Shown here: one piece after another, positions 1-64,000 of the stretch | How the letters are laid out: each line of letters starts with the position of its first letter | How positions within the stretch are numbered: position 1 is the stretch's first letter | Source of the DNA: Shigella virus Moo19 | Reading direction: 5' to 3' (one strand) | Sequence record: MZ358387 | Length of the DNA stretch: 64,000 nt | Program-made: the position numbers and the translations under genes | The notes under the pieces: model-generated | Seen by the model: the letters and a program-made list of their open reading frames with translations, nothing else | Told to the model about the DNA's origin: nothing | Databases searched by the model: none

Positions 1-129
1 CTGGAGAATGCTTTCTCAGATTTCAGCAATGTTATGCGTAATCGTGACCAGAAAGCTGACTTAACTCCGGCTGACAAAGACTTCCAGGCAATCCTCAATG
101 ACCTGAAGAAACCAGGCAAACTTCATTAA
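1..129 (+). CDS. 3' end of an upstream gene (partial, last 42 codons); possibly RNA polymerase II small subunit by position
   Basis: Open frame 1 from the window edge to TAA at 127-129; sits directly upstream of the RNAP II catalytic-subunit gene. Function inferred from synteny only. Confidence 0.3.
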   Translation: MENAFSDFSNVMRNRDQKADLTPADKDFQAILNDLKKPGKLH

Positions 130-178
130 TTAACCCATATGCGTGTTCCATACAGGAACCAGATGCAGGAGTAATAAA

Positions 179-1396
179 ATGCAAACTTTTACCGCTAAAC
201 AGTACCTGGCTATCGATATCGCTAACAACTTTGGTCTGGATAAGAAGACCTGGGATGAGCGTTTGGCCTGGTTCGATGAGAACAAAGACAACCTCATGAA
301 CCAGTTAGAAGCAGCAGAGGAACCTGCTCTGTATTATGCAGGCGTTAAAGCCTATGAAGACATGCTGGCTGGTAAGCCTATTGGTTATACCATTGCACTG
401 GATGCTACTGCATCTGGTCTGCAATTACTGGCATGTCTGACTGGTGACCGTAAGGCTGCTCAGTTGTGTAACGTAGTGAACTACTATGGTAGCGAAGGCA
501 AGGCTCGTCGTAGCGATGCCTACACCGTTATCTACCGTACCATGCTGGAAGCCGTAGGTCAGTCTTCTCGTGTTAAACGTGATGACTGTAAGCAGGCTGT
601 AATGACTGCATTCTATGGCTCAGAAGCTAAGCCTAAAGAAGTGTTCGGTGAAGGTATTCTGTTGAAGACCTTTGAACACGTAATGGGTATCGAAGCACCT
701 GGCCCGTGGGAACTGAACAAGTTCTATCTGCAATGTGGTAACCCGGATGCAACCTCATATTTATGGGTTCTGCCGGATAACTTCCATTGTCAGATTAAGG
801 TAATGGTTGACGAAGTACAGACCATTAACTTTATGAACAAGCCATATGACATCATTCGCAAAGTACAGGGTACTGAAGAGAAGACTCGTATGCTCTCTGC
901 TAATACCACTCACTCAATTGATGGAATGGTAGTGCGTGAGATGCTGCGTCGTTGTAACTATGATGCTGACCTGATTACCTATGTAAAACAGCTTTGCTAT
1001 GGCGTACAGGAATCAAATGTATTCCTGCCAGAAAACGCTGAAATGGTGCATGAGTTATGGAACCACTATGAACGTAGTGGTTTCCTGTCCATGCGTATCT
1101 GCGATTATCTGGATGCAGGCTCCATCGCTCTGGTTGACCGTCAGGTCATCCTTGAGATGCTGGAGACTCTGCCTAAGAAGCCATTCAAAGTACTGACTGT
1201 ACATGACTGCTTCCGTTGCCATCCTAATTATGGCAATGACCTGCGTCGTCAATACAATCAGATTCTGTCTGACATTGCTAAATCCAACCTGCTGTCATTC
1301 ATTCTGTCTCAGGTACTGGGACAAGAGTTCACTGCTGGTAAGCTGGACAATGACATGTGGAAAGATGTCTTAGACGCTGAGTACGCATTAAGCTAA
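179..1396 (+). CDS. T7-like single-subunit RNA polymerase, catalytic subunit (N4 RNAP II large-subunit-like)
   Basis: AGGAG at 167-171 then ATG at 179. Palm motifs of T7-type RNAP are present: motif A 'IALDATASGLQ', motif B 'KQAVMTAFYGS', motif C 'VHDCFRC'. About 405 aa. Confidence 0.8.
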   Translation: MQTFTAKQYLAIDIANNFGLDKKTWDERLAWFDENKDNLMNQLEAAEEPALYYAGVKAYEDMLAGKPIGYTIALDATASGLQLLACLTGDRKAAQLCNVVNYYGSEGKARRSDAYTVIYRTMLEAVGQSSRVKRDDCKQAVMTAFYGSEAKPKEVFGEGILLKTFEHVMGIEAPGPWELNKFYLQCGNPDATSYLWVLPDNFHCQIKVMVDEVQTINFMNKPYDIIRKVQGTEEKTRMLSANTTHSIDGMVVREMLRRCNYDADLITYVKQLCYGVQESNVFLPENAEMVHELWNHYERSGFLSMRICDYLDAGSIALVDRQVILEMLETLPKKPFKVLTVHDCFRCHPNYGNDLRRQYNQILSDIAKSNLLSFILSQVLGQEFTAGKLDNDMWKDVLDAEYALS

Positions 1397-1400
1397 TATG

Positions 1401-1436
1401 AGCCTCATACCTTCGGGTATGGGGCTTATTTTTTTC
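1401..1436 (+). terminator. rho-independent terminator after the RNAP II gene
   Basis: 11-bp stem agcctcatacc/ggtatggggct (one mismatch), loop ttcg, then TATTTTTTT. Confidence 0.7.
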
Positions 1437-1453
1437 GAATTGAGGACACAACT

Positions 1454-2275
1454 ATGCCTGAGTTAAAAGTTGCTTTTAACAAAGACACCTATGTAGCTAC
1501 CGTACTGGATGCCAGTGGTAGCGTTCCGAGTGGTTCTGTGAACGTAGGTACTTTCTTCCATCCTGATGAGACTTACCCTGATAGTTATGTTATCTATCAT
1601 GGTGTTCGTGAACTCCTGTATAAGCGTTCTGAAGTTGACCCGGCACAACCAGGCTTCTGGCCTGAGAACATTACCAACATGCAAGCTGTTACCATCGATA
1701 ACAAGGCTACTGCACGTCTGGTACTGAATACCTCCCTACCTCGTGTAGTATCTACCATCGAAGGTGGTAAGGTTACTCTGTCTGTTGTTGCTCTGGGTGG
1801 TAAGGCTCCTCTTAAATACAAGTGGGAGTTCCGTGCACCTAATGCTTCAACCTGGACTGCTGTATCTGGGCAGACTACTGCTAATCTGGTTCTGGATAAT
1901 ATCGATGCTGATAAAGCAGGTGAGTATAAAGTCACCGTTACCGATGCTGCCGGAACCAGTGTAGATAGTACTGCTCTGGTAGCTGTGGGTGCTTATCCAC
2001 CACCAGCACTGACGGGCATTAAGGCTACGCCTACTTCCCTGTCTCTGTCTGTAGCTACTGACGCTGCTGGTAAAACTGTAGCTCTGTCTGCTATCCCGAC
2101 TGATGCTGAACTGGGTACATTGTCTATTAAGACTGCTCCAGATTCTGCTCGTGCTACTGCTACTATTTCTGGTTCTACTCTGACTGTTAAACCAGTGGCT
2201 GCTGGTGCTGCAACTTCTGTTGTAGTAACCAACGGTAAAGTTGATGTGACTATCACTATCAACGTTGCAGCATAA
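1454..2275 (+). CDS. Ig-like domain protein, putative capsid decoration protein (N4 gp17-like by position)
   Basis: ATG 1454 after GAGGA. Ser/Thr/Val-rich beta-type sequence with Ig-like signature ('KYKWEF...GEYKVTVTDAAGTSV'). Follows the RNAP II gene as gp17 does in N4 (from memory). Confidence 0.45.
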   Translation: MPELKVAFNKDTYVATVLDASGSVPSGSVNVGTFFHPDETYPDSYVIYHGVRELLYKRSEVDPAQPGFWPENITNMQAVTIDNKATARLVLNTSLPRVVSTIEGGKVTLSVVALGGKAPLKYKWEFRAPNASTWTAVSGQTTANLVLDNIDADKAGEYKVTVTDAAGTSVDSTALVAVGAYPPPALTGIKATPTSLSLSVATDAAGKTVALSAIPTDAELGTLSIKTAPDSARATATISGSTLTVKPVAAGAATSVVVTNGKVDVTITINVAA

Positions 2276-2296
2276 GCTGATAGTTTTGTTTGGCTA

Positions 2297-2325
2297 AAGC
2301 CCTCCTTGTGAGGGCTTTCTTGTAT
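2297..2325 (+). terminator. terminator-like hairpin (weak U-tract)
   Basis: Stem aagccctc/gagggctt, loop cttgt, followed by 'tcttgtatc'. Confidence 0.35.
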
Positions 2326-2341
2326 CTATAGGAGAGTAAAA

Positions 2342-2656
2342 GTGACTAACAAATTACGTGTATGGCATATCCCGCAAGTGCCAATGAAAGCATTCTTTGT
2401 AGAATGCGATAGCATTCAGGAAGCTGTTAAAATTCGTAGTGCACTGGCAGATTACGACTTGTTCCAGTATGAGAACAATGTCAAAGGTGATTACTGTAAC
2501 GCCAGCGGTATTCATATCTGGGATGAAACTCTGTCTGACCAAGACCTCATCGATATGGAACTAGACGACCGTTGGGTTGACTGGTTCTATGAAGATGAAA
2601 ATGAATACTTCGATGACCCAGAAGAATATCTGGAATGGCTTGCTACGCAATCCTGA
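2342..2656 (+). CDS. small highly acidic protein (hypothetical; DNA-mimic candidate)
   Basis: GTG 2342 preceded by GGAG at 2331-2334. C-terminal half is dense in D/E and aromatic residues ('DMELDDRWVDWFYEDENEYFDDPEEYLEW'). Confidence 0.45.
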   Translation: MTNKLRVWHIPQVPMKAFFVECDSIQEAVKIRSALADYDLFQYENNVKGDYCNASGIHIWDETLSDQDLIDMELDDRWVDWFYEDENEYFDDPEEYLEWLATQS

Positions 2657-2703
2657 TTGCTTTTTTGGGTTGAGCAAACCCGTAACATTCCTTTGATATC
2701 CTT

Positions 2704-2731
2704 GACCTCCCTAAATGGGAGGTCTTTTTTT
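2704..2731 (+). terminator. rho-independent terminator
   Basis: Stem gacctccc/gggaggtc, loop taaat, then TTTTTTT. Confidence 0.75.
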
Positions 2732-2758
2732 GGTTGTTATCTACTTTGGAAAATAAAT

Positions 2759-2959
2759 ATGAAATTTTCTGATTTACTCTGGGCAATTCTATTCCTGTTA
2801 CTTACTGCCTTTATTTATGGGGTAGTACTGCCTAATGCAGTATCTGCTTCAGATAGTATAAGTGTAGTAATTGGATTGATTGTTTCTATTATGTGGCCTG
2901 TTATAGCAGGTCGTGTTGTTTACCTTATCGTTAAGAAACGGAAGAAGAAACATGCGTAA
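2759..2959 (+). CDS. small membrane protein with two predicted TM helices
   Basis: ATG 2759 downstream of terminator 2704-2731. Two hydrophobic helices ('LLWAILFLLLTAFIYGVVL', 'VVIGLIVSIMWPVIAG') and a basic tail. Overlaps the next gene by 8 nt. Confidence 0.45.
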   Translation: MKFSDLLWAILFLLLTAFIYGVVLPNAVSASDSISVVIGLIVSIMWPVIAGRVVYLIVKKRKKKHA

Positions 2960-3788
2960 ATTTATTATAGGTTGTTTACTGGCAATAGTTGCAATGGCTA
3001 GTCTTACTGGTTGTTATCAACGAGTAGAGCCAGGTAATGTAGGTATTATCGTTAACCGTTTGGGTGACGATAAGGGCGTTGACCAACAAGTAAAAGGCGT
3101 AGGCCGTTACTGGATTGGTTGGAATGAAGACCTGTATACGTTCCCGACATTCAAACAGATGAAAACCTACGACGATAAGTTTTACTTCCAACTGTCGGAC
3201 GGTACTCAAATTGGCCATCAACTGGCTATCAGCTATAAGGTCAACCCGACCAAAGTAGCGACCATCTTCCAGACCTACCGTAAAGGTGTCGATGAAATCA
3301 CTGACCAGGATTTACGTCAGCGTATTGCCGATATCCTGAACCGTCAGGGTAACCTGATTAACACTGACAAGTTCATTGACGGTGGTAAGTCACGTTTGCT
3401 GGATAGTGTAGCTGATGCAGTTAAAAAAGAGATGGAGCCAGTCGGTATCGACATTATGGCTATCTCCTGGGTAGGTGCACCGGAATACCCGGACAACGTG
3501 AAGCGTGCAATTAACGCGAAAGTTGAAGCTACCCAGAAAACCCTGCAACGTGAGCAAGAAGTGCAACAGCGTATCGCTGAAGCAAATATGGCTCGTGAGC
3601 AAGCCAAAGGTGAAGCTGATGCCGTAGTACTGAAAGCAAAAGCAGAAGCTGATGCTATTAAGCTGCGTGGTGATGCACTTCGTGAAAACCCTGGTGTAAT
3701 GGAACTGGAAGCAATCAACAAGTGGAATGGTGTATTACCAACCACAATGATTCCAGGTGCAGCCACACCATTTGTGCCTGTTAAATAA
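2952..3788 (+). CDS. SPFH/band-7 (HflC/prohibitin-like) domain lipoprotein
   Basis: ATG 2952. Signal peptide with canonical lipobox 'MRKFIIGCLLAIVAMASLTGC'. SPFH-type core followed by an Ala/Glu/Lys-rich coiled coil ('QREQEVQQRIAEANMAREQAKGEADAVVLKAKAEADAIKLRGDA'). Confidence 0.65.
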   Translation: MRKFIIGCLLAIVAMASLTGCYQRVEPGNVGIIVNRLGDDKGVDQQVKGVGRYWIGWNEDLYTFPTFKQMKTYDDKFYFQLSDGTQIGHQLAISYKVNPTKVATIFQTYRKGVDEITDQDLRQRIADILNRQGNLINTDKFIDGGKSRLLDSVADAVKKEMEPVGIDIMAISWVGAPEYPDNVKRAINAKVEATQKTLQREQEVQQRIAEANMAREQAKGEADAVVLKAKAEADAIKLRGDALRENPGVMELEAINKWNGVLPTTMIPGAATPFVPVK

Positions 3789-3794
3789 CAATAA

Positions 3795-3821
3795 AACCCC
3801 CAGACATTGCTGGGGGTTTTT
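3795..3821 (+). terminator. rho-independent terminator
   Basis: 9-bp GC-rich stem 'aacccccag'/'ctgggggtt' with loop 'acattg', followed by TTTTT. Confidence 0.75.
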
Positions 3822-3837
3822 ACGTCTGGAAAGTGTA

Positions 3838-4188
3838 ATGGAAAAGAACCGCAGGAAGACACTCATTGAGCGTCTGCTTGCCCGTATCAAGATAATGGAT
3901 ATGGGCTATACCGTTAATGGTCAGCCAAGCCTATGCCACATCTGGACTGGTTCCCACTCTGGGAATGGTCGAGGTGGTCAATATGGCAGGATTTCCGTGA
4001 ATGGAGTTACCTCTGCTACACATATTGTGGCCTATACCCACTATCACGGTTACATCCCTTGCAAAATGCAGGTAGACCATCTCTGTAATAACCGTCTGTG
4101 CTGTAACCCGGAACATCTCGAACTGGTGACTCACCAAGAGAACCAGAGAAGAAGAGCTGCACGCCAAACTAAAGGTAAAAAGAAATGA
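3838..4188 (+). CDS. HNH homing endonuclease
   Basis: Start placed at ATG 3838 because the upstream in-frame ATG lies across the terminator. Motif 'HIWTGSHSGNGRGGQYGRISVNG...VDHLCNNRLCCNPEHLELVTHQEN'. Confidence 0.7.
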   Translation: MEKNRRKTLIERLLARIKIMDMGYTVNGQPSLCHIWTGSHSGNGRGGQYGRISVNGVTSATHIVAYTHYHGYIPCKMQVDHLCNNRLCCNPEHLELVTHQENQRRRAARQTKGKKK

Positions 4189-4355
4189 TGAACTATTTAG
4201 GTGGTATTACTCTTGGTTGGCTTATTACCGCATTAGTTTTTGTATATCTGCCAGATGAGCATATTGCTAAAGCAAAAGCCATGAAAGAAACTTGCGAACA
4301 AAAACTTTCTCGTGAGCAGCAATGTGTAATGCAATTCGTACCGGAGAAAAAATGA
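4185..4355 (+). CDS. small membrane protein (56 aa), not in the ORF track
   Basis: ATGATG at 4185 overlaps the HNH stop codon (ATGA). One TM helix 'GGITLGWLITALVFVYL'. Ends TGA 4353-4355. Confidence 0.3.
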   Translation: MMNYLGGITLGWLITALVFVYLPDEHIAKAKAMKETCEQKLSREQQCVMQFVPEKK

Positions 4356-4549
4356 CCTTAACTCGTACTCAACAGTCTACCCTGCGAATGATTGCAGGTG
4401 GTTTAACTCGTGTTGCACCGAATAACAAAACAGCCCTTGCTTTGAAAAAAGCAGGGCTGATTACATTCAATCCACCTTTCGGGTGGGTATGTACTAAAGC
4501 TGGTCTTGAAAAGAACCAGGAACTGATAGGTATGCGTAAGCCTACCTGA
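4352..4549 (+). CDS. hypothetical protein
   Basis: ATG 4352 preceded by GGAG at 4343-4346; the ATG at 4322 in the ORF track has no RBS. Confidence 0.35.
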   Translation: MTLTRTQQSTLRMIAGGLTRVAPNNKTALALKKAGLITFNPPFGWVCTKAGLEKNQELIGMRKPT

Positions 4550-4577
4550 TAATTAATTCCCTAACAGGAGATGCAAA

Positions 4578-4922
4578 ATGAGTGACCGTACTCCCTCAAC
4601 TGATGCCCTGGAAACTCTCGGCATGATTCACTTCAAACCGGAACATCGTGACGCTATTCACTTAGCTGTTGAACCAGTTAAAGCAGGATTGCCACTGTCA
4701 CCCGGTGAACGCATTGGTATCGTGGATGGCTTTGCTTATCCGGCTGGTTATAAACTGGTACTGGAAAACAAAGCATTGGTAGTCCCTTACCACGGAATTG
4801 TTGACCCATTCCTGCCTAAAGGTGTTATTACACCAGGCAAATCCTTCTGGTTCGTAATGGCTCCACGTATGGTTACATCTCTACGTCATGTCTGGTCACA
4901 CCCGGAGTTCCCTGATGAGTGA
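4578..4922 (+). CDS. hypothetical protein
   Basis: Strong RBS AGGAG 4566-4570 with 7-nt spacer to ATG 4578. Confidence 0.5.
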   Translation: MSDRTPSTDALETLGMIHFKPEHRDAIHLAVEPVKAGLPLSPGERIGIVDGFAYPAGYKLVLENKALVVPYHGIVDPFLPKGVITPGKSFWFVMAPRMVTSLRHVWSHPEFPDE

Positions 4923-5274
4923 ACCATTAGATATTAATGATACCGGGCTGTGTGAAGCACTGCTCATCATGGGCGACGAAAAAGCCGTAGCCTGGGCATG
5001 GATTCGAGGTTATACCAAGAATCTGCTACAACAAATCGAAGAGTATCTCGGTGACACAGACTATAAATATCAGTCCAATGTCATTGAAGATGAATACGAC
5101 TTAATGGAACTCGCTGACGGTCACCAAAATGGTAACTGGGGCGATTACATGATTGTCGGTGGACTCTTTGAAGGTGAAAGAATTGACCCAACTTTTTGGA
5201 ACAAATATGCCCTCGTCCGTGGTATTCCTCGTGAAGAAATTTCAGAAAGTAATCTCTTCTCTTGCTCCTGTTAA
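4915..5274 (+). CDS. hypothetical protein
   Basis: ATG 4915 preceded by GGAG 4904-4907; overlaps the upstream stop by 8 nt. Acidic. Confidence 0.45.
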   Translation: MSEPLDINDTGLCEALLIMGDEKAVAWAWIRGYTKNLLQQIEEYLGDTDYKYQSNVIEDEYDLMELADGHQNGNWGDYMIVGGLFEGERIDPTFWNKYALVRGIPREEISESNLFSCSC

Positions 5275-5285
5275 GGAATGAAATA

Positions 5286-6341
5286 ATGTCAAACATCGAT
5301 TCACTTGTCGTGTGTAACTCAAGACAAGCTCGTAAATTTATCATCCGTGCATTGCAGGCAGGTAACGTACCGTTCCTGACCTCCTCACCCGGTATGGGTA
5401 AATCTGCAATGATTCATAGCATTGCAGAAGAATTTGGCATGAAGCTGATTGACCATCGTCTGTCTACTTCTGCCCCAGAAGACCTGTCTGGTCTGCCACG
5501 TTTCCGTCCAGATGGACGTGCAGAGTTTGCACCGTTTGCAGACCTGTTCCCACTGGAGGGTGACGAAGTACCCGAAGGTTATAACGGCTGGCTCCTATTC
5601 CTTGATGAGTTCAACTCAGCCAAGAAAGAAGTTGTTGCTGCTGCATACAAACTGATTCTCGACCGTATGACTGGTCAGAAGAAGCTGCATCCTCAAGTGA
5701 TGATTGTATGTGCTGGTAACAAACAAACTGACCGTGCAATCGTTAACCCAATGGGTACTGCAATGCAGTCTCGTGTTGTGCATCTGGAAATGGAAATCAA
5801 CTTCGACATCTTTGTCGAAGACGTAATGATTCCTCAGAAATGGGATGAGCGTTTAGTTGCATTCCTCCATGCTAATACGTCGTATCTGCATGACTTCGAC
5901 CCGGCACACAAGAACAAAACGTTCTGCTGTCCTCGTACCTGGGACTTCGTTAACGAAGACCTAAAGAACCAGCCTCCTGGTGCTCTGCCTGATGAAGATT
6001 CTATCTTCTATGCTGGTCACGTCACTGCTGGTAAGGCAACTGAGTTCGTTCAGTTTACTCAGGTATATAACCAACTGGTCACTATTGAGCAAGTGGTTAA
6101 AGACCCTAAAGAGGCACGTTTACCGAAAGATAACAACCTCTGCTGGGCAACTGTTACCTATCTGGCTAATAAGACCACGGTAGATAACTTCCCGGATGTA
6201 GTTGAGTATATCCAGCGTCTGGATAAGATGACTCACCGCATCCTGTACTTCCGTACTGTGCATAAAATCGTACCAGATGTTACTGGCCTCCCTGAATGGC
6301 GTAAAGCTGGTGCAGAACTGTCTCGCTACCTACACGGATAA
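5286..6341 (+). CDS. MoxR-like AAA+ ATPase
   Basis: ATG 5286 after AGGA. Walker A 'SSPGMGKSA'; MoxR-type Walker B/sensor 'LLFLDEFNSA'. Confidence 0.65.
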   Translation: MSNIDSLVVCNSRQARKFIIRALQAGNVPFLTSSPGMGKSAMIHSIAEEFGMKLIDHRLSTSAPEDLSGLPRFRPDGRAEFAPFADLFPLEGDEVPEGYNGWLLFLDEFNSAKKEVVAAAYKLILDRMTGQKKLHPQVMIVCAGNKQTDRAIVNPMGTAMQSRVVHLEMEINFDIFVEDVMIPQKWDERLVAFLHANTSYLHDFDPAHKNKTFCCPRTWDFVNEDLKNQPPGALPDEDSIFYAGHVTAGKATEFVQFTQVYNQLVTIEQVVKDPKEARLPKDNNLCWATVTYLANKTTVDNFPDVVEYIQRLDKMTHRILYFRTVHKIVPDVTGLPEWRKAGAELSRYLHG

Positions 6342-6344
6342 AAC

Positions 6345-7517
6345 ATGAACCAGATACCTCAGCACACTTTGACCGACGAGCAACTCATGCGAGAGTATGA
6401 CCGTACTCAGGCTCAGGCTTTTCTGGGCAAGAGTGCTGCGTTCTTTGGCTCACTACTGTGTAGTCTTAAATTCTCCTGGCAACGGGAGAATTGCGATACC
6501 GCTCAGACCGATGGTACTGAGCTTCAGTTTAACCCTGACTTCTTTGTCTGGTTAAAGCCTGAAACAAGAAAGACCGTGCTTATGCACGAGCTTTGGCATG
6601 TAGGTTATCTGCATGGTGTCCGTCAGGGTTCTCGTGACCCAGAGTTCTGGAACTATGCCTGTGACATCTACATTAACAACCAGTTAGAAGACGACGGCTA
6701 CTCCTTCGAGGGAGTAGAGAACTGCTGGAAAGACCCAAAATATAAAGGTTGGGTCGAAGAGGATATTTACGATGACCTTATGAAGAATCCCCACAAGAAG
6801 CCGAAGGCATTGGGGGCATTTGGAACAGGGTCTGGTGGAGATATGGTTAGCCCCACTTCGGGTTCATCTCCTGCAACTATCGTCAACAACGTAGTACGTG
6901 CACTGCAACAACAAAAACTGGCTGGTGGCACACTAGCTGGTACTGGTGCAGGCCGTATGCAAGAGGTGATTACCCAATTCCTCAAGCCAGTAGTTCCGTG
7001 GCAGCAAGTCCTGTTCGACTTCTTCACTGACATTGATGACACCAAGTACACCTGGGCAAGACCTAATCGTCGTTACCCGGATATGTACCTGCCATCTCTG
7101 GAAGATGATGAAGGTCGCTTACGACATCTGGCCTATTTCGAGGATGTCTCTGGTTCCATTAGCAATGCTGACTCTCTGCGTTTTAACTCAGAAGTGGCCT
7201 ATGTTAAGAGCCAGTTTAATCCGAAGAAAATGACCCTACTCACTTTCGATACTGTTATTCAGGACGAAATCGATATCACCGAAGAGGATACCTTTGAGGA
7301 GATTAAGATTACAGGCCGTGGAGGTACTTGCCTCAAGCCTGTTCGTGAGTGGATTATCAAGAACAAGCCAACTGCTGCTATCATCTTCTCTGATATGCAC
7401 GTTGCACCTATGGAAGAACTCCCGTTTGATATACCTATCATCTGGGTTTGTTTGGGAAACCGACATGCCACCGTGCCTTTCGGTGAAATCTTACATATTG
7501 ACCCAGGAATGAAATAA
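6345..7517 (+). CDS. VWA-like protein with N-terminal HExxH metallopeptidase-like motif (DUF2201-like partner of MoxR ATPases)
   Basis: Starts 4 nt after the ATPase gene. 'LMHELWHVGYLH' motif near the N-terminus; C-terminal half resembles a VWA/MIDAS-type domain ('YFEDVSGSIS'). Confidence 0.5.
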   Translation: MNQIPQHTLTDEQLMREYDRTQAQAFLGKSAAFFGSLLCSLKFSWQRENCDTAQTDGTELQFNPDFFVWLKPETRKTVLMHELWHVGYLHGVRQGSRDPEFWNYACDIYINNQLEDDGYSFEGVENCWKDPKYKGWVEEDIYDDLMKNPHKKPKALGAFGTGSGGDMVSPTSGSSPATIVNNVVRALQQQKLAGGTLAGTGAGRMQEVITQFLKPVVPWQQVLFDFFTDIDDTKYTWARPNRRYPDMYLPSLEDDEGRLRHLAYFEDVSGSISNADSLRFNSEVAYVKSQFNPKKMTLLTFDTVIQDEIDITEEDTFEEIKITGRGGTCLKPVREWIIKNKPTAAIIFSDMHVAPMEELPFDIPIIWVCLGNRHATVPFGEILHIDPGMK

Positions 7518-8023
7518 TGGTTTTAAACGGAAATGCTCTGTATCGTTCGTCTCAACTGCTGGATGTCCCAGACCGTAAGGTATCCGAGCATGGTGTAAGC
7601 TATGGATTGGGTGAAGCTGGTTATGATATTCGTATCAAACAAGACATCACCTTCTATCGCTTATTTGGGTTGATTCCAATGGTGAAAACTGTCGATGGTG
7701 AGACGGTAACTCGTCGCTTCGGTAAGTTCGCATTGGCTTCAGCAATTGAGAAGTTCAATATGTCTCCGTCCTGTGTAGCTATCGTTCACGATAAGTCTAC
7801 CTGGGCAAGACGTGCATTATCAGTGTTCAATACCGTGATTGAACCAGGATGGAAAGGGTATCTTACTCTCGAACTGGTCTATCATGGTCGTAAGAAACTG
7901 CATATCCCGGCTGGTGCTGGGATTGCACAAGTGCTGTTCCATCTGGTTCAAGAACCTGCCCATTACAATGGGAAGTATCAGAACCAGGAAAACCAACCTG
8001 TCGCTGCAAGAAGCAGCAAATAA
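7517..8023 (+). CDS. dCTP deaminase/dUTPase-fold protein
   Basis: TAATG overlap with the upstream gene. Motif 'VFNTVIEPGWKGYLTLELVYHG' matches the dCTP deaminase/dUTPase beta-barrel signature. Confidence 0.55.
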   Translation: MVLNGNALYRSSQLLDVPDRKVSEHGVSYGLGEAGYDIRIKQDITFYRLFGLIPMVKTVDGETVTRRFGKFALASAIEKFNMSPSCVAIVHDKSTWARRALSVFNTVIEPGWKGYLTLELVYHGRKKLHIPAGAGIAQVLFHLVQEPAHYNGKYQNQENQPVAARSSK

Positions 8024-8032
8024 GGAATTACC

Positions 8033-8230
8033 ATGTCTGTATTTACTACTAAAGTTGGCGGTGTAAAAGTTACTGTTGTTGCTGCAAATGTTGCATTTGT
8101 ACGCGATATCGAAGGTAAAGGTGAACTGAACTTCGTATCCGGTCTGCAACTGCAAACTGAAGTCGGTTATGACTCTGTACGTCGTAACGTAGCTAAAGCA
8201 CTGTCAGGGGCTGAAGCAGAAGCTGAATAA
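8033..8230 (+). CDS. hypothetical small protein
   Basis: AGGA then ATG 8033; 65 aa. Confidence 0.45.
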   Translation: MSVFTTKVGGVKVTVVAANVAFVRDIEGKGELNFVSGLQLQTEVGYDSVRRNVAKALSGAEAEAE

Positions 8231-8251
8231 GTAGCAAGTGCTTACCTTAAT

Positions 8252-8270
8252 AGCCCTGCAATGCAGGGCT
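8252..8270 (+). other. perfect hairpin (terminator-like, weak U-tract)
   Basis: 'agccctgca a tgcagggct' inverted repeat right after the 8033..8230 gene, followed by 'atttg'. Confidence 0.3.
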
Positions 8271-8272
8271 AT

Positions 8273-8288
8273 TTGTGGAAGTTCCTTC
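8273..8288 (+). promoter_or_regulatory. 16-nt repeated motif TTGTGGAAGTTCCTTC, copy 1 (candidate promoter/operator)
   Basis: Exact 16-nt match to 8597-8612. Contains the near-palindrome GGAAGTTCC. Lies 8 nt upstream of the SD (8296-8300) of the Imm-like gene. Confidence 0.35.
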
Positions 8289-8306
8289 AATAACTCAGGA
8301 GTCTTA

Positions 8307-8567
8307 ATGGAAGTTTTATCTGCATTACTGGTTCTGGTAATTGCTCTTACAGCTTATCTGTTACCAACTATCATCGCATTCGTTCGTGGTCATGCTTCTA
8401 AGTGGGGCATTTTTATCACTAATTTACTGTTGGGCTGGTCACTGATTTTCTGGATTGTTGCACTGATTTGGTCACTGTCCAATAAAGGACAATCTCAGAC
8501 TACAATCGTTAACGTTGGAAGTGGTAACAGCTACAACGTGTCTCAAACGAGTCAGTCTGATAAGTAA
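8307..8567 (+). CDS. superinfection-immunity-like small membrane protein (Imm_superinfect-type)
   Basis: AGGAG 8296-8300 then ATG 8307. Two TM helices with the family-typical pattern 'YLLPTIIAFVRGHASKWGIFITNLLLGWSLIFWIVALIWSL'. Confidence 0.55.
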   Translation: MEVLSALLVLVIALTAYLLPTIIAFVRGHASKWGIFITNLLLGWSLIFWIVALIWSLSNKGQSQTTIVNVGSGNSYNVSQTSQSDK

Positions 8568-8596
8568 CTAACCTAAGCATCATTTAAAAGTGGTGC

Positions 8597-8612
8597 TTGT
8601 GGAAGTTCCTTC
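8597..8612 (+). promoter_or_regulatory. 16-nt repeated motif TTGTGGAAGTTCCTTC, copy 2
   Basis: Exact repeat of 8273-8288; here a full 5-bp stem/3-nt loop 'GGAAG TTC CTTCC'. Lies between the Imm-like gene and terminator 8641-8667. Confidence 0.35.
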
Positions 8613-8640
8613 CAGCTCATTGCTTATCCATGCGTAACCC

Positions 8641-8667
8641 AAAGCCCACTTAATCGTGGGCTTTTTT
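8641..8667 (+). terminator. rho-independent terminator
   Basis: Stem 'aagcccac'/'gtgggctt', loop 'ttaatc', then TTTTTT. Confidence 0.7.
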
Positions 8668-8682
8668 AATTTAGGTACTCTT

Positions 8683-9144
8683 ATGTCAGTCGTTAAAGGT
8701 TCATGGTCTGCCCGATACCCTAACTTAATGAATATACCCCGTGGCTCAGGTAAGTCAGTACTAGTAGGAATGGACTTTTCTAGTTTGGAAGACCGTGCAG
8801 CAATAGCTATACGTGATGGTAAATCTGCAAGAGTTATATCAGTATCGCCTACAGGTCGTATAAAAGATGACGCTATAGATGCGATGCTTATGCAAGCTCT
8901 ACAACATAACCTGTCTGGAACAAAAGCTGACTGGTACACAGTAGATGACTTGTATACACCCCCTAAACCACACTGCATGTCCCAAGTGCATGACATTATT
9001 GATAGCTTCTGGTCTGCCCCGGCACTGGGATTATATGGGCAATATATTGCTCAGTTAGACAAGAAGCCAAAAACCAAAGATGTTTTTAAAGGAAAAAGCA
9101 CTACTCACCATTACCCCTGGTATAGAAGAGGAAGCAAATACTAA
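8683..9144 (+). CDS. hypothetical protein
   Basis: Start set at ATG 8683, downstream of the terminator that occupies the upstream part of the ORF. Confidence 0.45.
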   Translation: MSVVKGSWSARYPNLMNIPRGSGKSVLVGMDFSSLEDRAAIAIRDGKSARVISVSPTGRIKDDAIDAMLMQALQHNLSGTKADWYTVDDLYTPPKPHCMSQVHDIIDSFWSAPALGLYGQYIAQLDKKPKTKDVFKGKSTTHHYPWYRRGSKY

Positions 9145-9146
9145 TA

Positions 9147-9593
9147 ATGCGTATCCCATTCTTAAACAAAAGGAAAAGGGTTCCAACCCTGTTTCAAAAG
9201 GGAATTGAAGACGAGTTCGCTCTTAACCGTAAAGCACAGCAATACATCGTAACTTTGTTCACTGGTGCAAAGGTAGATGCAGAAATGCAGCTTACTTTCA
9301 TATTTGAACAGCTATTCATCGTGTACAATCTCGCCTTGTTTACTGGCTCTCACGAAGTGAGTGATTGTGCACGAGAAGCCCTCCGTAAGCTCCGTGGTGA
9401 GTTTGAAAGACTACATGCCAGCTTTCCCTTCACTATGGATGCAGTCGCCTCTGTGAACTGCTCAAAGGCTCTGGCAATGGGTATACCCATTTTGCAAGAA
9501 CTACCTCGTAGTGAATTTAAGTTGGCTTATGTGCAAGCCCGTAAGCTAACGGAGTCCAAACAAACCCTAATCTATTTAGAGAACCTACGATGA
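9147..9593 (+). CDS. hypothetical protein
   Basis: ATG 9147, 2 nt after the upstream stop; ATGA overlap with the next gene. Confidence 0.5.
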   Translation: MRIPFLNKRKRVPTLFQKGIEDEFALNRKAQQYIVTLFTGAKVDAEMQLTFIFEQLFIVYNLALFTGSHEVSDCAREALRKLRGEFERLHASFPFTMDAVASVNCSKALAMGIPILQELPRSEFKLAYVQARKLTESKQTLIYLENLR

Positions 9594-10534
9594 TTAAAGC
9601 AGAAGTAATTGCTGATAGTCTTCATGAGAAGACAGGCACTCGCATTACCACGTTTGAACTGGTTTACCCACGTTTCATTCACAGTGAGTTTATGACTCAC
9701 CGCATCTTCAACCGTAATGCTTCAAGCAGTCGTGCAATTCCTACCGACCGTTTTATTGAACAGGTGCGTACTGACCCTGTATTCCCAAGCTATTGGGGTA
9801 AGAACCAGAAAGGGATGCAGGCATTTGAAGAACTGTCTGAAGACCAACGTAGTGATGCAATGTTTATCTGGGACCAGGCTGCGTCCAGTGCTGCTACCTA
9901 TGCAGAAATGCTGCGTCGTGGACAAGTCCATAAGCAGATTGTTAACCGCATTCTGGAACCGTTCACCCATATCCGTGTGGTAGTTACATCCACTAGCTGG
10001 ACAAACTTCTATGGTTTACGTGACCATGAGGATGCCCAACCGGAAATCCGTTTACTGGCTCAGGCCATGAAGAAGGCTCATGAAGAATCTGTTCCGCAAA
10101 AACTCAAGAAAGGTGACTGGCATCTGCCTTATATTCGTGGTGCTGATTGTGCTAACGCTTACAATCATTGCAAATATCAACGAATTACAAGGGATGAACC
10201 AGGTAATGAGGAAATTTTAGGCTTACTGCTTAAAGTTTCTGCTGCTCGTTGTGCTCGTGCCTCCTATAACAACTTCGAAGGCAAGCCATCTACTATCAGT
10301 GATGACCTTGACCTCTTCGCTAAGTTGGTAGAGAAACAGCCAATTCATGCCTCACCTACTGAGCATCAGGCTACACCGATGGACTTCAGTACCAAGTACG
10401 TTAATAACTCAAACCCAGCAACCTGGGAACAGGGTGTTACCTCTATGGATAGGGAGGGTAATCTCTACTCCGGTAACCTGCTGCACTTCGTCCAATTCCG
10501 TAAACTCATCCCCGGCGAAACAATCACTGCGTGA
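9590..10534 (+). CDS. ThyX-like (flavin-dependent thymidylate synthase-like) protein, tentative
   Basis: Motif 'HSEFMTHRIFNRNASSSR' resembles the ThyX 'RHR-x7-S-x-R' signature. Motif-level only. Confidence 0.35.
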   Translation: MIKAEVIADSLHEKTGTRITTFELVYPRFIHSEFMTHRIFNRNASSSRAIPTDRFIEQVRTDPVFPSYWGKNQKGMQAFEELSEDQRSDAMFIWDQAASSAATYAEMLRRGQVHKQIVNRILEPFTHIRVVVTSTSWTNFYGLRDHEDAQPEIRLLAQAMKKAHEESVPQKLKKGDWHLPYIRGADCANAYNHCKYQRITRDEPGNEEILGLLLKVSAARCARASYNNFEGKPSTISDDLDLFAKLVEKQPIHASPTEHQATPMDFSTKYVNNSNPATWEQGVTSMDREGNLYSGNLLHFVQFRKLIPGETITA

Positions 10535-10570
10535 TTGTGTTGTTTGGTTTGAACAACTCTTAAGGCAAAT

Positions 10571-10843
10571 ATGAAAAAGCTCGCTTTGTACGCAATGATT
10601 GCTAGTTGCATCATTACACTGGTTTATGTAATTAAGCTCCAATGGTTCGTTGAAACAGACTATGCGTTCTGGCGAATCACAGCCATTACTGCACTAAGTG
10701 AAATTGGTCTGTGGTGCTTCTATTACTACGCTCGTGACTACGAAGGCATCAAAGCACACGAAGAAAATGCCAAGCGTATTGCACGGCACTTTACTATGAT
10801 GGTTCAGCCATCAGATGAAGACGACTCAGGACAAAAGCAGTAA
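10571..10843 (+). CDS. small membrane protein
   Basis: Two hydrophobic helices ('LALYAMIASCIITLVYVI', 'ITAITALSEIGLWCFYYY'). Confidence 0.5.
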   Translation: MKKLALYAMIASCIITLVYVIKLQWFVETDYAFWRITAITALSEIGLWCFYYYARDYEGIKAHEENAKRIARHFTMMVQPSDEDDSGQKQ

Positions 10844-10849
10844 ACTTAA

Positions 10850-10875
10850 AGACCTCCTACGGGAGGTCTTTTTTT
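10850..10875 (+). terminator. rho-independent terminator
   Basis: Stem 'gacctcc'/'ggaggtc' with loop 'tacg', then TTTTTTT. Same stem as the terminator at 2704-2731. Confidence 0.75.
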
Positions 10876-10901
10876 GAGTCTACTACTGTCCGGGAGGACT
10901 T

Positions 10902-11120
10902 ATGCCACATAAATACCGTATTAAAAGCTCTGGTGATTTCGTCTATGCGTTAGTTTACTCGGACTACGGAGCAGCTAAGTTAGACACCAATGCTACTGGC
11001 ATTGAGCACAAATCCGTAACCCTGGAAGAGAATGGAGGGTATCCATTCTTCACTGTACCAGTTAATCAGTTGGAAGAAATTTATGATGAATCCAAAGGTA
11101 ATACACAGCAAAACGGGTGA
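10902..11120 (+). CDS. hypothetical small protein
   Basis: GGGAGG then ATG 10902; 72 aa. Confidence 0.4.
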   Translation: MPHKYRIKSSGDFVYALVYSDYGAAKLDTNATGIEHKSVTLEENGGYPFFTVPVNQLEEIYDESKGNTQQNG

Positions 11121-11430
11121 AGCTGTAGAGCTTGATACCATTGCTAAAGTGGAAGATATTCTGGCTTGCCCTGCAAATATTGCATCACTTTGCCAGTGTA
11201 TTGTTGCACTGTCAGAGGAGCGTAAGCTATGGCTTGAACCAAACAAAGAGATGGTTCAGGCTGGGATTGCTGAAGTACATAGTACTTTAGAAAATATTTC
11301 TCAGGAAAACTACGAAGCTGGGGAATGTAGTCATGTTGGTCATATTGACCTTGATACAATGACTGATGACCAGGCTTCTGATTTAGCTGTATTCGTCCTG
11401 CAAGCTATGGCAGGTAAGCGTAGTGGTTGA
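11083..11430 (+). CDS. hypothetical protein
   Basis: ATGATG at 11083 after 'GGAAG'; overlaps the upstream ORF by 38 nt in another frame. Start uncertain. Confidence 0.4.
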   Translation: MMNPKVIHSKTGEAVELDTIAKVEDILACPANIASLCQCIVALSEERKLWLEPNKEMVQAGIAEVHSTLENISQENYEAGECSHVGHIDLDTMTDDQASDLAVFVLQAMAGKRSG

Positions 11431-11564
11431 GCTGTTCAACCTAATATCCCCACTGATGTATACCTTCAATGATTTTCTTGGAACATACGGCACTGCTTTA
11501 GGTAGTGCCGTAGTTCTATTCGCTCTTTTCTATTAAAAGCTGCATTCTATCTGGAGAGTTAAAA

Positions 11565-14189
11565 ATGCAAGTCGCAGACAATCAAGAATTAACTACCTCT
11601 GCTACCCTCGGTGGCAAACAAGCTATCTCATTCGGTATCTCGGATGACCCGGCATTCTTTCACGTACTGAGTTCATCTCTGTATAACAATCCAAATCTGG
11701 CTGTTGTACGTGAAACCATCTGTAATCAGTGGGATGCTCACATTGAAGCAGGTAAGACACACCTGCCCGTGCTAATCGTCATTGATAAAGACAACTTTAT
11801 TACCTTTCGTGACTACGGTAAAGGTATCCCATCCGATAAGATTGGTGCTGTATATGCCACTTATGGGGCATCCACCAAGAAAGCTAATTCCAGTGTAACT
11901 GGTGGCTTTGGTCTGGGATGTAAATCACCATTCGCTTATACAGACAGCTTCCAGGTTACTTCATGGAACCAGGGTAAGATGTCTATCTATAACGTTACTA
12001 AGTCCTCGGTAGAGACTGACGGTAAGCCGGGTGTAATCCCAATTATTACGGACGTTGCCTCTGACGATACTGGTCTGGAAGTTAAATTCCAGCTTCGTCC
12101 TGAAGATGTGAACGAGTTCATTCGTTACATCGAATCCATTGTTTATAACGGTGAGATTAAAGCAATCCTGCGTAGCCCTAAGATGGTACTCAATCCTGAT
12201 GGTAACCGTACCATCGAGCTGCAAGACCGTAGTCTGCCTGTACTAGGTATGTCCTTTGAACCTGGTTCATATGACATTAACGGTACATGGCATCGTAGCT
12301 ATATGGGCAGCAGTGCTGTTTATGTACGTTATGGTAACGTAATGTATCCGGCTGTTGAAAGTCCGGCTACAGAGGAAGCACTGGGAGTTATTCATAACTT
12401 CATGAACATCATTGGTGCTAACCGTATTGTTGTTCAAGCTGCTCCATCTACTCTGGCTATTGCCCCAAGCCGTGAAACACTGTCGAACCAGAAAATGACT
12501 GACGATGGTATCGTAGACATCTGTGTTGACCTCGTTGACCGTCTGGAAAAGGAAATCAAAGCAGGTATCCCAATAGCTTTGAAAGAAATTGAAGAAGGTA
12601 TTGCTAAGTCTAATCACTTTAGCATGTATGACTGGGAAAATTTCTTTGATTACGTATCTAACACTCGTGTTAGAGGCTACATGAAGTCAAGCCTGTGGCG
12701 TAAAGCATCTCGCCACTATCGTAAACACTGGAAAAAACTGTCTAATAAACGATTCTTTGAACAAGAAGAGTTTAAAGGTATTCACTTTAGTCGTAGTCGT
12801 GCAATGACTGCACTAAAGCAATCCCGTTCAAGCCAAAGACAGGATTATTTTCTGAGCTTCCTGCAACGCTATGTTGTACTGCCTAAGCTGTATGAATGGA
12901 AGTTGTGTAAGCTGAAATGGTCTGGTCACGTTGTTGGTCGTTATCACAACTGCATGTTAGTAAAGCATGGGTTACGTACCTATATGCGTACCTATTCTGA
13001 CCTGGCTGTGCTTCAGACACTGGTAACCAAAAACGTAATCATTACCCGTCGTATGTCAGATTGTCATGAATCGTTTTATTACCATCCTGATTATCATGGT
13101 TCAGCATGGGAAGCTAAATGTGGTGGCAATAGTGGTGTATACACTACTAAAACTGCTCATGTTATTCACATTGGAGCCAAGAAAGGCGAAGCTGAGGAGG
13201 TAGCTGCTAAGTATACTGCTCTGGGCTATCAAATCATTGACCTTACCAAGCAAAATGATTGGGATAAACCAGCAGAAATGCGACGTATTGCTACTGCATC
13301 GGCTAATGCTAAACGTGCCAAGAACAAAGCTGATTTATTAGCTGCTGGCATGAAAGGCTCTGAACCAAACCGTTTAATTTCAATTAACTGTGTGCTTAAT
13401 AAGCGTAGTGGTATTGACCGTGATACCAAAAAAATCTATGAGTTCGATTATATCGACCCTGATTTTGCTGCACCAGAAAAGTGGAAACAATATGGTCACG
13501 TTGACGTAGAGAATCCACTCTATTACGTAGAACTTAAAGAGATTCGTTCTGGGCGTCCTGAACAGAATCCTGACATTGGTTCTATGCACCAATGGACTGA
13601 TTTAACTGATGAAGTTAAAGCAGTAACCGTTGTCTGCCGTAATAAAATTGAGGTTAACAAAGCCATTAAACGTGGTGCTGTGCATCTCGATGACAAACGC
13701 TACAAGGAAGTGCTGGACATTGTTAAATCCAAAGAGTTCAAGAAATACGTTACTTATGAACGTATTGGTATTCTTGAATATCTGAACATGGAGGATGGTC
13801 AGTACCAAGAGTTGCTTAAGCTGCTCGGCATTAAAGCTAAGGTATTCGATAATCTGGTTCTAAGACCAGAGTTCGAGTGGGCATATAAATTCCTCAATTA
13901 CATGGACTCCAGTAAGAAACGCAAATTGGTTTCTCTGGGTTGCATGGAAAAAGAGGAAGATATTGACCAGTACCTACCATTAACTCACTTGAAGACGTTC
14001 AAAAACCTTCAATCGTTACTGGATATCAAGGGTATCTTCCAAGTAAGGGAAGTAAGTGGTCCTGCTATGTATTACTCATCTGTGCAGGATTTAATCAACT
14101 GGCTTACTGAACACCCAGAGGATATTCCTGGGTATAAGATACTCATCCGTAACTGTTTAACTAAACGTAAAGGTATATACACAAGATGA
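11565..14189 (+). CDS. rIIA-like protein with N-terminal GHKL-type ATPase fold
   Basis: GGAG then ATG 11565. Bergerat-fold boxes 'RDYGKGIP' and 'GGFGLGCKS'. 874 aa, followed by a partner gene with ATGA overlap. Confidence 0.55.
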   Translation: MQVADNQELTTSATLGGKQAISFGISDDPAFFHVLSSSLYNNPNLAVVRETICNQWDAHIEAGKTHLPVLIVIDKDNFITFRDYGKGIPSDKIGAVYATYGASTKKANSSVTGGFGLGCKSPFAYTDSFQVTSWNQGKMSIYNVTKSSVETDGKPGVIPIITDVASDDTGLEVKFQLRPEDVNEFIRYIESIVYNGEIKAILRSPKMVLNPDGNRTIELQDRSLPVLGMSFEPGSYDINGTWHRSYMGSSAVYVRYGNVMYPAVESPATEEALGVIHNFMNIIGANRIVVQAAPSTLAIAPSRETLSNQKMTDDGIVDICVDLVDRLEKEIKAGIPIALKEIEEGIAKSNHFSMYDWENFFDYVSNTRVRGYMKSSLWRKASRHYRKHWKKLSNKRFFEQEEFKGIHFSRSRAMTALKQSRSSQRQDYFLSFLQRYVVLPKLYEWKLCKLKWSGHVVGRYHNCMLVKHGLRTYMRTYSDLAVLQTLVTKNVIITRRMSDCHESFYYHPDYHGSAWEAKCGGNSGVYTTKTAHVIHIGAKKGEAEEVAAKYTALGYQIIDLTKQNDWDKPAEMRRIATASANAKRAKNKADLLAAGMKGSEPNRLISINCVLNKRSGIDRDTKKIYEFDYIDPDFAAPEKWKQYGHVDVENPLYYVELKEIRSGRPEQNPDIGSMHQWTDLTDEVKAVTVVCRNKIEVNKAIKRGAVHLDDKRYKEVLDIVKSKEFKKYVTYERIGILEYLNMEDGQYQELLKLLGIKAKVFDNLVLRPEFEWAYKFLNYMDSSKKRKLVSLGCMEKEEDIDQYLPLTHLKTFKNLQSLLDIKGIFQVREVSGPAMYYSSVQDLINWLTEHPEDIPGYKILIRNCLTKRKGIYTR

Positions 14190-16276
14190 AAATCGAGCTG
14201 ATTTCAATAATCGCACTCGCCGTAGACAGCCGTAACATCACGCTGTGGAAACCTGATGGTTCCACGGTAGTCTTCCCACAAGGCGACCTTCGTGTCGCCC
14301 GTATCGTTGCCGAAGCTAAAGCCAAAGGTCTTGAACCAGGCAAGGTAATTGAAGTGAATATCGCACCAGAAATCGCAGGTAAAACTGAGTTCACTGATGC
14401 AGAGAAACACACTAACGGCCTCGTTAAATTCTTCAAAGTGGCTAAAGCCAAACTCAAAGAGTTCTTTGAAGACGAAACCGAAGTCCGTCCTGCACCACAA
14501 GTACCTGATATCAAAATGGGTAGCCCATGTCAGGTAATGGTTGATAAAGCAATGGATACCTTCCTGGCTATCCAGGCTAATCAACCAGAGGTAACTGTAG
14601 AGTATGGGGATTACGACCGCTGTAATCACCTGCTGTGGATTACCGGGTATGACAAAGAGCATGACCGTGTTGGCTTAATTCGTTTCATTAGTGAGACTCT
14701 GAATTACAGCCCGGAACGTGCAACTACTCATGCCAATCTGGAATGGCCTATTGCCCTGAAAGCTGTGTCTGATGATGCACTGGTAGAATTTACCAATCGT
14801 CTACAACAACTTAAGGGTGTGCACTGGGCAGTTACTAATCGCAGTGTAACGCCGGATGCTTATGAAGAACCTAAAGTTACTCAGGACAAACCTGCTGAAC
14901 CAACTAAGCAAGAAAAACTGACTGCTGCGTCTGAGAAGCTGAAAGCACTGGGTGCTGTAAGTACCGATGATGCTTCCTTCCACGAAGATGTAAAAGAAGA
15001 CGAAGCAATCGTAGCTGTTACGAGTGCTGGTGTAGTCCCTGGTGTTGAAGGGCTGCAACGTCATCTGCGTCAGGCAAGTAAGCTGAAAGACTACAAGGGC
15101 TTTAACCGTTTCCTTGAGCGTCTGGCTCCGGTAGTTAAAGACCGTCGTCACTCAGTTGAAGACCTGATGAAATTCATGGAAAAAGCAGAACTTCCTATCG
15201 CTGATGATGGTTGTATTCTGTTCCTGAAACGCCTGAACTTCAAAGAGACTGGCGTAGATGGTCGTCGTGTATTCGTGGATTGTCACTCCGGTAAAATTAA
15301 ACAATGGGTTGGCATGAAGGTACAGGTTCGTGAAGACCTGGTAGACCCTGACCGTCGTAAAGACTGTTCTAACGGTCTGCACGTTGCTGCTATGAGCTAT
15401 ATTACTGGCTTCAGCGGTAATGTAACCATCCTGGGTAAAGTAGCACCTGAAGACGTATTTGCTGTTCCTGAGTACAGCACCAACAAGATGCGAGTAGCTG
15501 CATATCACATCATTGCTGAGTTGCCTGAAAAAGAACGTAGTAACGTCTGTAATGGCGTTTACCTGTCCAAAACGGACGTAGGTAAAAAACTACTTAACGA
15601 TGCAATTGTGGGCAACCACACTGCACCAACAGACCTGGTAATGGTTGGTGGTCATATGGGCAGCAACCTGAAATACACCCAGTTAACTGGCGGTACTGTA
15701 GAGCAAATCCGTACCACTGCATCGAAAGAAGCATTGGATATGGAAGAGTCTCTGTCACCAGAAGCTCTGAGTGCTGAACCAGTGAAAGCACTTGATGTCA
15801 AACCCGTAAACAAACCAGCGGTTGAAATTAAACCTGCTAAGGCTCCTACTGTGAAAGAACAAATCCTGGAACTGGTAAAAGAGTTCCAAAATGCAACTTC
15901 CCCGGAAGATAAGCTGGCTGCTGCTGACCTGCTGGTCGAACTACGTGGTAAGGCTAAGAAGCCGTGGGGTGCATTCGGCGTCGATAGCTCTATCGTCGAT
16001 GAGATTGCCAAAGTACGTTCCACTCAGGAACGTCTGGAAGAAGCTAAAGCCGAACCAGTGAAAGTAAGCAAGCCCGTTAAGGCTGCTGCTAAACCTGGTA
16101 AGGGCAAACATGCTGATACCATCCGTAGCTGGCTCAATGATAGTGGTATGTCTGACTATCAGAAAGCCCACTCTATTCATGACCTGAAACGTGCTGCTAA
16201 GAAATCTTATGCTGCACTGGGTCTTACTGAAGAAGAGTGCAAAGCTATTGACAAGCTTAAGCATCATCTGAAGTAA
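14186..16276 (+). CDS. rIIB-like protein (by size and position next to rIIA-like gene)
   Basis: ATGA-coupled to the upstream gene; 696 aa. No diagnostic motif recognised. Confidence 0.4.
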   Translation: MKIELISIIALAVDSRNITLWKPDGSTVVFPQGDLRVARIVAEAKAKGLEPGKVIEVNIAPEIAGKTEFTDAEKHTNGLVKFFKVAKAKLKEFFEDETEVRPAPQVPDIKMGSPCQVMVDKAMDTFLAIQANQPEVTVEYGDYDRCNHLLWITGYDKEHDRVGLIRFISETLNYSPERATTHANLEWPIALKAVSDDALVEFTNRLQQLKGVHWAVTNRSVTPDAYEEPKVTQDKPAEPTKQEKLTAASEKLKALGAVSTDDASFHEDVKEDEAIVAVTSAGVVPGVEGLQRHLRQASKLKDYKGFNRFLERLAPVVKDRRHSVEDLMKFMEKAELPIADDGCILFLKRLNFKETGVDGRRVFVDCHSGKIKQWVGMKVQVREDLVDPDRRKDCSNGLHVAAMSYITGFSGNVTILGKVAPEDVFAVPEYSTNKMRVAAYHIIAELPEKERSNVCNGVYLSKTDVGKKLLNDAIVGNHTAPTDLVMVGGHMGSNLKYTQLTGGTVEQIRTTASKEALDMEESLSPEALSAEPVKALDVKPVNKPAVEIKPAKAPTVKEQILELVKEFQNATSPEDKLAAADLLVELRGKAKKPWGAFGVDSSIVDEIAKVRSTQERLEEAKAEPVKVSKPVKAAAKPGKGKHADTIRSWLNDSGMSDYQKAHSIHDLKRAAKKSYAALGLTEEECKAIDKLKHHLK

Positions 16277-16287
16277 CCTGTTCAAGA

Positions 16288-16319
16288 ACCCTCAGTTGAA
16301 ATATACTGAGGGTATCTTT
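16288..16319 (+). terminator. terminator-like hairpin after the rIIB-like gene
   Basis: 9-bp stem accctcagt/actgagggt with 8-nt loop, followed by 'atctttg'. Confidence 0.35.
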
Positions 16320-16335
16320 GAAGAGGAAATGTACT

Positions 16336-16731
16336 ATGTCTAAAGTTTATCGTGTTAATCGCAAAGCAACTGATGAAGACATCATTAAGATGAATGCAGT
16401 TGGTTTATCCCTGGCAACTATTGCAAAGACGTTGGGGATTCATCCCACAACAGTTACTTTGCGATTGCGTTCTCTAAATATTGAACCTGCCGACACCCGT
16501 CGGACGTTCATGGAGAATGTACTAACACCACTGCCCACCCATGTGGTCGATTGGTTAGCCGAGCAAGTGGGTCCACAATATGAGATTCGCTCATATGTTC
16601 GTGACCTGCTTATGGAGGCTTACAACAATCGCCACCAATATCAAGAGAGTGCTCATGAGCGATTCCTCAAACGATACGCTGGTACAAACTCAGAACTGGT
16701 TTCTGAAAGCAGTACCAAACCCAACGAGTAA
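16336..16731 (+). CDS. helix-turn-helix DNA-binding protein
   Basis: AGAGGA 16322-16327 then ATG 16336. HTH segment 'LSLATIAKTLGIHPTTVTLRLRSL'. Confidence 0.5.
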   Translation: MSKVYRVNRKATDEDIIKMNAVGLSLATIAKTLGIHPTTVTLRLRSLNIEPADTRRTFMENVLTPLPTHVVDWLAEQVGPQYEIRSYVRDLLMEAYNNRHQYQESAHERFLKRYAGTNSELVSESSTKPNE

Positions 16732-17116
16732 AAATATCAGTACCCAAATTGGTTGCCATTTAGAAGAAGTTCTAGAAATGGTAGATGTATTAATGGGGGA
16801 AGATTCATTTTCCCAGATGGCTCTTACCGATTTACGCCATGCACTACGAACTGTGTCAGAGCGTATGAAAAACAATTCAGATGCCATTTATATTAATCAG
16901 GAAGACAGGGAAGAACTTCTGGACAGTCTTGCTGACCAGATTGTTACAGCGACTGGTGTCGGTGTTTTCCTGGGTATGAATGTACCCGGTGCTCTCGATG
17001 AAGTTAACCGTTCGAACTACTCTAAGTTCGAGAATGGGGAACCAGTATTCAACGAGAACAAAAAGGTCATGAAAGGCAAAGACTATACGCCACCTGACCT
17101 GAGCAAATTTATCTAA
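16655..17116 (+). CDS. MazG-like nucleotide pyrophosphohydrolase-like protein, tentative
   Basis: 'EEVLEMVDVLMGE' resembles the MazG EExxE metal-binding motif. Start uncertain (16655 or 16778); overlaps the upstream gene by 77 nt if 16655. Confidence 0.35.
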   Translation: MSDSSNDTLVQTQNWFLKAVPNPTSKNISTQIGCHLEEVLEMVDVLMGEDSFSQMALTDLRHALRTVSERMKNNSDAIYINQEDREELLDSLADQIVTATGVGVFLGMNVPGALDEVNRSNYSKFENGEPVFNENKKVMKGKDYTPPDLSKFI

Positions 17117-17136
17117 CCCTCTACGGAGGGTTTTTT
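17117..17136 (+). terminator. rho-independent terminator
   Basis: Stem 'ccctc'/'gaggg' with loop 'tacg', then TTTTTT. Confidence 0.7.
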
Positions 17137-17149
17137 ACTGGAGAAATTG

Positions 17150-18460
17150 ATGTTTTCTAAACCTACCAAGTCCCCGTTGAACCAGGGGCAGAATGCTGTC
17201 GCAGACGCTTTCTTTGACTTCCTGCTTGACCCTAATCAGTCAGAGTTCAATATCAGTGGACCTGGGGGTACTGGTAAGACTTACCTCATGTCTCACCTGA
17301 TTGATGACACGATGCCACGTTACATGGAAACATGTGAACTGATGGGTACTAAACCCATGTATCAGGAAGTTGTCATGACAGCGACGACTAACAAGGCTGC
17401 TGAAGTACTGGCTCGTGCTACTGGGCGTCCTACGTCTACGTATCACTCATTCCAGGGACTGACTGTTAAGAACGACTTTAAGACTGGTGACAGTAATGTA
17501 ATTCCGTCCAAGTCATTCAGTGTTAAACGAAACAAAATCATCTTTATTGATGAAGCGTCAATGATTGACCGTCAGTTACTGAAGTATGCCCGTGAGGGAA
17601 CTCATAACAGTAAGCTGGTATTCGTAGGTGATGCAAGTCAGCTACTGCCAGTAAAAGAAAACAAGTCACCAGTATATGCTGGTAACATCCCGACTCACTA
17701 TCTGACCCAGCAGATGCGTACCGACCAGCCAGAACTGAAAGCATTGCACCAGCAACTGCGAGATACAGTTAACGGCGTAACGGGATTCCTGCCAATCAAA
17801 TGTGTACCGGGAGTTATCGACTGGGTACAAGGCGAGGAGATGGAGAAGCTGGTACTTGACCACTTCACCCAACCTACTGATAGCCGTATTGTGGCCTACA
17901 CGAATGACCAGGTTATTAATTACAATAACTACATTCGTGGTGCTAATGGTCACACTGGCGAATACAAAGTAGGTGAGAAACTCGTTTCTAACTCTGCTGT
18001 AGCAGTTACTGCCGAAGACCGTCTGTCTATTGAACAGGAAGTCGAAATCATCGACCAAGACAGTGCAACTCGTATGATTCGTGTCGTTAACGACATTGAA
18101 TTAGAAGTACGGGATAGCACTCTTGACCTGGGTTACGGTGGTATCGTCAGCAGTGTACCTGTTCCGACTGACCCAGATTATTTCAACCGTTTGGTTAAAT
18201 GGCTGGGTAAGGATAAGAACTGGGAACCCTATTTCCGTATGAAGGAAACTATCCCAGACCTCCGTGCTCTACATGCCTGTACTGTTCACAAGTCACAAGG
18301 CTCGACTTACGACACTATCTTCATTGATGCTTCCGACCTCTCAAGCTGTCGCCAACCTGACATGGTTGCCCGTCTGCTTTATGTCGCAGTATCCCGTGCT
18401 CGTAAACGAGTTGTGTTCTATGGTGACCTGGCTCAGAAATACGGTGGCCTTACCTACTAG
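17150..18460 (+). CDS. SF1 DNA helicase (Dda/RecD-like)
   Basis: GGAG then ATG 17150. Walker A 'GPGGTGKT', Walker B 'IIFIDEASM', motif 'VGDASQL'. Confidence 0.7.
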   Translation: MFSKPTKSPLNQGQNAVADAFFDFLLDPNQSEFNISGPGGTGKTYLMSHLIDDTMPRYMETCELMGTKPMYQEVVMTATTNKAAEVLARATGRPTSTYHSFQGLTVKNDFKTGDSNVIPSKSFSVKRNKIIFIDEASMIDRQLLKYAREGTHNSKLVFVGDASQLLPVKENKSPVYAGNIPTHYLTQQMRTDQPELKALHQQLRDTVNGVTGFLPIKCVPGVIDWVQGEEMEKLVLDHFTQPTDSRIVAYTNDQVINYNNYIRGANGHTGEYKVGEKLVSNSAVAVTAEDRLSIEQEVEIIDQDSATRMIRVVNDIELEVRDSTLDLGYGGIVSSVPVPTDPDYFNRLVKWLGKDKNWEPYFRMKETIPDLRALHACTVHKSQGSTYDTIFIDASDLSSCRQPDMVARLLYVAVSRARKRVVFYGDLAQKYGGLTY

Positions 18461-18468
18461 GAGGAACT

Positions 18469-18999
18469 ATGGCACAGATAGGAACCAGAACGATTAACGA
18501 CATTTCCAACAGTAGTGAAATCGTTAAACATTTGTTCTTCGCTGAATTAACCCGTCTGGATGATGTGCTTAACAAGCTCATTGACCAGAATGACCGTATT
18601 CACGGTATAGATATATCAGCAGGATTCATGTATCAGGGGGAGTATTACCTACGTTCCAACGCAAGCCGTGCACCAACCTACGGTGAGAGACTCATGCTTA
18701 ACCCAGAACTCTGGGAAAAGATGAATAATTATCTCAAAGCTGCTAGTCGTCTGGTCATGGAAGTGCATCTGGTAAACCAGACCGTATTCCGTCTGGTTCG
18801 TGGTTGTATGACCTATCAGGATGTACGTGATGCTCTACCTGAATGTCTGGTAGCGCAAGACCAGTCAGGACGTTATAAAGGGCTGGAGCGTACTCGTGAG
18901 GCTGCTTGGACACTGGCTGGTGACAAACGTGCACTAGAACAGTACGAAAAGATTTTGCCTTCGATTGAATATTACGCTGCTGCCCACTTAATCTTCTAA
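18469..18999 (+). CDS. hypothetical protein
   Basis: AGGAGG then ATG 18469. Confidence 0.5.
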   Translation: MAQIGTRTINDISNSSEIVKHLFFAELTRLDDVLNKLIDQNDRIHGIDISAGFMYQGEYYLRSNASRAPTYGERLMLNPELWEKMNNYLKAASRLVMEVHLVNQTVFRLVRGCMTYQDVRDALPECLVAQDQSGRYKGLERTREAAWTLAGDKRALEQYEKILPSIEYYAAAHLIF

Positions 19000-19009
19000 G
19001 AGGGAAGCT

Positions 19010-21589
19010 ATGCGTCATATCGTATCCCATGATTCCGGCAAGTATCCTATTGCCATTCTGTCTACCCGACTCAACAGGGAAGACATGATAAAAACCTATC
19101 TGCACCCCGACCAGTTATCTATGGAAGATTTTATCTTCCTGGAACTGCATTCTGCACCGGGTAAAAAGAAAACTCCTGCCAAGGAAATGAAGGAGTTTAT
19201 TCAGTCAGAGTTGCAGCAAGTGCTCGACACTGCTGAGACTAAGTACGTTATCTGTACTGACTCTGACTACTTTAAGGTGCTGACTAAGGAAACTAAAGCT
19301 GAAGCCAACTTAGGCTACATCGTTGATTCCATCTGGGGTGACCAGAAAGTTATCTATGTGCCTAACTACAGACAGGTCTTTTATGACCCACCTGTGGTTA
19401 AGGCCAAGATTAAACAAGGGATGGATGCTTTACTCAACCATATCCGGGGGCAGTATGCTGAACCAGGACAAGGAATAATTGAGTTTGAAGCCTATCCCCG
19501 TACTAACCAGGAAATCAAAGCATGGCTTGACCAGTTGCTTGAGATGAATAAGCCATTGGCAATAGACATCGAAGCATTCGGTTTAAAGCACTATAACGCA
19601 GGCATAGGAACGATTACGTTCTGCTGGAGTAAGACACAGGGCATTGCCTTCAACGTCGATTACGAGCCGATTGTAGGGGCTACACAGCCACCTTACGGAC
19701 GAGTTAACCGTAACGACATTGTTCGTAACCTGTTACGTGACTTCTTCATGAAGTACATGCAACGGCAGATATATCACAATATCAGCTATGACGTGTATGT
19801 CCTCATCTATCAGTTGTTCATGGACAACCTGATTGATACAGGAGGACTGCTTGACGGCATGGACGTAATGCTTCGTAACTGGGACTGTACAAAACTGATT
19901 ACCTATCTGGCTACAAATAGCTGTGCTGGTAATCACCTTAGCTTGAAGGAACAAGCTCAAGAATACGCTGGTAACTATGCTCAGGATGACATTAAAGACA
20001 TCTGTCAGATTCCTAATGACCAACTGCTGCGTTACAACCTCATAGATGGTCTATGTACCTGGTACACCTATGAGAAGCACTGGGATACTCTGGTAGCTGA
20101 TGACCAACTGGATGTTTACAACAACATCTTTAAGCCAGCATGTGAGGATATTATTCAGATGCAGCTTACGGGTATGCCCATGAACATGGACACCGTAAAT
20201 GAAGTTGCAACTGAGATGGAACAAGACCGGAACCGGGCAATGAAGACTATCCAGAGTAGCACTCTGGTTAAGAACTTCACCCTGCATCTTCGTCAGAAGT
20301 GGGTAGACGAAAAGAATCAGAAGCTGAAAAAGAAACGAGTAACACTGGCTGATTGTAACCTTGAGTTTAATCCAAACTCTGGGCCACAACTGCAAGATTT
20401 GTTATTCGAATTCATAGGCTTACCTGTATTAGGTCTGACTAAGAGCAAGCAACCTGCTACCGATGGTGACACCATTAAAGCTCTACGAAGTCACACCAAA
20501 AATGACGACGTTAAGGAACTGCTCAATGCACTTATCGACTATAAGCTTGTGGATAAGATTATCACTAGCTTCATCCCAGCCTTCCGTAATGCTCAGCCAG
20601 GGCCAGATGGATGGCACTACTTATTCGGCAACCTCAACCTTGGGGGAACTGTATCTGGACGGCTGTCGGCAAGCGAGCCTAACCTTCAGACAATACCATC
20701 TGGTTCGAAATATGCTAAGGCAATAAAACGTTGCTTCCAAGCACCACCGGGATGGATATTCTGTGGATTAGACTTTGCCTCACTGGAGGACAGAATCTCT
20801 GCACTGACTACGAAAGACCCTCAGAAACTTAAGGTATATACCGATGGTTACGATGGTCATAGTCTTCGTGCATATGCTTACTTCGGTGAGCAAATGCCCG
20901 ACATCGTAGACACAGTTGAGTCAATTAATTCCATTCAAGAGAAGTACAAACACTTGCGTGGTGACTCTAAAGCCCCAACATTCTTGCTTACTTATGGTGG
21001 CACGTATATGGGCTTGATGAAAAACTGTGGATTCTCGGAAGAGAAAGCTAAGACAACAGAGAAACGTTATCACGACCTCTATACGGTCAGTGATGCGTGG
21101 GTACAGGCTAAGCTGGACGAAGCTGCCAAAACTGGTTATGTTACTGCCGCATTCGGTTTGAGAGTGCGTACTCCTTTACTGGCTCAGGTATTACGTGGGA
21201 CATGTAAGACTCCGTATGAGGCAGAAGCTGAAGGCCGAACTGCTGGTAATGCTTTAGGGCAAAGCTGGTGTCTGCTTAATAACCGTGCTGGTTCAGAGTT
21301 CATGCGTAAAGTCAGAACCAGTGAGTTCAGGCTGGATATCCGACCGAGTATTCATATTCATGATGCTCAGTACTTCATGATTCGTGACAACATGGACACG
21401 TTGCAGTTTACCAACAAGCACCTCGTTGATGCAGTTAACTGGCAGAATCACCCGGATATTGCCCATCCAGATGTTGGTCTGGGTGGAGAGCTATCTTTAT
21501 TCTACCCAACGTGGGCTAACGAGATTGTCATTCCAAATCACGCTACCCCGGAAGAAGTTCATTCAACAATTCAAAAGGCATTTTCATGA
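19010..21589 (+). CDS. family A DNA polymerase
   Basis: 859 aa in the replication module. Pol I-type motif 'RLSASEPNLQ' and a candidate exonuclease motif 'LAIDIEAFG'. Confidence 0.75.
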   Translation: MRHIVSHDSGKYPIAILSTRLNREDMIKTYLHPDQLSMEDFIFLELHSAPGKKKTPAKEMKEFIQSELQQVLDTAETKYVICTDSDYFKVLTKETKAEANLGYIVDSIWGDQKVIYVPNYRQVFYDPPVVKAKIKQGMDALLNHIRGQYAEPGQGIIEFEAYPRTNQEIKAWLDQLLEMNKPLAIDIEAFGLKHYNAGIGTITFCWSKTQGIAFNVDYEPIVGATQPPYGRVNRNDIVRNLLRDFFMKYMQRQIYHNISYDVYVLIYQLFMDNLIDTGGLLDGMDVMLRNWDCTKLITYLATNSCAGNHLSLKEQAQEYAGNYAQDDIKDICQIPNDQLLRYNLIDGLCTWYTYEKHWDTLVADDQLDVYNNIFKPACEDIIQMQLTGMPMNMDTVNEVATEMEQDRNRAMKTIQSSTLVKNFTLHLRQKWVDEKNQKLKKKRVTLADCNLEFNPNSGPQLQDLLFEFIGLPVLGLTKSKQPATDGDTIKALRSHTKNDDVKELLNALIDYKLVDKIITSFIPAFRNAQPGPDGWHYLFGNLNLGGTVSGRLSASEPNLQTIPSGSKYAKAIKRCFQAPPGWIFCGLDFASLEDRISALTTKDPQKLKVYTDGYDGHSLRAYAYFGEQMPDIVDTVESINSIQEKYKHLRGDSKAPTFLLTYGGTYMGLMKNCGFSEEKAKTTEKRYHDLYTVSDAWVQAKLDEAAKTGYVTAAFGLRVRTPLLAQVLRGTCKTPYEAEAEGRTAGNALGQSWCLLNNRAGSEFMRKVRTSEFRLDIRPSIHIHDAQYFMIRDNMDTLQFTNKHLVDAVNWQNHPDIAHPDVGLGGELSLFYPTWANEIVIPNHATPEEVHSTIQKAFS

Positions 21590-21897
21590 CCAAAGAAACC
21601 CAAAAAGAAGATAAAGCCATGCACCACTGGATGGTATCTGCACAGGTTGTATTTACCAACAAAGATGCCAGTGATGGTGGCGTACTTCCAATGAATGCCA
21701 TTCTGCTGACCGAGCAACAGTATGTTAACGCTGCTTCTCTGGCACAGGCTCAACGTACTCTGACAGCAAATACGATGGAACGTATGCAAGCCCCAGATAT
21801 GGGTATTGTTGATATCGTATTTATGGGTATCAGCTATCTGGGTCACATGACTCAGGCAGGCTTCAACCCGGATAACTCAGTTAAGCCGGGGGTCTGA
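21586..21897 (+). CDS. hypothetical protein
   Basis: ATGA overlap with the DNA polymerase gene. Confidence 0.5.
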   Translation: MTKETQKEDKAMHHWMVSAQVVFTNKDASDGGVLPMNAILLTEQQYVNAASLAQAQRTLTANTMERMQAPDMGIVDIVFMGISYLGHMTQAGFNPDNSVKPGV

Positions 21898-21898
21898 T

Positions 21899-22177
21899 AT
21901 GACTAAGCTCTCCGGTGGTCTTAATAACTGGTATGTAGTACCAGTAAAAAATCCCCAACGGAAAGAGCAAGAGCCATATCAGGCAGAGTGTGAGGATATT
22001 ATCCAGGCACTGGGCATGACCTTCGATGAAGGTTGTGCCTTTAAAGCCTTATGGCGAAATGCTGCTGCTCGTATGGGTAATGGTAAACCAGGCAACACTG
22101 CTGTTTACGATGCTCAAAAAATGGTGCATTACACCACTCGTGTATTGAATAAGGAGTTAGCTGATGAAGATAACTAA
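21899..22177 (+). CDS. hypothetical protein
   Basis: ATG 21899, 1 nt after the upstream stop. Confidence 0.45.
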   Translation: MTKLSGGLNNWYVVPVKNPQRKEQEPYQAECEDIIQALGMTFDEGCAFKALWRNAAARMGNGKPGNTAVYDAQKMVHYTTRVLNKELADEDN

Positions 22178-23144
22178 TGAACATGACGTAAGTCTGGCCT
22201 TAGCTGTCTGGCTCCTGTACGACGAATATGACTATGTGGATAATCCGAAGTATCTTTCGGCTACCACACTGCTTAAACCACTTAAGCAGATTGTCATGAA
22301 GCACCGTGTTGACTTCAGCAATGAGTCAATCGATGTGATGGACTTTGCTCAGGCTTCGATGGGTACTGGTTTACACGACTCTATCGAGAAAGCATGGAAG
22401 TTAGGCCATAAGTCTGCACTCAAGAAACTGGGATACCCAGACCGTGTTGTTAATGCTGTAGTCATTAACCCTACCAAAGAAGATTTCGATAAGAACCCGA
22501 ATTTAATTCCGGTGTATATCGAACGTCGTGGAACCAAGAACCTCAGAGGCTGGCTCATTGGGGGTAAGTTCGACATTGTAACAGAAGGTCTGTTGCAGGA
22601 CTTTAAGTCCACCTCAACCTATTCCTGGGTTGCAGGTTCCCGTGACGACGAACATAAAATGCAAGGTAGCATCTACCGTTGGATTCACGATGATGTAATC
22701 ACAGAGGATGTGATTCGCATTAACTACATTTTTACCGACTTCGTTAAGTACATGGCAGCAAATAATCCGAAGTATCCTGCCCGTCGCATTATGCACAAAG
22801 ATATTCCGTTGCTGTCTTACGAACGTACTGAAGCCTGGCTAAATGAAAAGCTACAGCTTATTGAGAAGTACTGGGATGCTCCTGAAAGTGAAATCCCTGA
22901 GTGTACTGACGAAGAGCTGTGGCGAACTGAGCCACAGTTTAAGTATTTTTCTGACCCAACAAAGGTAGATGTACCCGGAGCGAGAAGTACTAAGAACTTT
23001 GATGACATGATTTCTGCTCGCAAATTCATGGCTGAAAAAGGTGGTAAGGGTGCAATCAAAGTAGTCGAGGGACAAGTTAAACGCTGCGAGTATTGTGCCG
23101 TAGCACCTATTTGTAAACAAAGAGAGAGATATTTCCCATCATGA
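22164..23144 (+). CDS. PD-(D/E)xK nuclease with C-terminal Cys cluster (RecB/Cas4-like)
   Basis: AAGGAG then ATG 22164. 'GKFDIVTEGLLQDFKST' fits a D...D-x-K active site; C-terminal 'CEYCAVAPIC' cysteine cluster. Confidence 0.55.
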   Translation: MKITNEHDVSLALAVWLLYDEYDYVDNPKYLSATTLLKPLKQIVMKHRVDFSNESIDVMDFAQASMGTGLHDSIEKAWKLGHKSALKKLGYPDRVVNAVVINPTKEDFDKNPNLIPVYIERRGTKNLRGWLIGGKFDIVTEGLLQDFKSTSTYSWVAGSRDDEHKMQGSIYRWIHDDVITEDVIRINYIFTDFVKYMAANNPKYPARRIMHKDIPLLSYERTEAWLNEKLQLIEKYWDAPESEIPECTDEELWRTEPQFKYFSDPTKVDVPGARSTKNFDDMISARKFMAEKGGKGAIKVVEGQVKRCEYCAVAPICKQRERYFPS

Positions 23145-23656
23145 GTAAGCTGACTCAGCAACGGCTGAAAGAGTTGCTGCATTATGACCCATTAACTGGG
23201 ATATTCACTCGCCGCATTTCTTTAAGCAACCGCACACCAGTAGGTAGCGTTGCTGGGTCACTTAATAAAAGTGACGGCTACGTCTACATAACTGTTGATT
23301 CAATACGTGAATCTGCACATAGATTGGCTTGGTTGTATGAAAAAGGTGTTTGGCCTAAAGGTCTTATAGACCATAGGGATACAATACGTCATCACAACTG
23401 GATAGCAAATTTAAGGGAAGCAGATAAAAGTACTAATGGTGCTAACCGTGGACTGAATATAAACAACACCACTGGTTTTATGGGTGTTGCAAAATTCAGA
23501 AAGGGATACCGAGCAGCAATAAAGGTAAACCATAAATCATATTTTTTAGGCGTGTTTCCAAAGGCAAACGATGCAGCAAAAGTCTATGACCAAGCAGCTA
23601 TTGAACACTTTGGTGAATTTGCTGTCACTAACATGAGTTTAGGATTAATTACATGA
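23141..23656 (+). CDS. HNH endonuclease with AP2-type DNA-binding domain (homing endonuclease)
   Basis: HNH region 'GLIDHRDTIRHHNWIANL' followed by an AP2-like segment 'GFMGVAKFRKGYRAAIKVNHKSYFLGVFPKANDAAKVYDQAAIEHFGEFAVTN'. Confidence 0.7.
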   Translation: MSKLTQQRLKELLHYDPLTGIFTRRISLSNRTPVGSVAGSLNKSDGYVYITVDSIRESAHRLAWLYEKGVWPKGLIDHRDTIRHHNWIANLREADKSTNGANRGLNINNTTGFMGVAKFRKGYRAAIKVNHKSYFLGVFPKANDAAKVYDQAAIEHFGEFAVTNMSLGLIT

Positions 23657-25809
23657 GTATCGACCTTACTGGTATAAGCCACCATCCTGCAATTGAAGAA
23701 ATTGTGGATGTGTTGTGTAACAAGACACAAAATAACGACCGGGGGTTCTTCCGTGTCGAAGTAGCTTACTTCCTGGCTAAAATGGCATCCTGTATGGGTG
23801 CAACCATCGTCACTAAAGACCGTGGTGACCTGCCAGTAAACATCTATGCTATGGCGTTAGCTACGTCTGGCTTCGGTAAAGGTCACTCGGTAAATATCAT
23901 TGAAGATGGGTTCATGTCTGGATTCCGTAAACGTTTTATGGAAGACACCATGCCCGTCATCTCTAACGACCGTCTATGGCGTATTGCCAATGACCGTTCT
24001 GCAAGGAATGGTACTGACCAACAGGAAGAGTTTGATAAAGTTGAAGCTGAGTATAAACGTGCTGGTGCATATCCATTTACGTTTGACTCAGGTACTCCAC
24101 CAGCAGTTAAGCAATTACGCCATAAACTGTTAATGGCTGGCTGTGGTTCTATCAACCTACAGATTGACGAAATTGGTTCCAACTTGTTAGCCAACGTCGA
24201 TGTGCTGAATCTGTTCCTGGAGTTATATGACCAGGGTAAGGTTAAGCAGAAGCTGACCAAGAACACTGCCGAGAGCCAGCGAGGTGAGGAACTGGACGGT
24301 AAGACTCCAACTAATCTGCTGCTTTTTGGTACGCCAAGTAAACTGCTGGATGGTGGTCAGACCGAAGACCAGTACTATGACTTCCTGGACACTGGTTACG
24401 CACGTCGTTGTATCTTTGCTATCGGTCAAGTTGACCGTAAAGCCTATAACACAATGACTCCTGAAGAAATCTACCATAACCTGACTAAGCAGGATAATAC
24501 GGCATCGTTAAGTAAGTGGGCTAATAAGTTTCACGACTTAGCTGACCCAAATTTATTCGGCTTTAAGATGGTAGTAGAAGACGATGTAGGTATTGCCCTG
24601 ATTGCTTATAAAATTGACTGTGAAAGACAAGCTGAAGCTATGGCTGACCACGAAGAAATTCGTAAAGCTGAAATCTCTCACCGTTACTTTAAAGCACTCA
24701 AACTGGCTGGTGCATTGGCCTTTGTTGACCAAAGTTCATTTATTGAAATGGGTCACTTACAGCAAGCCATTCTGTTAGTAGAAGAGTCTGGTGCAGCATT
24801 CCAAACAATTCTGAATCGTGAGAAAGCTTACGTTAAGCTGGCTCGTTACATTGCCTCTGTAGGCAAGGAAGTAACTCACGCAGATTTGCTGGAGTCATTG
24901 CCATTCTATAAGAGTGGTAATGCAGCTCGTAATGAGATGATGACCCTTGCTACTGCATGGGGCTACAAACAGCACATTATTATTAAGAAGACCTTCAACG
25001 AAGGAATTGAGTTCTTCCGTGGGGAAACTCTGAAAGAAACCAATACTGATGAAATGGTAATCGCCTACAGTGATAACTTTGCTTATAACTACATTGGCGA
25101 AAAAGTACCATTCGACCAGCTTCATGTGCTGACCCAGCATGAGGGTATGCACTGGATTAACCACCACGTTAAGAACGGTCATCGTTCTGAAGAAAACGTT
25201 ATCGCTGGCTTTAACATGATTGTTATTGACTGTGATGGTGGCATTCCACTGAATACGTGCCATGAACTGATGAAAGATTATAAGTTCATGACGTATACCA
25301 CCAAACGTCACACAGATGACGAAAACCGTTTCCGTCTCATTCTGCCAATGAACTACCAACTCGAACTGGACACAGAAGAGTACAAGGAGTTCATGAATAA
25401 CGTTATGGCCTGGCTCCCGTTTGATACGGATGAATCAGCCAACCAACGTGCTAAGAAATGGATGTCTTGTGAGACAGGAACGTATCACTACAACCTTGAA
25501 GCTCCACTTCTGGATGTACGTGATTTCATTCCTCGAACCAGTAAGAACGAGCAATTCCGTCAGCATATGCAACAGGTTCAATCATTGGATAACCTGGAAC
25601 GTTGGTTTGCTGGGCGTATTGCCTCTGGCAACCGTAACAACCAGATGATTAAGTATGCCCTGGCTCTCGTAGACAGTGGCTGGGACTTTAATCAGGTTCA
25701 TAAGTCAGTGATGGAATTTAACAAGAAATTGTCTAATCCATTGCCAGACGATGAACTTAACTCAACTGTTATGGTCACTGTAGCGAAGAAATTCGCAGGC
25801 AGTAAGTAA
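23653..25809 (+). CDS. putative DNA primase (N4 gp43-like by size and position)
   Basis: 718-aa protein between the nuclease and ATPase/SSB genes; P-loop-like 'ATSGFGKGH'. Assignment rests on synteny. Confidence 0.4.
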   Translation: MSIDLTGISHHPAIEEIVDVLCNKTQNNDRGFFRVEVAYFLAKMASCMGATIVTKDRGDLPVNIYAMALATSGFGKGHSVNIIEDGFMSGFRKRFMEDTMPVISNDRLWRIANDRSARNGTDQQEEFDKVEAEYKRAGAYPFTFDSGTPPAVKQLRHKLLMAGCGSINLQIDEIGSNLLANVDVLNLFLELYDQGKVKQKLTKNTAESQRGEELDGKTPTNLLLFGTPSKLLDGGQTEDQYYDFLDTGYARRCIFAIGQVDRKAYNTMTPEEIYHNLTKQDNTASLSKWANKFHDLADPNLFGFKMVVEDDVGIALIAYKIDCERQAEAMADHEEIRKAEISHRYFKALKLAGALAFVDQSSFIEMGHLQQAILLVEESGAAFQTILNREKAYVKLARYIASVGKEVTHADLLESLPFYKSGNAARNEMMTLATAWGYKQHIIIKKTFNEGIEFFRGETLKETNTDEMVIAYSDNFAYNYIGEKVPFDQLHVLTQHEGMHWINHHVKNGHRSEENVIAGFNMIVIDCDGGIPLNTCHELMKDYKFMTYTTKRHTDDENRFRLILPMNYQLELDTEEYKEFMNNVMAWLPFDTDESANQRAKKWMSCETGTYHYNLEAPLLDVRDFIPRTSKNEQFRQHMQQVQSLDNLERWFAGRIASGNRNNQMIKYALALVDSGWDFNQVHKSVMEFNKKLSNPLPDDELNSTVMVTVAKKFAGSK

Positions 25810-25864
25810 GAAACCGGGAGTCTTTCTTTGGTTTGAAGGACTCCCAATTAACCGAGGAAAAGTA

Positions 25865-26620
25865 ATGTCCGAAGAATTAGTCGCCAATGACATGAACACA
25901 CAATTGATTCTGATTGCTGGGTTCTCTGCGAGTGGTAAATCAGCGTCACTCCGTAACTTACGGAACCAAGAACGCTGGTTGTATCTGAATACCGAAGCAG
26001 GTAAACGTCTGCCATTCCGTAACAAGTTTCAGTCCTACAACATCGAAGACCCGTATCAAATCTGGGAAGCGTTCGATGCTGCATCACCTGGTGGTGATAT
26101 GGCTAATGACATTGATGGCATCATCATTGACTCAGCCACATTTATGATGGATATGCTGGAATCCCAGTATGTACTTCCATCAGCAAACACCCAGAAAGCC
26201 TGGGGGGACTTTGCTCAGTTCTTCAAAATTCTGCTTCAGCAGAAGGTTGTTAAGTTTGGTAAGCCAGTGATTATCACGGCTCATGCCAAAGACGAACTGG
26301 ACGAAGCAGCAGGTATCATGAAGACGTTCATTCCAGTGAAAGGTTCGCTGAAGAATAACGGCCTGGAAGCATACTTCTCAACTGTCGTTTACGCAGAGCG
26401 TGTAGACATTAAGGAACTAGAGAAGTATGGCAATAAGATGCTGGAGATTACGGAAGAAGAACGTGACTTAGGTTATAAACACGTATTCCAGACTCGCCCG
26501 ACTAAGAAATCTGTCGGTAAGCGTCTTCGTTCACCAATGGGTATGTTCGAGAAGTCAGAGACTTATATCGATAACGATGCCCAGAAACTGCTCGACCACC
26601 TGGCTGAATACTACGCTTAA
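25865..26620 (+). CDS. RecA-fold P-loop ATPase (Sak4-like)
   Basis: GAGGA then ATG 25865. Walker A 'GFSASGKS', Walker B-like 'GIIIDSA'. Confidence 0.5.
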   Translation: MSEELVANDMNTQLILIAGFSASGKSASLRNLRNQERWLYLNTEAGKRLPFRNKFQSYNIEDPYQIWEAFDAASPGGDMANDIDGIIIDSATFMMDMLESQYVLPSANTQKAWGDFAQFFKILLQQKVVKFGKPVIITAHAKDELDEAAGIMKTFIPVKGSLKNNGLEAYFSTVVYAERVDIKELEKYGNKMLEITEEERDLGYKHVFQTRPTKKSVGKRLRSPMGMFEKSETYIDNDAQKLLDHLAEYYA

Positions 26621-26659
26621 GCGTTTGCCTGGTTGTTAATAACTTATTAGGAAAATCAC

Positions 26660-27451
26660 ATGTCAAATCTGTTTGGTAATCTGAAAGACAAAACCAAAAA
26701 CGCTGAAGCTACTAAAGACTCCCTGGGTGGTGGCTTCGGTGCTAAAGAAACTGACATCTACACTGGTGTTGTGAAAGTTGCCTACGTAGGCAAAGCTGAC
26801 TCCGGTGCTGACTGGATGCAGCTTATCATCGAAGAACTGAAGAACTCTGACGGTGCACCTGCTGGTGAATACCGTGAGCAAGTCTACTTCACTTCCGGTA
26901 AAGAAAAAGGCAACAAGCCTACTTACGAGAAGAACGGTAAGGAATACTTCCTGCCTGGTTACACCACCATCAACGATATGATGTTGATGACTACTGGCAA
27001 AGAACTGTTCGAAGCTGACTTCGAAGAGAAGATTGTCAAAGTGTATGACTTCGACCAGCAAGCCGAAGTTAACAAGTCTGTCATGGTTCCAGTCGAAATG
27101 ATTGGTCAGCCAATCACCATTGCGATTGAAAAAGTTCTGGAGAACAAACAGTCCAAAGGTGACGACGGTAAGTACTACGACAACGGTGAAACCCGTGAAG
27201 TAAACAACATCCAGAAAGTGTTCCACCCGGAACTGTTGGTTACTGTTGTTGAAGCTCGTGAAGCCGAAAAAGCAGAGAAAGACCTGACGCCTGAACTGGC
27301 TCAGTTCCATGCTGCATGGCTGGATAAGAACAAAGGTAAAACCCGTGATAAAACCAGCAAGACTGGTGGCAAAGCGGGTACTCCACCTAAACCAGGTTCT
27401 ACTGGTGGTTCTGCTCCGGCTGGTGGTAAGTCTCTGTTCGGTAAGAAATAA
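26660..27451 (+). CDS. putative single-stranded DNA-binding protein (N4 gp45-like by size and position)
   Basis: 263 aa with a Gly/Lys/Thr-rich flexible C-terminus ('KTGGKAGTPPKPGSTGGSAPAGGKSLFGKK'). Confidence 0.45.
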   Translation: MSNLFGNLKDKTKNAEATKDSLGGGFGAKETDIYTGVVKVAYVGKADSGADWMQLIIEELKNSDGAPAGEYREQVYFTSGKEKGNKPTYEKNGKEYFLPGYTTINDMMLMTTGKELFEADFEEKIVKVYDFDQQAEVNKSVMVPVEMIGQPITIAIEKVLENKQSKGDDGKYYDNGETREVNNIQKVFHPELLVTVVEAREAEKAEKDLTPELAQFHAAWLDKNKGKTRDKTSKTGGKAGTPPKPGSTGGSAPAGGKSLFGKK

Positions 27452-28011
27452 TGCAAATCCCAATTCTCGGAGCAGACATCTCTCTTCGGAATTGGGGATT
27501 AGCAAGGGGTATGCTGGACATTGAGTCCGGCGTGTTTGAGAAGGTAGAACTCAAACTGGTTCAGACTGAAGTTGACCACAACAAGCAAGTCCGAACCAAC
27601 TCCAAAGACATTCAAGCTGCCCATGATATCTTCATTGGCGTTAAGGACTGGTTCATTGAAGACAAGCCCAAAGCTGTATTCATTGAAGTGCCTGTAGGCT
27701 CTCAGTCTGCTAATGGCATGAAGTCATATGGCTTGTGTGTCGGACTCGTTGGGGCATTCCGTGCATTGGGATGCCCCGTCTTCGAGGTATCCCCTACCGA
27801 AAACAAAATTGCACTGGCTGGTAATAAAACAGCCTCCAAAGACGTAATGATACGTACTGCCTACGAAATCTATCCTGAAGCTAACTGGCTCAAGGATAGT
27901 AAGGGTAAGTTGCTCAATAAGAATGAGCACTTAGCTGATGCAATCGGTGCAATCCATGCTGGTGTAAATCTGCCAGCGTTTCAAAACTTACTGAAAATGT
28001 TAAAGGCTTAA
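27451..28011 (+). CDS. RuvC-like Holliday junction resolvase
   Basis: TAATG overlap. RNase H-fold acidic residues in 'ILGADIS', 'VFIEVPVGS' and 'EHLADAIGAIHAG'. Confidence 0.5.
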   Translation: MQIPILGADISLRNWGLARGMLDIESGVFEKVELKLVQTEVDHNKQVRTNSKDIQAAHDIFIGVKDWFIEDKPKAVFIEVPVGSQSANGMKSYGLCVGLVGAFRALGCPVFEVSPTENKIALAGNKTASKDVMIRTAYEIYPEANWLKDSKGKLLNKNEHLADAIGAIHAGVNLPAFQNLLKMLKA

Positions 28012-28012
28012 C

Positions 28013-28510
28013 ATGCAAATCACACTGAACCAAGAAGAAGTACAGGCTGCGTTGCAGGCTCACGTTGACACACTTGTTAACGTAGCAGGTGATGCTCATA
28101 TCACCGTCAACGAAGATGGTACTGCCCTGGTTATTATCGGGGAGGAACATCATGAAGATACTCCACCCGTGGTAGATAAGCCAAAACGTACCCGTGGTCC
28201 GAACAAACGCAACCCTGCTGAAGCTAAGCATGTTCCTGTAGAAGCAAAAAAGGAACTGGAACAGCCTGCCGAAACCCAGACCTCGACTGGTGGTCAGAAC
28301 GAGAGTTCTACGCAGGAAGCTAAAGAATCCGAGCAGGAAAAGGATACTGAATCAACCGAGCAACTGAAAGAAGAAGCTACCGAGCAAGCTGAAGAAGCAG
28401 CATCGAAAGGGGCTTCTCAGGAAGCTGAAGTAAAACAGGAAGTTCAGGAAGAGAAGGCTGCTGAAGCTCCGGCTGCAAAACCTTCCCTGTTTGCTAACCT
28501 GAAACGTTAA
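28013..28510 (+). CDS. hypothetical protein with acidic low-complexity C-terminus
   Basis: ATG 28013. C-terminal half is rich in E/Q/K/A/T. Confidence 0.5.
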   Translation: MQITLNQEEVQAALQAHVDTLVNVAGDAHITVNEDGTALVIIGEEHHEDTPPVVDKPKRTRGPNKRNPAEAKHVPVEAKKELEQPAETQTSTGGQNESSTQEAKESEQEKDTESTEQLKEEATEQAEEAASKGASQEAEVKQEVQEEKAAEAPAAKPSLFANLKR

Positions 28511-28645
28511 TCTGGTAGGTGGCTCAGAAGCTGCTGCTATTTGTGGTAGTGTTCATAATTCTGATGCTATTGCTTATCAGGATTCTGGACGTGTCGGCTC
28601 CATACATAGCCTTTATCATCACTGTGATTATCCTCTGGAAATGCA

Positions 28646-28987
28646 GTGAAAAGTCCGGTGGTGACAAGCCGCCAGATTAATAACAACCGAACCAGTGTGC
28701 AGGAATACTCTCCCCTGTGCATTGGTTCAACTCGGATAAGTAATATGACTGTTCATCCTATGGAAGAGTACATTGATGCTCTTGTTACCTGTGAAATTGC
28801 CATGTTGATGGCCATCAAACACAAGGAGAATCCGAATGTTTCTGTAGCTTTGTGTGCTGCAAGGCAGTCACTTAAGTGCACTAACAGAATGAACAGGGAT
28901 TTGTTTCGTGAAGTCAGTAAATCTGAATTACCTGCTGTAATGGTCTATAGTTTCAGGACTATGCTGGATGAAGCAATTAGTAAATAG
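28646..28987 (+). CDS. hypothetical protein (start uncertain: GTG 28646 or ATG 28745)
   Basis: Open frame ahead of the tRNA array; no clear RBS at either start. Confidence 0.3.
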   Translation: MKSPVVTSRQINNNRTSVQEYSPLCIGSTRISNMTVHPMEEYIDALVTCEIAMLMAIKHKENPNVSVALCAARQSLKCTNRMNRDLFREVSKSELPAVMVYSFRTMLDEAISK

Positions 28988-29026
28988 TTGCACAAGCAGA
29001 TAAGTTTGTAGTATAAAGATTTCCAC

Positions 29027-29108
29027 GGGGGAGTAGTCAAGCGGTCGAAGACGGCAGACTGTAAATCTGTTATCCCACACGGTAGTTCGAATCTACCCTC
29101 CCCCACCA
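29027..29108 (+). tRNA. tRNA-Tyr (anticodon GUA)
   Basis: 7-bp acceptor stem gggggag/ctccccc, T-loop TTCGAAT, anticodon arm 'gcagaCTGTAAAtctgt', encoded CCA. Anticodon arm resembles E. coli tRNA-Tyr as I recall it. Confidence 0.7.
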
Positions 29109-29109
29109 C

Positions 29110-29184
29110 GGTAAGTTAGCTAATTGGTGAAGCGGCTGACTGTTAATCAGTGATAGAGTGGTTCGAGTCCACTACTTACCGCCA
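29110..29184 (+). tRNA. tRNA-Asn (anticodon GUU)
   Basis: Acceptor ggtaagt/acttacc, anticodon loop 'ctGTTaa', T-arm agtgg-ttcgagt-ccact, encoded CCA. Starts 1 nt after tRNA-Tyr. Confidence 0.75.
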
Positions 29185-29189
29185 CATTA

Positions 29190-29266
29190 CGGAGTTTAGC
29201 TCAGTCTGGTAGAGCATCTGCTTTGGGAGCAGAGGGTCGTAGGTTCGAGTCCTGCAATTCCGACCA
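29190..29266 (+). tRNA. tRNA-Pro (anticodon UGG)
   Basis: Acceptor cggagtt/aattccg (one G-U), D-arm gctc...gagc, anticodon loop 'ttTGGga', T-loop ttcgagt, encoded CCA. Confidence 0.75.
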
Positions 29267-29272
29267 AACAAT

Positions 29273-29348
29273 TAGGGGTTAGTTCAGTTGGTAGAACATC
29301 GGACTTTGATTCCGAATGTCACAGGTTCGAATCCTGTACCCCTTGCCA
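29273..29348 (+). tRNA. tRNA-Gln (anticodon UUG)
   Basis: Acceptor taggggt/acccctt (1:72 mismatched), anticodon stem tcgga/tccga, loop 'ctTTGat', T-arm acagg-ttcgaat-cctgt, encoded CCA. Confidence 0.7.
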
Positions 29349-29350
29349 AA

Positions 29351-29426
29351 TGCTTCATAGCTTAGTAGGTAGAGCACACCCCTGATAAGGGTGAGGTCAT
29401 TGGTTCAAATCCAATAACGGACGCCC
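29351..29426 (+). tRNA. tRNA-Ile(GAU)-like element with no acceptor stem (possible pseudo-tRNA or non-canonical tRNA)
   Basis: Intact D-arm, anticodon arm 'cacccCTGATAAgggtg' and T-arm 'attgg-ttcaaat-ccaat', but 5' tgcttca cannot pair with 3' aacggac. Starts 2 nt after tRNA-Gln. Confidence 0.35.
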
Positions 29427-29653
29427 AATTTGGCAGTAACATAGTCCTGATTGTATAGCACTCTAAAGACAACACTGGTAAGACAGTCCAGTGGCTGCTA
29501 ATATATTGTTATTCCCCTCGACGGGAATTTCGCTGGAGAATAGGAACTCCTTAAATCCTAGCCCTGATGAAGTAGTGGACTATCAATCCATCCTCGCTCT
29601 AGTGATGAGTACTACTGAATCTGCAAGCCTCCCAGCTATGGGTAAATAGTACT

Positions 29654-29689
29654 AAGCCCCTCAGAGCCGTCACTCTGGGGGGCTTTTTT
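29654..29689 (+). terminator. rho-independent terminator closing the tRNA/ncRNA region
   Basis: About 11-bp stem ('gcccctcagag'/'ctctggggggc') followed by TTTTTT. Confidence 0.7.
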
Positions 29690-29718
29690 ATTCGAACAAT
29701 ACAAACACTGAGGAACCT

Positions 29719-30141
29719 ATGGAACTCGAACAAAAGATTAAAGAAGCTGGTGCTGATAAAGCTCCACGTATTACCCCTGACCATATCCAGAGCAAAGTAA
29801 TTGCTAAGCACTTCTTCACAGCATTAGATGGTGCATCCACTCAGATGCGTAGCGAAGATAAGTTCTCGAACCAGGAAGTACAGTCACTGTCTCTACTGAC
29901 TTTCTGTGTACTGGTTCTGGAGAATGGCTTTACTGTTACTGGTGAGTCTGCCTGTGCATCCCCGGAAAATTTCAATGAGGAAATTGGACGTAAGATTGCC
30001 TATGACAATGCAATCGATAAAGTCTGGTTGCTGGAAGGTTACCTGCTTAAGCAGAATCTCCATGAGCAAGCTCAGAGCCAGGAAATGCTGAAGGGTTTTC
30101 TGGAAAACAATGAATGTGAGGGTGGGGGCTGTAAAATATAA
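29719..30141 (+). CDS. hypothetical protein (N4 gp49-like by position)
   Basis: GAGGAA then ATG 29719. Last substantial rightward gene before the strand switch. Confidence 0.4.
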   Translation: MELEQKIKEAGADKAPRITPDHIQSKVIAKHFFTALDGASTQMRSEDKFSNQEVQSLSLLTFCVLVLENGFTVTGESACASPENFNEEIGRKIAYDNAIDKVWLLEGYLLKQNLHEQAQSQEMLKGFLENNECEGGGCKI

Positions 30142-30377
30142 TGTCGTTAACTGAAATCATCCGAAATTCTATTATCGAAACGGATACCCGTGGCAAAGCC
30201 TTTGACTTTATTCAACGCGAAGCAGGTGTACCCCGTATCGTAGCTAAGAGACTACTGTTCTCTTTCCTCTGGTTCCCTACTGAGGAAACACTCCAGAAGA
30301 TTAAAGATAGTGGTGGTGATGATTTACCTGCCGATATCAAAAGCAACCTGGAAAGTGCAGTAGCAGCAAAGCTGTAA
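30141..30377 (+). CDS. hypothetical small protein
   Basis: TAATG overlap; 78 aa. Confidence 0.45.
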   Translation: MSLTEIIRNSIIETDTRGKAFDFIQREAGVPRIVAKRLLFSFLWFPTEETLQKIKDSGGDDLPADIKSNLESAVAAKL

Positions 30378-30383
30378 AAATTA

Positions 30384-30412
30384 AAGCCCCTCTAATGAGG
30401 GGCTTTTTTATT
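30384..30412. terminator. bidirectional rho-independent terminator at the strand switch
   Basis: Stem 'aagcccctc'/'gaggggctt', loop 'taat', flanked by A-run upstream and T-run downstream. Sits between convergent genes. Confidence 0.65.
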
Positions 30413-33400
30413 TTAGTTTACCAGATTCATCCAAGGGTTGAGGTTATGAGCACGTAAGCCCTGACCCAATCCGATAGAGTAATCCAGTCTACCATCAGCA
30501 GCAGCCGAGAACAGGTTATCCTGTAATGGCAGACCAACGTTACCAAACATGGTAGGAGTTGGAGCCAGCATAGCCATAGCTGCATGAACAGGGTTATTAC
30601 GAATCATGGACACTGCAACTTTAGTAGAACGAATCTTAAAGTTATAGAACCACATCAGACCCATGCTTTCCATGTAACCACGGAAACGACCCGGCAGACG
30701 GTCATAGTTAATGAACTCTTCGGTAACACGACCCAGAGCTTCTTCCTTACTCTTACCTTTACGCTTAGTCAGTTCATCATAGATGATTGCTTTAGCAATA
30801 AAGTCAGAGTACTCAACCGTCTTCTGGATACCCTGGAACAGAGCAGTATCCTTAGTGATAAGTGCATAACGACCAGCAGTTTGCAGCTTCTTAGGCAGCT
30901 TATCTGCTAAACGCTGCATGTACTCCTGTACCTTACCATCCGGGATTAACAGGTCATCACGAGAGATACCAGCATCAGCAATAGAAGAGAACTCACCAGC
31001 TTCCAGCAAAGGCCAGATACTCATACGCTTATAGCTATCATTGATGGACTGAATCTCAGCTTTCAGTTTACGAGCCTGGTTCGGATTAGTAGTTGCACGA
31101 AGTTCTGCTTCAGCATCAACCTGGCGAAGACGAGACTTCATATACTGGTTAATCTCAGCAGTCTTCTGAGGGATACCTTTAGCAATATCCTTAACTGGAA
31201 CACCACGGGCAACCATCTGATAGAGGTTAGCCAGGAAGTTCACAGCAGGAACCACGAGAGACTTGACCACGATTAAGGTCTTAGCCTCACGTACAACCGT
31301 CTGAGTGATATTCTCACCCTGCATAAAGTATTTGTATGCACGGTTGCCAAATACGCCCAGCATTGCTTTCTTGAAGGTATCCAAAGTCTCAGGTGACCAA
31401 CGAGAGTTACCAGTCCATACATCACCAACAGAAGCAGCACGATAACCAAGTGCATCATTCAACATGTCACGACGTACCCACAGTTCACCATTACCAAACA
31501 GTGACTCAGCTTTCTGACGAGTTTCTGCATTCATCAGACGCATAGCATCAGCAGTAACTGGGTCAAGTTTAGAACCAAGAAGGTTAATGTACTGGCTCTT
31601 ATTGCTGGTAGAATCTGCCATGTCCTTCTCGTACATAGCGTGAAGATTTTCAATCAGAGCATCGTTAAACTTCTGGGCTTTAGCTTCTTCTACCTGACGA
31701 CCTCGCCATACACCAATTGCTTTAGCAAGGTTATCCTCACCAGCAATGTGAGTCAGCATGTTAGGGTCAATAGAGTGCTCATAAGCAACCACACGACCAT
31801 TGCCATCATAGATAGGCATCAGTGGTTCATTACCACGTTCACCCTTCGCCAGAGCTTTGGTGATACGGTCAACGGAAGGCTTGTCAGTAATACGACCAGC
31901 AACCATTGTTCCCATTGTGAAGCCAGTACCAACATCCACACCACCAGCAGTATTACGAACGTTCTGGAGAATACCCTGTGAGTATGGAGCACGAGCAGCA
32001 ACCGGGCTGAAGTAGTAACCACGACTACGAGTACGTTCACCAGAGCTACCCTGATAACCAGCAATACGAGTGAATGACTTCTCACTCAGTTCGTTAAACT
32101 GGCTGTCTTCTGCAACAATCAGGTTAACACCCTGCTTAGTCTCAGAAGGAATGTAGCCTTTGTAGTGGTTCAAACGAGCACGGTCATCATTCTGTGCTTT
32201 ACGTTTCTCTTCCACACGCTGGCCTACCAGATAGGAAGTGACAAAGTCCATACCTTCGGTTTCAGTCTGAGCCAGGGAAGCTAATGCCTCACGGTCAGCC
32301 TGACTCATTGCTTCGATGGCATACAGAGTAATCAGCTTGTCTAAGGTGTCCACATCAACGGTAGATTTAACGCTGGTACGCTCACCTAACAGACGGGAGA
32401 TTGCCTCAGCATTACGCAGCAGGTTGTTACCGACAGTACCATTAATCATGTACTGAGCCAGTTGCTTAGACTTACGGTTAATCAAAGGCCAGTTACGTCC
32501 TGCCTGATTCTGGAGGTCAGCTTCCAGCTTATTAACCAGCTTATCCATTTCTTTCTGTGAAGACAGCAGGTCACGAATTTCACCCAGACTCATGGTGTCA
32601 CGCAGTACAGCAAGGTCAGTTTTACCCATACCAGTGTGCATAGCTTTCCACTCTGCATCAGTCAGCTTACGGCTGAACTTAGAAGCAATAGTGGTAGGCA
32701 GATGCTCACGGAATTGCTGACGGTCAGCCTGTACCTGAGAGCGAACAGCTTTAATCATGTCATAGACAGAAGCATTCGACTTAGTACGACCTACGATGTC
32801 ATTAACCAGGTCATAGAAAGGTTGCCATGCTTTTCCCTGGTTCATTGCAGCCATAACACCCTGTGCAACTTTCTCACCGTTCTTCTCAGTAGCAATAGCA
32901 GCTACCAATTGAGCAGCATGAGCAGTTGCCTTAACCAGTGGGTTCTTAGCATTAGCAGCAACATCACGAGCAGTATCCAGTGTGGCATCAGCCAGACGTT
33001 CTACACCATCAACAATATATTGGTTAGCACGGTCAATCATATTCCCAGTTGGGGTAGCAACAGAGTCATAGAAGGACTGAGCATTCAGGCTGGATTCCAT
33101 AATAGTTTCTGCCAGAGCATCAATACCTTCCTGAACGTTAGTTGCTTTGGTATCACCAGCAACACGCTTGTTCAGGCTATCCATTGCAGCTACGCCAATG
33201 TTAGTCAGCATTGCATCAATAGTATTACCGGATGCTTTATCTGCTTTCATAACAGGCATGTCAGTCAGTACGTTACGTACCTCTTCGCTTACCATTGCCA
33301 GACCAACAAAGGTAGGCAGTAAGGAAGAACGACCCTGAGCATCAAACTCAATATTGTTAGCACCCATCAACGTATCGAACTTCTGTTGAGCATAGTAACG

Positions 33401-36400
33401 GTCAGCAGGGTTAGTGCTGTTCGGGTCTGCCATGAAGTCTTCTACTTTCAGGTTCTTGGTAACGTGAGTGTAATACTCCTGAGCACGAGCCAGAGCAGCA
33501 GGATGAATTGCAGCCTCAGTTGCTAGTGCAGCAACAATGTTGGTGAACAGACGACGTTCTTGCATGTTCATAGTAAAACCATGCCCCTGAACATCACGAG
33601 TTACCTTAACTGCATTCACTACTGCGTCAGAGAATTTACCCTTACGCATATGTTGCTGTACCGGGTCATTACCCAGGTAGTTCGTAATGAGACGGTCAAA
33701 GGTTTGACCCAGTGAAGTAAGACGGTCATTGTTGCCATAAGCAGTGCTATGGAACAGGGTAGCCTCAGCAGTAACCGGAGCAACCGGAGGCTGTGAACGC
33801 ATCACTACAGCAGAGTTAAACAGCAGACCGGAGAACATATCTTCACCGTAAGCAGGGGCTTTCTTACGACCAAAAATGAGGCGTTTAATTGCTTCATAAA
33901 CATCTTTAACCATCCTGGTAAGAGCAGTGGTTTTCTTCTGCTTCTTAATCAGTTCATGGTTGGTTAAGCCCCATGCCATGTACTCATTCAGTGCAGCAGC
34001 TTTAGCCATTGCTGGGTCAATGAAACCGTTGGACAGATGACCATTGATAGTATCCAGTGCATCAGCGTAAGCCTCACGCATAGCCGGAGTATCTTTGGAT
34101 ACATCCAGACTACGGAACTGTTCCATCAGATTCTCGATGTTCTGTACAGCTTCATTGGTCTGGCCTTGATAGTGGTCAAGTACAGTCTCAAAAGTAGAAG
34201 CATGAACCAGTTCATGAATCAAGGTTTCCATTGATGGGCTAACCAGGTAGACAGTCTTATCTGCAAAGTTAGTCCAACCATAGATATTACCTGCATTTGC
34301 AGCTTCAATATCTTCTGGAGCAGGACGCTCTACGTTACGTTCCATTGCATACTGGTCAATCTGGTTCACGTTACCGTAAACAACCTTGTAGCCTTTAGCA
34401 GCCAGTGACTTCTGAATCTCATTCAGTACAGCAGCCTGTTCAACAGGAAGGTTGGACTCTTTAGCCAGTTTGTTAATAGCAGTCTGAGACAGCACACGAA
34501 CACCAGACTTCAGAGCACGGCCTACAGTATCAAACTTATTAGTATCGGCTACTGGAGTCTTCTCAGCTTTACGAGCCTCTTTACGAGCCTGCAATTCAGC
34601 ATCGAATAGCTCATTCAGTTTTGCTACTTGCTGGTCAACAGTCAGACCATCCAGAGAGATATTACCGTTGTTCACATAAGGGGAACCAACAGCAGCCATC
34701 TGGTCAACAGTAGTCTGTACCTGGTTCATTACCTTGTGACGGATATCGACACCCAGAGCAATGTTACGCAGGTTACGCTCAATAAGATTAACACCTGCTT
34801 TCTCAATCATATCAATCTTATACTGCCTGTCACCATCAACACGACTGATATGAGAAAGTTGTTCAAAATCCAAAGCAGAACGGGCAATACTATCAATTGC
34901 TTCATCTGATAACTTATTGAAATCTACATTTTTTACAAACTTAGAGAAGGAGTCATACACATTCTTGATAGGGTTACCCTGCCATGAAGTGTATACAGCT
35001 TCGTTAGCCTTACGGCTTGCATCAGTGATGTCATTGATACCGATGTTCATACCATCAAAGATTTTGAGAGTATTTTTCGGTGCACCTTTCATAATAGAAA
35101 GGGTCTGCATCATCATGCCGTCACCAGTACCAATCGTCATGAAAGGAATACCAGCAACACCAGCTTGTGACGGTGCATAGATGCTCATTGGCACACGCAT
35201 ACGGTCATCAAAGTTGGTAGCCAGAACCTGGTTAGCAACATCAGTATTCTCAGAACCAGCAATGTAGAAAGTCTGGGAACCAGTCTCAATCATTGGAGCT
35301 AAGTCAGACAGTGAAGCCTGAATATCGTTAAGCTCTTTCTGAGTTAAGAAGTCACCCTTCTTCCAGTTAGGGTCTTTTTCTTTTTCTGCCAGCTTCTCCT
35401 GGACACGTTGCTGGAACATGTCTTGCAGAACCAGAGACTGAATCTGGGTAGCTTTCTGAAGCTGTTCAGTGGAGTGCATCAGCCCTTCACCAACAGTATT
35501 CTGAATACCCTGTCTCATTGGTTCAACGAAAAAGTGCAGCATGTTCTCTTGCAGAGACTTCAGTTGCTCACCTTTGACAGTGAACTTCTGAGGGTCAATC
35601 TTGCCAGACATAGCAGTACCAGTGTCTTCAAGAGACAGTTTACCTTTACGCATAACTGGAACAGTACCAGTCAATGCTTTCATGTCTTCAATGAAACGAC
35701 CGAGCATAGCCTCAGCATCGGCCTCAGATGCTGCCTGCTTGCCGAACATTGCCATAGCCGGGGAAATGTCCGGGTTCTGTGCACGGGCTTGCAGAACGTC
35801 GCTGAAGCGTTCGTAGATGGCATCAGTAATTGCACTCACCATCTTGCCTGCAATACCACGAGCACCGGAACCATAAATGGTAATGGTCAGTGGGTTCTTG
35901 GCAATGCCACGTTTCAGTTCGAGGTTGCCTTCTTCATTGATGTTATAGTCAGGAATGAACAAGTCCATCAGAGAGGACAGATGATTCATCTGAGTATTAA
36001 CAGCCGGGTTATTGGCATAGGTATTTCGCAGGTTAGTCAGTGCAGCTTTCAGACCGTTAGTGGATGCTTCGTACAGGTCAACGCTATCGTCAATAGAACG
36101 ATGTTCGTTCATCGTCTTACCAGCACGACCAAAGAATAGACCACCCTTAGCAGTATTCTGTACCCATTCTTTGGTGAACTTACCACCAGTCATCAGCATC
36201 ATTGCGTTAATCGGACCGTTGGTTACACCATCAGCCTCAACGTACAGTGGAGTGTTGAACTTAGACTTGTCTTCAGCATTCAGGTAACGGGCATACTCCA
36301 TCAGAGCCATGAGAGCTACGAAGGATTTATCACCACCCAATGCAGTATTCAGAATCTCAACAGAGTTATCTGGCAGGTTCCCAGTTTTATCGAAATCAAC

Positions 36401-39400
36401 CATCATATCGACAGCAGGTTTCAAATTGCCTTCCAGTGCAGCAGTCAGTTTTGCTGACATTGCCTCACGAGACATGTTGTGAACCTTGATGCCCAATGCC
36501 TGAGCCAAGCCAACCTGGAAATCAGAGAAGGTCTGTGAGTTTTCATTGGACAGGTCAATAGTAGAAAACGTAGGCAGAATAGCTTCACGAACCAGCTTAC
36601 TGGACTGAGGATTATTCTTACCAAGCATCTGCATACGACCAACACGAGTCATGTTGTAGGCATAGTGGATTGGAGTTTCCAGTCCGTTTTCCTGTGCACG
36701 AGTTTGCTCTACCACACTAAACAAGGAATCATAAGCCATAGCTACTGACAGGTTTTTACCTTCCAGTGACTTAGCAGTATTCACATTCAGCAGTTCAGGA
36801 TTAAGCGTACCAGCACCCATCAATTCCAGAATCTTGTCACGACCCATAGCCTCATAGAAGTTAACCATAGGTTCATGAATACGGAACTCAGTAGCCTGTT
36901 CTGCTTTCAGAGCAGCTTTCTGTTCCGGGGTATTCTTAACAGCAGGGTTGCGTAACTGAGTCTGAGCCACAGAAGGTACGTCGTCACCGAAGTACATTTT
37001 CTCTTCTGGTTCTACCAACACAGCTTCTTCAATTGCTGTAGGGAATTTATTGATAGGGTCATTGTCTGCCAGCTTATCAATGGTATACAGACCAACAGTC
37101 TTAGTGGAGTCTGGGTCAATTTCAGAGACATCTAGCATAGTCTCAGTAACTTCACCTGCTTCAATAAGAGCAGACAGAATCTCAGTTGCCATAGCAACAG
37201 GGATACCTTTGGTATAACCCAGTGGTGCATTAGGGTTACGGTCAAAGCCCCAGTAAGATTCAATTTTCTGAGCCAGTGAGTTAGTAGCTTCAACGAGAGT
37301 CTGAGCATTCTCAAACATCTCAACTACACCTTCCGGTAACAGAGCCTGTTCAATACCAGTAATAGCAGCCACGTCTTTAGCATCTTTAACGGCAGCATTC
37401 TGAGTAGCAGTCAGTCGCCATTGCAGACCAGCAAGTACGGCAGTTTCAAGCAGAGAATCGTTGAACTTAAAGCTATTGCCATCTGGTTCAACAATATTCA
37501 GCAGCTTACCACCAACCCAACGGTTAGCTTCAGTGCCCTCAGCAAAACGCTTACCTACGTTCTTGTTAGACAGGAACTTAGCCAGTCGGTCATTCAGAAT
37601 GGATTTAATGTTTTCACCCGTGTTCATCAGGTCTTTATAACGACCAGATACATCAGGGGTAAGAGCAGTATTCTCACTCTGAGTAAACGTTTCGAAACGT
37701 GCATTAGAAGACAGAGCCTGACCAATATCTTTCATTGGAGACTCGGAACCAGTGGTACGAGACTTAGGTTCAGCAGGTAATGAGTAAGCAATCTTGAGGT
37801 AATTTTTTACCCCAGGCTGGCTGACATCAGTACTCCCAACCAAATCAGGATAAGCAGCGTCAATACCACTACGAGTGGATTCCACTTCATTAGTAGTTTC
37901 CTCAGTATTTTCAGTAACATCCTCGATGCTACCCTCATTGATGAGGGTAGCATCCTTTGCCTTTTCGGATTGAGGCTTAGTTACTTTCTCTGGTTCTGCC
38001 TTAGACTCAGTAAAAGGAGCACTATTTTCTACCGTCGATTCCCTATTAGGAGTTACAGTAGGTGCAGCCTCCTGAGTTTGTGCAGGAGTTTCGTCAACTT
38101 GATTCACTGGTTCATTAGTCTGTTGGGATTGAGCAGCGTCAAGATTGCCCTGACGGAACTCTTTAACCACCTGGGCAGCAGGCTTGTCCAGACGTGAATC
38201 CAATGAGGTAACATTGATATGAGAAACGTTAAGCTCCGGGTAAGCCGTAGCAAGTGCATTAGCAATATCAGCTACGGTTTTGGCTTCCAGTCCTACTTGC
38301 TGGGCAAACTTAACCGACTTGGTATCGTAAGGATTAACACCGAGTCCAGTACGACTTCTTACCCATTCACGGGAAGGGGTGAGGGCTTGGTAATGGACAG
38401 ACTTATTCTTATCCGCATTCCCAGAAATCAGATGTTCATTCAACGCTCCGACCTTGTTCTGCATGTGCTGGGCGAACTGCATAAAGTCGCTCAAATAAGC
38501 GGAAGCCAAATCGAAGTTACCAGAGTTATACGCAGACCGAATGCGTTTAGCATGTTGCAACGCAGAGTACTGGCCTTCATTAGAACGAGACTCGTCGGTT
38601 TTAATCTGTTTACCCACAATGTCTTGAGGCCGTAAACCAAGCTGTTCAGCTTTGGTATCAAACTCACGTGCTCCCTGTAATAGAGCAGCAGCGGATTGCA
38701 GGGCAGCACGTTGACGATTGTTCAACGTAATCTTGCCTTCACTCGCATGTTTCAGAACCATGTTCACTGAATCAGCGTCCAGTACTTCCGGGCTTACGTC
38801 AGCAGCCATTGCTACGTTGTTAGCCTGATTCTGGTCTGCTACATCTTCGGTCACATTCAGATTACCTTGTTCAGCTTGTTCCTGAATCATGGAATGAATG
38901 GCACGGAATGCACGAAGTACCTTTGGAGTATTCTGGATGTTAGCCATCAGACCCGAATACTGGTCGAGCACAGCATTAGCAGGACTATCTTTAGGCAGAT
39001 TGTTCAGTGCAGCAGGGTCACGGTTAACGAAGTCTTCCATCTGCATAACCATGTCGTACATATTGGCAGCAGCTTCCATCATCTGGTTCGGGTCTTCAGT
39101 AGTGTTAACTACATCAGCCAGTTTCTGGATTACCTGAACTCGGTCAGTGGAACCGTTAACAGCTTCCTGAACCACAGGAGAAGCATCAGCAAATTCTTCC
39201 GGGTTAATACGGGTAGCATTAACCAAATCACTTGCATACTGGTGTGCAGCAGCCTTCTCTTCAGGAGAGATGTCCATTGCTTCAACAGCATCAGCCATAG
39301 TTGCCTGAGCAGTATCTGCTTGTGCAGCAGCTTCCTGAGCAGCCTCAGCTACTTTAGCGTCAGCAACAGGAGAAGCCTCTTCATTGCGTCGTGCAACTTC

Positions 39401-40852
39401 TTCACCACGTTGAACCAGGATATTGGTAATAGGTGAAGCAGCTTTAGCTACGACATTACCAGCAGCGTTAAGACCAGCCAGGGTAGTACGCAGAGCAGGA
39501 CCAGCAGCAGCACTTGCAGCTTTAACAGCAGAGCCAGGAGCTTGAGCAACTCCAGCAGAGCCGAAGCCATAGAGTGCACCCAGACCAGCTTGCTCACCCA
39601 CACCTTTGAGTGTGTCACGGGTAGCATCAACGTTACTCCGAATTGCACGGTTCTGTGCATACTGACCAGTACCAGACTGAATACCTTCTTCCACAGTCTC
39701 ACGAAGCATGTTGGAACCAGCACCAGCAAGTGAACCTACTTTCAGTGGATTCAGTTCAAACTTGGATACCAGTGGACCCGTTGCAGCAGCAACCGGAGCA
39801 GTGATAGCAGCAGCATCAATACCTGTTTCAGAAGCAGTCTGACGACGAGCTTCATCTGGAGAAAGACCATCTTTGATATGTTGCTGATAAACAGGAGACT
39901 TAGCAGCCAGTTCTTCATGAGACATTTTCATAATCTCAGAAGCAGTTTGCTGATAAGCACCACCAGCTTCCATTGTGCCAATAGCAATGGCAGCAGGAGC
40001 AACCTTAGAGGCAGCATTAACCAACTGTGCAGGACGATGGCCTAATTCAGCAGCAAGTGCAATTGCACGAGCAGCTTTTTCACCACCCATTACAGCACGA
40101 CCTAATGCAGCAACCCCTTTAATAAGAGGACCACCCGTAAACAGTGAGCCTACTCCTTCGCTCAATCCATCTGTTGCAGCCATACCAGTGTCAAGAGTGT
40201 TGGCAACAGAATCATAAGCGTCACGGCCAATACGAGAAAGAGAAGCGACCAAATCACTCTCGCCATCTTTAATATCCTGTTCGTATAAACGCTGGTTTTT
40301 CTGAGCAGATAGCTGGTTCTGGTTCTGAACTACTTTACGGGAAAGATTTAAAGCATCAGACTGAAGACCATGAACACCTTCATTCAACCAGTCCATGCCA
40401 CTAGCTATGGTAGCACCAGCATTATCGTTGATAAGACCTGTTCCAAGAGAAGCAATGCCCCCAAGGGTATTAGCAACACCAAGACCAACACCAGAAAGAG
40501 AATCACCAATTGCTTCTGCATTCGTTCTCTCTCTGGATAAGTCCTGACGAACAGAATCGGCTGCATTAGCACGGCTATTAAGAATACGAAGACCTTCTTC
40601 GGTTCCATACTTAGCAATAAGTTCCATTGGGGAGGCTTGAGTAAAATCAGCCTGAAGTGAACCTGGTTCGAATGCACCAATGCCGAGATTACCTACCCGA
40701 CCTGTTTGAAGGTTATAGGCAGTATCTGGGGTGAGTTGGAAAGGGTTATACCCTTCAGCAGCTTGCTTCTGGGAGGTTGCAGTAGAGACATCGACTTGCT
40801 TAGCATTAGTGATGCTGTCTGCGAAACCTGCCAGTCTGTCAAATGTTGACAT
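30413..40852 (-). CDS. giant virion RNA polymerase (N4 gp50-like)
   Basis: ~10.4-kb ORF. Central region carries T7-like motifs ('YVEADGVTNGPINA', 'KNPLTITIYGSGARG'). ATG at 40852 has AGGAAA RBS; ORF-track start 40894 is GTG. Confidence 0.8.
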   Translation of the reverse strand: MSTFDRLAGFADSITNAKQVDVSTATSQKQAAEGYNPFQLTPDTAYNLQTGRVGNLGIGAFEPGSLQADFTQASPMELIAKYGTEEGLRILNSRANAADSVRQDLSRERTNAEAIGDSLSGVGLGVANTLGGIASLGTGLINDNAGATIASGMDWLNEGVHGLQSDALNLSRKVVQNQNQLSAQKNQRLYEQDIKDGESDLVASLSRIGRDAYDSVANTLDTGMAATDGLSEGVGSLFTGGPLIKGVAALGRAVMGGEKAARAIALAAELGHRPAQLVNAASKVAPAAIAIGTMEAGGAYQQTASEIMKMSHEELAAKSPVYQQHIKDGLSPDEARRQTASETGIDAAAITAPVAAATGPLVSKFELNPLKVGSLAGAGSNMLRETVEEGIQSGTGQYAQNRAIRSNVDATRDTLKGVGEQAGLGALYGFGSAGVAQAPGSAVKAASAAAGPALRTTLAGLNAAGNVVAKAASPITNILVQRGEEVARRNEEASPVADAKVAEAAQEAAAQADTAQATMADAVEAMDISPEEKAAAHQYASDLVNATRINPEEFADASPVVQEAVNGSTDRVQVIQKLADVVNTTEDPNQMMEAAANMYDMVMQMEDFVNRDPAALNNLPKDSPANAVLDQYSGLMANIQNTPKVLRAFRAIHSMIQEQAEQGNLNVTEDVADQNQANNVAMAADVSPEVLDADSVNMVLKHASEGKITLNNRQRAALQSAAALLQGAREFDTKAEQLGLRPQDIVGKQIKTDESRSNEGQYSALQHAKRIRSAYNSGNFDLASAYLSDFMQFAQHMQNKVGALNEHLISGNADKNKSVHYQALTPSREWVRSRTGLGVNPYDTKSVKFAQQVGLEAKTVADIANALATAYPELNVSHINVTSLDSRLDKPAAQVVKEFRQGNLDAAQSQQTNEPVNQVDETPAQTQEAAPTVTPNRESTVENSAPFTESKAEPEKVTKPQSEKAKDATLINEGSIEDVTENTEETTNEVESTRSGIDAAYPDLVGSTDVSQPGVKNYLKIAYSLPAEPKSRTTGSESPMKDIGQALSSNARFETFTQSENTALTPDVSGRYKDLMNTGENIKSILNDRLAKFLSNKNVGKRFAEGTEANRWVGGKLLNIVEPDGNSFKFNDSLLETAVLAGLQWRLTATQNAAVKDAKDVAAITGIEQALLPEGVVEMFENAQTLVEATNSLAQKIESYWGFDRNPNAPLGYTKGIPVAMATEILSALIEAGEVTETMLDVSEIDPDSTKTVGLYTIDKLADNDPINKFPTAIEEAVLVEPEEKMYFGDDVPSVAQTQLRNPAVKNTPEQKAALKAEQATEFRIHEPMVNFYEAMGRDKILELMGAGTLNPELLNVNTAKSLEGKNLSVAMAYDSLFSVVEQTRAQENGLETPIHYAYNMTRVGRMQMLGKNNPQSSKLVREAILPTFSTIDLSNENSQTFSDFQVGLAQALGIKVHNMSREAMSAKLTAALEGNLKPAVDMMVDFDKTGNLPDNSVEILNTALGGDKSFVALMALMEYARYLNAEDKSKFNTPLYVEADGVTNGPINAMMLMTGGKFTKEWVQNTAKGGLFFGRAGKTMNEHRSIDDSVDLYEASTNGLKAALTNLRNTYANNPAVNTQMNHLSSLMDLFIPDYNINEEGNLELKRGIAKNPLTITIYGSGARGIAGKMVSAITDAIYERFSDVLQARAQNPDISPAMAMFGKQAASEADAEAMLGRFIEDMKALTGTVPVMRKGKLSLEDTGTAMSGKIDPQKFTVKGEQLKSLQENMLHFFVEPMRQGIQNTVGEGLMHSTEQLQKATQIQSLVLQDMFQQRVQEKLAEKEKDPNWKKGDFLTQKELNDIQASLSDLAPMIETGSQTFYIAGSENTDVANQVLATNFDDRMRVPMSIYAPSQAGVAGIPFMTIGTGDGMMMQTLSIMKGAPKNTLKIFDGMNIGINDITDASRKANEAVYTSWQGNPIKNVYDSFSKFVKNVDFNKLSDEAIDSIARSALDFEQLSHISRVDGDRQYKIDMIEKAGVNLIERNLRNIALGVDIRHKVMNQVQTTVDQMAAVGSPYVNNGNISLDGLTVDQQVAKLNELFDAELQARKEARKAEKTPVADTNKFDTVGRALKSGVRVLSQTAINKLAKESNLPVEQAAVLNEIQKSLAAKGYKVVYGNVNQIDQYAMERNVERPAPEDIEAANAGNIYGWTNFADKTVYLVSPSMETLIHELVHASTFETVLDHYQGQTNEAVQNIENLMEQFRSLDVSKDTPAMREAYADALDTINGHLSNGFIDPAMAKAAALNEYMAWGLTNHELIKKQKKTTALTRMVKDVYEAIKRLIFGRKKAPAYGEDMFSGLLFNSAVVMRSQPPVAPVTAEATLFHSTAYGNNDRLTSLGQTFDRLITNYLGNDPVQQHMRKGKFSDAVVNAVKVTRDVQGHGFTMNMQERRLFTNIVAALATEAAIHPAALARAQEYYTHVTKNLKVEDFMADPNSTNPADRYYAQQKFDTLMGANNIEFDAQGRSSLLPTFVGLAMVSEEVRNVLTDMPVMKADKASGNTIDAMLTNIGVAAMDSLNKRVAGDTKATNVQEGIDALAETIMESSLNAQSFYDSVATPTGNMIDRANQYIVDGVERLADATLDTARDVAANAKNPLVKATAHAAQLVAAIATEKNGEKVAQGVMAAMNQGKAWQPFYDLVNDIVGRTKSNASVYDMIKAVRSQVQADRQQFREHLPTTIASKFSRKLTDAEWKAMHTGMGKTDLAVLRDTMSLGEIRDLLSSQKEMDKLVNKLEADLQNQAGRNWPLINRKSKQLAQYMINGTVGNNLLRNAEAISRLLGERTSVKSTVDVDTLDKLITLYAIEAMSQADREALASLAQTETEGMDFVTSYLVGQRVEEKRKAQNDDRARLNHYKGYIPSETKQGVNLIVAEDSQFNELSEKSFTRIAGYQGSSGERTRSRGYYFSPVAARAPYSQGILQNVRNTAGGVDVGTGFTMGTMVAGRITDKPSVDRITKALAKGERGNEPLMPIYDGNGRVVAYEHSIDPNMLTHIAGEDNLAKAIGVWRGRQVEEAKAQKFNDALIENLHAMYEKDMADSTSNKSQYINLLGSKLDPVTADAMRLMNAETRQKAESLFGNGELWVRRDMLNDALGYRAASVGDVWTGNSRWSPETLDTFKKAMLGVFGNRAYKYFMQGENITQTVVREAKTLIVVKSLVVPAVNFLANLYQMVARGVPVKDIAKGIPQKTAEINQYMKSRLRQVDAEAELRATTNPNQARKLKAEIQSINDSYKRMSIWPLLEAGEFSSIADAGISRDDLLIPDGKVQEYMQRLADKLPKKLQTAGRYALITKDTALFQGIQKTVEYSDFIAKAIIYDELTKRKGKSKEEALGRVTEEFINYDRLPGRFRGYMESMGLMWFYNFKIRSTKVAVSMIRNNPVHAAMAMLAPTPTMFGNVGLPLQDNLFSAAADGRLDYSIGLGQGLRAHNLNPWMNLVN

Positions 40853-40919
40853 AGCTTGTTTCCTGTTCAAACTTATATCTATAAGAGAACTCACTGTACA
40901 TTAAGTGAGGGTAAGAAAA

Positions 40920-40937
40920 AAGCCCCGAAGGGCTTTT
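40920..40937 (-). terminator. terminator-like hairpin downstream of the 654-aa virion protein gene
   Basis: Stem aagccc/gggctt with loop cgaa; on the minus strand it is followed by a U-run. Confidence 0.5.
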
Positions 40938-40943
40938 ATAGTA

Positions 40944-42908
40944 TTACTGATTTTGTCTTGGTTGCATATACTCTGGCAACCCTTGTGCTTGTCTCATATA
41001 TCGAGCAGCACGCTCTCTGTTTTCTTTCTCAACTGCCCGGTCTACGGAAGCCTGAGATTGAAAGTTTCTCGGAGCCAGATTCTGTGGGTCAGCTTGAACC
41101 TGTCCTTGTGCAGCTTGCAACATTGCAGCAGCTTTCTGTACTGCTTCCTGACGTGATGGAAGCAACGCAGTGAGTGCAGTCTGACCTGTAGCAATCTTAT
41201 TCTGAGTGTTATTGAGTTGAGCAACAGCAGCGTCATAAGCTGTCTGTGCAGCCTGGATATTTTGAATAGCCTGAGCATTACCCAGATTACGAACACTTGC
41301 TTCCAGTGGTTCACCACGCTTCAATCCCTCAACCATCTGGTCTACAGCACGGTCATTAAGACGCAAGCCATTACCAGCTTCATTACTAATGAATGGGTTT
41401 AGTGCATCAATACCACGACTAATATAGCCTTCCGGTACGTTGGTCATTGCACGTTGAATAACGTTAGCAGCCATCGCCGGGGACACATTAGCACGTTGAC
41501 TAATATCATTGATACGAGCCACAACCCAATTCTTATCAGCACCCTTAAAGTCACCTTCCAGAAGTTTGGAAGCAACTTCACCTACAGTAGAGGTGTCATT
41601 CAGAGAACGTAAATAATCAGGGGTAATACCACCTGCATTATTCTCCATCAGACGAGTACCAATCATACCAGAAGCAAGAGTAGATACAGCCTGATTACCC
41701 TGAGCATCCTGAACCAGAGCAAGAGGATTAGCTCCTACTTCAGCCTGAGCAATCACAGGTTTAATCTGTTCCCAGGTCATATCTTTGTAAGCACCTGGAG
41801 AAGAGTTAGGCAGAGCAGCCCAGGTATCTTTCAAGTTGCCATTCTTACGAGCTTCAAAGATAGCCTTACCAATCTTCTCCTGATTCTCAGCAGACATTGG
41901 CTGACTAGCCCAGTTATCTCCCAGTACTTTAGGTGCAAAGTCCTGAAGAGTAGCCTGATTAATCTGGAATGCACCAACAGGGGAAGCACCCAGATTAGTC
42001 TTCATACCATCCTGATGTTTGACCACATCACCAATGCTCATCTGAGTAATTGGAGTAGAGGTTGGGGTAAAACCATACGTTGTATCATATGGAGAACCAG
42101 CACGAGTACCAGCAGTTCCTGGGGCAGAAGGAGCACCAACCCCATTGCCATAGACACCTGGGTAAGCCTGAGCAAGTAAACCTTGCAGACGAGCCTGAGC
42201 TACTGGGGACAGTTGCTTACTATATGCCTCAGCCAGGATACGAGCATCGTTGGGGTTCTCAGCACCACGAGTAATCTGAGACATAACACCCATAGCAGCC
42301 TGAGCATCAGCATCATTACGCATCTGAGTACCCAAGTTGAAACGAGATTGGTTGTTACCAATACCACCCCGTTCCTGACCTTGCAGACGACCCATAATAT
42401 CAAGAGCCTGGTCAGCAGGAAGAGTAGACAGAGCATCCCCTACCTGACTTTGTGCAGCCTGAATCTGTTTAGGGTCACCAGACTGGTAAGCCATAGCCAG
42501 TTGACGAACAGCAGGGGAAGCAGCATCCATTGCAGCGTCAGTAGTCTTAAGACGACCAAAACGGTAATCATTATAGGCATTAGTCCCAGCCTGACCTTCC
42601 TGGTTCAACAGAGTGCCAGCACGGTTATCCAGATTTTCCAGAGTACGGGTACTAATCAGATTGGGGTCAACACCCTCAAACAGAGCACCAGATGCCAGAG
42701 CATTACGGTACGCTGTAGGGTCTTGATAACGCATAGCGTTCATCATGACAGCACTGCCAGCATCCTGACGAGCAGCGTTCTGGAAGTTACCCAGTGCATC
42801 ACTCAAGCCAGTAGTGGCATTACCAATCATGTTGCCAAATGTGCGAATGCTATCACCAACTCCAGAGAAGTTAGGTGTATCAACATTACGCCAAGTAATT
42901 TGAGCCAT
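40944..42908 (-). CDS. virion structural protein, Q/A/N-rich (N4 gp51-like by position)
   Basis: AGGAA RBS before ATG 42908; 654 aa, low-complexity Gln/Ala-rich. Confidence 0.45.
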   Translation of the reverse strand: MAQITWRNVDTPNFSGVGDSIRTFGNMIGNATTGLSDALGNFQNAARQDAGSAVMMNAMRYQDPTAYRNALASGALFEGVDPNLISTRTLENLDNRAGTLLNQEGQAGTNAYNDYRFGRLKTTDAAMDAASPAVRQLAMAYQSGDPKQIQAAQSQVGDALSTLPADQALDIMGRLQGQERGGIGNNQSRFNLGTQMRNDADAQAAMGVMSQITRGAENPNDARILAEAYSKQLSPVAQARLQGLLAQAYPGVYGNGVGAPSAPGTAGTRAGSPYDTTYGFTPTSTPITQMSIGDVVKHQDGMKTNLGASPVGAFQINQATLQDFAPKVLGDNWASQPMSAENQEKIGKAIFEARKNGNLKDTWAALPNSSPGAYKDMTWEQIKPVIAQAEVGANPLALVQDAQGNQAVSTLASGMIGTRLMENNAGGITPDYLRSLNDTSTVGEVASKLLEGDFKGADKNWVVARINDISQRANVSPAMAANVIQRAMTNVPEGYISRGIDALNPFISNEAGNGLRLNDRAVDQMVEGLKRGEPLEASVRNLGNAQAIQNIQAAQTAYDAAVAQLNNTQNKIATGQTALTALLPSRQEAVQKAAAMLQAAQGQVQADPQNLAPRNFQSQASVDRAVEKENRERAARYMRQAQGLPEYMQPRQNQ

Positions 42909-42920
42909 GATGGTTTCCTA

Positions 42921-43376
42921 TTAGCGAGAAAGTTTATTCTTCTCAATGTACTCGTCAGCAGTAGATTGGTCACGGTTTTCTGCAACAGCACGACTACGTG
43001 CACGGTCTTCTAACGCAGTGTTATAAGACTTAATCGAGTTATTAAGGTTCGTGTTAGTAATGTCCTTAGTAAAGGACAACTGGTCTTTGGCTAACTTGTT
43101 AGCCTGGAAACCACCATAGATATTAGCCAATGAACCAAGAGCACCAAGTCCCAATTGGAAGGTTGGAATATTCAAGCCTAAGCCCTGAGATGCCCCACCA
43201 AACAGAGAGGTATTACCAGCAGAGGAAGTACCTGGGGAAGTGTAATCTCCCAAAGTCATGCCCGGCTGATAATTCATTGCTGGAGTATTAAAGTTTTGGT
43301 TCTGGTTGTTACCAGATAACCAGGACATCCCACCAGCATTTTGAGAGGGATTCCCTGTAAGGAAGTTCAAATCCAT
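42921..43376 (-). CDS. Gly/Asn-rich small virion protein (hypothetical)
   Basis: 151 aa, Gly/Asn/Ser-rich; packed between structural genes. Confidence 0.4.
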   Translation of the reverse strand: MDLNFLTGNPSQNAGGMSWLSGNNQNQNFNTPAMNYQPGMTLGDYTSPGTSSAGNTSLFGGASQGLGLNIPTFQLGLGALGSLANIYGGFQANKLAKDQLSFTKDITNTNLNNSIKSYNTALEDRARSRAVAENRDQSTADEYIEKNKLSR

Positions 43377-43389
43377 AAGGATTCTCCTG

Positions 43390-46032
43390 TTAATCTTTCA
43401 GTGTTAAGTCTAAGGTCATGTCAGAGAAATTGGTAATCATATCCAGAGACATACCAGCAATATCGGAACCAGTTAAGGTAGTACGAGAGAGGAAGGTATC
43501 CAGCGACTCGATAGAGACAAACTGCATTGGGTCAATTACACCCATACCATCTGTACCGAACATCTCTTCATACTTCTTATTAACAGCCATCATATCAGTA
43601 TTGTACTGCTGCATGGTTTGCTCTGCCTGACGAATGATATCAGCAGTAGAGGCATTAATGTACTGAGTAATCCCATTACCTACAGCAGAGGTAAGCTGCA
43701 TGATATTCTGAGCATTCATCATGTTAGCTGCCATAGTAGACATAGTAGTACCTGTAGCCATTGCAGTACCCACGTTCATTGCAACTACAGAGGCAATAGC
43801 AGCTACGATGAAACCAATCTTATCACCGAACAGTTGAGTAGAAGCCAACTGAAGAATAGAGATAAGAACCATTGCAGCAATGGCATTTGCCACAGCACCT
43901 ACAATTACAGCAGCTAAGCCAGCAAAGCCTAATGCAGCCCCTACAGCACCGTAAGCACCCAGGATACCAGCACCACCTGCACCAGCAGTAAATACTGATA
44001 CAACCACAGCAACCACAACTACTACGATTTTAAATGTCCCAGTTTGATACCACTTCTGCTTAACCTTCTTGTATGAGTTCATTACAAGATAGGAGCAAGC
44101 AGTAGCTAACTGAGTACTATGAGTCAGTGACATAGCACGATAAATATTGGTATGCAGTGGGATAAGGAATCCTGACTCCTCAGCATCACCCATAGCCTCT
44201 GCTACATCAATGCCAACAGACTTGTTCTTATACACCCGGTTATTATGATACAGACCCAGAACACGAAGACGGCGATAGGTGTTCTTACCATCCTGCCATA
44301 ACATTTCATACTCCTGCATGTTATAGACAGTATTGGTTTTTACTAAGTCACCCGTTTGATTATCTTTACGGAAATTGCTACGAGTAAGCTGAACATCACC
44401 AGCATAGCGAGTTCTTAGCTGGCTCTGCTTTGCACCTTCCCATGCTTGACCTGTATGAATAGTTTCAAATACGAAGTTCCACTCAATGGTCATATCATAC
44501 TTGTAACCCTTATCACTGCTAACCCTAAAGCTACGCTTAGGAATTACAGGATACTGTGGGGGTTCTGGTGGATTACCAGCAGAATGGTCACCCTCTTTCC
44601 ACCACTTATAATATGCCTCAGCAGCGGCATTAGCATCAGCAAACCCCTGGATAACAGCTTCCAATGTCGGATATTCTGGGTCAGGTGGGAATGACTCAGT
44701 AGCCATCTGGAAGAATCGATAAATATACTCTTTAGCCGTATCTTCCGGTGTATTGAGTGCACAACCGAATGTACCGTAGATGTATTGAATATCCCCAATT
44801 TTGTCGTTCTTTTTTAATTCAGTAACGACATCATCAAGCTTCCCTCCGGTTGCCTTCTTCATTGCTTTTTTGCAATCAGGGTAGATAGGGTCATTCTCTA
44901 CCCAACGTTTATCATTACGAATAGGAATGAATGGATAGAAGCGGTTATCAGACGCTGGGGTATCAAATAAAGCGTCCAGCACAGGATTACCATCCCCCTG
45001 CTTATAGATAAACAAATGAGGTTCATCAGTAGCAGTCATGGTTGTGTTGTTACTGGTGGACTGAGATACATAGAAGTTAACCAAAGATTCTTTGGTCACT
45101 TCAGTAATTGTAGTAATGGTTACCCCACCAACAGTTTCAGTCTTAGTATCGGTAGTGGTTTGCTTATCCACTCTCCCACGTTTAGATTGAGTCATCACAC
45201 GGTTATCAATGATGATAGTAGTGCCATCAGTGTTAAGAGTGAAGCCTCGTTTATAAACATTGACCCAGGAAGTCCAGTTCTGGGTAGTAGTAACAGGAGT
45301 AGTTGTTACTTCATCGGGACGACCATCACTGTACTTCTTAGTTACCTTGGTGGTGGTAGTCAGGGAAGTACTTTCTGCCTTATCTGTTTCAGACACAGTA
45401 GACCATAGAAAGGTAGACGGTAAATCACCCTCAGTAGGATAAATATCTTCTGGTCTTACTACAGGTGGTTCAACAGTAGGTTGCCTGTAATAGCTGTAAT
45501 CCACATAGAGGTAAAGAGCACCCGGAACAAAGTTCTCAGGGAAGAAGGAGATATCCGTTCCCCCATCCTGAGAAATCATGGTGATTTCGTTGGTATCCTC
45601 ATCAATATCAATTTCGAATTGTTCCATAATTCGTTCCGGATAATTTTCGTAAAGATACTGGTCACACCAATACTCAAAGTCAGCAAACCCAATCTCAGCA
45701 GATTGCACGAAAGTAGTGCTGTCTGCCTGAGTAGGTAACTGGCTGGCAACCACATCTGGGTCAACCTTAGCCAGTACACCTAATGAACTTGCTGCCATGC
45801 CTACCTTGTCATCGTAATGGTCTTTGCTCCATGAAGAGAACAAACGCATACGTACACCCGGACCATTCAGATAACTGCTTTGAATAGTGTCTGCCATAGT
45901 AAATCCTGTGTTGGAAACAATGTTCCCAATCACCACGGTCTTCATATAGTTAGGACGTTGGGCAATATCCCCAGCCAGGTTATACACTGAGGATGCTACG
46001 TAAATTTTTGTTTTCCTACTGAACAATCCCAT
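43390..46032 (-). CDS. large virion protein with Gly/Ala-rich hydrophobic segment (candidate ejection/channel protein)
   Basis: 880 aa. C-terminal third has a long hydrophobic Gly/Ala/Val tract ('KIVVVVVAVVVSVFTAGAGGAGILGAYGAVGAALGFAGLAAVIVGAVANAIAAMVLISIL'). Confidence 0.45.
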   Translation of the reverse strand: MGLFSRKTKIYVASSVYNLAGDIAQRPNYMKTVVIGNIVSNTGFTMADTIQSSYLNGPGVRMRLFSSWSKDHYDDKVGMAASSLGVLAKVDPDVVASQLPTQADSTTFVQSAEIGFADFEYWCDQYLYENYPERIMEQFEIDIDEDTNEITMISQDGGTDISFFPENFVPGALYLYVDYSYYRQPTVEPPVVRPEDIYPTEGDLPSTFLWSTVSETDKAESTSLTTTTKVTKKYSDGRPDEVTTTPVTTTQNWTSWVNVYKRGFTLNTDGTTIIIDNRVMTQSKRGRVDKQTTTDTKTETVGGVTITTITEVTKESLVNFYVSQSTSNNTTMTATDEPHLFIYKQGDGNPVLDALFDTPASDNRFYPFIPIRNDKRWVENDPIYPDCKKAMKKATGGKLDDVVTELKKNDKIGDIQYIYGTFGCALNTPEDTAKEYIYRFFQMATESFPPDPEYPTLEAVIQGFADANAAAEAYYKWWKEGDHSAGNPPEPPQYPVIPKRSFRVSSDKGYKYDMTIEWNFVFETIHTGQAWEGAKQSQLRTRYAGDVQLTRSNFRKDNQTGDLVKTNTVYNMQEYEMLWQDGKNTYRRLRVLGLYHNNRVYKNKSVGIDVAEAMGDAEESGFLIPLHTNIYRAMSLTHSTQLATACSYLVMNSYKKVKQKWYQTGTFKIVVVVVAVVVSVFTAGAGGAGILGAYGAVGAALGFAGLAAVIVGAVANAIAAMVLISILQLASTQLFGDKIGFIVAAIASVVAMNVGTAMATGTTMSTMAANMMNAQNIMQLTSAVGNGITQYINASTADIIRQAEQTMQQYNTDMMAVNKKYEEMFGTDGMGVIDPMQFVSIESLDTFLSRTTLTGSDIAGMSLDMITNFSDMTLDLTLKD

Positions 46033-46037
46033 GTTAC

Positions 46038-46877
46038 TTACCCGTTAAGATTATTGTTACGTTTCAGGGTAGTCAGAACATCATCGATGCTGGAGTTAGT
46101 GAATCCATTAGGTGGAGTCAGACCTTCATCAATGGTTTTCTGAGTAATCCATGCGTCAGTAAACAGCTTGGATGCTTTAACTTCTGCATCACGCTGGTAG
46201 CTAGTAATCTGCTGAGTATACAGTTCTTTCTGTTTACCAATAGAACCAGAAACAGTAGCACCGTCAGACCGTTTATCCAGAGTCTGTGCACGTTGTGCTT
46301 CAGTCTGCTCGATAAGCAGTTTGAGTTGCTGAGGCAGAGTCTGTTCTACATTGAACAATGCAGCACAGTAAGTCTCAGATTCAGTAGAGAGTTTGAGCTT
46401 GGTAAGAGCATATTCACTCTTAGCATTCAGTGCCTGGAACTTAGCCAGCACGTACTGAGCTTTAGAAGTAGCCAATGCAACACGAGCACTAACAGCCTGA
46501 ATCTGTGCCATAGCAGCAGCCCAGTAAGCCTGGTCACGACCTAACAGATACTGAGTGGCATTGCCCATACAGGTCTCTACAATAGCAATATATGCTTTGG
46601 TGTATTCACCACCAGTAATACGACCTTCCTTGAACTCCTGCTTAAGGTGAGCAGCAGCAGAAGCCATCAGTGCATCGAATGTACCGGAACCACCAACAAC
46701 ACGGGTAGTCAGGTCTTCATTAGTAAGTCGGGTTACTTCTGCAAAGATAGGGGAACCGTCCCCACCTGGGATATCCCATTCAGGACCGGACATATCAATA
46801 TCGGGTAGGGCAAAGTCCTCGCCCTCAGTTAATGCTAACAACAGTCGGTTAGCTTCTACCTCTGCACCACATGACAT
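46038..46877 (-). CDS. virion structural protein (N4 gp54-like by position)
   Basis: Start set at ATG 46877 (GAGGAAA RBS) because the hairpin and U-run abut the first ATG at 46892. Confidence 0.45.
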
Positions 46878-46895
46878 GATGTATTTCCTCATGGT

Positions 46896-46933
46896 TCAAA
46901 AAGAAACGGCTCACGGAATTAACCAGTGAGCCG
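46896..46933 (-). terminator. hairpin plus U-run between structural genes (terminator/attenuator)
   Basis: Minus-strand stem cggctcac/gtgagccg, 11-nt loop, then UUUCUUUUU. Confidence 0.4.
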
Positions 46934-46954
46934 TGTTATCGGTCAGCTTACAAC

Positions 46955-47593
46955 TTAATCGTTGTTTGTGCTACCAGCAGCAGTCTGGGCAGCAGCTAAC
47001 TTATCCAGGTCTTCCTGGGTCAGTGGTGGGAGTTCTTCAATTGCAAACTCACGCACCCATGCCTGTTCAATCTTTTTACCCTTATTCGATACACGAATGT
47101 TCAGGAATTTACGATTCTTCAGGAACTCATAAATACAGTAAGGGATATGGTATCCATTATCAGTTGCTTCACCGAATGGAACGAACTTACGAATCGTACC
47201 CATGTATTCGTTAGCAACAGTGATAATCTCACCCGGTAGGTCTTTCTTCTTAGGGTCGAGATTCTGGATACGAACACGAATCAGACGGGTTTGTTCCAGA
47301 CGAATGCGTTGACGCATTTGTGCTTCAGTCTCTTTGACTGGAGCTTTTTTAGTATCTTCGAGTGGATTCACTTCCGGTTCTTCCTGTTCTGGTTCAGATG
47401 CTTTACCTTCCTGTGCATCTGCAATTTTCTGACGCAACTTCTCAAGACTAATGTTGTTTGAGAATGAAATGTTCATCAGCTTGGCACGTTGCTTCAGTAC
47501 TGTCAGTTCATCTGGCATTGGTACATCATCAACAGTGTCGTTGCTCTGAATGACTTCTTCTTGTTCAGGAGTCGGCTTGTCGTTAATGCTCAT
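46955..47593 (-). CDS. hypothetical virion-module protein
   Basis: 212 aa, acidic N-terminus; immediately downstream of the capsid gene. Confidence 0.4.
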   Translation of the reverse strand: MSINDKPTPEQEEVIQSNDTVDDVPMPDELTVLKQRAKLMNISFSNNISLEKLRQKIADAQEGKASEPEQEEPEVNPLEDTKKAPVKETEAQMRQRIRLEQTRLIRVRIQNLDPKKKDLPGEIITVANEYMGTIRKFVPFGEATDNGYHIPYCIYEFLKNRKFLNIRVSNKGKKIEQAWVREFAIEELPPLTQEDLDKLAAAQTAAGSTNND

Positions 47594-47611
47594 GTTAATA
47601 ATTCCTGTGGT

Positions 47612-47641
47612 TCATAAATAAGGGGGAGGTTCCCCTCCCCG
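47612..47641 (-). terminator. terminator-like hairpin downstream of the major capsid gene
   Basis: 7-bp G/C stem ggggagg/cctcccc, 14 nt after the capsid stop codon. Confidence 0.5.
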
Positions 47642-47653
47642 TTAGGTTAGCTA

Positions 47654-48859
47654 TTACAGAGGTGCAACAGCTTTCATTACGGCAATACGTTCTGGACGTT
47701 TAACCAGGATACCGTAGTACCACTTGATGCTGGAGAAGCCAGTCTCACCGTAAGGGTCATTACGGTCAGCAGTTTCTTTACCAGGCATCTTGGTCATAAC
47801 ATTGAACTTAACAGACTTACCGTCAGTCTGGAAGCCAATAGTGGTGAAGGAATCATCACCAACAACCAGTACTGGGTAGACATCGTAGTGCTCAGTACCG
47901 TTAACGGTAGAAGTACGATAACCAGGGTTAGCATCAGTAGCTGCTGCACCTGCACCTGCCCAGTGGAGCATCTCTGGAACCTGGATGATACGGAACTTAT
48001 CGATAGTACCGATTTCACCGTTCATCAGAGTACCAGCATCACCGTAGTGCTGAATCTCGATGAATGCTTTGTTACCGAACAGGTCTTTCATTGCCTTCAG
48101 GTCAGGAACCAGTTCAGAACCAACGTACATTACACGAGTACCACCAATCACTTTGGTATCAACCAGACGGGAACCAGTGATGATAGTAGTTTGAGTAGGA
48201 GTACGGTTATCGGTCAGGATGGCATCCAGACGCATCAGGTTTTTATAGGTGATAACAGAAGGGGTAGAACCTTCACCAGTGATGGTTGCATCAGAGGTAG
48301 CAGCGCCTGCATACAGTACTGTACCAGCAGCAGCCAGAAGGTCTTTCTGGAGAACAGCTTCGGTAATCTGTACTGCACCGTTCATCAGTTCACGGGACAG
48401 GTGTTCTTTCAGTTGGTCATCAGAGTCGAAGTCCAGAGATTCCTGGGTGAACTCGTAGAAGAAACCGAACTTATGGATGGAACCTTCACGAGACAGACGG
48501 GTGAAGCCAACACGGTTAACACGACCACCGTTCTCGGTCAGCAGAGGCAGCTTGGAGGTAATAGTACCGATGTCTTTACTTGAACCATACAGGTTACCGT
48601 TTACGATGTGTGCACCGTTAGCATCGATACCCTGGTCGTTAATGTTACGGTCATCCAGCAGAGGAACATATTCGTAAACCTTAATGGTTTTACCCATGTT
48701 CTTCGGCATGTTAGTAACGGAAGCCAGGGGCATAAAGTATTGGTCTTTACGAGCCTGGATAATAGCTTTCTTGAGCCAGTAGAAGGTATTCATCTGGTCA
48801 GAGCCAGCACCATCGATACTGGATTTCTGACCGTCAATTGGAGCGTTATAGTTCAACAT
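47654..48859 (-). CDS. major capsid protein (N4 gp56-like)
   Basis: 401 aa, which is the size I recall for N4 major capsid protein; sits between scaffold-like and downstream virion genes and is followed by a strong hairpin. Confidence 0.65.
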
Positions 48860-48871
48860 AATAATTTCCTG

Positions 48872-50107
48872 TTAAAGTCCACCGGGATTCGGCAGTTTAG
48901 CGAACTCTTCATCACTCATAGCGAGTGGATTAATGAAACGTTCTACTTTTTTAGGTGCAGCTCGACTTGGCGAAGCAGCACTTGCTTGTTCAGAGTGGGT
49001 CACCGTAGGTTTCGGTTTAACCACTCGTGTTGCTACTGCTGCACGTTGAGCAGTAACTTCCGGCTTAGGTTCAACAGGTTTACCAGCCAGATGGTTAAAT
49101 GCACCTTGTTTAGCAAGAGCATCACCAACATAGTTATAAGCCTGAATAAACGGTGTTCCGGCTGGAATCTGACCTAACATCTGAAGACGGTTAATCTCAT
49201 TCGAGATAATGTCATAAATGCCATTTTCACGTTGAGACTGAATCGTCTGGATTAAGCCACGATTCTCAAACAGTGCATTCTTACTGGCTTCATCCCATGT
49301 CTGAGAAATTACACCTAAAGTAGCTTGTCCTTCTGGGGTAGACTTTAAATCGTCCAGTTCGGTTGCAAATGCTGCTTCAGTGTCAGATACACGGTGATTG
49401 CCTTTCTGGTAATTGATTTCCTCATCCATATTAATATCGAGAGGGTCAGTACCAGAATCTTTAAGCAACTTACGAATGGCTTCTGGGTTCTTCTTATCTA
49501 AGTCAATTAGATAAGACAGCTTGTCCTCATCCATCAGTCCGTTGTTTTCTAACATCAGCATCACCTTACGGTAAGGCTGTAATGCTTGCATCTTACGAGT
49601 GTAGTTAGCACCCATCTGCATCAGGCTAATGGCCTCCTCCGGTGATTGGGGAGTAATCATTTTACCGTTAGCTTTAAATGGAGCCATCAAACGTTCGTAA
49701 CCAGCTTTATAGTCGAAGTCGGTTGGCAGACCTTCAGACTGTTTATCCTCTTCTGTCTTACTCTGGCCGGAGTCTTCAGTAGCAGGAGCAGCTTTAGTAA
49801 TCGGCTTACCGTTACTATCAACTTCATTGGCGTCAACTTTATCATCAACTTTATCAGAAGTTAAATTTTTTGCTGCATCTTCATCTACTTCAGACTGCTC
49901 AGAGTTATCTTCTTCTGGTTCGTCCGTTGTGGTTGTTTCTTCAGATTGGGTAGTAACTACTTCTTCTTGTTCAGTAGTAACGTCTTCTTCTGGGTTGTTC
50001 TGAGTGTCTTGCTCAACTTCCTCTGAAGGAGGAACAGACATATTCAGAATCTCATCATCCGACATTGCGAGAATGTCGGAAGCCTGTTTAGTGGCTTCCG
50101 TAGTCAT
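48872..50107 (-). CDS. putative scaffolding protein
   Basis: 411 aa, highly acidic N-terminal half; located between portal and capsid genes. Confidence 0.4.
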   Translation of the reverse strand: MTTEATKQASDILAMSDDEILNMSVPPSEEVEQDTQNNPEEDVTTEQEEVVTTQSEETTTTDEPEEDNSEQSEVDEDAAKNLTSDKVDDKVDANEVDSNGKPITKAAPATEDSGQSKTEEDKQSEGLPTDFDYKAGYERLMAPFKANGKMITPQSPEEAISLMQMGANYTRKMQALQPYRKVMLMLENNGLMDEDKLSYLIDLDKKNPEAIRKLLKDSGTDPLDINMDEEINYQKGNHRVSDTEAAFATELDDLKSTPEGQATLGVISQTWDEASKNALFENRGLIQTIQSQRENGIYDIISNEINRLQMLGQIPAGTPFIQAYNYVGDALAKQGAFNHLAGKPVEPKPEVTAQRAAVATRVVKPKPTVTHSEQASAASPSRAAPKKVERFINPLAMSDEEFAKLPNPGGL

Positions 50108-50125
50108 GGGGAGTATCTCCGGTTA

Positions 50126-50488
50126 TTAGTCTTGAATTACTTCTTCGTCTTCATCCGGTTCTGCACGAACCGTATCCAGCATTTCCTGAACACGTTCGAT
50201 AGTACCGATAGCCTGGTCACCCAGACGCAAGGAGATATCCAGCCAACGACGGATATGACCAGCAGCTTGTGCCATTGCCAGAGCATCAGCACGTTGTTCT
50301 GCTGTCAGCAGAGGGTCGCCTGATTCCTGAACGTAGCGAGCACATTCTTTCTCACAGAACTGTTCCAGAATTACTTTACGGAACAGACGGTTTTCACACA
50401 GTTTGCGAACGTCTTCTGCACGGGCAACAATTTCTTTGTTGCCAGCCAGTTGATATTCCAGTCCTGCGATTTCTTGTTCTTTACTCAT
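50126..50488 (-). CDS. hypothetical protein
   Basis: 120 aa between the portal and scaffold-like genes. Confidence 0.4.
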   Translation of the reverse strand: MSKEQEIAGLEYQLAGNKEIVARAEDVRKLCENRLFRKVILEQFCEKECARYVQESGDPLLTAEQRADALAMAQAAGHIRRWLDISLRLGDQAIGTIERVQEMLDTVRAEPDEDEEVIQD

Positions 50489-50502
50489 GAAGGTCTGCCT
50501 TA

Positions 50503-52785
50503 TTAAAGGTTCATGCCGGGACTCAATGCTGGGTCACGACTTGGGTCAAAATACTGGGAACCAATGGAAAGAGATGGGTCTTGGGGTGCAAGAGCATCAC
50601 GTTCTAATTCATTGTTCACCTGGTTGTTACCATCGGTAATTGCATTATATCCGATAGCAGCAGATATGTTAGGGGAAGTTTCGCCTTCTTTTACTGGTTG
50701 TGTCAATGCTTTAGTTACTTGAAGGTTCTGGTTACCCTGAGATTGTGCTTTTTGTTTTTCCATTTCACGAGCATGTTTAGTGCCGGATTCCTGTTCCAGA
50801 TAATCCAGATTAGTCATATCTTTCTTAGCATCTTCTGCACGAACCTTAGCTTCGTTCAATGCAATCTCAGATTGCAGCTTTTGGTTTTCCAGTTGAGCTT
50901 TCTGAATAGCCAGTTGCTTAAGTTGTTCTTCCATTGGGTCTGGTTCTGGTTTCCAGGTACGTAACTCGTGTGCCAGTTCAGGCATACGTTTAAGTTCTGC
51001 AATACGTGCAACCAGTTTAAGAGTAACTTGCTGGTCAACCGTGTTACCAATAGTCTGAACCATGAAGCCCAGGTCTTGGGATTTCTGGTTATCGACTTCA
51101 GCAGTGTTGATATCTACTTCAATATCAAAGTTGCCTTTCAGGTCTTCACGGTTAATAGTCACGTATTCCTCATTGGTAATACGAACGACTTCTGTCTCAG
51201 AAAGGAATACGGCATTCATTGCACAAATCTTTGTACCAATGTCAGCCATACCTTTTGCCAGACGACGAAGGATTGCCATCTCACGTTTAGAAGCTGCATC
51301 CAGTGCACCACGAATACCAGCAGCAACATCACCATAAGCTGAACCAGTAACACCACCTGCAAATGCCTTTACCCCGGTAAGTGCTTCTGCTTCTTGGTTC
51401 TGCATCTGAGACATTACAATTGCAGACTGAGGTAACTCAGGGAATTTATGTTCGATAATTGCCTGAGAAGGATTACCCGTCTGGGGATTGTATTCATAGT
51501 CCAGACCATCTTCGAAACGACGACGGTTAAGAGTATCCAGCATACCTTTAGGGTAAGCACGTTGACCATTGGCACTACGACCAAGTAAGTCAATCATGCC
51601 ACGCATGGTAGCACCCAGGATTTTCTGGTTATCACCTAACAGTTCTGCATCTGCTTCGCCATACAATTCACGTTTACGTGGCATATATGGAACCAGTACG
51701 AATGGTAGCTTACCATCTGGGTATGGATTCTCTTCCATACGGATAAGAGTTGTACCAATCCAGGTAGCTACAATTGGCTTAAGTTCACCGTCACCGTTAG
51801 TATCCCAGAATCCCCAGTATTCATATGCAATGACACGTTTACGCATAGCATCACGGAACTGGAAGTCACCAGGAGTTTTACTCTCATGGTCTGGGTCAGT
51901 AAGTGGGGAAGAACTTTCCCAATCAATTTTATCCAGATTGTGATAACGGTCTGGGGTCTTTAACAAATCTGCTTTACAGGTTTCGAATGAGACAACTGCA
52001 AACAGTGCTCGGTCGAGGTCACCATTACAGGACGGGTCGATAACAACGTTGTTTGGGTCGAGCATTTCAACCGTTGGCCTGTTAACCACAGCCTTCTCGA
52101 CTTCAACTTCCGTAGTACCCGTCTGGATAGCATAAGTAGCTTCACCCGTTTCATTGAAATAGTTAACAGCTTCCTTAACGTCATCTGCTACTTGTTCCTC
52201 ATATCCACGGGGGTTTTGTGCCTGAAGGTCTAAGGCTTGTTGCAGAATCTGAACTTGTTCTTCTGTTTCAACAGGGTACATCTGGAAGACAGGGGCGTCC
52301 TGTTTAACCTTAACTACCTTGCGTTCCCAACCAACACGAGCAATGCCAGTACCGTCATCGCAGACAGAGTGAACGTAATCATCCACCAGCTTCACACGGT
52401 TAAGCTGAGTACGGAACTGGTAATTAAGTACAAGTTCGTTCTGACGTGCAGCTTGTTCATCTTCCCAGGTAACCGGGGTAAGTTTGAATAACTTAGGGGA
52501 TGACAGAAACGGCTCAGACAATGGGGCATAACGCCACTCTGCCTGACGTCGAACCAGTTTAGGCTGGACCTGGGAACGGCCTTTTACCTTTGGGGGCTTA
52601 GCCGAACCTTCTGCTTTCATGAGGTCATTCCATTTCTGGATTTCTTTCATGATTGCATCATGGGCTGGTTTACCTGCTTCAAGGTCAGCCTTCAGTGTCT
52701 GAATACTTGGCTCTTTCTTCCAGTTAGTCAGCTTATCTGATTGCCCTGGGTCTGGAAGAGGAGTCATAGAATCTTGATGTTCCAT
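50503..52785 (-). CDS. portal protein (N4 gp59-like)
   Basis: 760 aa (N4 portal about 763 aa as I recall); position between lysis cassette and scaffold/capsid genes. Confidence 0.6.
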
Positions 52786-52793
52786 AGTAATTC

Positions 52794-53294
52794 CTATTGT
52801 AAAAGTTTCCGGTCGGCCTTGATTTGGTTCCCCAACTCAATCAATTGGTTGTCACGGAGTCTAACAGTTGCCCTGAGTTCTTCAACCACTCGTCTGCCTT
52901 GTTCAAGACTGGAGTCGAGTTCGGCTGCATGGCTTGCAAGACTTCTGCACTCAAAGGTTCCGGCTTCGGCTTGACGTTTATATACGTCGGCTCTTTTGCT
53001 TGATTGCTGCATCCGGCTGTCGTAATCACTGCTAAGGCGAGCAAGCTCGCCTGCGTAATTACTCTCAGCCGTCTGCAATCTGGTAGTGAGCATACCGACT
53101 TCATAGCTGTGTTGTCTGTTAAGGACATCGTATTCACCCTTAAGTTTATTGTAGGCTTTCTGGTCTTCTACTTTCTGAGCATCCCACTTGGCCTGAACTT
53201 TATCCTGACCATTACTGGAACCCCAAAAGTAAATGGTGGCTCCCAAAGCCACCACTACCAGATAAGGCCAACCTTTAGAGATTAGCGTCATCAT
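52794..53294 (-). CDS. i-spanin (Rz-like)
   Basis: GGAGG RBS then ATG 53294. N-terminal TM '[17 protein letters not shown]' followed by a coiled coil. Confidence 0.55.
52841..53128 (-). CDS. o-spanin (Rz1-like lipoprotein) embedded in the i-spanin gene in another frame
   Basis: Hydrophobic signal '[14 protein letters not shown]' with lipobox Cys, then a Pro-rich mature part ('[11 protein letters not shown]...'). Start uncertain (53128 or 53104). Confidence 0.5.
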   Translation of the reverse strand: MSLTDNTAMKSVCSLPDCRRLRVITQASLLALAVITTAGCSNQAKEPTYINVKPKPEPLSAEVLQAMQPNSTPVLNKADEWLKNSGQLLDSVTTN

Positions 53295-53910
53295 TACATG
53301 CCTCCAGAGGCACATTACCAATACGGTTTGATATCCAGCCATACGTATAGTCAGGCATGTTTAACGAGGTGTAGTGATTAAGTTGTTTACCATCCAATAG
53401 CTTAATCATAGTCTTACAGGCTTCTACTTTGCCTCGTTTTTTCTGGAGTGCCCTATACGAGTTAATGGTTGCTGTACCAACTTTACCATCAACTTGTATT
53501 TTAGGGTAGTCTTTGCCATTACGACTAACGTCATTCAAAGACTCTTGAAGCCAACGTGCTGGACGTGGTGTCCCAGTGTTTACTCCAGCATCCACCAGCT
53601 TGTGGGTCACAGCAGGACTAATAGAAGCGAACTCAATAAAGTTTGGCTTGATAATGTAGTCATCAACATAAACTTCAGCAGCCATCTCTTTAGTAAGTCC
53701 TTTCATAGTCCCATCCCATCCGTATTTCTTTGCTAAGACTTCCTTGTGGGACTGGGCTACTTTCTTAGTTATCCCGTGATTAGTTTCCCCTCCTGGGTCT
53801 TTGGGGTCATTTACATAACCACCTTCCAGCATAAAAACGGAACCAAGAATGGCAGCAACTACTGCTCCCACTGCACCACCCCTGGTTGCTAGTTTTTTAT
53901 TTATTGCCAT
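53275..53910 (-). CDS. SAR endolysin, GH108-type N-acetylmuramidase
   Basis: AGAGGAGG RBS then ATG 53910. N-terminal Gly/Ala-rich weak TM 'GGAVGAVVAAILGSVFML' followed by 'EGGYVNDPKDPGGETNHGIT'. Confidence 0.7.
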   Translation of the reverse strand: MAINKKLATRGGAVGAVVAAILGSVFMLEGGYVNDPKDPGGETNHGITKKVAQSHKEVLAKKYGWDGTMKGLTKEMAAEVYVDDYIIKPNFIEFASISPAVTHKLVDAGVNTGTPRPARWLQESLNDVSRNGKDYPKIQVDGKVGTATINSYRALQKKRGKVEACKTMIKLLDGKQLNHYTSLNMPDYTYGWISNRIGNVPLEACNDDANL

Positions 53911-54163
53911 GATAGTCCTCCTCTTTAGGCTTTAAACGAATAAGCCTGCCAACGATGTTCAAGGCAAATAAGCCAATGGCAACACCTGAACCATGTGGAA
54001 TCTGGTCAAGCAGATGTCTTGGCAAACCTGAGAACATTGGCTGGATTATATCGACGGCAGAGAAGAGAATCAGACCAATAGTACTAATCTGGATAGAAGC
54101 CCATTTCCAGGCTCGTTTCCAGTTAGGTACTAGTTCAACCCTTTTGGTTAACCTGCGAACCAT
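53897..54163 (-). CDS. holin (two TM helices; pinholin candidate)
   Basis: TAAGGAGA RBS then ATG 54163. Two hydrophobic helices and a charged C-terminus; overlaps the endolysin start by 14 nt. Confidence 0.5.
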   Translation of the reverse strand: MVRRLTKRVELVPNWKRAWKWASIQISTIGLILFSAVDIIQPMFSGLPRHLLDQIPHGSGVAIGLFALNIVGRLIRLKPKEEDYHGNK

Positions 54164-54477
54164 GCGAAAATCTCCTTACGTGCTGCAACCAACAGACTTA
54201 AGATTGCACCTGCTGCTGCCCATACCCACTTACCAAAGATTCCTGCACCAACTACCTTGTGCTTAATGGTAATGAACTCTTCGATGGTAGGCTCATTTTT
54301 AGCAAGACTCTCTTCAACATTCTTAAGTCTGTTACTAACTTCAGCAACTGAGTCCTTAAGATTGGTGATGGAGTTTTCCAGCTTTGCTCGGTCATTCCTT
54401 TCACGTTCCTGGTTCTCGAACATGGTTTTAAATCGTTCCTCCAGTCGAGCCAGTAATACATCAGTGGGTTCAGACAT
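54148..54477 (-). CDS. C-terminally membrane-anchored coiled-coil protein (antiholin/lysis-regulator candidate)
   Basis: Cytoplasmic coiled coil then one C-terminal TM 'VVGAGIFGKWVWAAAGAILSLLVAA'. Start at ATG 54477; ORF-track start 54507 is GTG. Confidence 0.35.
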   Translation of the reverse strand: MSEPTDVLLARLEERFKTMFENQERERNDRAKLENSITNLKDSVAEVSNRLKNVEESLAKNEPTIEEFITIKHKVVGAGIFGKWVWAAAGAILSLLVAARKEIFAWFAG

Positions 54478-54535
54478 AATAATTTTCCACGTAGTAATAA
54501 TATGCACCAGGAATAATACTTATAAACGCTAGCCT

Positions 54536-54567
54536 ACGAAAGGAAAAAGCCCCCATTAAGGAGGCTT
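54536..54567 (-). terminator. terminator-like hairpin downstream of the tail-spike gene
   Basis: Stem aagcccc/gaggctt (one mismatch) with U-rich flank on both strands. Confidence 0.45.
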
Positions 54568-54573
54568 ACTTTT

Positions 54574-57204
54574 TTAAAGCTGGGAGATGCTCCAGTATGC
54601 ACTACGTGATTTTGTCAGTGGTGGTCTAGTGGTAAGTGGTTCGGTTGCCCGAATACGAGTACCTGCCGGAACTGCTGTCTGAATAGGATGAGCAATGTCC
54701 ATCGTAATCGGAGCAGAGATGTTTGTAGCAGGTGTCTGATAAGGAGCCTTAGTAATATAAGTCTCAAGGTCAGCACCTCCAGCCCCAGCACCCGGAATTG
54801 TAATACGAGTACCTGGTGAGAACTGGCAAACGTACAACCATGCTGAACCCTTAGACGTACCATCTGGAGTCAGATTCTGGGTAATGGTTTTAGTCCCAAC
54901 AGCAGCAGCTTTAATATCTGCTTCTTCGGTATCCGGGATAAACACACCAGGGGAAGTAACTACGAATGGGCTGTTAACGTAAACGTCAGCAGCAACAAAC
55001 TTAGTCTTATCCCTCATGTTGTCACGACCAGAGAGTGACGTGTTAGGAACCATCATGGAACGTTGAAGCTCCATAACAAACACCGTATCCCCATAGTTAA
55101 ACTGACGACCAGTAGGGAAACGAGTACCATTCTGACCGTGGTCAGCTTCACCAGGGAAGTAGACACGACCAGCAGAACCAACAGGCACACCGTTAGAACC
55201 AATGAAGTTAGCGTATGGTACAGACGTAACGTTAGAACCAGTGATGCTCACCTCAGAGTAACGGCAACGTAACCAGCCCTGACTAATTGCAATACGGTCA
55301 CCGTGGGTAGCGTTAACGTTAGTCATGTTCAGGACAGAACGTTGGAACGTAAACCAACCATCACCAGTAAAGCCATCAGCAGAAGAATACTGACCAACAC
55401 AGTTAAATACCTGAGTCAGTACGTTGGACATGTTCAACTCAGATGCTACACCGAACACAGTGAACTTGTAGGCATCAATGTTATCCAGTGTCACACGGTT
55501 ATTGTGCTCAACCAGATTGCCGTCCAGACCAGCAGATACACCTGCATAGAAACGACCAGTCTTAGTCACAACGTTACGTACTGTGAAGTTGTGGCAAGGA
55601 CAAGCCGGACCATATACGAAACCTGGGTCGGGTGGAATCAAAGTACCACTCTCATCATACTTAGGAGCATTGTTACCCCACTCCAGAGAAATAAGGCGTA
55701 CATCCTCAGCACTGGCAATTTCCTGGAATTTACCCGGTTCAAGCGGGAACTCAATACGTTCAGTCGCTAAGTCCGGTTCGCCGTATACACCGTTAATAGC
55801 AAAGTCTTTACAGCCATACATGAAGACTGCACCCAGAGACAAACCAGTACCCACAGATACTTTGTTACATGGGTCAGCATGAATGTTCTCGATAACAAGG
55901 TTACGACCAAGCTCAAAGTGAACCACCTGACGAACACGGTCTGCATAGACATTACGGATGGTAACGTTCTTACAGTATTGGTCTTGAGTAGCAGCCCAAC
56001 CATATGGACCCTTACCAGCAACACCGATACCGATACCCCAGTTGGATACAGGGATTGGAGCCAGGGAACCATCAATGTCAAAGATGGTGATGTTCTCAAT
56101 AACACAGCCATCATCGAAGCAGTTCTGTACAACGTTAAGCTCAATGGCATCGCCCTTCATAGAATGGAATGTAAGGTTACGAAGAACCATACGGTCAATC
56201 TTGCCACCAGAACCTTGCTGAAGAATACCGAAGTAACCACCACGGAAAATACAACCTTCCATCTGGAAAGTACCTGCATCAGTGAAAGAAGCATTAGCAG
56301 CTTTCTCTGCATCAGTAGCACCAGGGATAGAAGTGTCATAATGCCATAAGTGCTGGAATACAACGGAGCCAGCTTGACCAGCACGAGGAGGACCATCGAA
56401 CAGACAATCGGTCATAACAATGTCACCACCCTTTGGCATTACACGCGTGTTCTTAAACGTAGTGCCACGGAAGATAGTGTTATGAATCCAGAAGTCACGG
56501 TCACCCTCAAACTCACCATTCAGTACAGTGATGTTTTCAGCAAGCAGACGCCCTACGTTAAGCCAACCGGACTGGAATCCAGTACAGTCAATAACGTGTG
56601 GTGCATTGTCACGAGCATATTTAAACGCATCGTTAACTGCATCAGTCATGGTTGCATATGGACGGTTAGTAAATTCACGAATGTGAGGTACGTTCATCCA
56701 GTCAGAGATATTACCACCAGCAGGAGTAGTAATAGTCTCAGCAGGAATAAGAACCCATGCACCAGGTTTAATGCCACCAGCATTAATTGGGTTGTCCGTG
56801 GCAGACATCTGCTTAGGTAATGCCCCAGTCCAACGGTAACGACCAGCACCGAACAGAATAGTTTGGTTATGGGTTTCCAATGTGTAATTCATACCAAAAG
56901 CAAAACCAGTATGAAAATACTCACCACGTTTAGCAGCATACTCACCAAGGTCTATAGAACCAGCAGAATGTGTAAGTACCCCAGAAGTAGCTAAACCTAC
57001 TGCCGTGGTTCCAGATGGTAGACCACTAGGTAGATAATAAGCACGTTCTGTACGCTGGTCATAAATCACACGAATGGCAGAAATATCCATACCAGCTTTA
57101 AAGTAAGCTACCTGTTTTTCTGTTACCCCGAAATTACGGGCAATTGATTGCATATTTACAAGGATACTAGTTGAACCCTTTCCTTGTGCAAACAAGTTGT
57201 TCAT
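54574..57204 (-). CDS. tail spike protein with predicted right-handed beta-helix (polysaccharide-depolymerase-like)
   Basis: AGAGG RBS then ATG 57204. 876 aa with recurring beta-helix rungs ('IENITIFDIDGS', 'VTIRNVYADRV', 'LVIENIHADP'). Confidence 0.5.
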   Translation of the reverse strand: MNNLFAQGKGSTSILVNMQSIARNFGVTEKQVAYFKAGMDISAIRVIYDQRTERAYYLPSGLPSGTTAVGLATSGVLTHSAGSIDLGEYAAKRGEYFHTGFAFGMNYTLETHNQTILFGAGRYRWTGALPKQMSATDNPINAGGIKPGAWVLIPAETITTPAGGNISDWMNVPHIREFTNRPYATMTDAVNDAFKYARDNAPHVIDCTGFQSGWLNVGRLLAENITVLNGEFEGDRDFWIHNTIFRGTTFKNTRVMPKGGDIVMTDCLFDGPPRAGQAGSVVFQHLWHYDTSIPGATDAEKAANASFTDAGTFQMEGCIFRGGYFGILQQGSGGKIDRMVLRNLTFHSMKGDAIELNVVQNCFDDGCVIENITIFDIDGSLAPIPVSNWGIGIGVAGKGPYGWAATQDQYCKNVTIRNVYADRVRQVVHFELGRNLVIENIHADPCNKVSVGTGLSLGAVFMYGCKDFAINGVYGEPDLATERIEFPLEPGKFQEIASAEDVRLISLEWGNNAPKYDESGTLIPPDPGFVYGPACPCHNFTVRNVVTKTGRFYAGVSAGLDGNLVEHNNRVTLDNIDAYKFTVFGVASELNMSNVLTQVFNCVGQYSSADGFTGDGWFTFQRSVLNMTNVNATHGDRIAISQGWLRCRYSEVSITGSNVTSVPYANFIGSNGVPVGSAGRVYFPGEADHGQNGTRFPTGRQFNYGDTVFVMELQRSMMVPNTSLSGRDNMRDKTKFVAADVYVNSPFVVTSPGVFIPDTEEADIKAAAVGTKTITQNLTPDGTSKGSAWLYVCQFSPGTRITIPGAGAGGADLETYITKAPYQTPATNISAPITMDIAHPIQTAVPAGTRIRATEPLTTRPPLTKSRSAYWSISQL

Positions 57205-57212
57205 AAGAACCT

Positions 57213-57240
57213 CTTTAAAAAGCCCTACCTAAGTAGGGCA
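57213..57240 (-). terminator. rho-independent terminator downstream of the SGNH tail-fibre gene
   Basis: Stem gccctac/gtagggc, loop 'ttag' on the minus strand, then UUUUU. Confidence 0.6.
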
Positions 57241-57260
57241 TTAAATGAAAATTGGAGAGG

Positions 57261-60200
57261 TTAGAAGCAACCTACAGCAGACTCAGAGTTACCAAACCAA
57301 TCACTACCCTCAAGCTCAATGGTCCAATAACCAGTTGGAGCAGTGCTAGGCCATGCCAGAGTAAATACCAGATAAATACCACCTTTCCAGGAAAGGTCAG
57401 TAGATGGGTTACCTGTTTGTTCTTGCAAACCTGCATTGTAGTCATAAATATTTTCCAATGGTTGGTTTGCACCAGAACTACCCGCTGCCACAATAACGTT
57501 TTGTTTAGCTGTACCCATGTATGCAGTTAAGGTTGGTACAGAGGCAACATCAGCAAAACTGTGGGTAAGAACTTTGCCTTTCCACTTAAGACCAGACGAA
57601 CCATCCTTGTAGACAAGCCACTCGATGTAGTCGCCTTTCTCGTTATATACCTTCAGTTTGCCTGGAACCGTATTGTAGAAATAAGGAGCAGGAACTGCAT
57701 TCGTACCCGGACCAGTACCCAAGAAGCTCTGAGGTGCTCTCATTTGGAAGCCAGTCAATGCTACTGCCACAGGTAGCGTACCACCCTGCCCAGATGGAGA
57801 AGGCATACGACGAGTGTGTACTACACGATAACGGCGTTCTTCATCCTGTCCCCACATCTGCTCAGTTGACAGACCAATTGGGATTGGCTGAACAGTAATG
57901 CTGTTAACAAAAGCATCTTTCAGTGCTTCACCTTGCAAATTGGTAAACAGAGTAATAGTGTGCCAACCACGACCAATCAAACGACCCACAAACTTACGTG
58001 AGCCTGGCATTCCCTCGTAGTTGTTAGCTGACTTATTAACACGCTGTAAAGATGCACCAAAAGAGTTATCAATATCTACTGCATACTGGTAATAAGGCTT
58101 GTTGCCGTTATTCCACCAGTATCCATTGGTGTAAATGGTATTAATTAAACCATCCAGCTTACCGTAGATATGTGCAGCTTCTGCATCCAGATAGAAGCTA
58201 AAGGTACAGATGGTTGCTTTACCCGCCTGGAGTACACCAGTAACTTTGTCACGAGTGTACGCTCCGTCAGAACGACCAGTACCAATATTACCTCGTGCAT
58301 CACACCAACCAATATGGTCAGACATCATACCCGTCCACACAGTAGTTTCATTAACCACTGGTTTATAGGTATCCAGGAGTCCACCTGCCATAAGCATGGA
58401 TGCCAGCTTCTCACCGTGAATTGCATAACCCATAGAGTTGTAGTGAGTACCATCAGACTGAACAGCAGCATAGTGACGGTTAAGCATTACTTCATGAGCA
58501 TCAAATACAGGGCAACCGTAAACACGAGCTACCATCTGCATACGTTTAGCCCAATGCAGCCACGCTGGGTTACCAGCACCCTGACCACCACCAGATGGAC
58601 GTTGAACAACTACAGCACAGCCCCAGTCGATATAACGACGAATGAGCTTCTCCATGTATTCCATGTAGAGGTCAAGAGTTGCACCAGCTACACCACCGGA
58701 ATCGTTAATTGCATACATGATGAACACAATGTCGCAGTTTGGATTAGACTGCCACAGTGCCTCTTCATAAGCCTGTTTCGCCGTGTAACCTGAAATTGCT
58801 CTCATAGTAATATAGACGGAACAACCAGACTGTTCAGGCAAGTAACTAGCAAAACGGTATGGGTAGTTCATAGAAGCACGGGTAGCCCAGTCACCATCCT
58901 GAGCAGGAATAGTATCTGAGGAAGTACGGTCAAACCCAGCAGTCATGGAGTCACCCAGGAAGCAGCACTTCAGGGAACCACGGTTATGAACTTGATAATC
59001 GCACCATGCCAGCTTAGCCATGTTCTTTGCACGGAAAGATGCAGAGTCAGACTGAACAAGCCATTGCTCAACAGTACGCCCGTCAGAGGCTTTAACCATT
59101 GCAGCACCACCAGTACTTGCAAGCTGGCTGCGTAAAGTTGCATTAGTAATCTCTACCCACTTACCAGAACCAATTCCACCAGAAGAAGATGGAGTATCCC
59201 CGGCACGTACAGTCTTAGGTAATGCACCTTCCCAACGATATAGCTTACCTTCCATAGTAGAACCAACTGACTTAGCAGCAGAGTCAACAGTTGCACCTTT
59301 CTCGAAAGTACCAGCCATTGGATTACCAGTCTCAGCCCCCAGACGGGAAAGAACAGGCTCAACGATTACCAGTGGGTTTGCTGGTTCTAACAGGTCAATA
59401 ACAACAGCACCTGGGTTATAAATCAGCTTGTTACCTTCTACCTTAACGATATAAACGTTAGGTGGCAGGTTAGGCAAATCCCAGTACTTCTGAGCATTCA
59501 CATCGTAAAGAACTTTCTTGTCAGTAATCACTACATTAGTAGAGGAAGACAGAACAACATCAGTATCCTTTACGTTGTTTGCACGAGCTACTTCTTGCGT
59601 GGTTCGGTCAGTAATCTCAAGACTGGCAGATTCACCACCCAGAGTAATAATCACACGGTCACCCTGAGCAAGAAGCTCAGTCATAGTAACAGTACGAGTA
59701 CTTGGGTCATAAACGTAAGACTTGGTTTGCAGGTTCTTATAGTAACGTTCACCATTTTTATAAACGGCAGGAACATCTTTAAAGTTATAAGGAACAGTAA
59801 TTACCTGTTCGCCACCTACAGCAGCACCGTTGTTATAGAGCCAGTTAACCTGAACCCAGTTGGATACATTAGGGTTATCCGGGCTTGCTGGAGCAGCAGA
59901 AGTCAGTGCAATAACTTCATCACCCTGAACCAGTGGGTTACTAAGGGTAACGGTGGAGTTAGCTGGGTTAAAGCTGAAGCCATAACCAATGTACTGAACC
60001 GAGCCGTTAATGATAATGAAGGGTACACCCAGTGCTTCAGCAGGAACTTTAAATGAAGTCTCCCCACCCAATGCAGAGCCATTAGCATAAACGTATGGAA
60101 TGTAGGAACCGGAACCACCACCTGTACCACCACTGCCGGAACCAGAGGTAGATACTTTAATCCAGGAGCCTGTAGCAGTTTGGTCATCTGGGCGAATACC

Positions 60201-60521
60201 AGAAGTATCATCAGGTACGTACAGGTAATCAGTTACCTGACGGTCACCTGTATCAGCGAAGCCATAGACACGGGCATACTTAGCCAACTTGTTCAGCTTC
60301 TTTAATTCAGCTTCTGACTTAACACCCAGAACCATACCGTAGGTATTCAGGAAGTCATACAGTAACTTCAGGTTACCCAGGTTACAGTAGACTGCACGAA
60401 CCACGGCATAGGCATTACCAATCACCTTATCGACAAGTGGGTCGTTGGAGCGATTGCAATGATATGGGTCGAGAGTCCAGTCATTGTCTGCATCAAATGG
60501 AATGTGAGAGTTCATACCCAT
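57261..60521 (-). CDS. tail fibre/spike protein with SGNH (GDSL) esterase domain
   Basis: 1086 aa. All three SGNH blocks present: '[11 protein letters not shown]', 'MYAINDSGG', 'SDGTHYN'. GAGGA RBS favours the third codon (ATG 60515). Confidence 0.65.
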
Positions 60522-61216
60522 CCTCGTTTTTCAAATAAAACATTTGTATTAGACATGCTTCCATTAGCAAGGTCGAAATCTACGACTTCACCACAGATGC
60601 TTTCATATAGCTGTAAGTATTCAGCAGCTTTTGCTGTGCTGCCCTCAGTATTGAGTCCAGTATGGTAACGATAACCAACCCAGTTCTCTAATGCTGAGTA
60701 AAGAGTCTCAGGGAGGTCAATCTCCTGATTCTCATCCCCGGTAAGCTCAGGATGTTTAGCCTGATAAAGTACGTTCAATGCTTCAAAGTGACGAGGCCAC
60801 ATACACTGCAAAACGTCAGGTCGAGGTGTAAACAAACCGTTCTTATCATGGTCGTCGTTGAGTTTACGACGAATACCTTTACTATCATAGACATTCAGGA
60901 TTTTAATTACATCTTCCTGGAATGGTTCTTGTGGGGTATCCATGATGTATGGGTAAGGAGCCTTAGCTGGGTCAAACCGTTCATATGAATAGCGAGCCAG
61001 TAAAGGGTAGTCAGTACGTCCCTCTTTCATTTCCACAATACAGTTATTCGTTCTCAGTACGAATCGACTGTGCAGACGAGTAAGACCTTCATTGATATGG
61101 GCAAGCACTTCAGGCTTACCCCATGCTTCAATGTTAACCTTATCGTCAGTAATAAAGCCTGCACTCTTTAAAGAGGTAAGAGCCAGCACCTTATAAACGT
61201 CGGATAACTTACGCAT
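60512..61216 (-). CDS. hypothetical virion/tail-associated protein (N4 gp67-like by position)
   Basis: 234 aa between terminase and tail-fibre genes. Confidence 0.4.
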
Positions 61217-61222
61217 AGTTCC

Positions 61223-62815
61223 TCACACGATGTACGAAGATAATGGGTTTGAGTTGTCGATGTCATCATCGTCATCCCACATAGGGTCACCCTTCGCATC
61301 CACCATAACCATACCTGCTTGTGGTTTCCACGGGTTAAGATAACCGAGCATCGAAATGGTATCGATACAGTCATCCTTACCTTTAATACCGTTAATGGTA
61401 GCCAGCTTAAGCTGACCCATGAACAGACCCATGATTGTAGTATCTCGCATTTCCTCCGGGAAATACATCTTACCTGTTTTGAACCAAGGAACTACGAGGT
61501 TAAAGCGAGCAAGTTTAGAGGTAACTGGACGGATACCCGGTTGTCCACCCTGAGAGGATGCAAAGTTAAAGAACACATTACGGTTAATCATTTCTTTCTG
61601 TAAGAGTGAAATGAAACCACCTTGCTGTCCTGTGACTTCAACACCAACCTGTTGTGGCTGATACTCCTGAACCAGACGGAACAAATCATCGAAATTCTTA
61701 TCCATAGTCTGGCGAGCACAGATACCATCCATCCAGAACCAATCACCATTAGAACCATAAGCCCAAACTGAAATGACAGAGTAGTCACTGGTTTGTTTCT
61801 CACTGGTAGCAAAGTCGGTTGTAATGTAATAGTTGTAGCAACTCTTCATACGAAGTAACTGCTGACGACTAAACCATTTGATTTCACTGTCCTGTACCAG
61901 ACGTTCATCTTCAGAACTAATACGAAGCATAAGTTCCTGATAGAAGCCAGCCAGCTTCCCGGTCTTCTTAGCCATCTGGTATTGGTCATTGATATAGTCA
62001 TAGGAGAAACGGTCATCCCATGCACCCTGGAACTCTTCACGAGTACAGGGGAACTTCTCACATACAGGCCATACGTTGACATCCCATGCCCCGGATTCAA
62101 CTGCTTCAATCAGAATATCTTCCTTGTTAAAGGGAGTACCATTGAAGATTACTTTACGACGAGTAGGGTCAAGTGCGTGGTTCACGCCCTTATAGACTGT
62201 ATCCTTAATGGCTTCCATGCTTGTTTTAGAACGAGCATCATCATCACTAACCAAGTCATCAAGAATGCAGAGTGTTGGACGCTTACCGAAAATCTTCGTA
62301 CCACGAAGACCTGTTTTAGCACCAAACATCTTAACACCCAGTCGGTGTCCTTCGGCATTGAAGAACTCCAGGTAGTTATCAGTAAAGGTTGCTTTAGGAA
62401 TCCATTGCTGAAGAAACTCACTGTTCTGATAACGGAACTCGATGTTCTTACGTGCAGATTTAACGCCGTTATCCATTGAGTCAGATACGTAAATCATTCC
62501 CTCAACTTTACCCAGACCAGGCAAGTGACCAAACACTGCCAGGAACAGGGTGAAGTATTCCATAAACAAAGTGGTCTTAGCTGCACCACGGAAACACAGG
62601 TTAGCAATGTACTGGTGAGGGGAAGTCACCTTATCCAGCATCTTCAAATGAACAGGGGGAGTCTTGTTTGACTCCCCTTCCTTGCCATTCACCAGCTTAA
62701 TAAAGTTGGCAAAGGTCAGAGCGAATGTGCTGGGCAGGTAGTTCGGTGTGTTAAGTACCGAGTAGTCTACACTGTCCAGCCATTCATCTAGCTCCTGCTT
62801 CTTTAATTCAGACAT
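61223..62815 (-). CDS. terminase large subunit
   Basis: 530 aa. Deviant Walker A 'CFRGAAKTT', Walker B 'LCILDDL', C-terminal RNase-H-like nuclease region. Confidence 0.6.
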   Translation of the reverse strand: MSELKKQELDEWLDSVDYSVLNTPNYLPSTFALTFANFIKLVNGKEGESNKTPPVHLKMLDKVTSPHQYIANLCFRGAAKTTLFMEYFTLFLAVFGHLPGLGKVEGMIYVSDSMDNGVKSARKNIEFRYQNSEFLQQWIPKATFTDNYLEFFNAEGHRLGVKMFGAKTGLRGTKIFGKRPTLCILDDLVSDDDARSKTSMEAIKDTVYKGVNHALDPTRRKVIFNGTPFNKEDILIEAVESGAWDVNVWPVCEKFPCTREEFQGAWDDRFSYDYINDQYQMAKKTGKLAGFYQELMLRISSEDERLVQDSEIKWFSRQQLLRMKSCYNYYITTDFATSEKQTSDYSVISVWAYGSNGDWFWMDGICARQTMDKNFDDLFRLVQEYQPQQVGVEVTGQQGGFISLLQKEMINRNVFFNFASSQGGQPGIRPVTSKLARFNLVVPWFKTGKMYFPEEMRDTTIMGLFMGQLKLATINGIKGKDDCIDTISMLGYLNPWKPQAGMVMVDAKGDPMWDDDDDIDNSNPLSSYIV

Positions 62816-63497
62816 CAGTAATATCCTCGTCTGCCCTGATTAGAGCACTGCCAGCTATTTCCTTGGTTGAAGTGCCTCCTTGAATTGCTTCAATCTGCTT
62901 CTCAGCCAAGGCTTGCAGTGTGTTCTTGAGGTCAGTCAACCCAGAGCTTTCACGCACATCAATGTTGATATTCGTTGAGGCATCCTTCGGCTTAGCCAAG
63001 TGAGTAAGGATTGAGTTAGCTGCATCACAGCGAACTTTCTCACTAACGGCTGTATTCATCAACTCTACCTGAACGTTTATAGCCTTTTGATAGTTGTCTT
63101 GGTTTACAATCCACACTGGAACCAAACTTTGTTCCATGATGAGGTTAACCAGCTTGCCTCGGTGGTAAGCAGACACGTAAGCACTGATATCTTTCTCACT
63201 GGTTCCACGAGCTACTAATTCAGCTTGTCGATTCGGGAATGTCTTGAAGTAAGCATCCTTGTTACTGTACCCCATGTGCTTATAGGTTACATACTGAACT
63301 GCACTGATGTAGTCAGCAGTCTTGAACTTTCCTTCCTTCATTACCCCAGAGTATGAGATGAAATTCTCACGGAAGGTCTGAGCGAGTAACTCATCCTGGG
63401 TCACGTTGTTAATTGTATCGACCAACTCCTGAGTAACACTGTTCTTGAAGTTGGATGGCAATGCGTTGATTACCTGTTGTTTAGTAAGTTCACTCAT
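62808..63497 (-). CDS. putative terminase small subunit (by position)
   Basis: 229 aa, immediately upstream of and overlapping the large terminase gene; first gene of the leftward late block. Confidence 0.35.
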   Translation of the reverse strand: MSELTKQQVINALPSNFKNSVTQELVDTINNVTQDELLAQTFRENFISYSGVMKEGKFKTADYISAVQYVTYKHMGYSNKDAYFKTFPNRQAELVARGTSEKDISAYVSAYHRGKLVNLIMEQSLVPVWIVNQDNYQKAINVQVELMNTAVSEKVRCDAANSILTHLAKPKDASTNINIDVRESSGLTDLKNTLQALAEKQIEAIQGGTSTKEIAGSALIRADEDITDV

Positions 63498-63642
63498 AGT
63501 TATCTCGCTACAAAGTTATGTCTAGATACATGGATTCTTTTTCTGGGGTGAGTTACCCCCTTGAAGAAACCGTACCACACAGTTACACTTTAGTCATGAT
63601 ATAGAAAAAGTTCATGATACTACAATAGTATGTAATGTTCCC

Positions 63643-63960
63643 ATGACCCTATTCCCAAAGGAGAGTACCTTGAGACTCTTTACCAGAAGTGATGATAATC
63701 ATGACAGATACGTAGAACTCGACCACAAGAAGGCTGGGTTCATGCCTGGAGATATCATTATTACTACGACCGAGCAGGAATACCATGAGTTGTCTGGTAT
63801 GCTCCTCTTTGAAAATGTTTCAGGAGTTACGGTCAAAGAACCAGCAGAAAGTTACTCTTTAGAAAAATCCGTTTCTGCTATTGTGTTTTTCACTAAGTTA
63901 CCTCATAGTGTCTCTATCAAACGAAGCCGCGATGCTGTTCGGATGATGGTGACGATGTGA
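63643..63960 (+). CDS. hypothetical protein (alternative TTG start at 63670)
   Basis: Rightward ORF divergent from the late operon. AAGGAGAG at 63657-63665 inside the ORF favours the in-frame TTG at 63670. Confidence 0.35.
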   Translation: MTLFPKESTLRLFTRSDDNHDRYVELDHKKAGFMPGDIIITTTEQEYHELSGMLLFENVSGVTVKEPAESYSLEKSVSAIVFFTKLPHSVSIKRSRDAVRMMVTM

Positions 63961-64000
63961 TTCTTGCTGTACCCCGCCCAGTGGCTAGTGGCGGGACCGG

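Follow-up and report, generated by a model that had tools for sequence, protein, structure and literature searches.

The question raised by the ORF described here is why an N4-like phage would encode a small and very acidic protein. A first-pass annotation had suggested from its composition that it could be a DNA mimic of the Ocr/ArdA type, directed against restriction or related host defences. The gene lies in a stretch of 64,000 nt of Shigella virus Moo19 (record MZ358387; one strand, 5' to 3'), referred to below as the window. In a megablast search, bases 1-6000 matched 83 phage records. All were N4-like (Enquatrovirinae), and Escherichia phage Jgk1 matched best (83.9% identity over 65% of the query). 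The ORF map has the N4 layout, with rightward early/middle genes to about 30 kb and leftward late genes after this point, the late block containing a 3493-aa virion RNA polymerase ORF. The window is most of the genome of an N4-like podovirus. The ORF and its flanking signals are listed in Table 1.

Table 1. The Moo19 gp17-family gene and its flanking signals (window coordinates)
Feature	Coordinates	Strand	Basis
CDS, 104 aa, N4 gp18 orthologue, P22 gp17 family (PF17420 / PHROG 1510)	2342..2656	+	ORF map, profiles, alignment
Shine-Dalgarno AGGAG, 7 nt 5' of GTG	2330..2334	+	direct sequence reading
Upstream hairpin, 9-bp stem AAAGCCCTC/GAGGGCTTT, weak T tail	2296..2318	+	hairpin search
Intrinsic-terminator-like hairpin, 8-bp stem GACCTCCC/GGGAGGTC at 2704-2724, followed by TTTTTTT	2704..2731	+	hairpin search

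The ORF list of the window gives GTG as the start codon. The first in-frame ATG corresponds to Met15, and residues 5-14 (LRVWHIPQVP), which precede it, are conserved in the family alignment; the GTG start is therefore supported. In phage N4, gp18 is preceded by the same TATAGGAGAGTAAA Shine-Dalgarno context. The upstream hairpin closely follows the Hoc-like decoration gene, which stops at 2275, and is probably a leaky terminator or an RNA-stabilising hairpin; an identical stem-loop core (GCCCTC-CTTGT-GAGGGC) is present upstream of N4 gp18. The downstream hairpin separates the ORF from the gene for a gp19-like membrane protein. A hairpin and T-run occupy the same place downstream of N4 gp18, with another stem sequence (GCCCTCC/GGAGGGC) in which pairing is kept. 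The first-pass annotation had described a small acidic ORF with its own ribosome binding site and bracketed by hairpins; both descriptions hold, and the bracketing extends to N4. Hairpins of this kind are frequent in the region 1300-4400, where 11 terminator-like sites were observed and 1.8 were expected from shuffles, so that most genes there are individually bracketed. A strong one with a 14-bp stem and a T-run follows the RNAPII subunit gene (1398-1429, + strand). Another strong one, after the SPFH lipoprotein gene, was found on the - strand (3793-3820), where its palindromic stem could serve either strand.

The order of genes in the window (143-1396, 1454-2275, 2342-2656, 2759-2959 and 2952-3788) agrees with the N4 annotation, namely RNAPII subunit, Hoc-like gp17, gp18, gp19 membrane protein and gp20 lipoprotein. 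The fourth of these (+ strand), directly past the terminator, encodes an N4 gp19-like hydrophobic protein of 66 aa, and the fifth (+ strand) an N4 gp20-like lipoprotein of 278 aa whose lipobox reads LTGC and which contains an SPFH/Band_7 domain (Pfam E 1.2e-22). About 30 nt at the 3' end of the lipoprotein gene are shared with an HNH endonuclease ORF (3757-4188, + strand; HNH_3 E 9.4e-19), which corresponds to the gp22 'endonuclease' region of N4.

Among N4-like phages, the interval from the Hoc-like decoration gene to the gp24-like ATPase has a mosaic make-up. In PhAPEC7 (L005, 3486-4183) it contains three small, unrelated ORFs and lacks a gp18 homologue, and Jgk1, the closest genome overall, carries only an N4-type gp18 allele, 63% identical to that of Moo19 (L007, 3259-3561). 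The gene studied here belongs to the rightward early/middle block and occupies a terminator-bracketed slot of its own within a variable accessory region. A second strongly acidic small ORF is present in the same region (4888-5274, + strand; 128 aa, pI 4.25, 18% D/E, no Pfam match) and is a candidate for another small inhibitor.

Profile searches placed the protein in a named family. It matched PF17420, 'GP17, superinfection exclusion gene product 17', with E 2.9e-46 and 156.1 bits (curated cut-off 25 bits) over profile positions 1-96 of 98, and PHROG 1510 with E 5.3e-49. Nothing besides PF17420 was found in a Pfam scan at E<=10, NCBIfam and PADLOC profile scans gave no matches, and a sequence search against the PDB returned noise only (best E 0.3). 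Sequence searches recovered 214 homologues, and PF17420 was found in 120 of 120 among the matches listed. In an alignment of 46 sequences, the Moo19 protein keeps the family residue in all 16 invariant columns (V7, P11, Q12, V13, P14, F18, L35, Y38, D39, F41, Q42, K48, D50, Y51, G56 and W78). Most of these columns are at least 95% conserved among 268 members, V13 dropping to 82%. The family is characterised by proteins of about 80-110 aa that are acidic, soluble and single-domain, and the Moo19 product agrees with this description in size, acidity, predicted solubility and its single predicted domain.

The family is also widely distributed. By tblastn, homologues were detected in 323 phage records, including P22-like temperate phages, a subset of N4-like phages, Kuttervirus/Vi01-like myoviruses and even Bacillus phage SP-10. 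A search with the family profile among 1.84 billion representatives returned 1176 clusters at E<=1e-3, of which 753 reached E<=1e-10. The nearest phage alleles are those of U1G and Gamaleyavirus AN24P2 (84.6% identity), and the closest match in the protein collection is at most 87% identical. Judged by these comparisons, the protein is a new allele in a family that already has a name and is annotated widely, and its membership in the P22 gp17 family together with its orthology to N4 gp18 is as good as certain.

Some homologues have N- or C-terminal extensions, with no recurrent terminal extension among them. In the annotation of three of N4-like type (P0012, P0019 and P0028), about 50 extra aa at the N terminus include a Walker-A-like motif (GAPGTGKS / GAQCIGKS). 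This extension is too short for an NTPase and may represent an upstream ORF, either fused or mis-called. In the distant phage contexts examined, no conserved gene partner of the family was found. A Band_7 gene adjoins the family gene in L011 (2955-3902), an unrelated metagenomic phage contig of 41 kb; such a gene stands one gene further away in N4-like phages and is missing from the other contexts examined. In metagenomic phage contigs, the family gene lies among small early genes without annotation that form long arrays in one orientation, and in one contig it comes after YqaJ, RecT and SSB.

The acidity of the protein is pronounced. It contains 14 D and 11 E for 4 K and 3 R, giving a net charge of -18 and a pI of 4.05, and no other + strand ORF of 80 aa or more in the window has a product as acidic. 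Residues 53-104 have a net charge of -17, with 35% D/E and 17% F/W/Y, and the strongly acidic, aromatic-rich C-terminal half reported in the first-pass annotation is thus confirmed. The same acidity runs through the family and is therefore not a chance feature of this allele. Median net charge is -14 and median pI 4.15 for 120 homologues. Among 147 representatives of 50%-identity clusters, 133 have a pI below 5; their median pI is 4.41, and the median net charge of the domain only is -11. In the alignment of 268 members, about 12 columns contain at least 70% D/E and basic residues are nearly missing from the C-terminal half.

We obtained an AlphaFold2 (AF2) model from the 46-sequence alignment. 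It is a compact alpha/beta structure predicted with high confidence, with a mean pLDDT of 92.6 and a pTM of 0.81, with secondary structure elements in the order beta-beta-alpha(25-44)-beta-alpha(66-71)-beta-alpha(93-103). Block pLDDT values across residues 51-104 are 87-96. This region is folded into the domain and is therefore not a disordered tail, as the term used in the first-pass annotation would imply; the acidic half is an integral part of the predicted domain. No transmembrane segment was detected (maximum 19-aa Kyte-Doolittle hydropathy 0.58, GRAVY -0.61). Together, the model and the alignments show a product that is predicted to be soluble, compact and of alpha/beta type, with a conserved and strongly acidic surface.

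Could such a surface resemble the B-DNA phosphate backbone closely enough to titrate type I R-M or BREX enzymes, in the manner of Ocr and ArdA? The charge of the protein, the conservation of the acidic columns throughout the family and the vicinity of ral in P22-like phages all agree with this view. Mimicry of nucleic acid against another target is also conceivable, the candidate AbiU discussed below having been likened to a FokI-like nuclease (PMC13064643). Nevertheless, neither the Ocr nor the ArdA family was matched in Pfam, even at E<=10. The structure prediction that the first-pass annotation had named as a check gave a small alpha/beta sandwich to which no DNA-mimic structure could be matched: Foldseek of the model against the PDB returned nothing at E<0.1, a BFVD fold search returned family members only, and Ocr, ArdA or other solved DNA mimics were not among the fold matches, the rows for the Ung inhibitor p56 (E 5-6) being noise. 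Moreover, P22-like phages already have ral for restriction alleviation, and the phenotype of the founding member, as reported in papers citing the original work, is escape from the exclusion exerted by a prophage rather than alleviation of restriction. The Ocr/ArdA-type assignment thus found no support in profile or fold searches, and we consider a DNA mimic of this type quite improbable.

The founding member, gp17 of Salmonella phage P22, is 62.4% identical to the Moo19 protein over 97% of its length. Gene 17 can be viewed in the P22-like phage ST104, where it belongs to the PL operon and is flanked by ral (restriction alleviation) on one side and by c3, kil, erf, abc1 and abc2 on the other. 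The products of abc1 and abc2 are anti-RecBCD factors. Two genes upstream of gene 17, ST104 carries orf19, annotated as a 'pentapeptide repeat-containing protein' (L003, 2757-3401). Pentapeptide repeat proteins include DNA mimics such as Qnr and MfpA.

The phenotype of P22 17- mutants is available here through citing papers, which refer to different primary papers. According to one of them, P22 gp17 is necessary against superinfection exclusion by the Fels-2 prophage (PMC6486243, citing Semerjian, Malloy and Poteete 1989). The same anti-Fels-2 role is stated in another (PMC9409062, citing Susskind et al. 1974). Literature searches on the P22 gp17 / N4 gp18 family (PF17420, PHROG 1510) and on AbiU with Fels-2 yielded one annotation paper and otherwise genome announcements; neither a study of mechanism nor an experiment on N4 gp18 or any other lytic-phage homologue was found. 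Since P22 gp17 is reported by these citing papers to counteract exclusion, the 'superinfection exclusion' label describes the opposite role. If the cited statement is right, the product name therefore appears to be a misnomer for an anti-exclusion function.

Taken literally, the product name would make the protein a genuine superinfection-exclusion factor of the infecting phage, stopping secondary phages from entering or developing. PF17420, PHROG 1510 and hundreds of GenBank records carry this name, and in both the window and N4 the genes directly downstream encode a small membrane protein and an SPFH lipoprotein. However, the label goes back to P22 gp17, which the citing papers describe as counteracting exclusion, and a terminator stands between the ORF and the downstream membrane genes. 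Characterised entry-blocking Sie proteins, for example T4 Imm and Sp and P22 SieA, are membrane proteins. The Moo19 product does not have this membrane character, as judged by the hydropathy scan, in which neither a signal peptide nor a transmembrane segment was seen. A true exclusion function is, in our estimation, very improbable.

The reading that we favour is that the Moo19 protein is a counter-defence factor enabling growth in cells whose prophage encodes exclusion or abortive infection of the Fels-2 (P2-like) type. This role is the most likely one because the protein is 62% identical to P22 gp17, for which the citing papers report an anti-Fels-2 phenotype; by this homology we hold it to be probable, with moderate confidence. 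The anti-defence idea of the first-pass annotation is accordingly retained in part: counter-defence is made plausible by homology to P22 gp17, while its Ocr/ArdA and anti-restriction specifics are not.

The protein could also serve host takeover, independently of any defence, by binding a DNA- or RNA-binding protein of the host such as a nucleoid protein, RNA polymerase or a nuclease such as RecBCD. An early/middle position amid small accessory genes, P22-like neighbours (kil, abc1/abc2) that act on host proteins and the conserved acidic surface of the family would all fit, and a distribution over 1176 clusters would suit a conserved host target. The gene is dispensable, however, being missing from close relatives on the same host species (PhAPEC7), and the sole phenotype reported for the family in the citing papers depends on a particular prophage. 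Host takeover fits this dispensability less well, and we judge it unlikely.

If the counter-defence reading is correct, Fels-2 itself may indicate a target. Its genome (NC_010463) contains two cargo genes between the replication gene A and the portal gene Q. This gpA-gpQ interval is the place of old and tin in P2 and has been described as a defence hotspot of P2-like prophages (bioRxiv 10.1101/2021.01.21.427644). One of the two genes, STM2723.1 (565 aa), encodes AbiU, as identified by PADLOC (E 2.7e-112), with a Pfam AIPR match (E 8.8e-43) and a match to a PHROG 'Abi alpha-like'. To the other, STM2726 (243 aa), no function was assigned by our searches. AbiU is thus one of at least two cargo genes in the Fels-2 hotspot. 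Since Fels-2 carries an AbiU/AIPR gene in a defence hotspot of P2 type, AbiU is the leading candidate target; that it is the actual target of the Moo19 protein is a tentative proposal that we would not call probable. Because the family extends far beyond enterobacterial phages, with its 1176 clusters, a single fixed target for all members is uncertain.

The Fels-2-type AIPR gene is rare in E. coli, where it was found in 7 of 5426 complete genomes (97.4% DNA identity in six). Its presence there means that coliphages can meet AbiU/AIPR. In E. coli 13C1079T, the gene (97% DNA identity to that of Fels-2) is located in the gpA-portal hotspot of a P2-like prophage (L016, 2178-5698; the Fels-2 counterpart is L002, 22639-25335). 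In this genome, the one examined for cargo, a DUF6575 protein and a hypothetical protein replace STM2726, and the AbiU/AIPR gene seems to be mobile as a cassette of its own. A recent review likens the AF2 model of lactococcal AbiU to a FokI-like nuclease and describes the mechanism of AbiU as obscure (PMC13064643).

From these elements a mechanism can be proposed. The Moo19 protein would be made before the late genes and would probably act as a single-component, stoichiometric inhibitor. Its conserved acidic face would dock on a basic, possibly nucleic-acid-binding, surface of a prophage abortive-infection protein, and this docking would prevent exclusion of the phage. The leading candidate for the protein bound would be AbiU/AIPR in the gpA-gpQ hotspot of Fels-2. 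In this scheme it is our inference that binding is direct, that AbiU is the protein bound and that nucleic acid is mimicked at all.

Extended to the whole family, the proposal would be that GP17 proteins, which occur in temperate and lytic phages of many hosts, constitute a widespread, mis-annotated anti-defence family whose acidic face mimics nucleic acid and blocks AbiU/AIPR proteins of P2-like hotspots, a generalisation that we regard as speculative and rather doubtful. If true, it would pair the AIPR proteins of enterobacteria, whose mechanism is obscure, with a first inhibitor that could also serve as a probe. The link between gp17 and AbiU is, in any case, a cheap and directly testable hypothesis for a defence/anti-defence pair. 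Beside this hypothesis, a second point of value is the apparent mis-annotation of a large, structurally unassigned family with a conserved acidic surface. The 'superinfection exclusion' label has spread over hundreds of phage genomes, some of them from candidates for therapy, for example Kuttervirus and N4-like phages.

How does the Moo19 protein compare with known systems? With Escherichia phage N4 gp18, annotated as 'similar to P22 gp17', it shares synteny, length, flanking hairpins and the context of the ribosome binding site. Sequence identity is 61.6%, and gp18 is less close than the U1G and Gamaleyavirus AN24P2 alleles. The likeness to P22 gp17 extends to a length of 104 aa, an equal acidity and the same invariant motifs (RVWHIPQVP, LADYDLFQ, KxDY and W78). 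However, P22 is temperate and carries gene 17 in its PL operon near ral, kil and abc, whereas Moo19 is a strictly lytic N4-like phage in which the gene occupies a slot bracketed by terminators in the middle region.

Like T7 Ocr (gp0.3) and ArdA, the Moo19 protein is small, very acidic, made before the late genes and may plausibly inhibit a defence protein stoichiometrically. They are unrelated to it in sequence, and the target class that the papers citing the P22 work report for the GP17 family is prophage exclusion rather than type I R-M. Ocr is a helical dimer and ArdA a three-domain protein of about 165 aa, both different from the alpha/beta fold predicted here; in contrast to ArdA, the Moo19 product of 104 aa is predicted to form a single compact domain. 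Surt of Vibrio phages is a validated anti-AbiU protein (bioRxiv 10.1101/2024.06.14.598830), the only one that we found. No GP17-family motif was found in the searched text of the supplementary sequence tables of that paper, and homology between Surt and the GP17 family therefore appears unlikely. If the AbiU hypothesis is right, Surt and the Moo19 protein would nevertheless share the same target class.

Follow-up and report, generated by a model that had tools for sequence, protein, structure and literature searches.

The window analysed here is a 64,000-nucleotide stretch of DNA from the N4-like phage Shigella virus Moo19 (MZ358387), and it carries two coupled genes on the plus strand between positions 2759 and 3788. 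The first (ATG 2759 to TAA 2959) encodes a protein of 66 amino acids with two transmembrane (TM) segments, and the second (ATG 2952 to TAA 3788) encodes a lipoprotein of 278 amino acids with an SPFH domain. The two genes share 8 nt, ATGCGTAA, at 2952-2959, with the stop codon of the first (TAA, 2957-2959) lying inside the SPFH ORF, and the identical overlap is found in gp19/gp20 of phage N4 and in Enterobacter phage SABI. Hydropathy, the ORF coordinates and this shared overlap bear out the preliminary description of the locus, which had noted a two-TM protein of 66 residues overlapping the SPFH gene by 8 nt. Related loci have a tight junction, with spacings of -20, -16, -8, -4, -1 or +3 nt. 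Within the coupling junction (2940-2959, plus strand), the purine-rich element GGAAGAAGAA, which provides Lys/Arg codons of the partner tail and lies 3-12 nt 5' of the SPFH ATG at 2952, may be read as a Shine-Dalgarno-like element. Longer starts were considered for both genes and rejected, since homologues and the Moo19 annotation use the ATG; these were a TTG at 2657 for the partner, which would in addition cross the terminator on the left, and a GTG at 2913 for the SPFH gene. Two minus-strand ORFs (3344-3862 and 2976-3221) gave no family match when searched against the PHROG library, and they were treated as shadow ORFs because the codons on the opposite strand are conserved and subject to purifying selection. 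An Rfam scan of the full 64,000 nt found only distant tRNAs, none of them in the cassette.

Hairpins mark both edges of the cassette. The left one, an intrinsic-terminator-like hairpin located after a gp18-like gene (2704-2731, plus strand), is formed by GACCUCCC-UAAAU-GGGAGGUC and followed by a U7 tract, with a dG of -17.6 kcal/mol (z -4.2). The right one, a downstream hairpin terminator (3793-3821, plus strand), consists of AAAACCCCCAG-ACAUUG-CUGGGGGUUUU and a U5 tract and has a dG of -18.5 kcal/mol (z -4.6); its symmetry means that it could act bidirectionally. For either hairpin, none of 200 shuffled sequences folded as well. Against the nearest relative, Jgk1, homology breaks off at 2740 and picks up again at 3838, and the left edge of homology with Jgk1 and Gamaleyavirus falls at 2733-2740. 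Jgk1 and Gamaleyavirus (St11Ph5) lack the pair, and N4, the N4-likes of Klebsiella/Enterobacter and Erwinia, and many unrelated phages have it. The pair is thus accessory, with indel edges that coincide with the terminators, an observation that is new here. The cassette had been proposed to be delimited by terminators, accessory, insulated and placed in the middle region. The first two of these proposals agree with the strong hairpins, the gap in homology and the distribution of the pair, and the position in Moo19 corresponds to that of the N4 middle genes gp16-gp24. Terminators do flank the pair, but terminator-like hairpins also lie 3' of the two preceding genes, at 1398 and 2296 (with a U tract only at 1398, the hairpin at 2296 being weaker, z -1.7), so that bracketing by hairpins is a trait of the whole stretch and not of the cassette alone.

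The gene at 2952-3788 (plus strand) was identified from Pfam, PHROG, AlphaFold2, Foldseek and alignment results as an SPFH/Band_7 lipoprotein gene of PHROG 200, orthologous to N4 gp20. Residues 24-206 (nt 3021-3569) matched Pfam Band_7 (PF01145) with E = 1.2e-22 and 81.2 bits, exceeding the gathering cut-off of 23.6 bits, and the match to PHROG 200 ('lipoprotein') had E = 5.6e-96. An AlphaFold2 monomer model (pLDDT 74.8) contained an alpha/beta core (21-178) and a single 65-residue coiled-coil helix (aa 181-245, nt 3492-3686). The C-terminal region carries a conserved K-W-N-G-x-L-P motif (aa 257-263, nt 3720-3740) and a P-F tail. The last 30 residues had a mean pLDDT below 60, and this low-confidence tail would fit a segment that folds only within an oligomer. 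The top Foldseek matches were HflC, prohibitin, erlin, stomatin and QmcA (E 6e-14 to 1e-7), among them HflC 7vhq_G (E = 6e-14), prohibitin 8rrh and QmcA 8z5g (E = 1e-7); full-length matches in the PDB included HflK and flotillin, all those listed had a probability of 1.00, and the search was also run against BFVD. PDB matches at the level of sequence were to prohibitin-2 and HflK/C only. The gene is under purifying selection (dN/dS 0.04-0.08). Orthology with HflK or HflC was rejected because the scores against the equivalog models TIGR01933 and TIGR01932 fell far under the cut-offs (15.7 vs 159.4 and 23.9 vs 134.4 bits), and a search for a second SPFH paralogue in the cassette and its flanks found the single Band_7 gene.

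Positions 2952-3014 (plus strand) encode a lipoprotein signal peptide (aa 1-20) and an L-T-G-C lipobox ending in Cys21 (3012-3014), with Tyr at +2. The signal consists of an MRK n-region, the 14-residue hydrophobic stretch FIIGCLLAIVAMAS and LTGC, in agreement with the lipobox pattern [LVI][ASTVI][GAS]C. Cys21 is invariant (32/32 aligned SPFH homologues), and a lipobox is present in all 120 of the closest 90%-identity clusters. The domain, the modelled fold and the lipobox thus confirm what the preliminary description had deduced for this gene. In the wider family S or T is commonest at +2, and a plain N-terminal TM anchor replaces the lipobox in about 10% of the members. Asp at +2 is an inner-membrane retention signal in E. 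coli (PMC4623201). The +2 residue in the 120 closest clusters was Y in 61, D in 51 and W in 2. Tyr and Trp at this position were reportedly also found to be inner-membrane retention residues, by Seydel et al. in 1999. If this rule for Tyr and Trp holds, the occurrence of D, Y or W at +2 in 114 of the 120 close homologues suggests that the protein resides in the inner membrane, and the TM-anchored members, including the distant MbpS of the Gram-positive Kayvirus phages, point to the same probable location.

The upstream gene (2759-2959, plus strand; 66 aa) was assigned by translation, hydropathy, PHROG and alignment as the orthologue of N4 gp19 and a member of PHROG 1130 (E = 4.3e-16). TM1 spans residues 6-24 and TM2 residues 34-57 approximately (hydropathy core 36-54). 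The conserved loop P25-S33 (PNAVSASDS) was placed as periplasmic and the basic tail K59-A66 (KKRKKKHA) as cytoplasmic. Y20, P25, S29, G39 and P47 were invariant in the alignment, and the gene is under purifying selection (dN/dS 0.125 vs N4). The pair therefore has its hallmark features, adjacent members of PHROG 200 and PHROG 1130 with a Y..-P-x-x-x-S loop and a Pro in TM2. A comparison with the NfeD-stomatin operons had raised the prospect of an NfeD-like partner. However, no match to NfeD (PF01957) or any other Pfam family rose above noise at E <= 1, PDB sequences gave no YbbJ or NfeD match at E <= 10, and only 9 residues follow TM2, too few to accommodate the OB-fold by which NfeD is defined. 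NfeD identity was therefore rejected, and the resemblance in operon layout is an analogy only; judged by its sequence, the small protein is a family of its own, which is new here. A tblastn search of phage genomes with the 66-residue protein returned no match, probably owing to the low-complexity filter acting on the TM segments, and partners were detected by ORF analysis of the loci and a profile search instead.

The two genes are inherited together. A two-TM ORF of 66-78 aa lay directly 5' of the SPFH gene, ending -20 to +3 nt from its start, in about 76 of 80 IMG/VR loci. The reverse look-up, performed with three partner clusters in 15 places, led to a Band_7 gene in 14 and to a frameshifted SPFH pseudogene in the remaining one. 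The partner family accompanies SPFH in P88, SSU5, Aeromonas Gekk3-15 and Burkholderia phiBt-TXDOH as well, and in PVP-SE1 a 54-aa ORF is found between the partner-family gene and the SPFH gene. Natural fusions were detected among the best 150 representatives of 50% clusters of the SPFH protein: 20 had an N-terminal extension. The partner profile matched 13 of the 20 (E < 1e-3), and the loop motif P-x-x-[VILMFA]-S occurred in 16, of which 14 also had two TM segments. Co-occurrence thus holds in both directions and is accompanied by fusions in about 13-16 of the best 150 representatives, findings that are new here. The order in the fusions, TM1-loop-TM2-linker-lipobox-SPFH, settles the topology and speaks for a complex with 1:1 stoichiometry. 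Distant SPFH members have an unrelated small membrane protein upstream (Kayvirus MbpV, phiCbK, Pseudomonas TL), and in phiEa104 no small membrane protein was found 5' of the SPFH gene. The 'band 7' mentioned in the phiCbK paper is a band on a gel and not the domain.

Both proteins are 100% identical to those deposited for Moo19 as UEN68826.1 ('membrane protein') and UEN68827.1 ('lipoprotein/SPFH protein'), and identity to N4 is 81% for gp20 and 62% for gp19; these annotations, together with the orthology to gp19 and gp20, mean that the domain call is already public. The SPFH protein is 97% identical to that of SABI, and the partner is 42% identical to its SABI counterpart. By this pattern of identities, the SPFH ORF was exchanged without its partner in Moo19, and the allele is of the Klebsiella/Enterobacter N4-like type and not the N4 type. 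Any interface between gp19 and gp20 must therefore tolerate heterologous pairs. The pair is widely exchanged among phages, and was found in N4-like, rV5-like, P2/186-like and lambdoid phages, P1-/SSU5-like phage-plasmids and alphaproteobacterial prophages. Only phages and prophages turned up among the contexts examined, and the location was nearly always an early or replication block, with temperate and other phages carrying the pair within early or replication-recombination blocks. The SPFH lipoprotein of PHROG 200 occurs in 737 of 5426 complete E. coli genomes (~14%), by way of prophages and phage-plasmids. In temperate phages, relatives of the PHROG 200 protein frequently carry the wrong annotation, 'serine protease' or 'transposase'. 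We found no functional study of the pair in the searchable literature, the searched papers on Moo19 and N4 being silent on it, nor does the pair belong to the core genes with an established function. Published mentions are at the level of domains, and the role has expressly been called unclear (PMC8540360, PMC13239085).

We give about even chances to a model in which the pair forms a single two-component, HflK/C-like split cage that faces the periplasm from the inner membrane. The two proteins would be made in the middle (pre-late) phase of infection, and the gp20-like protein would be exported, lipidated at Cys21 and kept at the inner membrane, on the side of the periplasm. Oligomerisation into a ring or cage, as in HflK/C, prohibitin, stomatin and QmcA, would involve the SPFH domain, the 65-residue helix and the KWNGxLP...PF tail. 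The gp19-like protein, a predicted helical hairpin with both ends in the cytoplasm (N-in/C-in), would be produced in roughly 1:1 amounts through translational coupling. It may supply the membrane span that the lipid-anchored SPFH subunit lacks, making contact through its short periplasmic loop, and the pair would in effect be a split HflK/C-type protomer. As this loop has only 9 residues, contact requires that both proteins be in the same membrane. Oligomerisation of gp20, its inner-membrane localisation and direct contact between gp19 and gp20 are all inferred from this evidence. The cage would fence a patch of the inner membrane with its contents. What it acts on is speculative; we picked FtsH-type inner-membrane quality control because protease scaffolding is a recurrent job of SPFH cages, and infection would as a result change how fast membrane proteins are turned over or how stable they are. 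Against the cage model stand the exchange of the SPFH ORF without its partner, the unrelated or absent upstream membrane proteins of distant members, the low confidence of the C-terminal end of the monomer model, the predominance of S/T at +2 in the wider family, the scores against the HflK/C models and the presence of one SPFH gene. A broader form of the idea, which we put forward tentatively, is a phage-restricted membrane-caging device, an SPFH cage with a detachable two-helix fence, that these very different phages could install on the outer side of the cytoplasmic membrane early in infection to capture or shield a machine of the host inner membrane. The machine might, equally tentatively, be FtsH, for example, the phage pair acting as an HflK/C mimic, or the channel for incoming phage DNA.

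The main rival to an FtsH-type client is superinfection exclusion, in which the periplasm-facing lipoprotein assembly, produced ahead of the late genes, would hinder DNA ejection by a second phage or protect against lysis from without. Like FtsH modulation, exclusion is argued from family resemblance between sequences, and we consider it possible, if on balance unlikely. Comparators are T4 Imm/Sp, P22 SieA and the lipoproteins Llp of T5 and Ltp of TP-J34. Wherever its context was examined, the pair is positioned for early or middle expression, which would suit such a role, as would an extracytoplasmic location on the membrane that an incoming genome crosses. The pair adjoins a P22 gp17-type gene (Pfam PF17420), the PHROG category of the partner is 'moron, auxiliary metabolic gene and host takeover', and, as with other exclusion genes, its presence is optional and it moves horizontally. 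Exclusion by lipoproteins is a familiar phenomenon (PMC9586334, PMC3952083). However, the pairs of temperate phages are located in lytic early operons and not in the moron positions expressed in lysogens, and a cage over small membrane patches would be an odd block to entry. To our knowledge no SPFH protein excludes phages, and our search found no paper linking the two. A PADLOC scan for known defence systems gave nothing significant. A match to Pfam Imm_superinfect belongs to another gene, of T4 Imm type, at 8307-8567; a known anti-phage defence family was thus rejected for the pair, and the phage already possesses an immunity gene of this kind.

It is rather doubtful that the pair serves lysis timing or membrane integrity, either as a holin-like partner restrained or organised by the SPFH lipoprotein in an antiholin-like manner, or by keeping the energised membrane stable through the long latent period of the N4 type. 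In size (66 aa), topology (two TM segments, N-in/C-in) and its highly basic C-terminus, the partner resembles a class II holin, the Kayvirus genes mbpS and mbpV adjoin holA and lysK, and MbpV has been likened to holins by its authors (PMC7150955). Yet Moo19 has a complete canonical lysis cassette on the minus strand at 52797-54471 (Rz-like spanin, endolysin, holin and gp63), on which ground a spanin or holin role for the pair was rejected. Furthermore, the partner matched no holin or spanin family in Pfam or PHROGs, the pair lies outside lysis blocks in phages other than Kayvirus, and Gamaleyaviruses manage without it.

Still less probable is the sorting of the lipoprotein to the outer membrane, where it would act independently of the partner (on peptidoglycan or the outer membrane, or in a spanin-like manner), the gene overlap reflecting compact packing. 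A Tyr at +2 differs from the canonical Asp retention signal, S/T is commonest at this position across the wider family, and the SPFH allele was exchanged alone. These points are countered by the two-way co-occurrence and repeated in-frame fusions with an inner-membrane partner, by the TM-anchored members and a distant homologue in a Gram-positive phage whose host has no outer membrane, by the Asp that 51 of the 120 close homologues carry at +2, and by the Rz-like spanin encoded elsewhere. A genuine NfeD-stomatin operon is hardly credible. In its favour, the locus resembles ybbJ-qmcA in transcribing a small membrane-protein gene along with that of an SPFH protein, the fold matches of the SPFH subunit include QmcA-YbbJ (8z5g), and adjacency and shared orientation hold without by themselves defining the family. 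Against it, the partner, encoded upstream and placed in its own family, PHROG 1130, lacks any soluble domain; 66 residues cannot hold an OB-fold, and the comparison of families already refutes this reading.

SPFH cages (HflK/C, prohibitin, stomatin, flotillin, erlin) are understood structurally, and their physiological roles in bacteria are vague. The compact phage version, a single lipid-anchored SPFH gene with a 66-residue partner, could be a tractable handle on cage function. The pair is dispensable in close relatives, strongly conserved, and present in phages of therapeutic type (N4-like, Kayvirus, rV5-like). Should the pair act on FtsH, on the integrity of the membrane or on secondary infection, then lysis-lysogeny decisions, competition between phages and the behaviour of therapeutic phages would be affected, and widespread mis-annotations would be corrected as well. 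Membrane caging, if true, would be a way of taking over the host or excluding superinfecting phages that is new; if phenotypically silent, the pair would merely be another accessory gene.

Among known systems, N4 has the same gene order (RNAP2 subunit, decoration protein, P22-gp17-like gene, the pair, HNH) and the same 8-nt overlap, and differs in carrying the N4-type SPFH allele in place of the Klebsiella/Enterobacter N4-like type (97%) seen in Moo19. Phage P88, the phiP27/Stx2 phages and the P1-like/SSU5-like phage-plasmids encode an SPFH lipoprotein that is 61-66% identical together with the same two-TM partner family, whereas these temperate enterobacterial relatives have Asp and not Tyr at +2 and carry the genes in early lytic operons of temperate elements. 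Kayvirus (phage K/MSA6) MbpS is an SPFH protein with ~27-29% identity and a C-terminal ...KWNGK.P, and the small membrane-protein gene mbpV abuts its start (PMC7150955). Unlike the Moo19 proteins, MbpS has a TM anchor and no clear lipobox, MbpV has one TM segment and a long charged tail with no recognisable kinship to the two-TM partner, and mbpV-mbpS adjoin lysis genes. The QmcA-YbbJ (8z5g) and Pyrococcus PH1511/PH1510 operons similarly join an SPFH gene to that of a small membrane protein, which there has the NfeD OB-fold that the Moo19 partner lacks along with any NfeD sequence signal. QmcA faces the cytoplasm, in contrast to the predicted export of the Moo19 SPFH protein. The closest structural match (E = 6e-14) is HflK/HflC-FtsH (7vhp, 7vhq, 7wi3, 9cz2), which shares the SPFH core, the long helix, a C-terminal closure segment and an anchor directly N-terminal to the SPFH domain, and both are placed by inference on the periplasmic face of the inner membrane. 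Identity is 15-20%, and two paralogues are present there as against one SPFH gene here. The anchor of HflK/HflC is an N-terminal TM helix; in Moo19 the anchor is a lipid, and the TM helices are provided on a separate protein of 66 residues.

The two genes lie on the forward strand at 2759-3788, and every element of the preliminary description of their sequences was present. The partner ORF runs from an ATG at 2759 to a TAA at 2959 and encodes 66 residues, with hydrophobic segments at residues 6-24 and 36-54 followed by the tail KKRKKKHA, while the SPFH ORF runs from an ATG at 2952 to a TAA at 3788 (278 aa). The N-terminus of the SPFH protein, MRK-FIIGCLLAIVAMAS-LTGC, follows the textbook pattern of a lipoprotein signal with the proposed LTGC lipobox; none of 32 aligned homologues departs from Cys21, and all 120 of the closest 90%-identity clusters have a lipobox. 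The predicted SPFH core was borne out by Pfam (Band_7, E = 1.2e-22; 81.2 bits against a cut-off of 23.6). In a PHROG scan the protein fell into family 200 ('lipoprotein', E = 5.6e-96) and its partner into family 1130 ('membrane protein', E = 4.3e-16), and no PHROG family matched the antisense ORFs of the region. AlphaFold2, run on 32 sequences, modelled the SPFH protein (pLDDT 74.8) with an alpha/beta core over residues 21-178, then a single unbroken helix (181-245) and a C-terminal tail of low confidence. Foldseek searches aligned it over its full length with HflC (6e-14), prohibitin, erlin, stomatin, HflK, QmcA, flotillin and vault protein in the PDB, and with many Band_7 proteins of phages and giant viruses among viral models. 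The ORFs share the 8-nt overlap originally noted (ATGCGTAA), of identical length in N4 and Enterobacter phage SABI, and the purine-rich GGAAGAAGAA, 3-12 nt upstream of the SPFH start, consists of Lys/Arg codons of the partner tail; together, overlap and purine-rich stretch may be read as translational coupling. The SPFH gene had a dN/dS ratio of 0.04-0.08 and the partner one of 0.125.

The arrangement had been likened to the NfeD-stomatin operon. NfeD is defined by an OB-fold, which does not fit into the nine residues that follow TM2 of the partner, and the partner gave no NfeD or other meaningful Pfam match at E <= 1; a literal NfeD operon was therefore rejected. Searches of PDB sequences found no relative of the partner, the top scores being chance transmembrane matches (E > 0.3). 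Twelve diverse copies conserve Y20, P25, S29, G39 and P47, which places the conservation at the end of TM1, in a short loop [LV]P-x-[LM]-[VI]-S-[AS]-x-[DS] and at a proline of TM2. Among 80 IMG/VR loci with an SPFH relative, about 76 carry a two-TM ORF of 66-78 aa ending at -20 to +3 nt of the SPFH start, the remainder being contig ends or frameshifts. The partner family also precedes the SPFH gene in P88 (186-like), SSU5, Aeromonas phage Gekk3-15 and Burkholderia phage phiBt-TXDOH, and in PVP-SE1 a 54-aa ORF sits between the two. In public assemblies queried with three partner clusters, a Band_7 gene directly followed the partner in 14 of 15 places; the fifteenth, on the SSU5-like Yersinia pestis plasmid CP084346.1 (locus L110, 1501-2533), has an intact partner followed by an SPFH pseudogene that frameshifts spread across four reading frames. 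More distant phage SPFH genes follow other membrane proteins (Kayvirus MbpV with one TM segment, a phiCbK protein with three, a Pseudomonas phage TL protein with a C-terminal one), and that of phiEa104 has no small membrane protein upstream. From these sequence comparisons, the partner is best regarded as a separate family whose members go with this SPFH subfamily.

Searching 1.84 billion cluster representatives by profile recovered a compact subfamily, with 4662 matches at E <= 1e-3, of which 384 reach E <= 1e-30. Twenty of its best 150 members have an N-terminal extension of at least 40 aa. The partner profile matches 13 of the 20 (E < 1e-3), and 16 contain the loop motif P-x-x-[VILMFA]-S, two TM segments being present in 14 of these. 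Without exception the elements run TM1, loop, TM2, cytoplasmic linker, hydrophobic segment with lipobox, and SPFH domain. Such fusions argue for a stoichiometric physical partnership and fix the topology, with the partner N-in/C-in and the SPFH domain outside; we consider them the strongest evidence for the tie. In-frame examples, all from phages or prophages that belong to other Proteobacteria, include the proteins P0260, P0271, P0273, P0278, P0287 and P0395 and the loci L111 and L113; in the enterobacterial P0063 the fusion seems to stem from a 1-nt frameshift inside the overlap.

The window belongs to an N4-like podophage (Schitoviridae, Enquatrovirinae), and its local gene order is colinear with gp16-gp22 of the N4 middle-gene block. 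The forward-strand genes for an RNAP2 subunit (143-1396), an Ig-like decoration protein (1454-2275) and a P22-gp17-like, N4 gp18-like protein (2342-2656; PF17420, 'Superinfection exclusion gene product 17', E = 3e-46) precede the pair, the last directly, and an N4 gp22-like HNH endonuclease gene abuts it downstream (3838-4188, forward; HNH_3 PF13392, E = 4e-19). Hairpins followed by U tracts do bracket the pair on the forward strand, at 2704-2731 (-17.6 kcal/mol, z -4.2) and 3793-3821 (-18.5 kcal/mol, z -4.6), but the insulation proposed for it is not special. All four consecutive units end in a forward-strand hairpin: that after the RNAP2 subunit gene (1398-1429) has a U tract, and that after the decoration protein gene (2296-2318) lacks one and is only modestly better than shuffled sequences (z -1.7). 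Since the two preceding genes also end in terminator-like hairpins, bracketing is a property of the entire stretch, where the density of such hairpins is unusually high for one co-oriented block. Farther along (5262-7517, forward), an N4 gp24-like gene, an ATPase by N4 and Moo19 annotation, precedes one for an N4 gp25-like DUF2201 metallopeptidase/VWA-like protein (PF13203 at 2e-64, PF09967 at 1e-35), whose 'HNH endonuclease' label in N4, St11Ph5 and Moo19 looks like a mis-annotation. A forward-strand tRNA cluster at 29027-29415 contains Tyr, Asn, Pro and Gln tRNAs by ARAGORN; a fifth match at 29358-29415 (Rfam 50 bits, model positions 8-63), not called by ARAGORN, may be a truncated or degenerate tRNA.

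Comparison with other N4-like phages confirmed that the pair is accessory: it is present in N4 and others and absent from Escherichia phage Jgk1 and Gamaleyavirus St11Ph5. In the phage collection searched, which lacks Moo19, the nearest records are Jgk1, at 82% over 71% of the first 25 kb, and Gamaleyaviruses of the G7C type, at about 79%. Homology to Jgk1 ends at 2740, just past the upstream terminator, and restarts at 3838, exactly at the HNH start codon; G7C-type matches likewise end at about 2733. This site is occupied in Jgk1 by 333 bp of unrelated sequence containing a single small ORF, and in St11Ph5 by four unrelated small ORFs. At the site of the PF17420 gene, the longest Jgk1 ORF is 154 aa, with about 50 more residues at the N-terminus from a putative start codon. 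The cassette flanks are of Jgk1/Gamaleyavirus type, whereas the SPFH ORF alone (2948-3788) is 90.6% identical in nucleotides and 97% in amino acids to Enterobacter phage SABI and Klebsiella phage Tribble, and the partner (2759-2947) is of N4 type, with 62% amino acid identity to gp19 and just 42% to the SABI partner. This mosaic is best described as a gene-precise allele swap, which implies that the partnership tolerates heterologous pairs. The homing-type nuclease beside the swapped cassette could be a driver of local recombination.

The pair occurs in N4 and close relatives, 76-kb Klebsiella/Enterobacter N4-likes, Erwinia N4-likes and an Efbeekayvirus (PMC13239085). Outside Schitoviridae, tblastn found the SPFH protein in 694 phage records, including Kayvirus, Bruynoghevirus, rV5-like, Felix-O1-like and jumbo phages, phiCbK, and P2/186-like, Stx2/phiP27, P1-like and SSU5-like elements. 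Copies are carried by 737 of 5426 complete E. coli genomes, about half chromosomal and half on plasmids. All contexts inspected were phage or prophage, those of fused forms being a Rhodopseudomonas prophage, a 71.7-kb phage contig and a Cohaesibacter prophage. Early genes, or genes for replication and recombination, surround the pair in nearly every case: in P88 it lies between cox and replication gene A, in phiP27 in the leftward operon toward xis-int, and in SSU5 after SSB, exonuclease and recombinase genes; in phiEa104 and PVP-SE1 the SPFH locus lies among polymerase, ligase and exonuclease genes. Kayvirus is the exception, its SPFH locus abutting holA and lysK. In P1-like phage-plasmid contigs (loci L096 and L099-L103) a gene resembling Tad2, an anti-Thoeris protein, lies about 0.7 kb downstream of the pair (PF11195), which suggests an accessory or counter-defence neighbourhood in these elements. 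Timing, location and accessory nature would suit a role of the pair in superinfection exclusion, but the literature searched links no SPFH protein to phage exclusion or defence, and the middle-gene block already holds a T4 Imm-type superinfection immunity gene (8307-8567, forward; PF14373 Imm_superinfect, E = 1e-17), so we regard this role as unlikely. Control of lysis timing or membrane stability, to which the class II holin-like topology of the partner might point, is less probable still, as a full lysis cassette lies elsewhere (52797-54471).

The lipoprotein probably sits on the periplasmic face of the inner membrane. Position +2, directly behind the lipidated Cys, is occupied in the 120 closest clusters by Tyr (61), Asp (51), Glu (5), Trp (2) or Ile (1). 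Seydel, Gounon and Pugsley are said to have found in 1999 that Tyr and Trp at +2 retain lipoproteins as Asp does. In E. coli, Asp at this position keeps a lipoprotein in the inner membrane, and only His or Lys at +3 weakens the signal (PMC4623201). In the wider family, whose hosts may sort lipoproteins by other rules, +2 is mostly Ser or Thr. Instead of the Cys, about one-tenth of family members carry a simple TM anchor at the N-terminus, and so does MbpS of Kayvirus, a distant relative from a phage of Gram-positive bacteria; lipid and TM anchors are therefore interchangeable, which is sensible only on the cytoplasmic membrane. The periplasmic loop of the partner has nine residues and the SPFH domain starts three residues past the lipid, so that contact needs the same membrane. 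An outer-membrane role independent of the partner is highly improbable.

That this is an SPFH protein is already public: the lipoprotein is 100% identical to Moo19 UEN68827.1 ('lipoprotein' or 'SPFH protein') and the partner to UEN68826.1 ('membrane protein'), N4 gp20 is annotated 'lipoprotein', and PHROG 200 is large. Genome papers name the domain and call its role unclear (PMC8540360; PMC13239085), and a Kayvirus paper speculates on Tgl secretion (PMC7150955). The literature searched offered no work on the function or structure of any phage SPFH protein. The dedicated non-NfeD two-TM partner family, the two-way co-occurrence with recurrent fusion, the restriction of the subfamily to phages and to early gene modules, and the behaviour as a terminator-delimited, allele-swapping cassette appear to be undescribed.

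The reading that we favour, with moderate confidence, is a split HflK/C-type protomer. After export, the SPFH subunit would be held by its lipid on the periplasmic side of the inner membrane, where the long helix and the conserved C-terminal KWNGxLP...PF segment would join copies of it into a ring or cage. The hairpin partner, made in matched amounts, would supply the bilayer-spanning fence that a lipid anchor cannot, and the assembly, in place before late gene expression, would enclose a membrane patch. SPFH cages recurrently scaffold membrane proteases or quality control, as in HflK/C-FtsH, prohibitin-m-AAA, stomatin-NfeD and erlin-ERAD, and to our knowledge HflK/C is the sole bacterial SPFH complex of such topology; for both reasons we very tentatively suggest an FtsH-type target as the client. 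The pair, solidly real, widespread and mechanistically suggestive, belongs with the SPFH two-gene membrane systems.

Follow-up and report, generated by a model that had tools for sequence, protein, structure and literature searches.

The gene at 3838..4188 of the Shigella virus Moo19 window (the whole stretch of DNA that was analysed, 64,000 nucleotides of sequence record MZ358387) is probably a long-resident, mainly vertically inherited His-Me finger endonuclease gene that is kept by selection on the phage, with no recent selfish insertion. This reading draws on the identity and fold of its product, the conservation of the active site, purifying selection, fixation of the gene within genera, a gene tree that is congruent at the genus and subfamily level, and its absence from, or loss by, one genus. 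An earlier note had proposed a mobile homing endonuclease inserted in the middle region. The homing-endonuclease-like fold, an ORF-exact absence from Gamaleyavirus and the occurrence of the gene in four genomic contexts agree with that proposal, but the gene is fixed within genera and constrained, its tree is congruent at those levels and its base composition is native, all of which count against a mobile insertion. The proposal is thus supported only in part.

Identity of the gene and its neighbours

The DNA of the window matches N4-like coliphages (Schitoviridae, Enquatrovirinae). The nearest record by DNA is Escherichia phage Jgk1, followed by the gamaleyaviruses (G7C-like) and then N4. The earlier description of a complete, free-standing HNH endonuclease gene was correct: the ORF runs intact from an ATG at 3838 to a TGA at 4186-4188 (116 codons), its catalytic motifs are intact, and it lies between protein-coding genes, in neither an intron nor an intein. 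The protein matched Pfam HNH_3 (PF13392) over residues 60-104 (E = 3.8e-19; 68.5 bits against a cut-off of 24.8), the alignment spanning profile positions 2-46 of 46. It also matched Pfam zf-His_Me_endon (E = 2.4e-06), phrog_1872 'endonuclease' (E = 4e-45) and the PADLOC 'homing endonuclease' model (4.9e-10); a search of NCBIfam assigned no family.

The closest protein is encoded by an unannotated ORF of Jgk1 (96.6% identity), and N4 gp22 (YP_950500, annotated 'endonuclease') is 88.7% identical at the amino acid level over residues 2-115. High identity and synteny together indicate that 3838..4188 is the orthologue of N4 gene 22. This kind of gene is already known, as N4 gp22 and through an annotation as a putative homing endonuclease that dates from at least 2009; the label 'putative homing endonuclease' was given to the gp22-type gene of a roseophage as annotation only (PMC2784036). 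The searchable literature yielded no functional or other experimental study of gp22. Comparative papers on N4-like phages do not mention an HNH protein or endonuclease, and some do not mention gp22 either; phage-essentiality preprints contained none of the N4-related terms that were searched for.

Homologues formed 92 clusters among 5.8 billion proteins, all of them short single-domain proteins of about 100-190 aa (mostly 102-140 aa). When the window was searched with a family-specific HMM of 67 homologues, no paralogue came up, although this HMM missed a divergent second HNH gene that was recovered with Pfam (Table 1).

Table 1. Features of the Moo19 window discussed in the text
Feature	Position	Strand	Basis
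SPFH/Band-7 lipoprotein gene (N4 gp20 orthologue)	2952..3788	+	Pfam Band_7 1.2e-22; phrog_200 5.6e-96
Intrinsic-terminator-like hairpin and T-run	3793..3821	+	RNA fold, N4 analogue, IME11 homologue
Leader, 16 nt, with weak Shine-Dalgarno-like GGA	3822..3837	+	read from sequence
HNH ORF (gp22-type HNH_3 / His-Me finger nuclease gene), 116 aa	3838..4188	+	Pfam, PHROG and N4 gp22 matches
Single-pass membrane-protein ORF, 56 aa	4185..4355	+	phrog_7508 2.6e-13 (unknown function)
65-aa ORF in the same tightly packed gene array	4352..4549	+	phrog_7665 4.8e-18
Second HNH_3 gene, 171 aa	23141..23656		Pfam HNH_3; phrog_99 5.6e-61
RuvC-like resolvase gene, at the position of N4 gp46	27451..28011		phrog_159 1.2e-43
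3493-aa ORF	30413..40894	-

The gene order in Moo19 is gp17 Ig protein, gp18 (a P22 gp17-type exclusion protein; Pfam GP17, 2.9e-46), a small membrane protein, SPFH (gp20; 80.6% amino acid identity to N4 gp20), HNH (gp22) and a second small membrane protein, followed further downstream by gp24 ATPase, gp25 metallopeptidase/VWA protein and dCTP deaminase. In RefSeq, the gp25 metallopeptidase/VWA protein is wrongly labelled 'HNH endonuclease'. N4 has the order gp20-gp21-gp22-gp23-gp24, and its gp22 occupies the same site, with gp20 and a terminator upstream and a small membrane-protein gene and the gp24 ATPase downstream. The two loci differ in that N4 has an additional 74-aa gp21 between the terminator and gp22, that gp23 abuts gp22 in N4 whereas the membrane-protein ORF overlaps the HNH stop in Moo19, and that Moo19 has extra small ORFs before the ATPase. 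We take the Moo19 locus to be equivalent to the N4 middle-gene region, transcribed by the phage RNAPII. Homologues of the 65-aa ORF were present at all Enquatrovirinae loci examined except that of N4, and lie upstream of the HNH gene in KP8.

Terminator, leader and translational coupling

The hairpin upstream of the gene, AAAACCCCCAG-ACATTG-CTGGGGGTTTT, has a 6-nt loop and extends over 3793-3820, with a T-run at 3817-3821. It begins 5 nt past the SPFH stop codon (3786-3788) and finishes 16 nt before the HNH ATG. Its RNA fold was estimated at -20.3 kcal/mol (z = -4.1), and none of 200 shuffled sequences was equally stable, so the gene does start just after a strong terminator, as the earlier note had it. 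A pattern scan placed the hairpin on the minus strand only, as its longest-stem rule absorbs the T-run; a separate scan placed it on the plus strand.

Insulation of the HNH gene by this terminator, as had been claimed, was not supported. N4 has a hairpin and T-run in the same place after gp20, with gp21 and then gp22 next, and the terminator is therefore best assigned to the upstream SPFH gene. In Jgk1, N4, KP8, phiAxp-3 and a metagenomic relative there is no terminator before the HNH gene, the start of which overlaps or abuts an upstream ORF, and L021 is likewise arranged. Among the loci compared, only Moo19 and IMGVR_3300024308 have a terminator directly upstream, and the two terminators differ. 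Six hairpin/T-run sites occur in the plus-strand early/middle region of the window, after several different genes. No sigma-70-like site was found in a promoter scan from the terminator to the HNH ATG. As 16 nt leaves no room for a promoter, expression of the HNH gene would have to come from read-through of a terminator that is only partial.

At the other end of the gene, the ATGA overlap with a tiny membrane-protein ORF was also confirmed: the ATG at 4185 overlaps the HNH stop codon, and the 56-aa product has one hydrophobic stretch, LGGITLGWLITALVFVYL. A second ATGA (4352-4355) couples this ORF to the 65-aa ORF. The ATGA junction 3' of the HNH gene recurs in Jgk1, IMGVR_3300024308, KP8, a Klebsiella-type contig and phiAxp-3. 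The coupling is therefore a conserved operon architecture and not an insertion scar, and translation of the membrane-protein gene would be coupled to termination at the HNH stop.

Predicted fold and active site

The AlphaFold2 model of the HNH protein (mean pLDDT 92.7, pTM 0.82) consists of an N-terminal helix, four strands and a helix, followed by a beta-beta-alpha unit; the predicted fold is of the beta-beta-alpha-metal type, in which the general-base His and the metal-binding Asn are conserved. The solved structures nearest to the model are those of the homing endonucleases I-PpoI and I-HmuI. A PDB search with the single sequence gave no meaningful match. A profile-to-PDB alignment placed DHLCNNRLCCNPEHL...N of the HNH protein onto SHLCHNTRCHNPLHL...N of I-PpoI with identical spacing; the profile match is weak by itself (E 0.06-0.1) and supports the relationship only jointly with the fold match.

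When 67 homologues were aligned, ten residues did not vary (C33, W36, G38, H62, G71, H81, C83, C88, L94 and N102), and D80, N90, P91 and H93 were among those kept in 90% or more of the sequences. H81, C83, C88, H93 and N102 fall on the I-PpoI motif S-H-L-C-x4-C-x-N-P-x-H-L...N, the aligned residues of which serve I-PpoI as catalytic His, as Cys/Cys/His ligands of the first zinc site and as metal-binding Asn. The HNH protein correspondingly has H-x-C-x4-C-x4-H, with the metal-binding Asn 21 residues past the His, as in the first zinc site of I-PpoI. The active site is intact, of the His-Me type with a predicted stabilising zinc, and under strong purifying selection. In the mechanism that the model suggests, H81 would act as the general base and N102 (with D80) would hold the catalytic metal, C33, C83, C88 and H93 would form a structural zinc site of the I-PpoI type, and DNA would be held by the N-terminal helix with the four-stranded sheet and by the basic C-terminal helix.

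The HNH protein also differs from the two homing endonucleases. I-PpoI (His-Cys box, PDB 1A73) shares the catalytic and first-zinc spacing but only 17% identity. It has 162 aa as against 116, and the HNH protein, which ends 14 residues past N102 with no further Cys or His in that stretch, has no counterpart of the second zinc site of I-PpoI or of its C-terminal dimer-swap tail. I-PpoI is encoded by a group I intron in rDNA, neither of which applies to the Moo19 gene. I-HmuI (Bacillus phage SPO1, PDB 1U3E) is intron-encoded, lacks a zinc site and carries helical/HTH DNA-binding modules in the C-terminal part of its 174 aa; these extra modules are missing from the HNH protein, which consists of the catalytic domain only.

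These likenesses bear on the possibility that the gene is an active, selfish, free-standing homing endonuclease, which would persist by cutting HNH-less relatives such as the gamaleyaviruses (which share E. coli hosts) near the empty site and being copied in during repair. We consider this unlikely. The I-PpoI/I-HmuI-like fold, the PADLOC match and the label given to the roseophage gene are what would be expected of such an element, whereas the want of a separate DNA-binding module is not.

Distribution among phages

The distribution analysis rests on a collection of isolate phages (single-protein IMG/VR scans gave 10-11 loci each). The HNH gene was counted by tblastn at E<=1e-22 and the gp24-like ATPase at E<=1e-20, and hosts were taken from the host name in the record. 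The HNH gene was found in 228 phage records, as a single copy in each, against 499 records with the ATPase. In 224 of the 228 records the match covered at least 80% of the query length in one piece, and there were no decayed copies. Records with the HNH gene were as numerous as those with the ATPase for Achromobacter (17 and 17), Pectobacterium (14 and 14) and Stenotrophomonas (10 and 10), and fewer for Pseudomonas (90 against 112), Klebsiella (23 against 39), Escherichia (18 against 69) and Vibrio (6 against 107). The gene is therefore dispensable, since about half of the ATPase records, including most Vibrio N4-like phages, have no HNH match at E<=1e-22.

Absence follows lineages. The band of 80-90% ATPase identity to Moo19 holds 54 records, gamaleyaviruses and Jgk1, and only Jgk1 has the HNH gene; it is missing from all of the roughly 53 Gamaleyavirus-type records, which by ATPase are the large group nearest to Moo19. 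The 60-80% ATPase band (N4/KP8-type) holds 27 records, and 26 fall in the 80-90% identity band for the HNH protein. For Litunavirus, 72 records were counted by ATPase (at least 95% identity) and 72 by HNH (at least 90% identity). The HNH gene is fixed in most genera that carry it and missing from whole lineages.

At the Gamaleyavirus loci, homologues of the 56-aa and 65-aa ORFs are kept while the HNH gene is missing. In the gamaleyavirus IME11, a terminator and leader homologous to those of Moo19 (ATAAACCCCAGCATTGACTGGGGTTTTCTACATCTGGAG...) are joined directly to the membrane-protein gene, which makes this junction an ORF-exact empty site for the HNH gene. A decayed remnant was also sought by blastn (word size 7) with Moo19 3789-4200 against five HNH-less loci; matches were at chance level only, and a remnant was rejected for these loci.

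The presence/absence polymorphism that a mobile element would produce is therefore real in the records with 80-90% ATPase identity and at the IME11 junction, but it is not sporadic among close relatives: the absence is clade-wide, in Gamaleyavirus. The empty site, with its shared terminator and leader, favours selfish homing. The lack of patchiness inside any genus tested (as in all 72 Litunavirus records) and the single, full-length state of the copies argue against it.

Constraint and descent

In codon-level comparisons with four relatives, the HNH gene had the lowest dN/dS of its locus, or one close to the lowest (0.02-0.07). Against Jgk1 it was 0.052 (dS 0.285; dS of neighbouring genes 0.6-1.5), against IMGVR_3300024308 0.022 (dS 0.68; neighbours 0.67-0.93), against N4 0.069 (dS 1.08; neighbours 1.06-3.2) and against KP8 0.041 (dS 2.4; neighbours 1.1-2.8). 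HNH dS was clearly low in the comparison with Jgk1 only, where a value below that of the flanks is consistent with homing. Apart from that comparison, these rates indicate that the high identity of the HNH protein reflects constraint (low dN) rather than recent transfer.

Across 15 genomes, the mean pairwise p-distance was 0.337 for the HNH protein, as against 0.534 for the ATPase, 0.539 for the RNAPII large subunit and 0.582 for gp25. These three are signature genes of the family, and gp22 is not on that list (PMC7650795). Constraint stronger than that on the signature genes is not expected of a selfish element. HNH distances were correlated with core-gene distances (Mantel r = 0.72, p = 2e-4). 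The neighbour-joining tree of the HNH protein recovered Enquatrovirinae with 94% bootstrap support and a clade of Moo19, Jgk1 and the IMGVR sequence with 90%. It also recovered four pairs at genus level (86-100%), among them KP8 and IMGVR_Kleb17 (100%), CB4 and Kc283 (100%), and Pokken and RiverRider (86%). With 107 columns the deep nodes are weak, and sequences from other phages fall inside those of the family. GC3 of the HNH gene was 0.479, within a composition native to the phage (0.45-0.49 in core genes). Congruence at the genus and subfamily level and native base composition both count against selfish homing.

Genomic contexts and flanking homology

Four genomic contexts of the HNH gene were found in the family. 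In Enquatrovirinae, Rothmandenesvirinae, Erskinevirinae, Pokkenvirus, Riverridervirus and Cbunavirus it is placed between the RNAPII genes and the ATPase. It immediately precedes dCTP deaminase in ZC03 and rIIA in Litunavirus PA26, and it follows rIIB in a roseophage (also PMC2784036). The middle-array position is conserved in the first six groups; ZC03, PA26 and the roseophage deviate from it. Outside Schitoviridae, homologues of about 50-55% identity occur in Athena1, where the gene adjoins replication protein O, and in Skulduggery, where it lies in a block of unannotated hypothetical-protein genes; in unclassified metagenomic contigs, homologues adjoin DNA polymerase A or a DnaB/primase pair. 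A replication-gene neighbourhood is a typical address of homing endonucleases, and these neighbours, with the four addresses within the family, favour homing.

Homology between Moo19 and four relatives breaks exactly at the ends of the HNH ORF, which also favours homing: homology restarts at 3838 with Jgk1 and ends at 4188 with KP8, and the match covers 3839-4188 only with IMGVR_3300024308 and 3841-4192 with N4. Of the Moo19 flanks, about 50 bp on the upstream side and 47 bp on the downstream side are homologous to HNH-less genomes, a poor substrate for recent homing. The flanks do not show raised identity; the neighbouring 56-aa membrane-protein ORF is 38-40% identical to every relative (GC3 0.28). 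The stretch from RNAPII to the ATPase is variable in relatives both with and without the HNH gene, and the gene is a conserved island inside this variable stretch. The nuclease may promote the local variability or merely survive it.

It is also conceivable that the gp19-gp22 block, or just the HNH gene, entered the Moo19 lineage by recombination with an N4- or KP8-like phage after the split from Gamaleyavirus, in which case no loss in Gamaleyavirus need be invoked. Moo19 is collinear with N4 from 174 to 3819 (gp16 to gp20 and the terminator) while Jgk1 and IMGVR_3300024308 lack gp19-gp20, identity to N4 is higher for the HNH protein than for the ATPase (62%), and dS of the HNH gene against N4 lies at the low end of the range of its neighbours. 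The gene nevertheless stands behind different upstream genes in different relatives (SPFH in Moo19, an unrelated ORF in Jgk1 and the Ig protein in IMGVR_3300024308), so it is older than any one block; its dS is not clearly under the flank values, and its amino acid identity is explained by low dN and not by low dS. A single loss in Gamaleyavirus is, moreover, more parsimonious because all outgroup subfamilies examined carry the HNH gene. A gain by recombination is therefore improbable. The simplest history is one of ancient residence and vertical descent, in which Gamaleyavirus lost the gene once, further losses occurred elsewhere, and relocations or transfers were rare events of deep time.

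Possible roles

If the gene is, as we favour, an old resident kept by selection, DNA cutting or nicking by gp22 would benefit the phage. The intact predicted site suggests that the gp22-type protein cuts or nicks DNA, probably in the replication phase. Two roles appear about equally likely: one in the DNA transactions of the phage's own replication phase, the other in the cutting of co-infecting relatives that lack the HNH gene. A more specific proposal, which we put forward tentatively and regard as doubtful, is that the gp22 family is a minimal I-PpoI-like nuclease domesticated from a homing endonuclease and now part of the N4-like infection cycle. Such a protein might nick replicating phage DNA in a site- or structure-specific way, or serve to attack HNH-less co-infecting relatives. 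Domestication would explain why gp22 is conserved above the level of the hallmark proteins and yet can be lost by whole genera. Should a role that benefits the phage be borne out, the gene would offer a tractable case of a nuclease with a homing-endonuclease fold retained by selection on a virus.

Two further functions were considered. The missing Holliday-junction resolvase of N4-like phages was rejected, as the window encodes a RuvC-like resolvase (Table 1). The other is that of a packaging accessory of the HK97 gp74 or staphylococcal cos-phage HNH type, which would cut concatemers together with terminase. Terminase-associated HNH proteins are small, comparable to about 115 aa, so the size of the protein fits this class, and the end-forming mechanism of N4-type genomes is not fully known. 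However, the gene belongs to the plus-strand middle/replication region, whereas the late genes are encoded tens of kb away on the minus strand, and no locus examined has a terminase neighbour. The HK97 gp74 type is marked by terminase/portal adjacency and PF01844, and the Moo19 gene has neither: the Pfam matches listed were HNH_3 and zf-His_Me_endon, with PF01844 not among them. Whole genera, furthermore, package their DNA without a gp22-type gene. A terminase-helper function was accordingly rejected on location, family and dispensability, and we regard it as very improbable indeed.

A second HNH gene as internal comparator

The second HNH_3 gene of the window (Table 1) sits tightly between a gp42-type exonuclease gene and a gp43-type primase gene, overlapping them with its start and stop. 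In Jgk1 and N4 the exonuclease and primase genes abut and the second HNH gene is missing. An orthologue of 80% identity was found in five gamaleyaviruses only, and others carry a 49% allele at the same site; the next matches, some of them present as two copies, come from unrelated phages of Burkholderia, Salmonella and Ralstonia. Its GC3 is 0.32, as against 0.45 in its flanks.

Both genes are HNH_3 ORFs set between neighbours with overlapping start and stop codons. The second is patchy, has a GC3 below that of its flanks and is absent from the closest relatives, whereas the gp22-type gene shows none of these features. By these sequence comparisons, 23141..23656 appears to be a better homing-endonuclease candidate than 3838..4188. 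The gp22-type gene of Moo19 is largely ordinary, an old and strongly conserved resident of N4-like genomes. In an N4-like phage, the label 'HNH endonuclease' alone is accordingly no mark of a mobile element or of a recombination hotspot, and the Moo19 window holds both kinds of gene, a fixed and constrained gp22-type gene and a patchy insertion between exonuclease and primase.

HNH genes and neighbouring loci

The real candidate in the window for an insertion of the homing-endonuclease type is a second HNH gene. This gene forms a clean insertion between the gp42-type exonuclease and gp43-type primase genes (N4 numbering), which abut in N4 and in Escherichia phage Jgk1, the closest record to the window, both of which are without it. 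Its distribution among the gamaleyaviruses (G7C-like relatives) is patchy: five have an orthologue at 80% identity and others carry an allele at 49%, and the next-best matches after these are to unrelated phages. Its GC3 is 0.32, compared with 0.45 for the flanks.

Features discussed, with their positions
Feature	Record	Position	Strand	Match or remark
Strong hairpin/T-run terminators	window	2296-2318, 2704-2724, 3793-3821, 8641-8664, 10848-10871, 17115-17132	+
Membrane-protein ORF, 56 aa	window	4185..4355	+
Overlapping ORF pair	window	4578..4922 and 4888..5274	+	both phrog_11912; different frames
gp25 orthologue	window	6345..7517	+	DUF2201_N metallopeptidase, 2.3e-64; VWA-like domain, 1.3e-35
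gp42-type exonuclease gene	window	22164..23144		upstream flank of second HNH
Second HNH gene, 171 aa	window	23141..23656	+	HNH_3, phrog_99 (Pfam/phrog matches)
gp43-type primase gene	window	23653..25809		downstream flank of second HNH
RuvC-like Holliday-junction resolvase	window	27451..28011	+	phrog_159, 1.2e-43
HNH insertions or ORF splits	L002 (phage U1G)	3230-5164
	L011 (relative's locus)	5932-7849
	L008 (relative's locus)	8165-8353

Mobile HNH elements are active in the gp24/gp25 gene neighbourhood. An inserted HNH gene interrupts the ATPase gene, gp24, of some gamaleyavirus relatives, and in another relative an HNH-like ORF sits between the ATPase gene and gp25. The U1G record carries the note 'Phage intron'; it also gives gp25 as a pair of ORFs with overlapping matches to gp25 and no insert between them.

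The orthologues of gp25 are themselves labelled 'HNH endonuclease' in RefSeq (N4, KP8, phiAxp-3, PA26 and others). A domain profile search of the window's gp25 protein returned no HNH match, and the name looks like a propagated misannotation, through which HNH genes would be overcounted. The record of Pseudomonas phage PA26 divides the phage's gp22-type HNH (L028, 15855-16441) between gp40 ('hypothetical') and gp41 ('HNH endonuclease', 63 aa), two separate ORFs. As residues 3-109 align by tblastn as a single uninterrupted piece, this gene call is probably wrong.

Possible allele replacement and module joints

The membrane-protein ORF next to the gp22-type HNH shares just 38-40% identity with the corresponding ORF of every relative. 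This holds also for Jgk1, whose adjoining HNH is 96.6% identical to that of the window. The composition of the ORF is atypical (GC 0.37, GC3 0.28), and the ORF seems to be an allele swapped in between breakpoints at its two ends.

The terminators fall within the plus-strand early/middle gene array and include two types, GACCTCCC...GGGAGGTC and AAACCCC(C)AG...CTGGGG(G)TTT. Both recur at module joints in the relatives, where they precede different genes, and may be either recombination joints or graded attenuators.

The RuvC-like resolvase gene lies directly 3' of the SSB gene, in the position of N4 gp46, which is unannotated; a Pfam search of the resolvase protein gave no match. The phrog_11912 ORFs overlap by 35 nt, the first corresponding to the N-terminal half of the 226-position profile and the second to the C-terminal half. 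They may be the two parts of a gene that has been split, or be joined by translational frameshifting, and the same layout of two overlapping half-ORFs is found in Jgk1.

Follow-up and report, generated by a model that had tools for sequence, protein, structure and literature searches.

The MoxR-like ATPase and zincin-VWA gene pair of Shigella virus Moo19, the gp24/gp25 core pair of N4-like phages

The cellular systems CbbQ-CbbO, NorQ-NorD, CoxD-CoxE and RavA-ViaA, like midasin, combine an ATPase of the AAA_5 clade with a VWA/MIDAS adaptor. No zincin domain is present in the cellular MoxR-VWA adaptors or in midasin, whose client is remodelled or metallated but not cut. Most of the characterised MoxR-VWA pairs (NorQ-NorD, CoxD-CoxE, CbbQ-CbbO, CobS-CobT and BchI-BchD) are chaperones for metal-cofactor insertion or enzyme activation. 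An analogous logic to that of the gene pair considered here, in which an AAA+ motor supplies a zincin active site, is found in FtsH. The likeness is one of analogy: FtsH is a single membrane-anchored polypeptide that belongs to a different AAA+ clade, carries an M41 protease and has no VWA adaptor.

A homologous two-gene architecture, MoxR plus metallopeptidase-vWA, was reported in 2021 for the group 2.2 jumbo phages (PMC7824862). The pairs of Muenster, phAPEC6, GAP32 and Atu_ph07 are matched by both proteins described below, at an identity of only about 21-31%. Virus-encoded ATPases also stand beside VWA/MIDAS proteins in Acidianus two-tailed virus, with p618 (a MoxR-type ATPase) and p892 (VWA), and in the AAA/vWA pairs of haloviruses (PMC7911831). 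Such proteins are much larger, no peptidase domain has been reported for them, and they are likened to the present pair by layout. Another related arrangement is the conflict systems of Kaur et al. 2020 (PMC7159879), in which MoxR is joined by a vWA protein whose N-terminal effector domain is in many cases a peptidase and rarely a metallopeptidase. These systems are encoded by variable island genes, whereas the phage pair consists of conserved core genes.

In N4-like phages the pair is known as gp24 and gp25, which have been listed as core genes without a known function since 2009-2014 and whose transcripts in N4 are middle and not late (PMC2784036, PMC4193335). They are two of only about 14 genes common to all N4-like phages, and the sole core genes with clear enzyme motifs but no assigned role. 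No experiments on gp24, gp25 or any DUF2201 protein were found in the literature searched, so that the statement in a preliminary description of this DNA, that the role of the pair in a lytic phage is unknown, still holds.

The DNA analysed here, the window, is a stretch of 64,000 nucleotides from Shigella virus Moo19 (MZ358387). It is an N4-like phage (Schitoviridae, Gamaleyavirus-like). HMM searches match the two proteins to N4 gp24 (E 2e-178) and N4 gp25 (E 2e-194), the gene order is that of N4 gp16-gp39, and an ORF of 3,493 aa (30413-40894) encodes a giant virion RNA polymerase of the N4 type, which is about 3,500 aa long. The closest records are Gamaleyavirus-type coliphages, namely Jgk1 (82% nucleotide identity) and St11Ph5 and IME11 (about 78-79%). 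N4 has the same neighbours, including the SPFH lipoprotein, HNH endonuclease, dCTP deaminase, ThyX, rIIA/B, helicase and DNA polymerase genes, and the domains of its gp24 and gp25 are identical to those of the window pair, the only difference being sequence divergence. Even in distant N4-like genomes the zincin-VWA protein retains 51% identity, compared with 51% for RNAP2 and 47% for the helicase. The window pair is the long-recognised N4 gp24/gp25 core pair; as a discovery it is ordinary and already known, and the window gives no new handle on function past N4 or G7C.

The ATPase gene starts with an ATG that is preceded by AAGGA (5273-5277) and ends with a TAA at 6339-6341; the zincin-VWA gene runs from its own ATG to a TAA at 7515-7517 (Table 1). 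The preliminary description called the two genes adjacent and 4 nt apart. Their adjacency was correct, with both ORFs at the coordinates tabulated, but the spacer is 3 nt long (aac, 6342-6344). The motif strings that it quoted were likewise found in place, at residues 34-41 and 104-112 of the ATPase and 80-85 of the second protein. The stop codon of the zincin-VWA gene overlaps by one base (TAATG) with the ATG of the dCTP deaminase-like gene, and the two probably belong to one transcription unit. No strong terminator-like hairpin was found on the + strand between about 3820 and 8641, and the pair and the dCTP deaminase gene form a single terminator-free stretch upstream of ThyX, helicase and DNA polymerase. 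The immediate flanks of the pair are a 128-aa ORF without a Pfam match and the dCTP deaminase gene. The whole lies inside the middle gene block, devoted to replication and nucleotide metabolism, and the structural block is on the other strand, about 23 kb away. Both proteins are of cytoplasmic type, with no signal-peptide-like or membrane-spanning stretches evident by eye. A link with the nearby SPFH/Band-7 gene, by analogy with FtsH-HflKC, was considered and rejected: the SPFH/Band-7 protein has a lipoprotein signal with an LTGC lipobox and is thus extracytoplasmic, and N4 gene 20 is absent from the core-gene list of N4-like phages (PMC4193335).

Table 1. Positions in the window of the two genes, their motifs and domains, and the gene downstream.
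Feature	Position	Strand	Remarks
AAA+ ATPase gene	5286..6341	+	351 aa; orthologue of N4 gp24
Walker A / P-loop SPGMGKSA	5385..5408	+	residues 34-41
Most conserved ATPase loop DHRLSTSAPEDLSGLP	5451..5498	+	residues 56-71
Walker B LFLDEFNSA (D107, E108)	5595..5621	+	residues 104-112
Sensor-1 N145 to R163 (QSR)	5718..5774	+	N145 and R163 invariant in all relatives
Zincin-VWA gene	6345..7517	+	390 aa; orthologue of N4 gp25
Putative metallopeptidase domain DUF2201_N	6390..7100	+	residues 16-252; Pfam 218 bits
MHELWH = HExxH, predicted zinc-binding/catalytic (H81, E82, H85)	6582..6599	+	helix 72-87
Candidate third metal ligands H90 and D107 (WNYACD, next helix)	6612..6665	+	from conservation
Linker motif W-x-RPNRR-x4-YLP	7053..7094	+	residues 237-250, directly before the VWA domain
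VWA domain (DUF2201)	7128..7502	+	residues 262-386; Pfam 122.6 bits
MIDAS DxSxS (D267-V-S269-G-S271)	7143..7157	+	T328 (7326-7328) and D350 (7392-7394) complete the site
dCTP deaminase-like gene (context)	7517..8023	+	N4 gp26 orthologue; Pfam DCD 60.8 bits

By its sequence, the gp24-like protein is an AAA+ ATPase of the MoxR/midasin/dynein clade, predicted to be catalytically intact. P35, G38, K39 and S40 of the P-loop are invariant among 32 homologues and kept in nearly all relatives from other loci, and D107 and E108 of Walker B are invariant in both groups. R163 would serve as an arginine finger or sensor. The most conserved loop of the protein (residues 56-71) lies within an insertion of about 40 residues between beta2 and beta3 (strands 52-58 and 101-107). 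In this loop D56, H57, R58, S62, P64, D66, G69, L70 and P71 are invariant among the phage homologues, and nearly all bacterial relatives retain the pattern D66-x-x-G-[LIV]-P. The insertion is modelled at low confidence, with low pLDDT at residues 62-71. By analogy with MoxR and midasin structures, the loop would represent the helix-2 insert and could act as a pore loop.

That the ATPase is a divergent member of the MoxR/midasin/dynein (AAA_5) clade is supported indirectly. The window protein scores 17.4 bits against Pfam AAA_5 (PF07728) and N4 gp24 scores 20.4, where the cut-off is 22; their bacterial relatives, which the family HMM detects with E 1e-50 to 1e-61, reach 29.5-45.5 bits and pass. 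Against AAA_3 (PF07726; cut-off 27) these relatives score at most 28 bits, and a single one passes. Searched against PDB sequences, both the ATPase by itself and its family profile matched midasin and nothing else, and the structures nearest to the model are dynein, midasin, CbbQ and NorQ. PHROG 249 is matched weakly (E 2e-5) and in the P-loop region only. Unlike the cellular MoxR ATPases, the phage ATPase has an extra helical C-terminal region of about 130-180 residues and falls below the AAA_5 and AAA_3 cut-offs. The earlier label of a MoxR-type ATPase is indirectly supported by the invariant Walker motifs, the resemblance of the fold to clade members and the AAA_5 scores of the bacterial relatives.

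The gp25-like protein combines a predicted HExxH zincin domain with a VWA domain whose MIDAS motif is complete. Pfam DUF2201_N and DUF2201 together span residues 16-386, and the AF2 model has a pLDDT of 78.8. Across 31 phage homologues, down to 51% identical, H81, E82 and H85 never vary. H81 and H85 occur in all relatives, and E82 is invariant across phage, plasmid and reverse transcriptase (RT)-linked members, being lost only in a chromosomal branch in Campylobacterales, where it is replaced by I, T or V. Since this branch lacks the catalytic Glu but keeps the ligands, proteolysis is not required in every member of the family. As for the candidate third ligand, D107 is invariant everywhere, as is N103, and sits on helix 99-116 of the model; H90 is kept in at least 90% of homologues, with D in two sequences and F in one. 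The zincin domain is modelled in the order sheet, HExxH helix, ligand helix. Weak, sub-threshold Pfam matches of relatives are all to zincins (M48, SprT-like, eCIS_core and PhageMetallopep). In Foldseek searches the sole non-VWA neighbour in the PDB was the minigluzincin selecase 4qhi, a weak match (E 0.08-0.09, probability 0.87-0.90).

Between the two domains, the linker motif has W237, P240, R242, R243, Y248, L249 and P250 invariant among the phage homologues, and bacterial relatives keep the dibasic pair plus [YFI]-[LM]-P. Residues 235-241 have low pLDDT in the model. None of the MIDAS residues D267, S269, S271, T328 and D350 varies among the 31 phage homologues, and all full-length relatives retain the D, S, S and T. 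The modelled C-terminal domain has a VWA fold like the VWA domains of NorD and BchD, and one homologue also matches the CoxE-type VWA family PF05762. PDB sequence searches with the zincin-VWA protein, as a single sequence and as a family profile, gave no meaningful match. The Pfam matches, the invariant motifs and the fold thus bear out both features that had been read from the letters alone, an N-terminal MHELWH and a VWA-like C-terminal half.

The preliminary description proposed to check the distribution of the pair across related phages. The ATPase and VWA-peptidase genes are found beyond phages as well: of 37 loci, drawn from phages, conjugative plasmids and bacterial chromosomes, 36 have both, a co-occurrence that points to an obligate partnership. 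In the large majority of the 37 loci they are adjacent and on the same strand; three loci (L033, L036 and L037) have 2-4 genes between them, and phage Murica carries them on opposite strands, separated by about 3.6 kb. The catalytic motifs of both proteins are not chance occurrences: they are invariant in homologues down to about 51% identity and largely kept in relatives at 23-30%. The invariance in diverged homologues, together with the linkage of the two genes, is the new support added here. The family comprises 21,509 cluster representatives at 50% identity, and the module is found in 681-814 phage records, in 87 plasmids and at patchy chromosomal loci, among them loci in Campylobacterales where it stands among housekeeping genes. 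A thymidylate synthase gene lies within about 3.5 kb of the pair in three unrelated lineages (N4-like phages, S-TIM5 and Muenster) and is absent from its vicinity in MIJ3, Halo_KS_7 and PAc. A link to thymidylate synthesis was therefore rejected, the proximity being synteny at the level of the module and not evidence.

The reading proposed for the pair, to which we give a probability of roughly 0.45, is that of a two-component machine for ATP-driven protein remodelling and cleavage that acts on a cytoplasmic client in the replication phase and not on a virion component. As in CbbQ-CbbO, NorQ-NorD, RavA-ViaA and midasin, the gp24-like ATPase would form a hexameric ring. The VWA protein would dock onto this ring, probably through the invariant helix-2-insert loop, the RPNRR linker or both. 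If the pair works like the characterised MoxR-VWA systems, the MIDAS metal ion would bind an acidic residue of the client protein, which ATP hydrolysis would pull or remodel. Because the adaptor bears its own zincin active site, remodelling may be coupled to cleavage of the client, or ATP may gate the activation of the peptidase. Most likely, the ring and its MIDAS adaptor would pass some protein on to the zincin domain in the replication phase, and this client may be a host protein or a phage protein of replication or nucleotide metabolism. For gp24/gp25 themselves, the hexamer, the complex, zinc binding, proteolysis and the client are what we infer from such comparisons.

Iyer et al. 2021, who described this architecture in jumbo phages, suggested a different role for it there, namely virion assembly and processing (PMC7824862). 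On that view the pair would act as a chaperone that helps to assemble virions and whose peptidase processes the structural proteins. The p618/p892 pair of Acidianus two-tailed virus provides a parallel, and the surroundings of the pair in two phages fit as well: in the cyanophage S-TIM5 its flanks hold an Hsp20 gene and one with a virion structural annotation, and in Muenster a head-completion gene lies about 4.7 kb upstream. Nor is any N4-like genome known to us to have an annotated prohead protease, which also counts for virion assembly. The rV5-like and jumbo phages, however, are large myoviruses and normally have a T4-type prohead protease. In addition, the module occurs where virions are not made, on conjugative plasmids and among Campylobacterales housekeeping genes, and it also sits in reverse-transcriptase operons; these settings speak against a role in virions only. 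In N4, moreover, gp24 and gp25 are middle genes (PMC4193335), and the window pair sits with replication genes, far from the structural block; virion assembly is for these reasons considered unlikely. It is likewise doubtful that the pair is a non-proteolytic chaperone for metal-cofactor insertion or enzyme activation, in which the HExxH motif holds or passes a metal ion without cutting. Such a role would agree with the NorD/BchD-like VWA domain, the PF05762 match and the CbbQ/NorQ-like ATPase. The Campylobacterales branch keeps H81, H85 and D107 but not E82, so that metal binding outlives catalysis there, and the nearby thymidylate synthase gene might be taken to suggest a client. However, the invariance of E82 in phage, plasmid and RT-linked members is what would be expected of a hydrolase that is active. 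Nor does a metalloenzyme stand out as a client. ThyX belongs to the flavoenzymes, and the thymidylate synthase gene is near the pair in some phages but not in others. NCBIfam scans of both proteins gave no match, to chelatase and maturation families such as CobS/CobT and BchI/BchD or otherwise.

The spread of the module across phages, plasmids and patchy chromosomal loci, the near relatives in operons with a retron-type reverse transcriptase, one of them beside toxin-antitoxin genes, and the effector-vWA plus MoxR layout seen in the systems of Kaur et al. 2020 (PMC7159879) would all suit a conflict module of mobile elements. The pair would then be a protease for host takeover or counter-defence, or else a superinfection or abortive device. 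This is quite improbable: unlike typical anti-defence genes, the pair is a universal, highly conserved core component of Schitoviridae (PMC4193335), a PADLOC scan found nothing for either protein, and the third component that defines the ternary conflict systems (VMAP, FtsH-like or beta-propeller) is absent beside the phage pair, as judged from the flanks and PADLOC. A broader version, just as improbable in our view, would see the module as a targeted unfoldase-protease of mobile elements and bacterial immunity and also as the effector arm of an undescribed RT operon; N4-like, rV5-like and jumbo phages and conjugative plasmids would use it, once they have entered, to cleave a protein of the host or of a competitor. 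If true, one mechanism would have two sides, a core gene in phages and a new defence system. As for the database labels, many phage records follow PHROG 1314 and RefSeq N4 gp25 in naming the second gene an HNH endonuclease, which would be accompanied by a generic ATPase, clamp loader or DnaA-like protein. The chance that this is right is negligible. No HNH Pfam family matches at E up to 0.01, nor do the N-terminal 172 residues match one at E up to 10; the DUF2201 families and the VWA fold account for the protein, and a true HNH_3 endonuclease is encoded by a separate gene at 3757-4188. The HNH reading is refuted by these domain assignments. The labels of clamp loader, DnaA and 'DNA repair ATPase' for the first gene were likewise rejected as database labels that lack domain support. 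HNH genes separate the ATPase gene from the VWA gene in MIJ3 and pRBH2-3, and the mislabel may have arisen from this position.

The widespread 'HNH endonuclease' label for the zincin-VWA protein is accordingly wrong. The invariant residues E82, D267/S269, E108 and D66 are ready targets for mutagenesis and substrate trapping. Since the family is large and extends over phages, plasmids and chromosomes, knowing what the pair does would put a function to many genes and account for a step of infection that is conserved. N4-like phages are also widely isolated for phage therapy.

Among the relatives, a retron-type reverse-transcriptase operon carries the module, with genes for the reverse transcriptase, a protein of about 340 aa, a MoxR-like ATPase and a zincin-VWA protein. 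One of the RT-linked copies adjoins toxin-antitoxin genes. These side observations, chiefly the RT operon, may be more novel than the gene pair itself.

The preliminary description placed two adjacent open reading frames at 5286-7517, and both are found there. The genes do adjoin, but the spacer between them measures 3 nt in the window sequence rather than the 4 nt reported. The stop codon of the zincin-VWA gene shares one base with the ATG of a dCTP deaminase-like gene. The quoted strings also occur in the predicted proteins: SPGMGKSA and LFLDEFNSA are residues 34-41 and 104-112 of the ATPase, and MHELWH is residues 80-85 of the zincin-VWA protein. No strong terminator-like hairpin occurs between about 3820 and 8641 in the window, and the Imm_superinfect gene shares this terminator-free stretch with the pair and the dCTP deaminase gene.

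Coordinates of the gene pair and of neighbouring genes in the window
Feature	Position	Details
SPFH/Band-7 protein	2913-3788	lipoprotein signal, lipobox LTGC; N4 gp20 orthologue
True HNH_3 endonuclease gene	3757-4188	next after SPFH gene
ATPase gene	ATG 5286, TAA 6339-6341	AAGGA eight bases 5' of start
Zincin-VWA gene	ATG 6345, TAA 7515-7517	
109-aa membrane protein	8238-8567	Pfam Imm_superinfect (T4 Imm-like superinfection immunity)
ThyX	9590-10534	

The gene order of the window is that of phage N4. RNAP2, an Ig-like protein, the SPFH lipoprotein and the HNH_3 endonuclease come before the pair, which is followed by dCTP deaminase, the Imm-type superinfection protein, ThyX, rIIA/B and helicase. 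The opposite strand carries an ORF of 3,493 aa that is typical of virion RNA polymerase in N4. With HMMs made from homologues, N4 gp24 is matched at E 2e-178 and gp25 at E 2e-194; judged by these matches, the pair is therefore the gp24/gp25 orthologue. Its nucleotide identity is 82% to Escherichia phage Jgk1 and about 78-79% to coliphages of the Gamaleyavirus type, St11Ph5, IME11 and ECBP1 among them, while G7C is matched at the protein level only (82% aa).

Neither the genes nor their domain content and core status are new: all are on record in the literature and in many GenBank entries. Both belong to the core set published for N4-like phages, as “24 unknown; 25 vWFA domain”, and they are described as middle transcripts (PMC4193335). 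Their annotation as putative AAA ATPase and vWFA protein goes back to 2009 (PMC2784036).

From its listed GTG start, the HNH_3 ORF overlaps the 3' end of the SPFH gene by 32 nt. A GC-rich hairpin (3793-3820) lies in this overlap region, and the real start is therefore probably further downstream.

The zincin-VWA protein is covered by two Pfam domains, DUF2201_N (“putative metallopeptidase domain”, residues 16-252, 218 bits) and DUF2201 (“VWA-like”, residues 262-386, 122.6 bits). Among 31 homologues, down to 51% identity, H81, E82, H85, N103 and D107 are invariant, as are the MIDAS residues D267, S269, S271, T328 and D350 and the linker motif W-x-RPNRR-x4-YLP. These matches and residues bear out the HExxH motif and VWA-like C-terminal half first proposed. 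In the AlphaFold model (mean pLDDT 78.8), the HExxH lies on helix 72-87, with three short strands before it and a helix at 99-116 with D107 after it, a predicted arrangement that is the zincin layout. The only non-VWA Foldseek match is the minigluzincin selecase, a weak one (E ~0.09), and sub-threshold Pfam matches to the N-domain of relatives go to zincin families only.

The name “HNH endonuclease” was considered for this protein and rejected, since the protein consists entirely of DUF2201_N and DUF2201, with no support for an HNH domain. It is a widely spread annotation error, being the name of PHROG 1314 and standing on RefSeq N4 gp25 (NC_008720) and dozens of phage records. Among relatives, MIJ3 carries the wrong label “DNA repair ATPase”, APECc02 “putative anti-sigma factor” and the ATPase of MY01 “DnaA protein”.

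The ATPase scores 26.5 bits against Pfam AAA and 17.4 bits against AAA_5, below the cut-off of 22. Bacterial relatives found with its HMM pass AAA_5 at 29.5-45.5 bits and touch AAA_3, and its only PDB sequence match is midasin. The earlier assignment as a MoxR-type ATPase is supported indirectly; the protein is called MoxR-like here, in the sense of a divergent AAA_5-clade ATPase and not of MoxR proper. Its most conserved stretch, DHRLSTSAPEDLSGLP (residues 56-71), sits in the beta2-beta3 insertion, the site of the helix-2 insert in MoxR-clade ATPases, and is of low confidence in the model.

The two genes form one co-inherited module. Linkage was followed in 37 loci, comprising N4, the rV5-like Murica, 28 matches in species-representative genomes, the cyanophage S-TIM5, the jumbo phages Muenster and MIJ3, Halo_KS_7, Aeromonas phage PAc, one Burkholderia conjugative plasmid and one Acinetobacter “plasmid”. 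The ATPase gene accompanies the zincin-VWA gene in all but one (36/37), nearly always immediately 5' of it and in the same orientation, across phages, plasmids and chromosomes. A tblastn search matches 681 phage records with the zincin-VWA protein and 814 with the ATPase, in identical lineages: Schitoviridae, Vequintavirinae (where depositors already name the ATPase “MoxR ATPase”), several jumbo-phage groups and S-TIM5. At 50% clustering and E up to 1e-3, the family counts 21,509 representatives. Its occurrence extends to 87 plasmids, including Burkholderia megaplasmids where it adjoins type IV secretion genes, and to an Aliarcobacter chromosome, where it lies among housekeeping genes.

On conjugative Burkholderia megaplasmids, as in bgla_4p of Burkholderia gladioli BSR3 (L036, 403 kb), the module lies directly upstream of VirB11/B3/B4, TraI and TraD genes. 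Two genes split it there, one of 230 aa that is beta-clamp-like (Pfam DNA_pol3_beta_2) and one of 309 aa without a Pfam match.

Judged from sequence, both proteins retain every residue required for ATP hydrolysis, zinc-dependent hydrolysis and MIDAS-type ligand capture. Systems of this kind include CbbQ-CbbO, NorQ-NorD, RavA-ViaA and midasin (PMC7159879, PMC7911831). By analogy with these, a hexameric ATPase ring would bind the VWA adaptor, the MIDAS ion would grip an acidic residue of the client, and ATP hydrolysis would remodel that client. Because this adaptor has a zincin site of its own, remodelling may be coupled to cleavage. The preliminary description called the role in a lytic phage unknown, and the literature indeed yielded no experiment on the pair.

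A non-virion client is favoured because the two are middle genes, because plasmids and chromosomes carry the module too, and because its conservation equals that of RNAP2 and helicase. In N4-like phages the pair lies in the replication and nucleotide-metabolism block. A role in virion assembly and processing, as proposed by Iyer et al. (PMC7824862), is unlikely. A non-proteolytic metallochaperone is plausible because the Campylobacterales branch lost E82 yet retains the metal ligands, though for the phage pair it is a doubtful reading. A role in conflict is quite improbable.

In the Campylobacterales chromosomal branch (L022, L024, L027, L028, L029, L030), I, T or V replaces the HExxH glutamate, but both histidines, N103, D107 and the MIDAS residues remain. 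A conserved protein of about 236 aa without a Pfam match is encoded 3' of the VWA gene in L022, L024, L028 and L029. In L028 the module has housekeeping genes as neighbours (GreA, permease, pseudouridine synthase).

Three unrelated phage lineages have a gene for thymidylate synthase downstream of the pair, at a distance of no more than about 3.5 kb. It is ThyX in N4-like phages and in S-TIM5 (L031), and ThyA in Muenster (L032). None is annotated near the pair in MIJ3, Halo_KS_7 or PAc. S-TIM5 has an Hsp20 gene directly 5' of the ATPase.

N4-like phages are regarded as strictly lytic. N4-like gene blocks occur within large bacterial contigs of Mesorhizobium yinganensis CN2-181 (L006, 727 kb) and a Roseococcus MAG (L004, 296 kb). 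Both hold ATPase, zincin-VWA, dCTP deaminase, ThyX and helicase genes, and L004 additionally RNAP2 and the start of DNA polymerase; in L006, chorismate synthase and ribBA lie about 1.6 kb from where the block starts. Such blocks point to an N4-like element that is integrated or a remnant. A contig deposited in an “archaeon” MAG (L003, JANQNF010000027.1, 69,347 bp) is 87-96% identical in nucleotides to the window over aligned stretches, and its assignment is probably a binning error. N4-type genes for RNA polymerase, ATPase and zincin-VWA protein are present on the circular “plasmid” pRBH2-3 of a clinical A. baumannii isolate (L037, 75,126 bp), which is probably the genome of an N4-like phage that was assembled together with its host.

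Relatives of the pair also occur in a conserved four-gene operon (L012:2884-9209). It encodes a protein of about 1,035 aa with a C-terminal retron-type reverse transcriptase (RT; PADLOC best match RT_XIII) and about 700 N-terminal residues without a Pfam match, a protein of about 340 aa with no Pfam match, an AAA_5 MoxR-like ATPase (328 aa) and a DUF2201_N/DUF2201 zincin-VWA protein. Upstream there is often another gene, of about 350 aa. Two published retron surveys that were compared do not mention MoxR, AAA or VWA partners, or this operon, which is possibly an undescribed RT-linked defence system. No fewer than six genome loci have it (L011, L012, L014, L015, L018, L026), as do further metagenomic contigs with two of the RT variants, one in L038-L042 and the L012 variant in L043. 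The RT proteins are 34-82% identical between loci. In L043 the operon adjoins HigB-like and TacA/TacT toxin-antitoxin genes.
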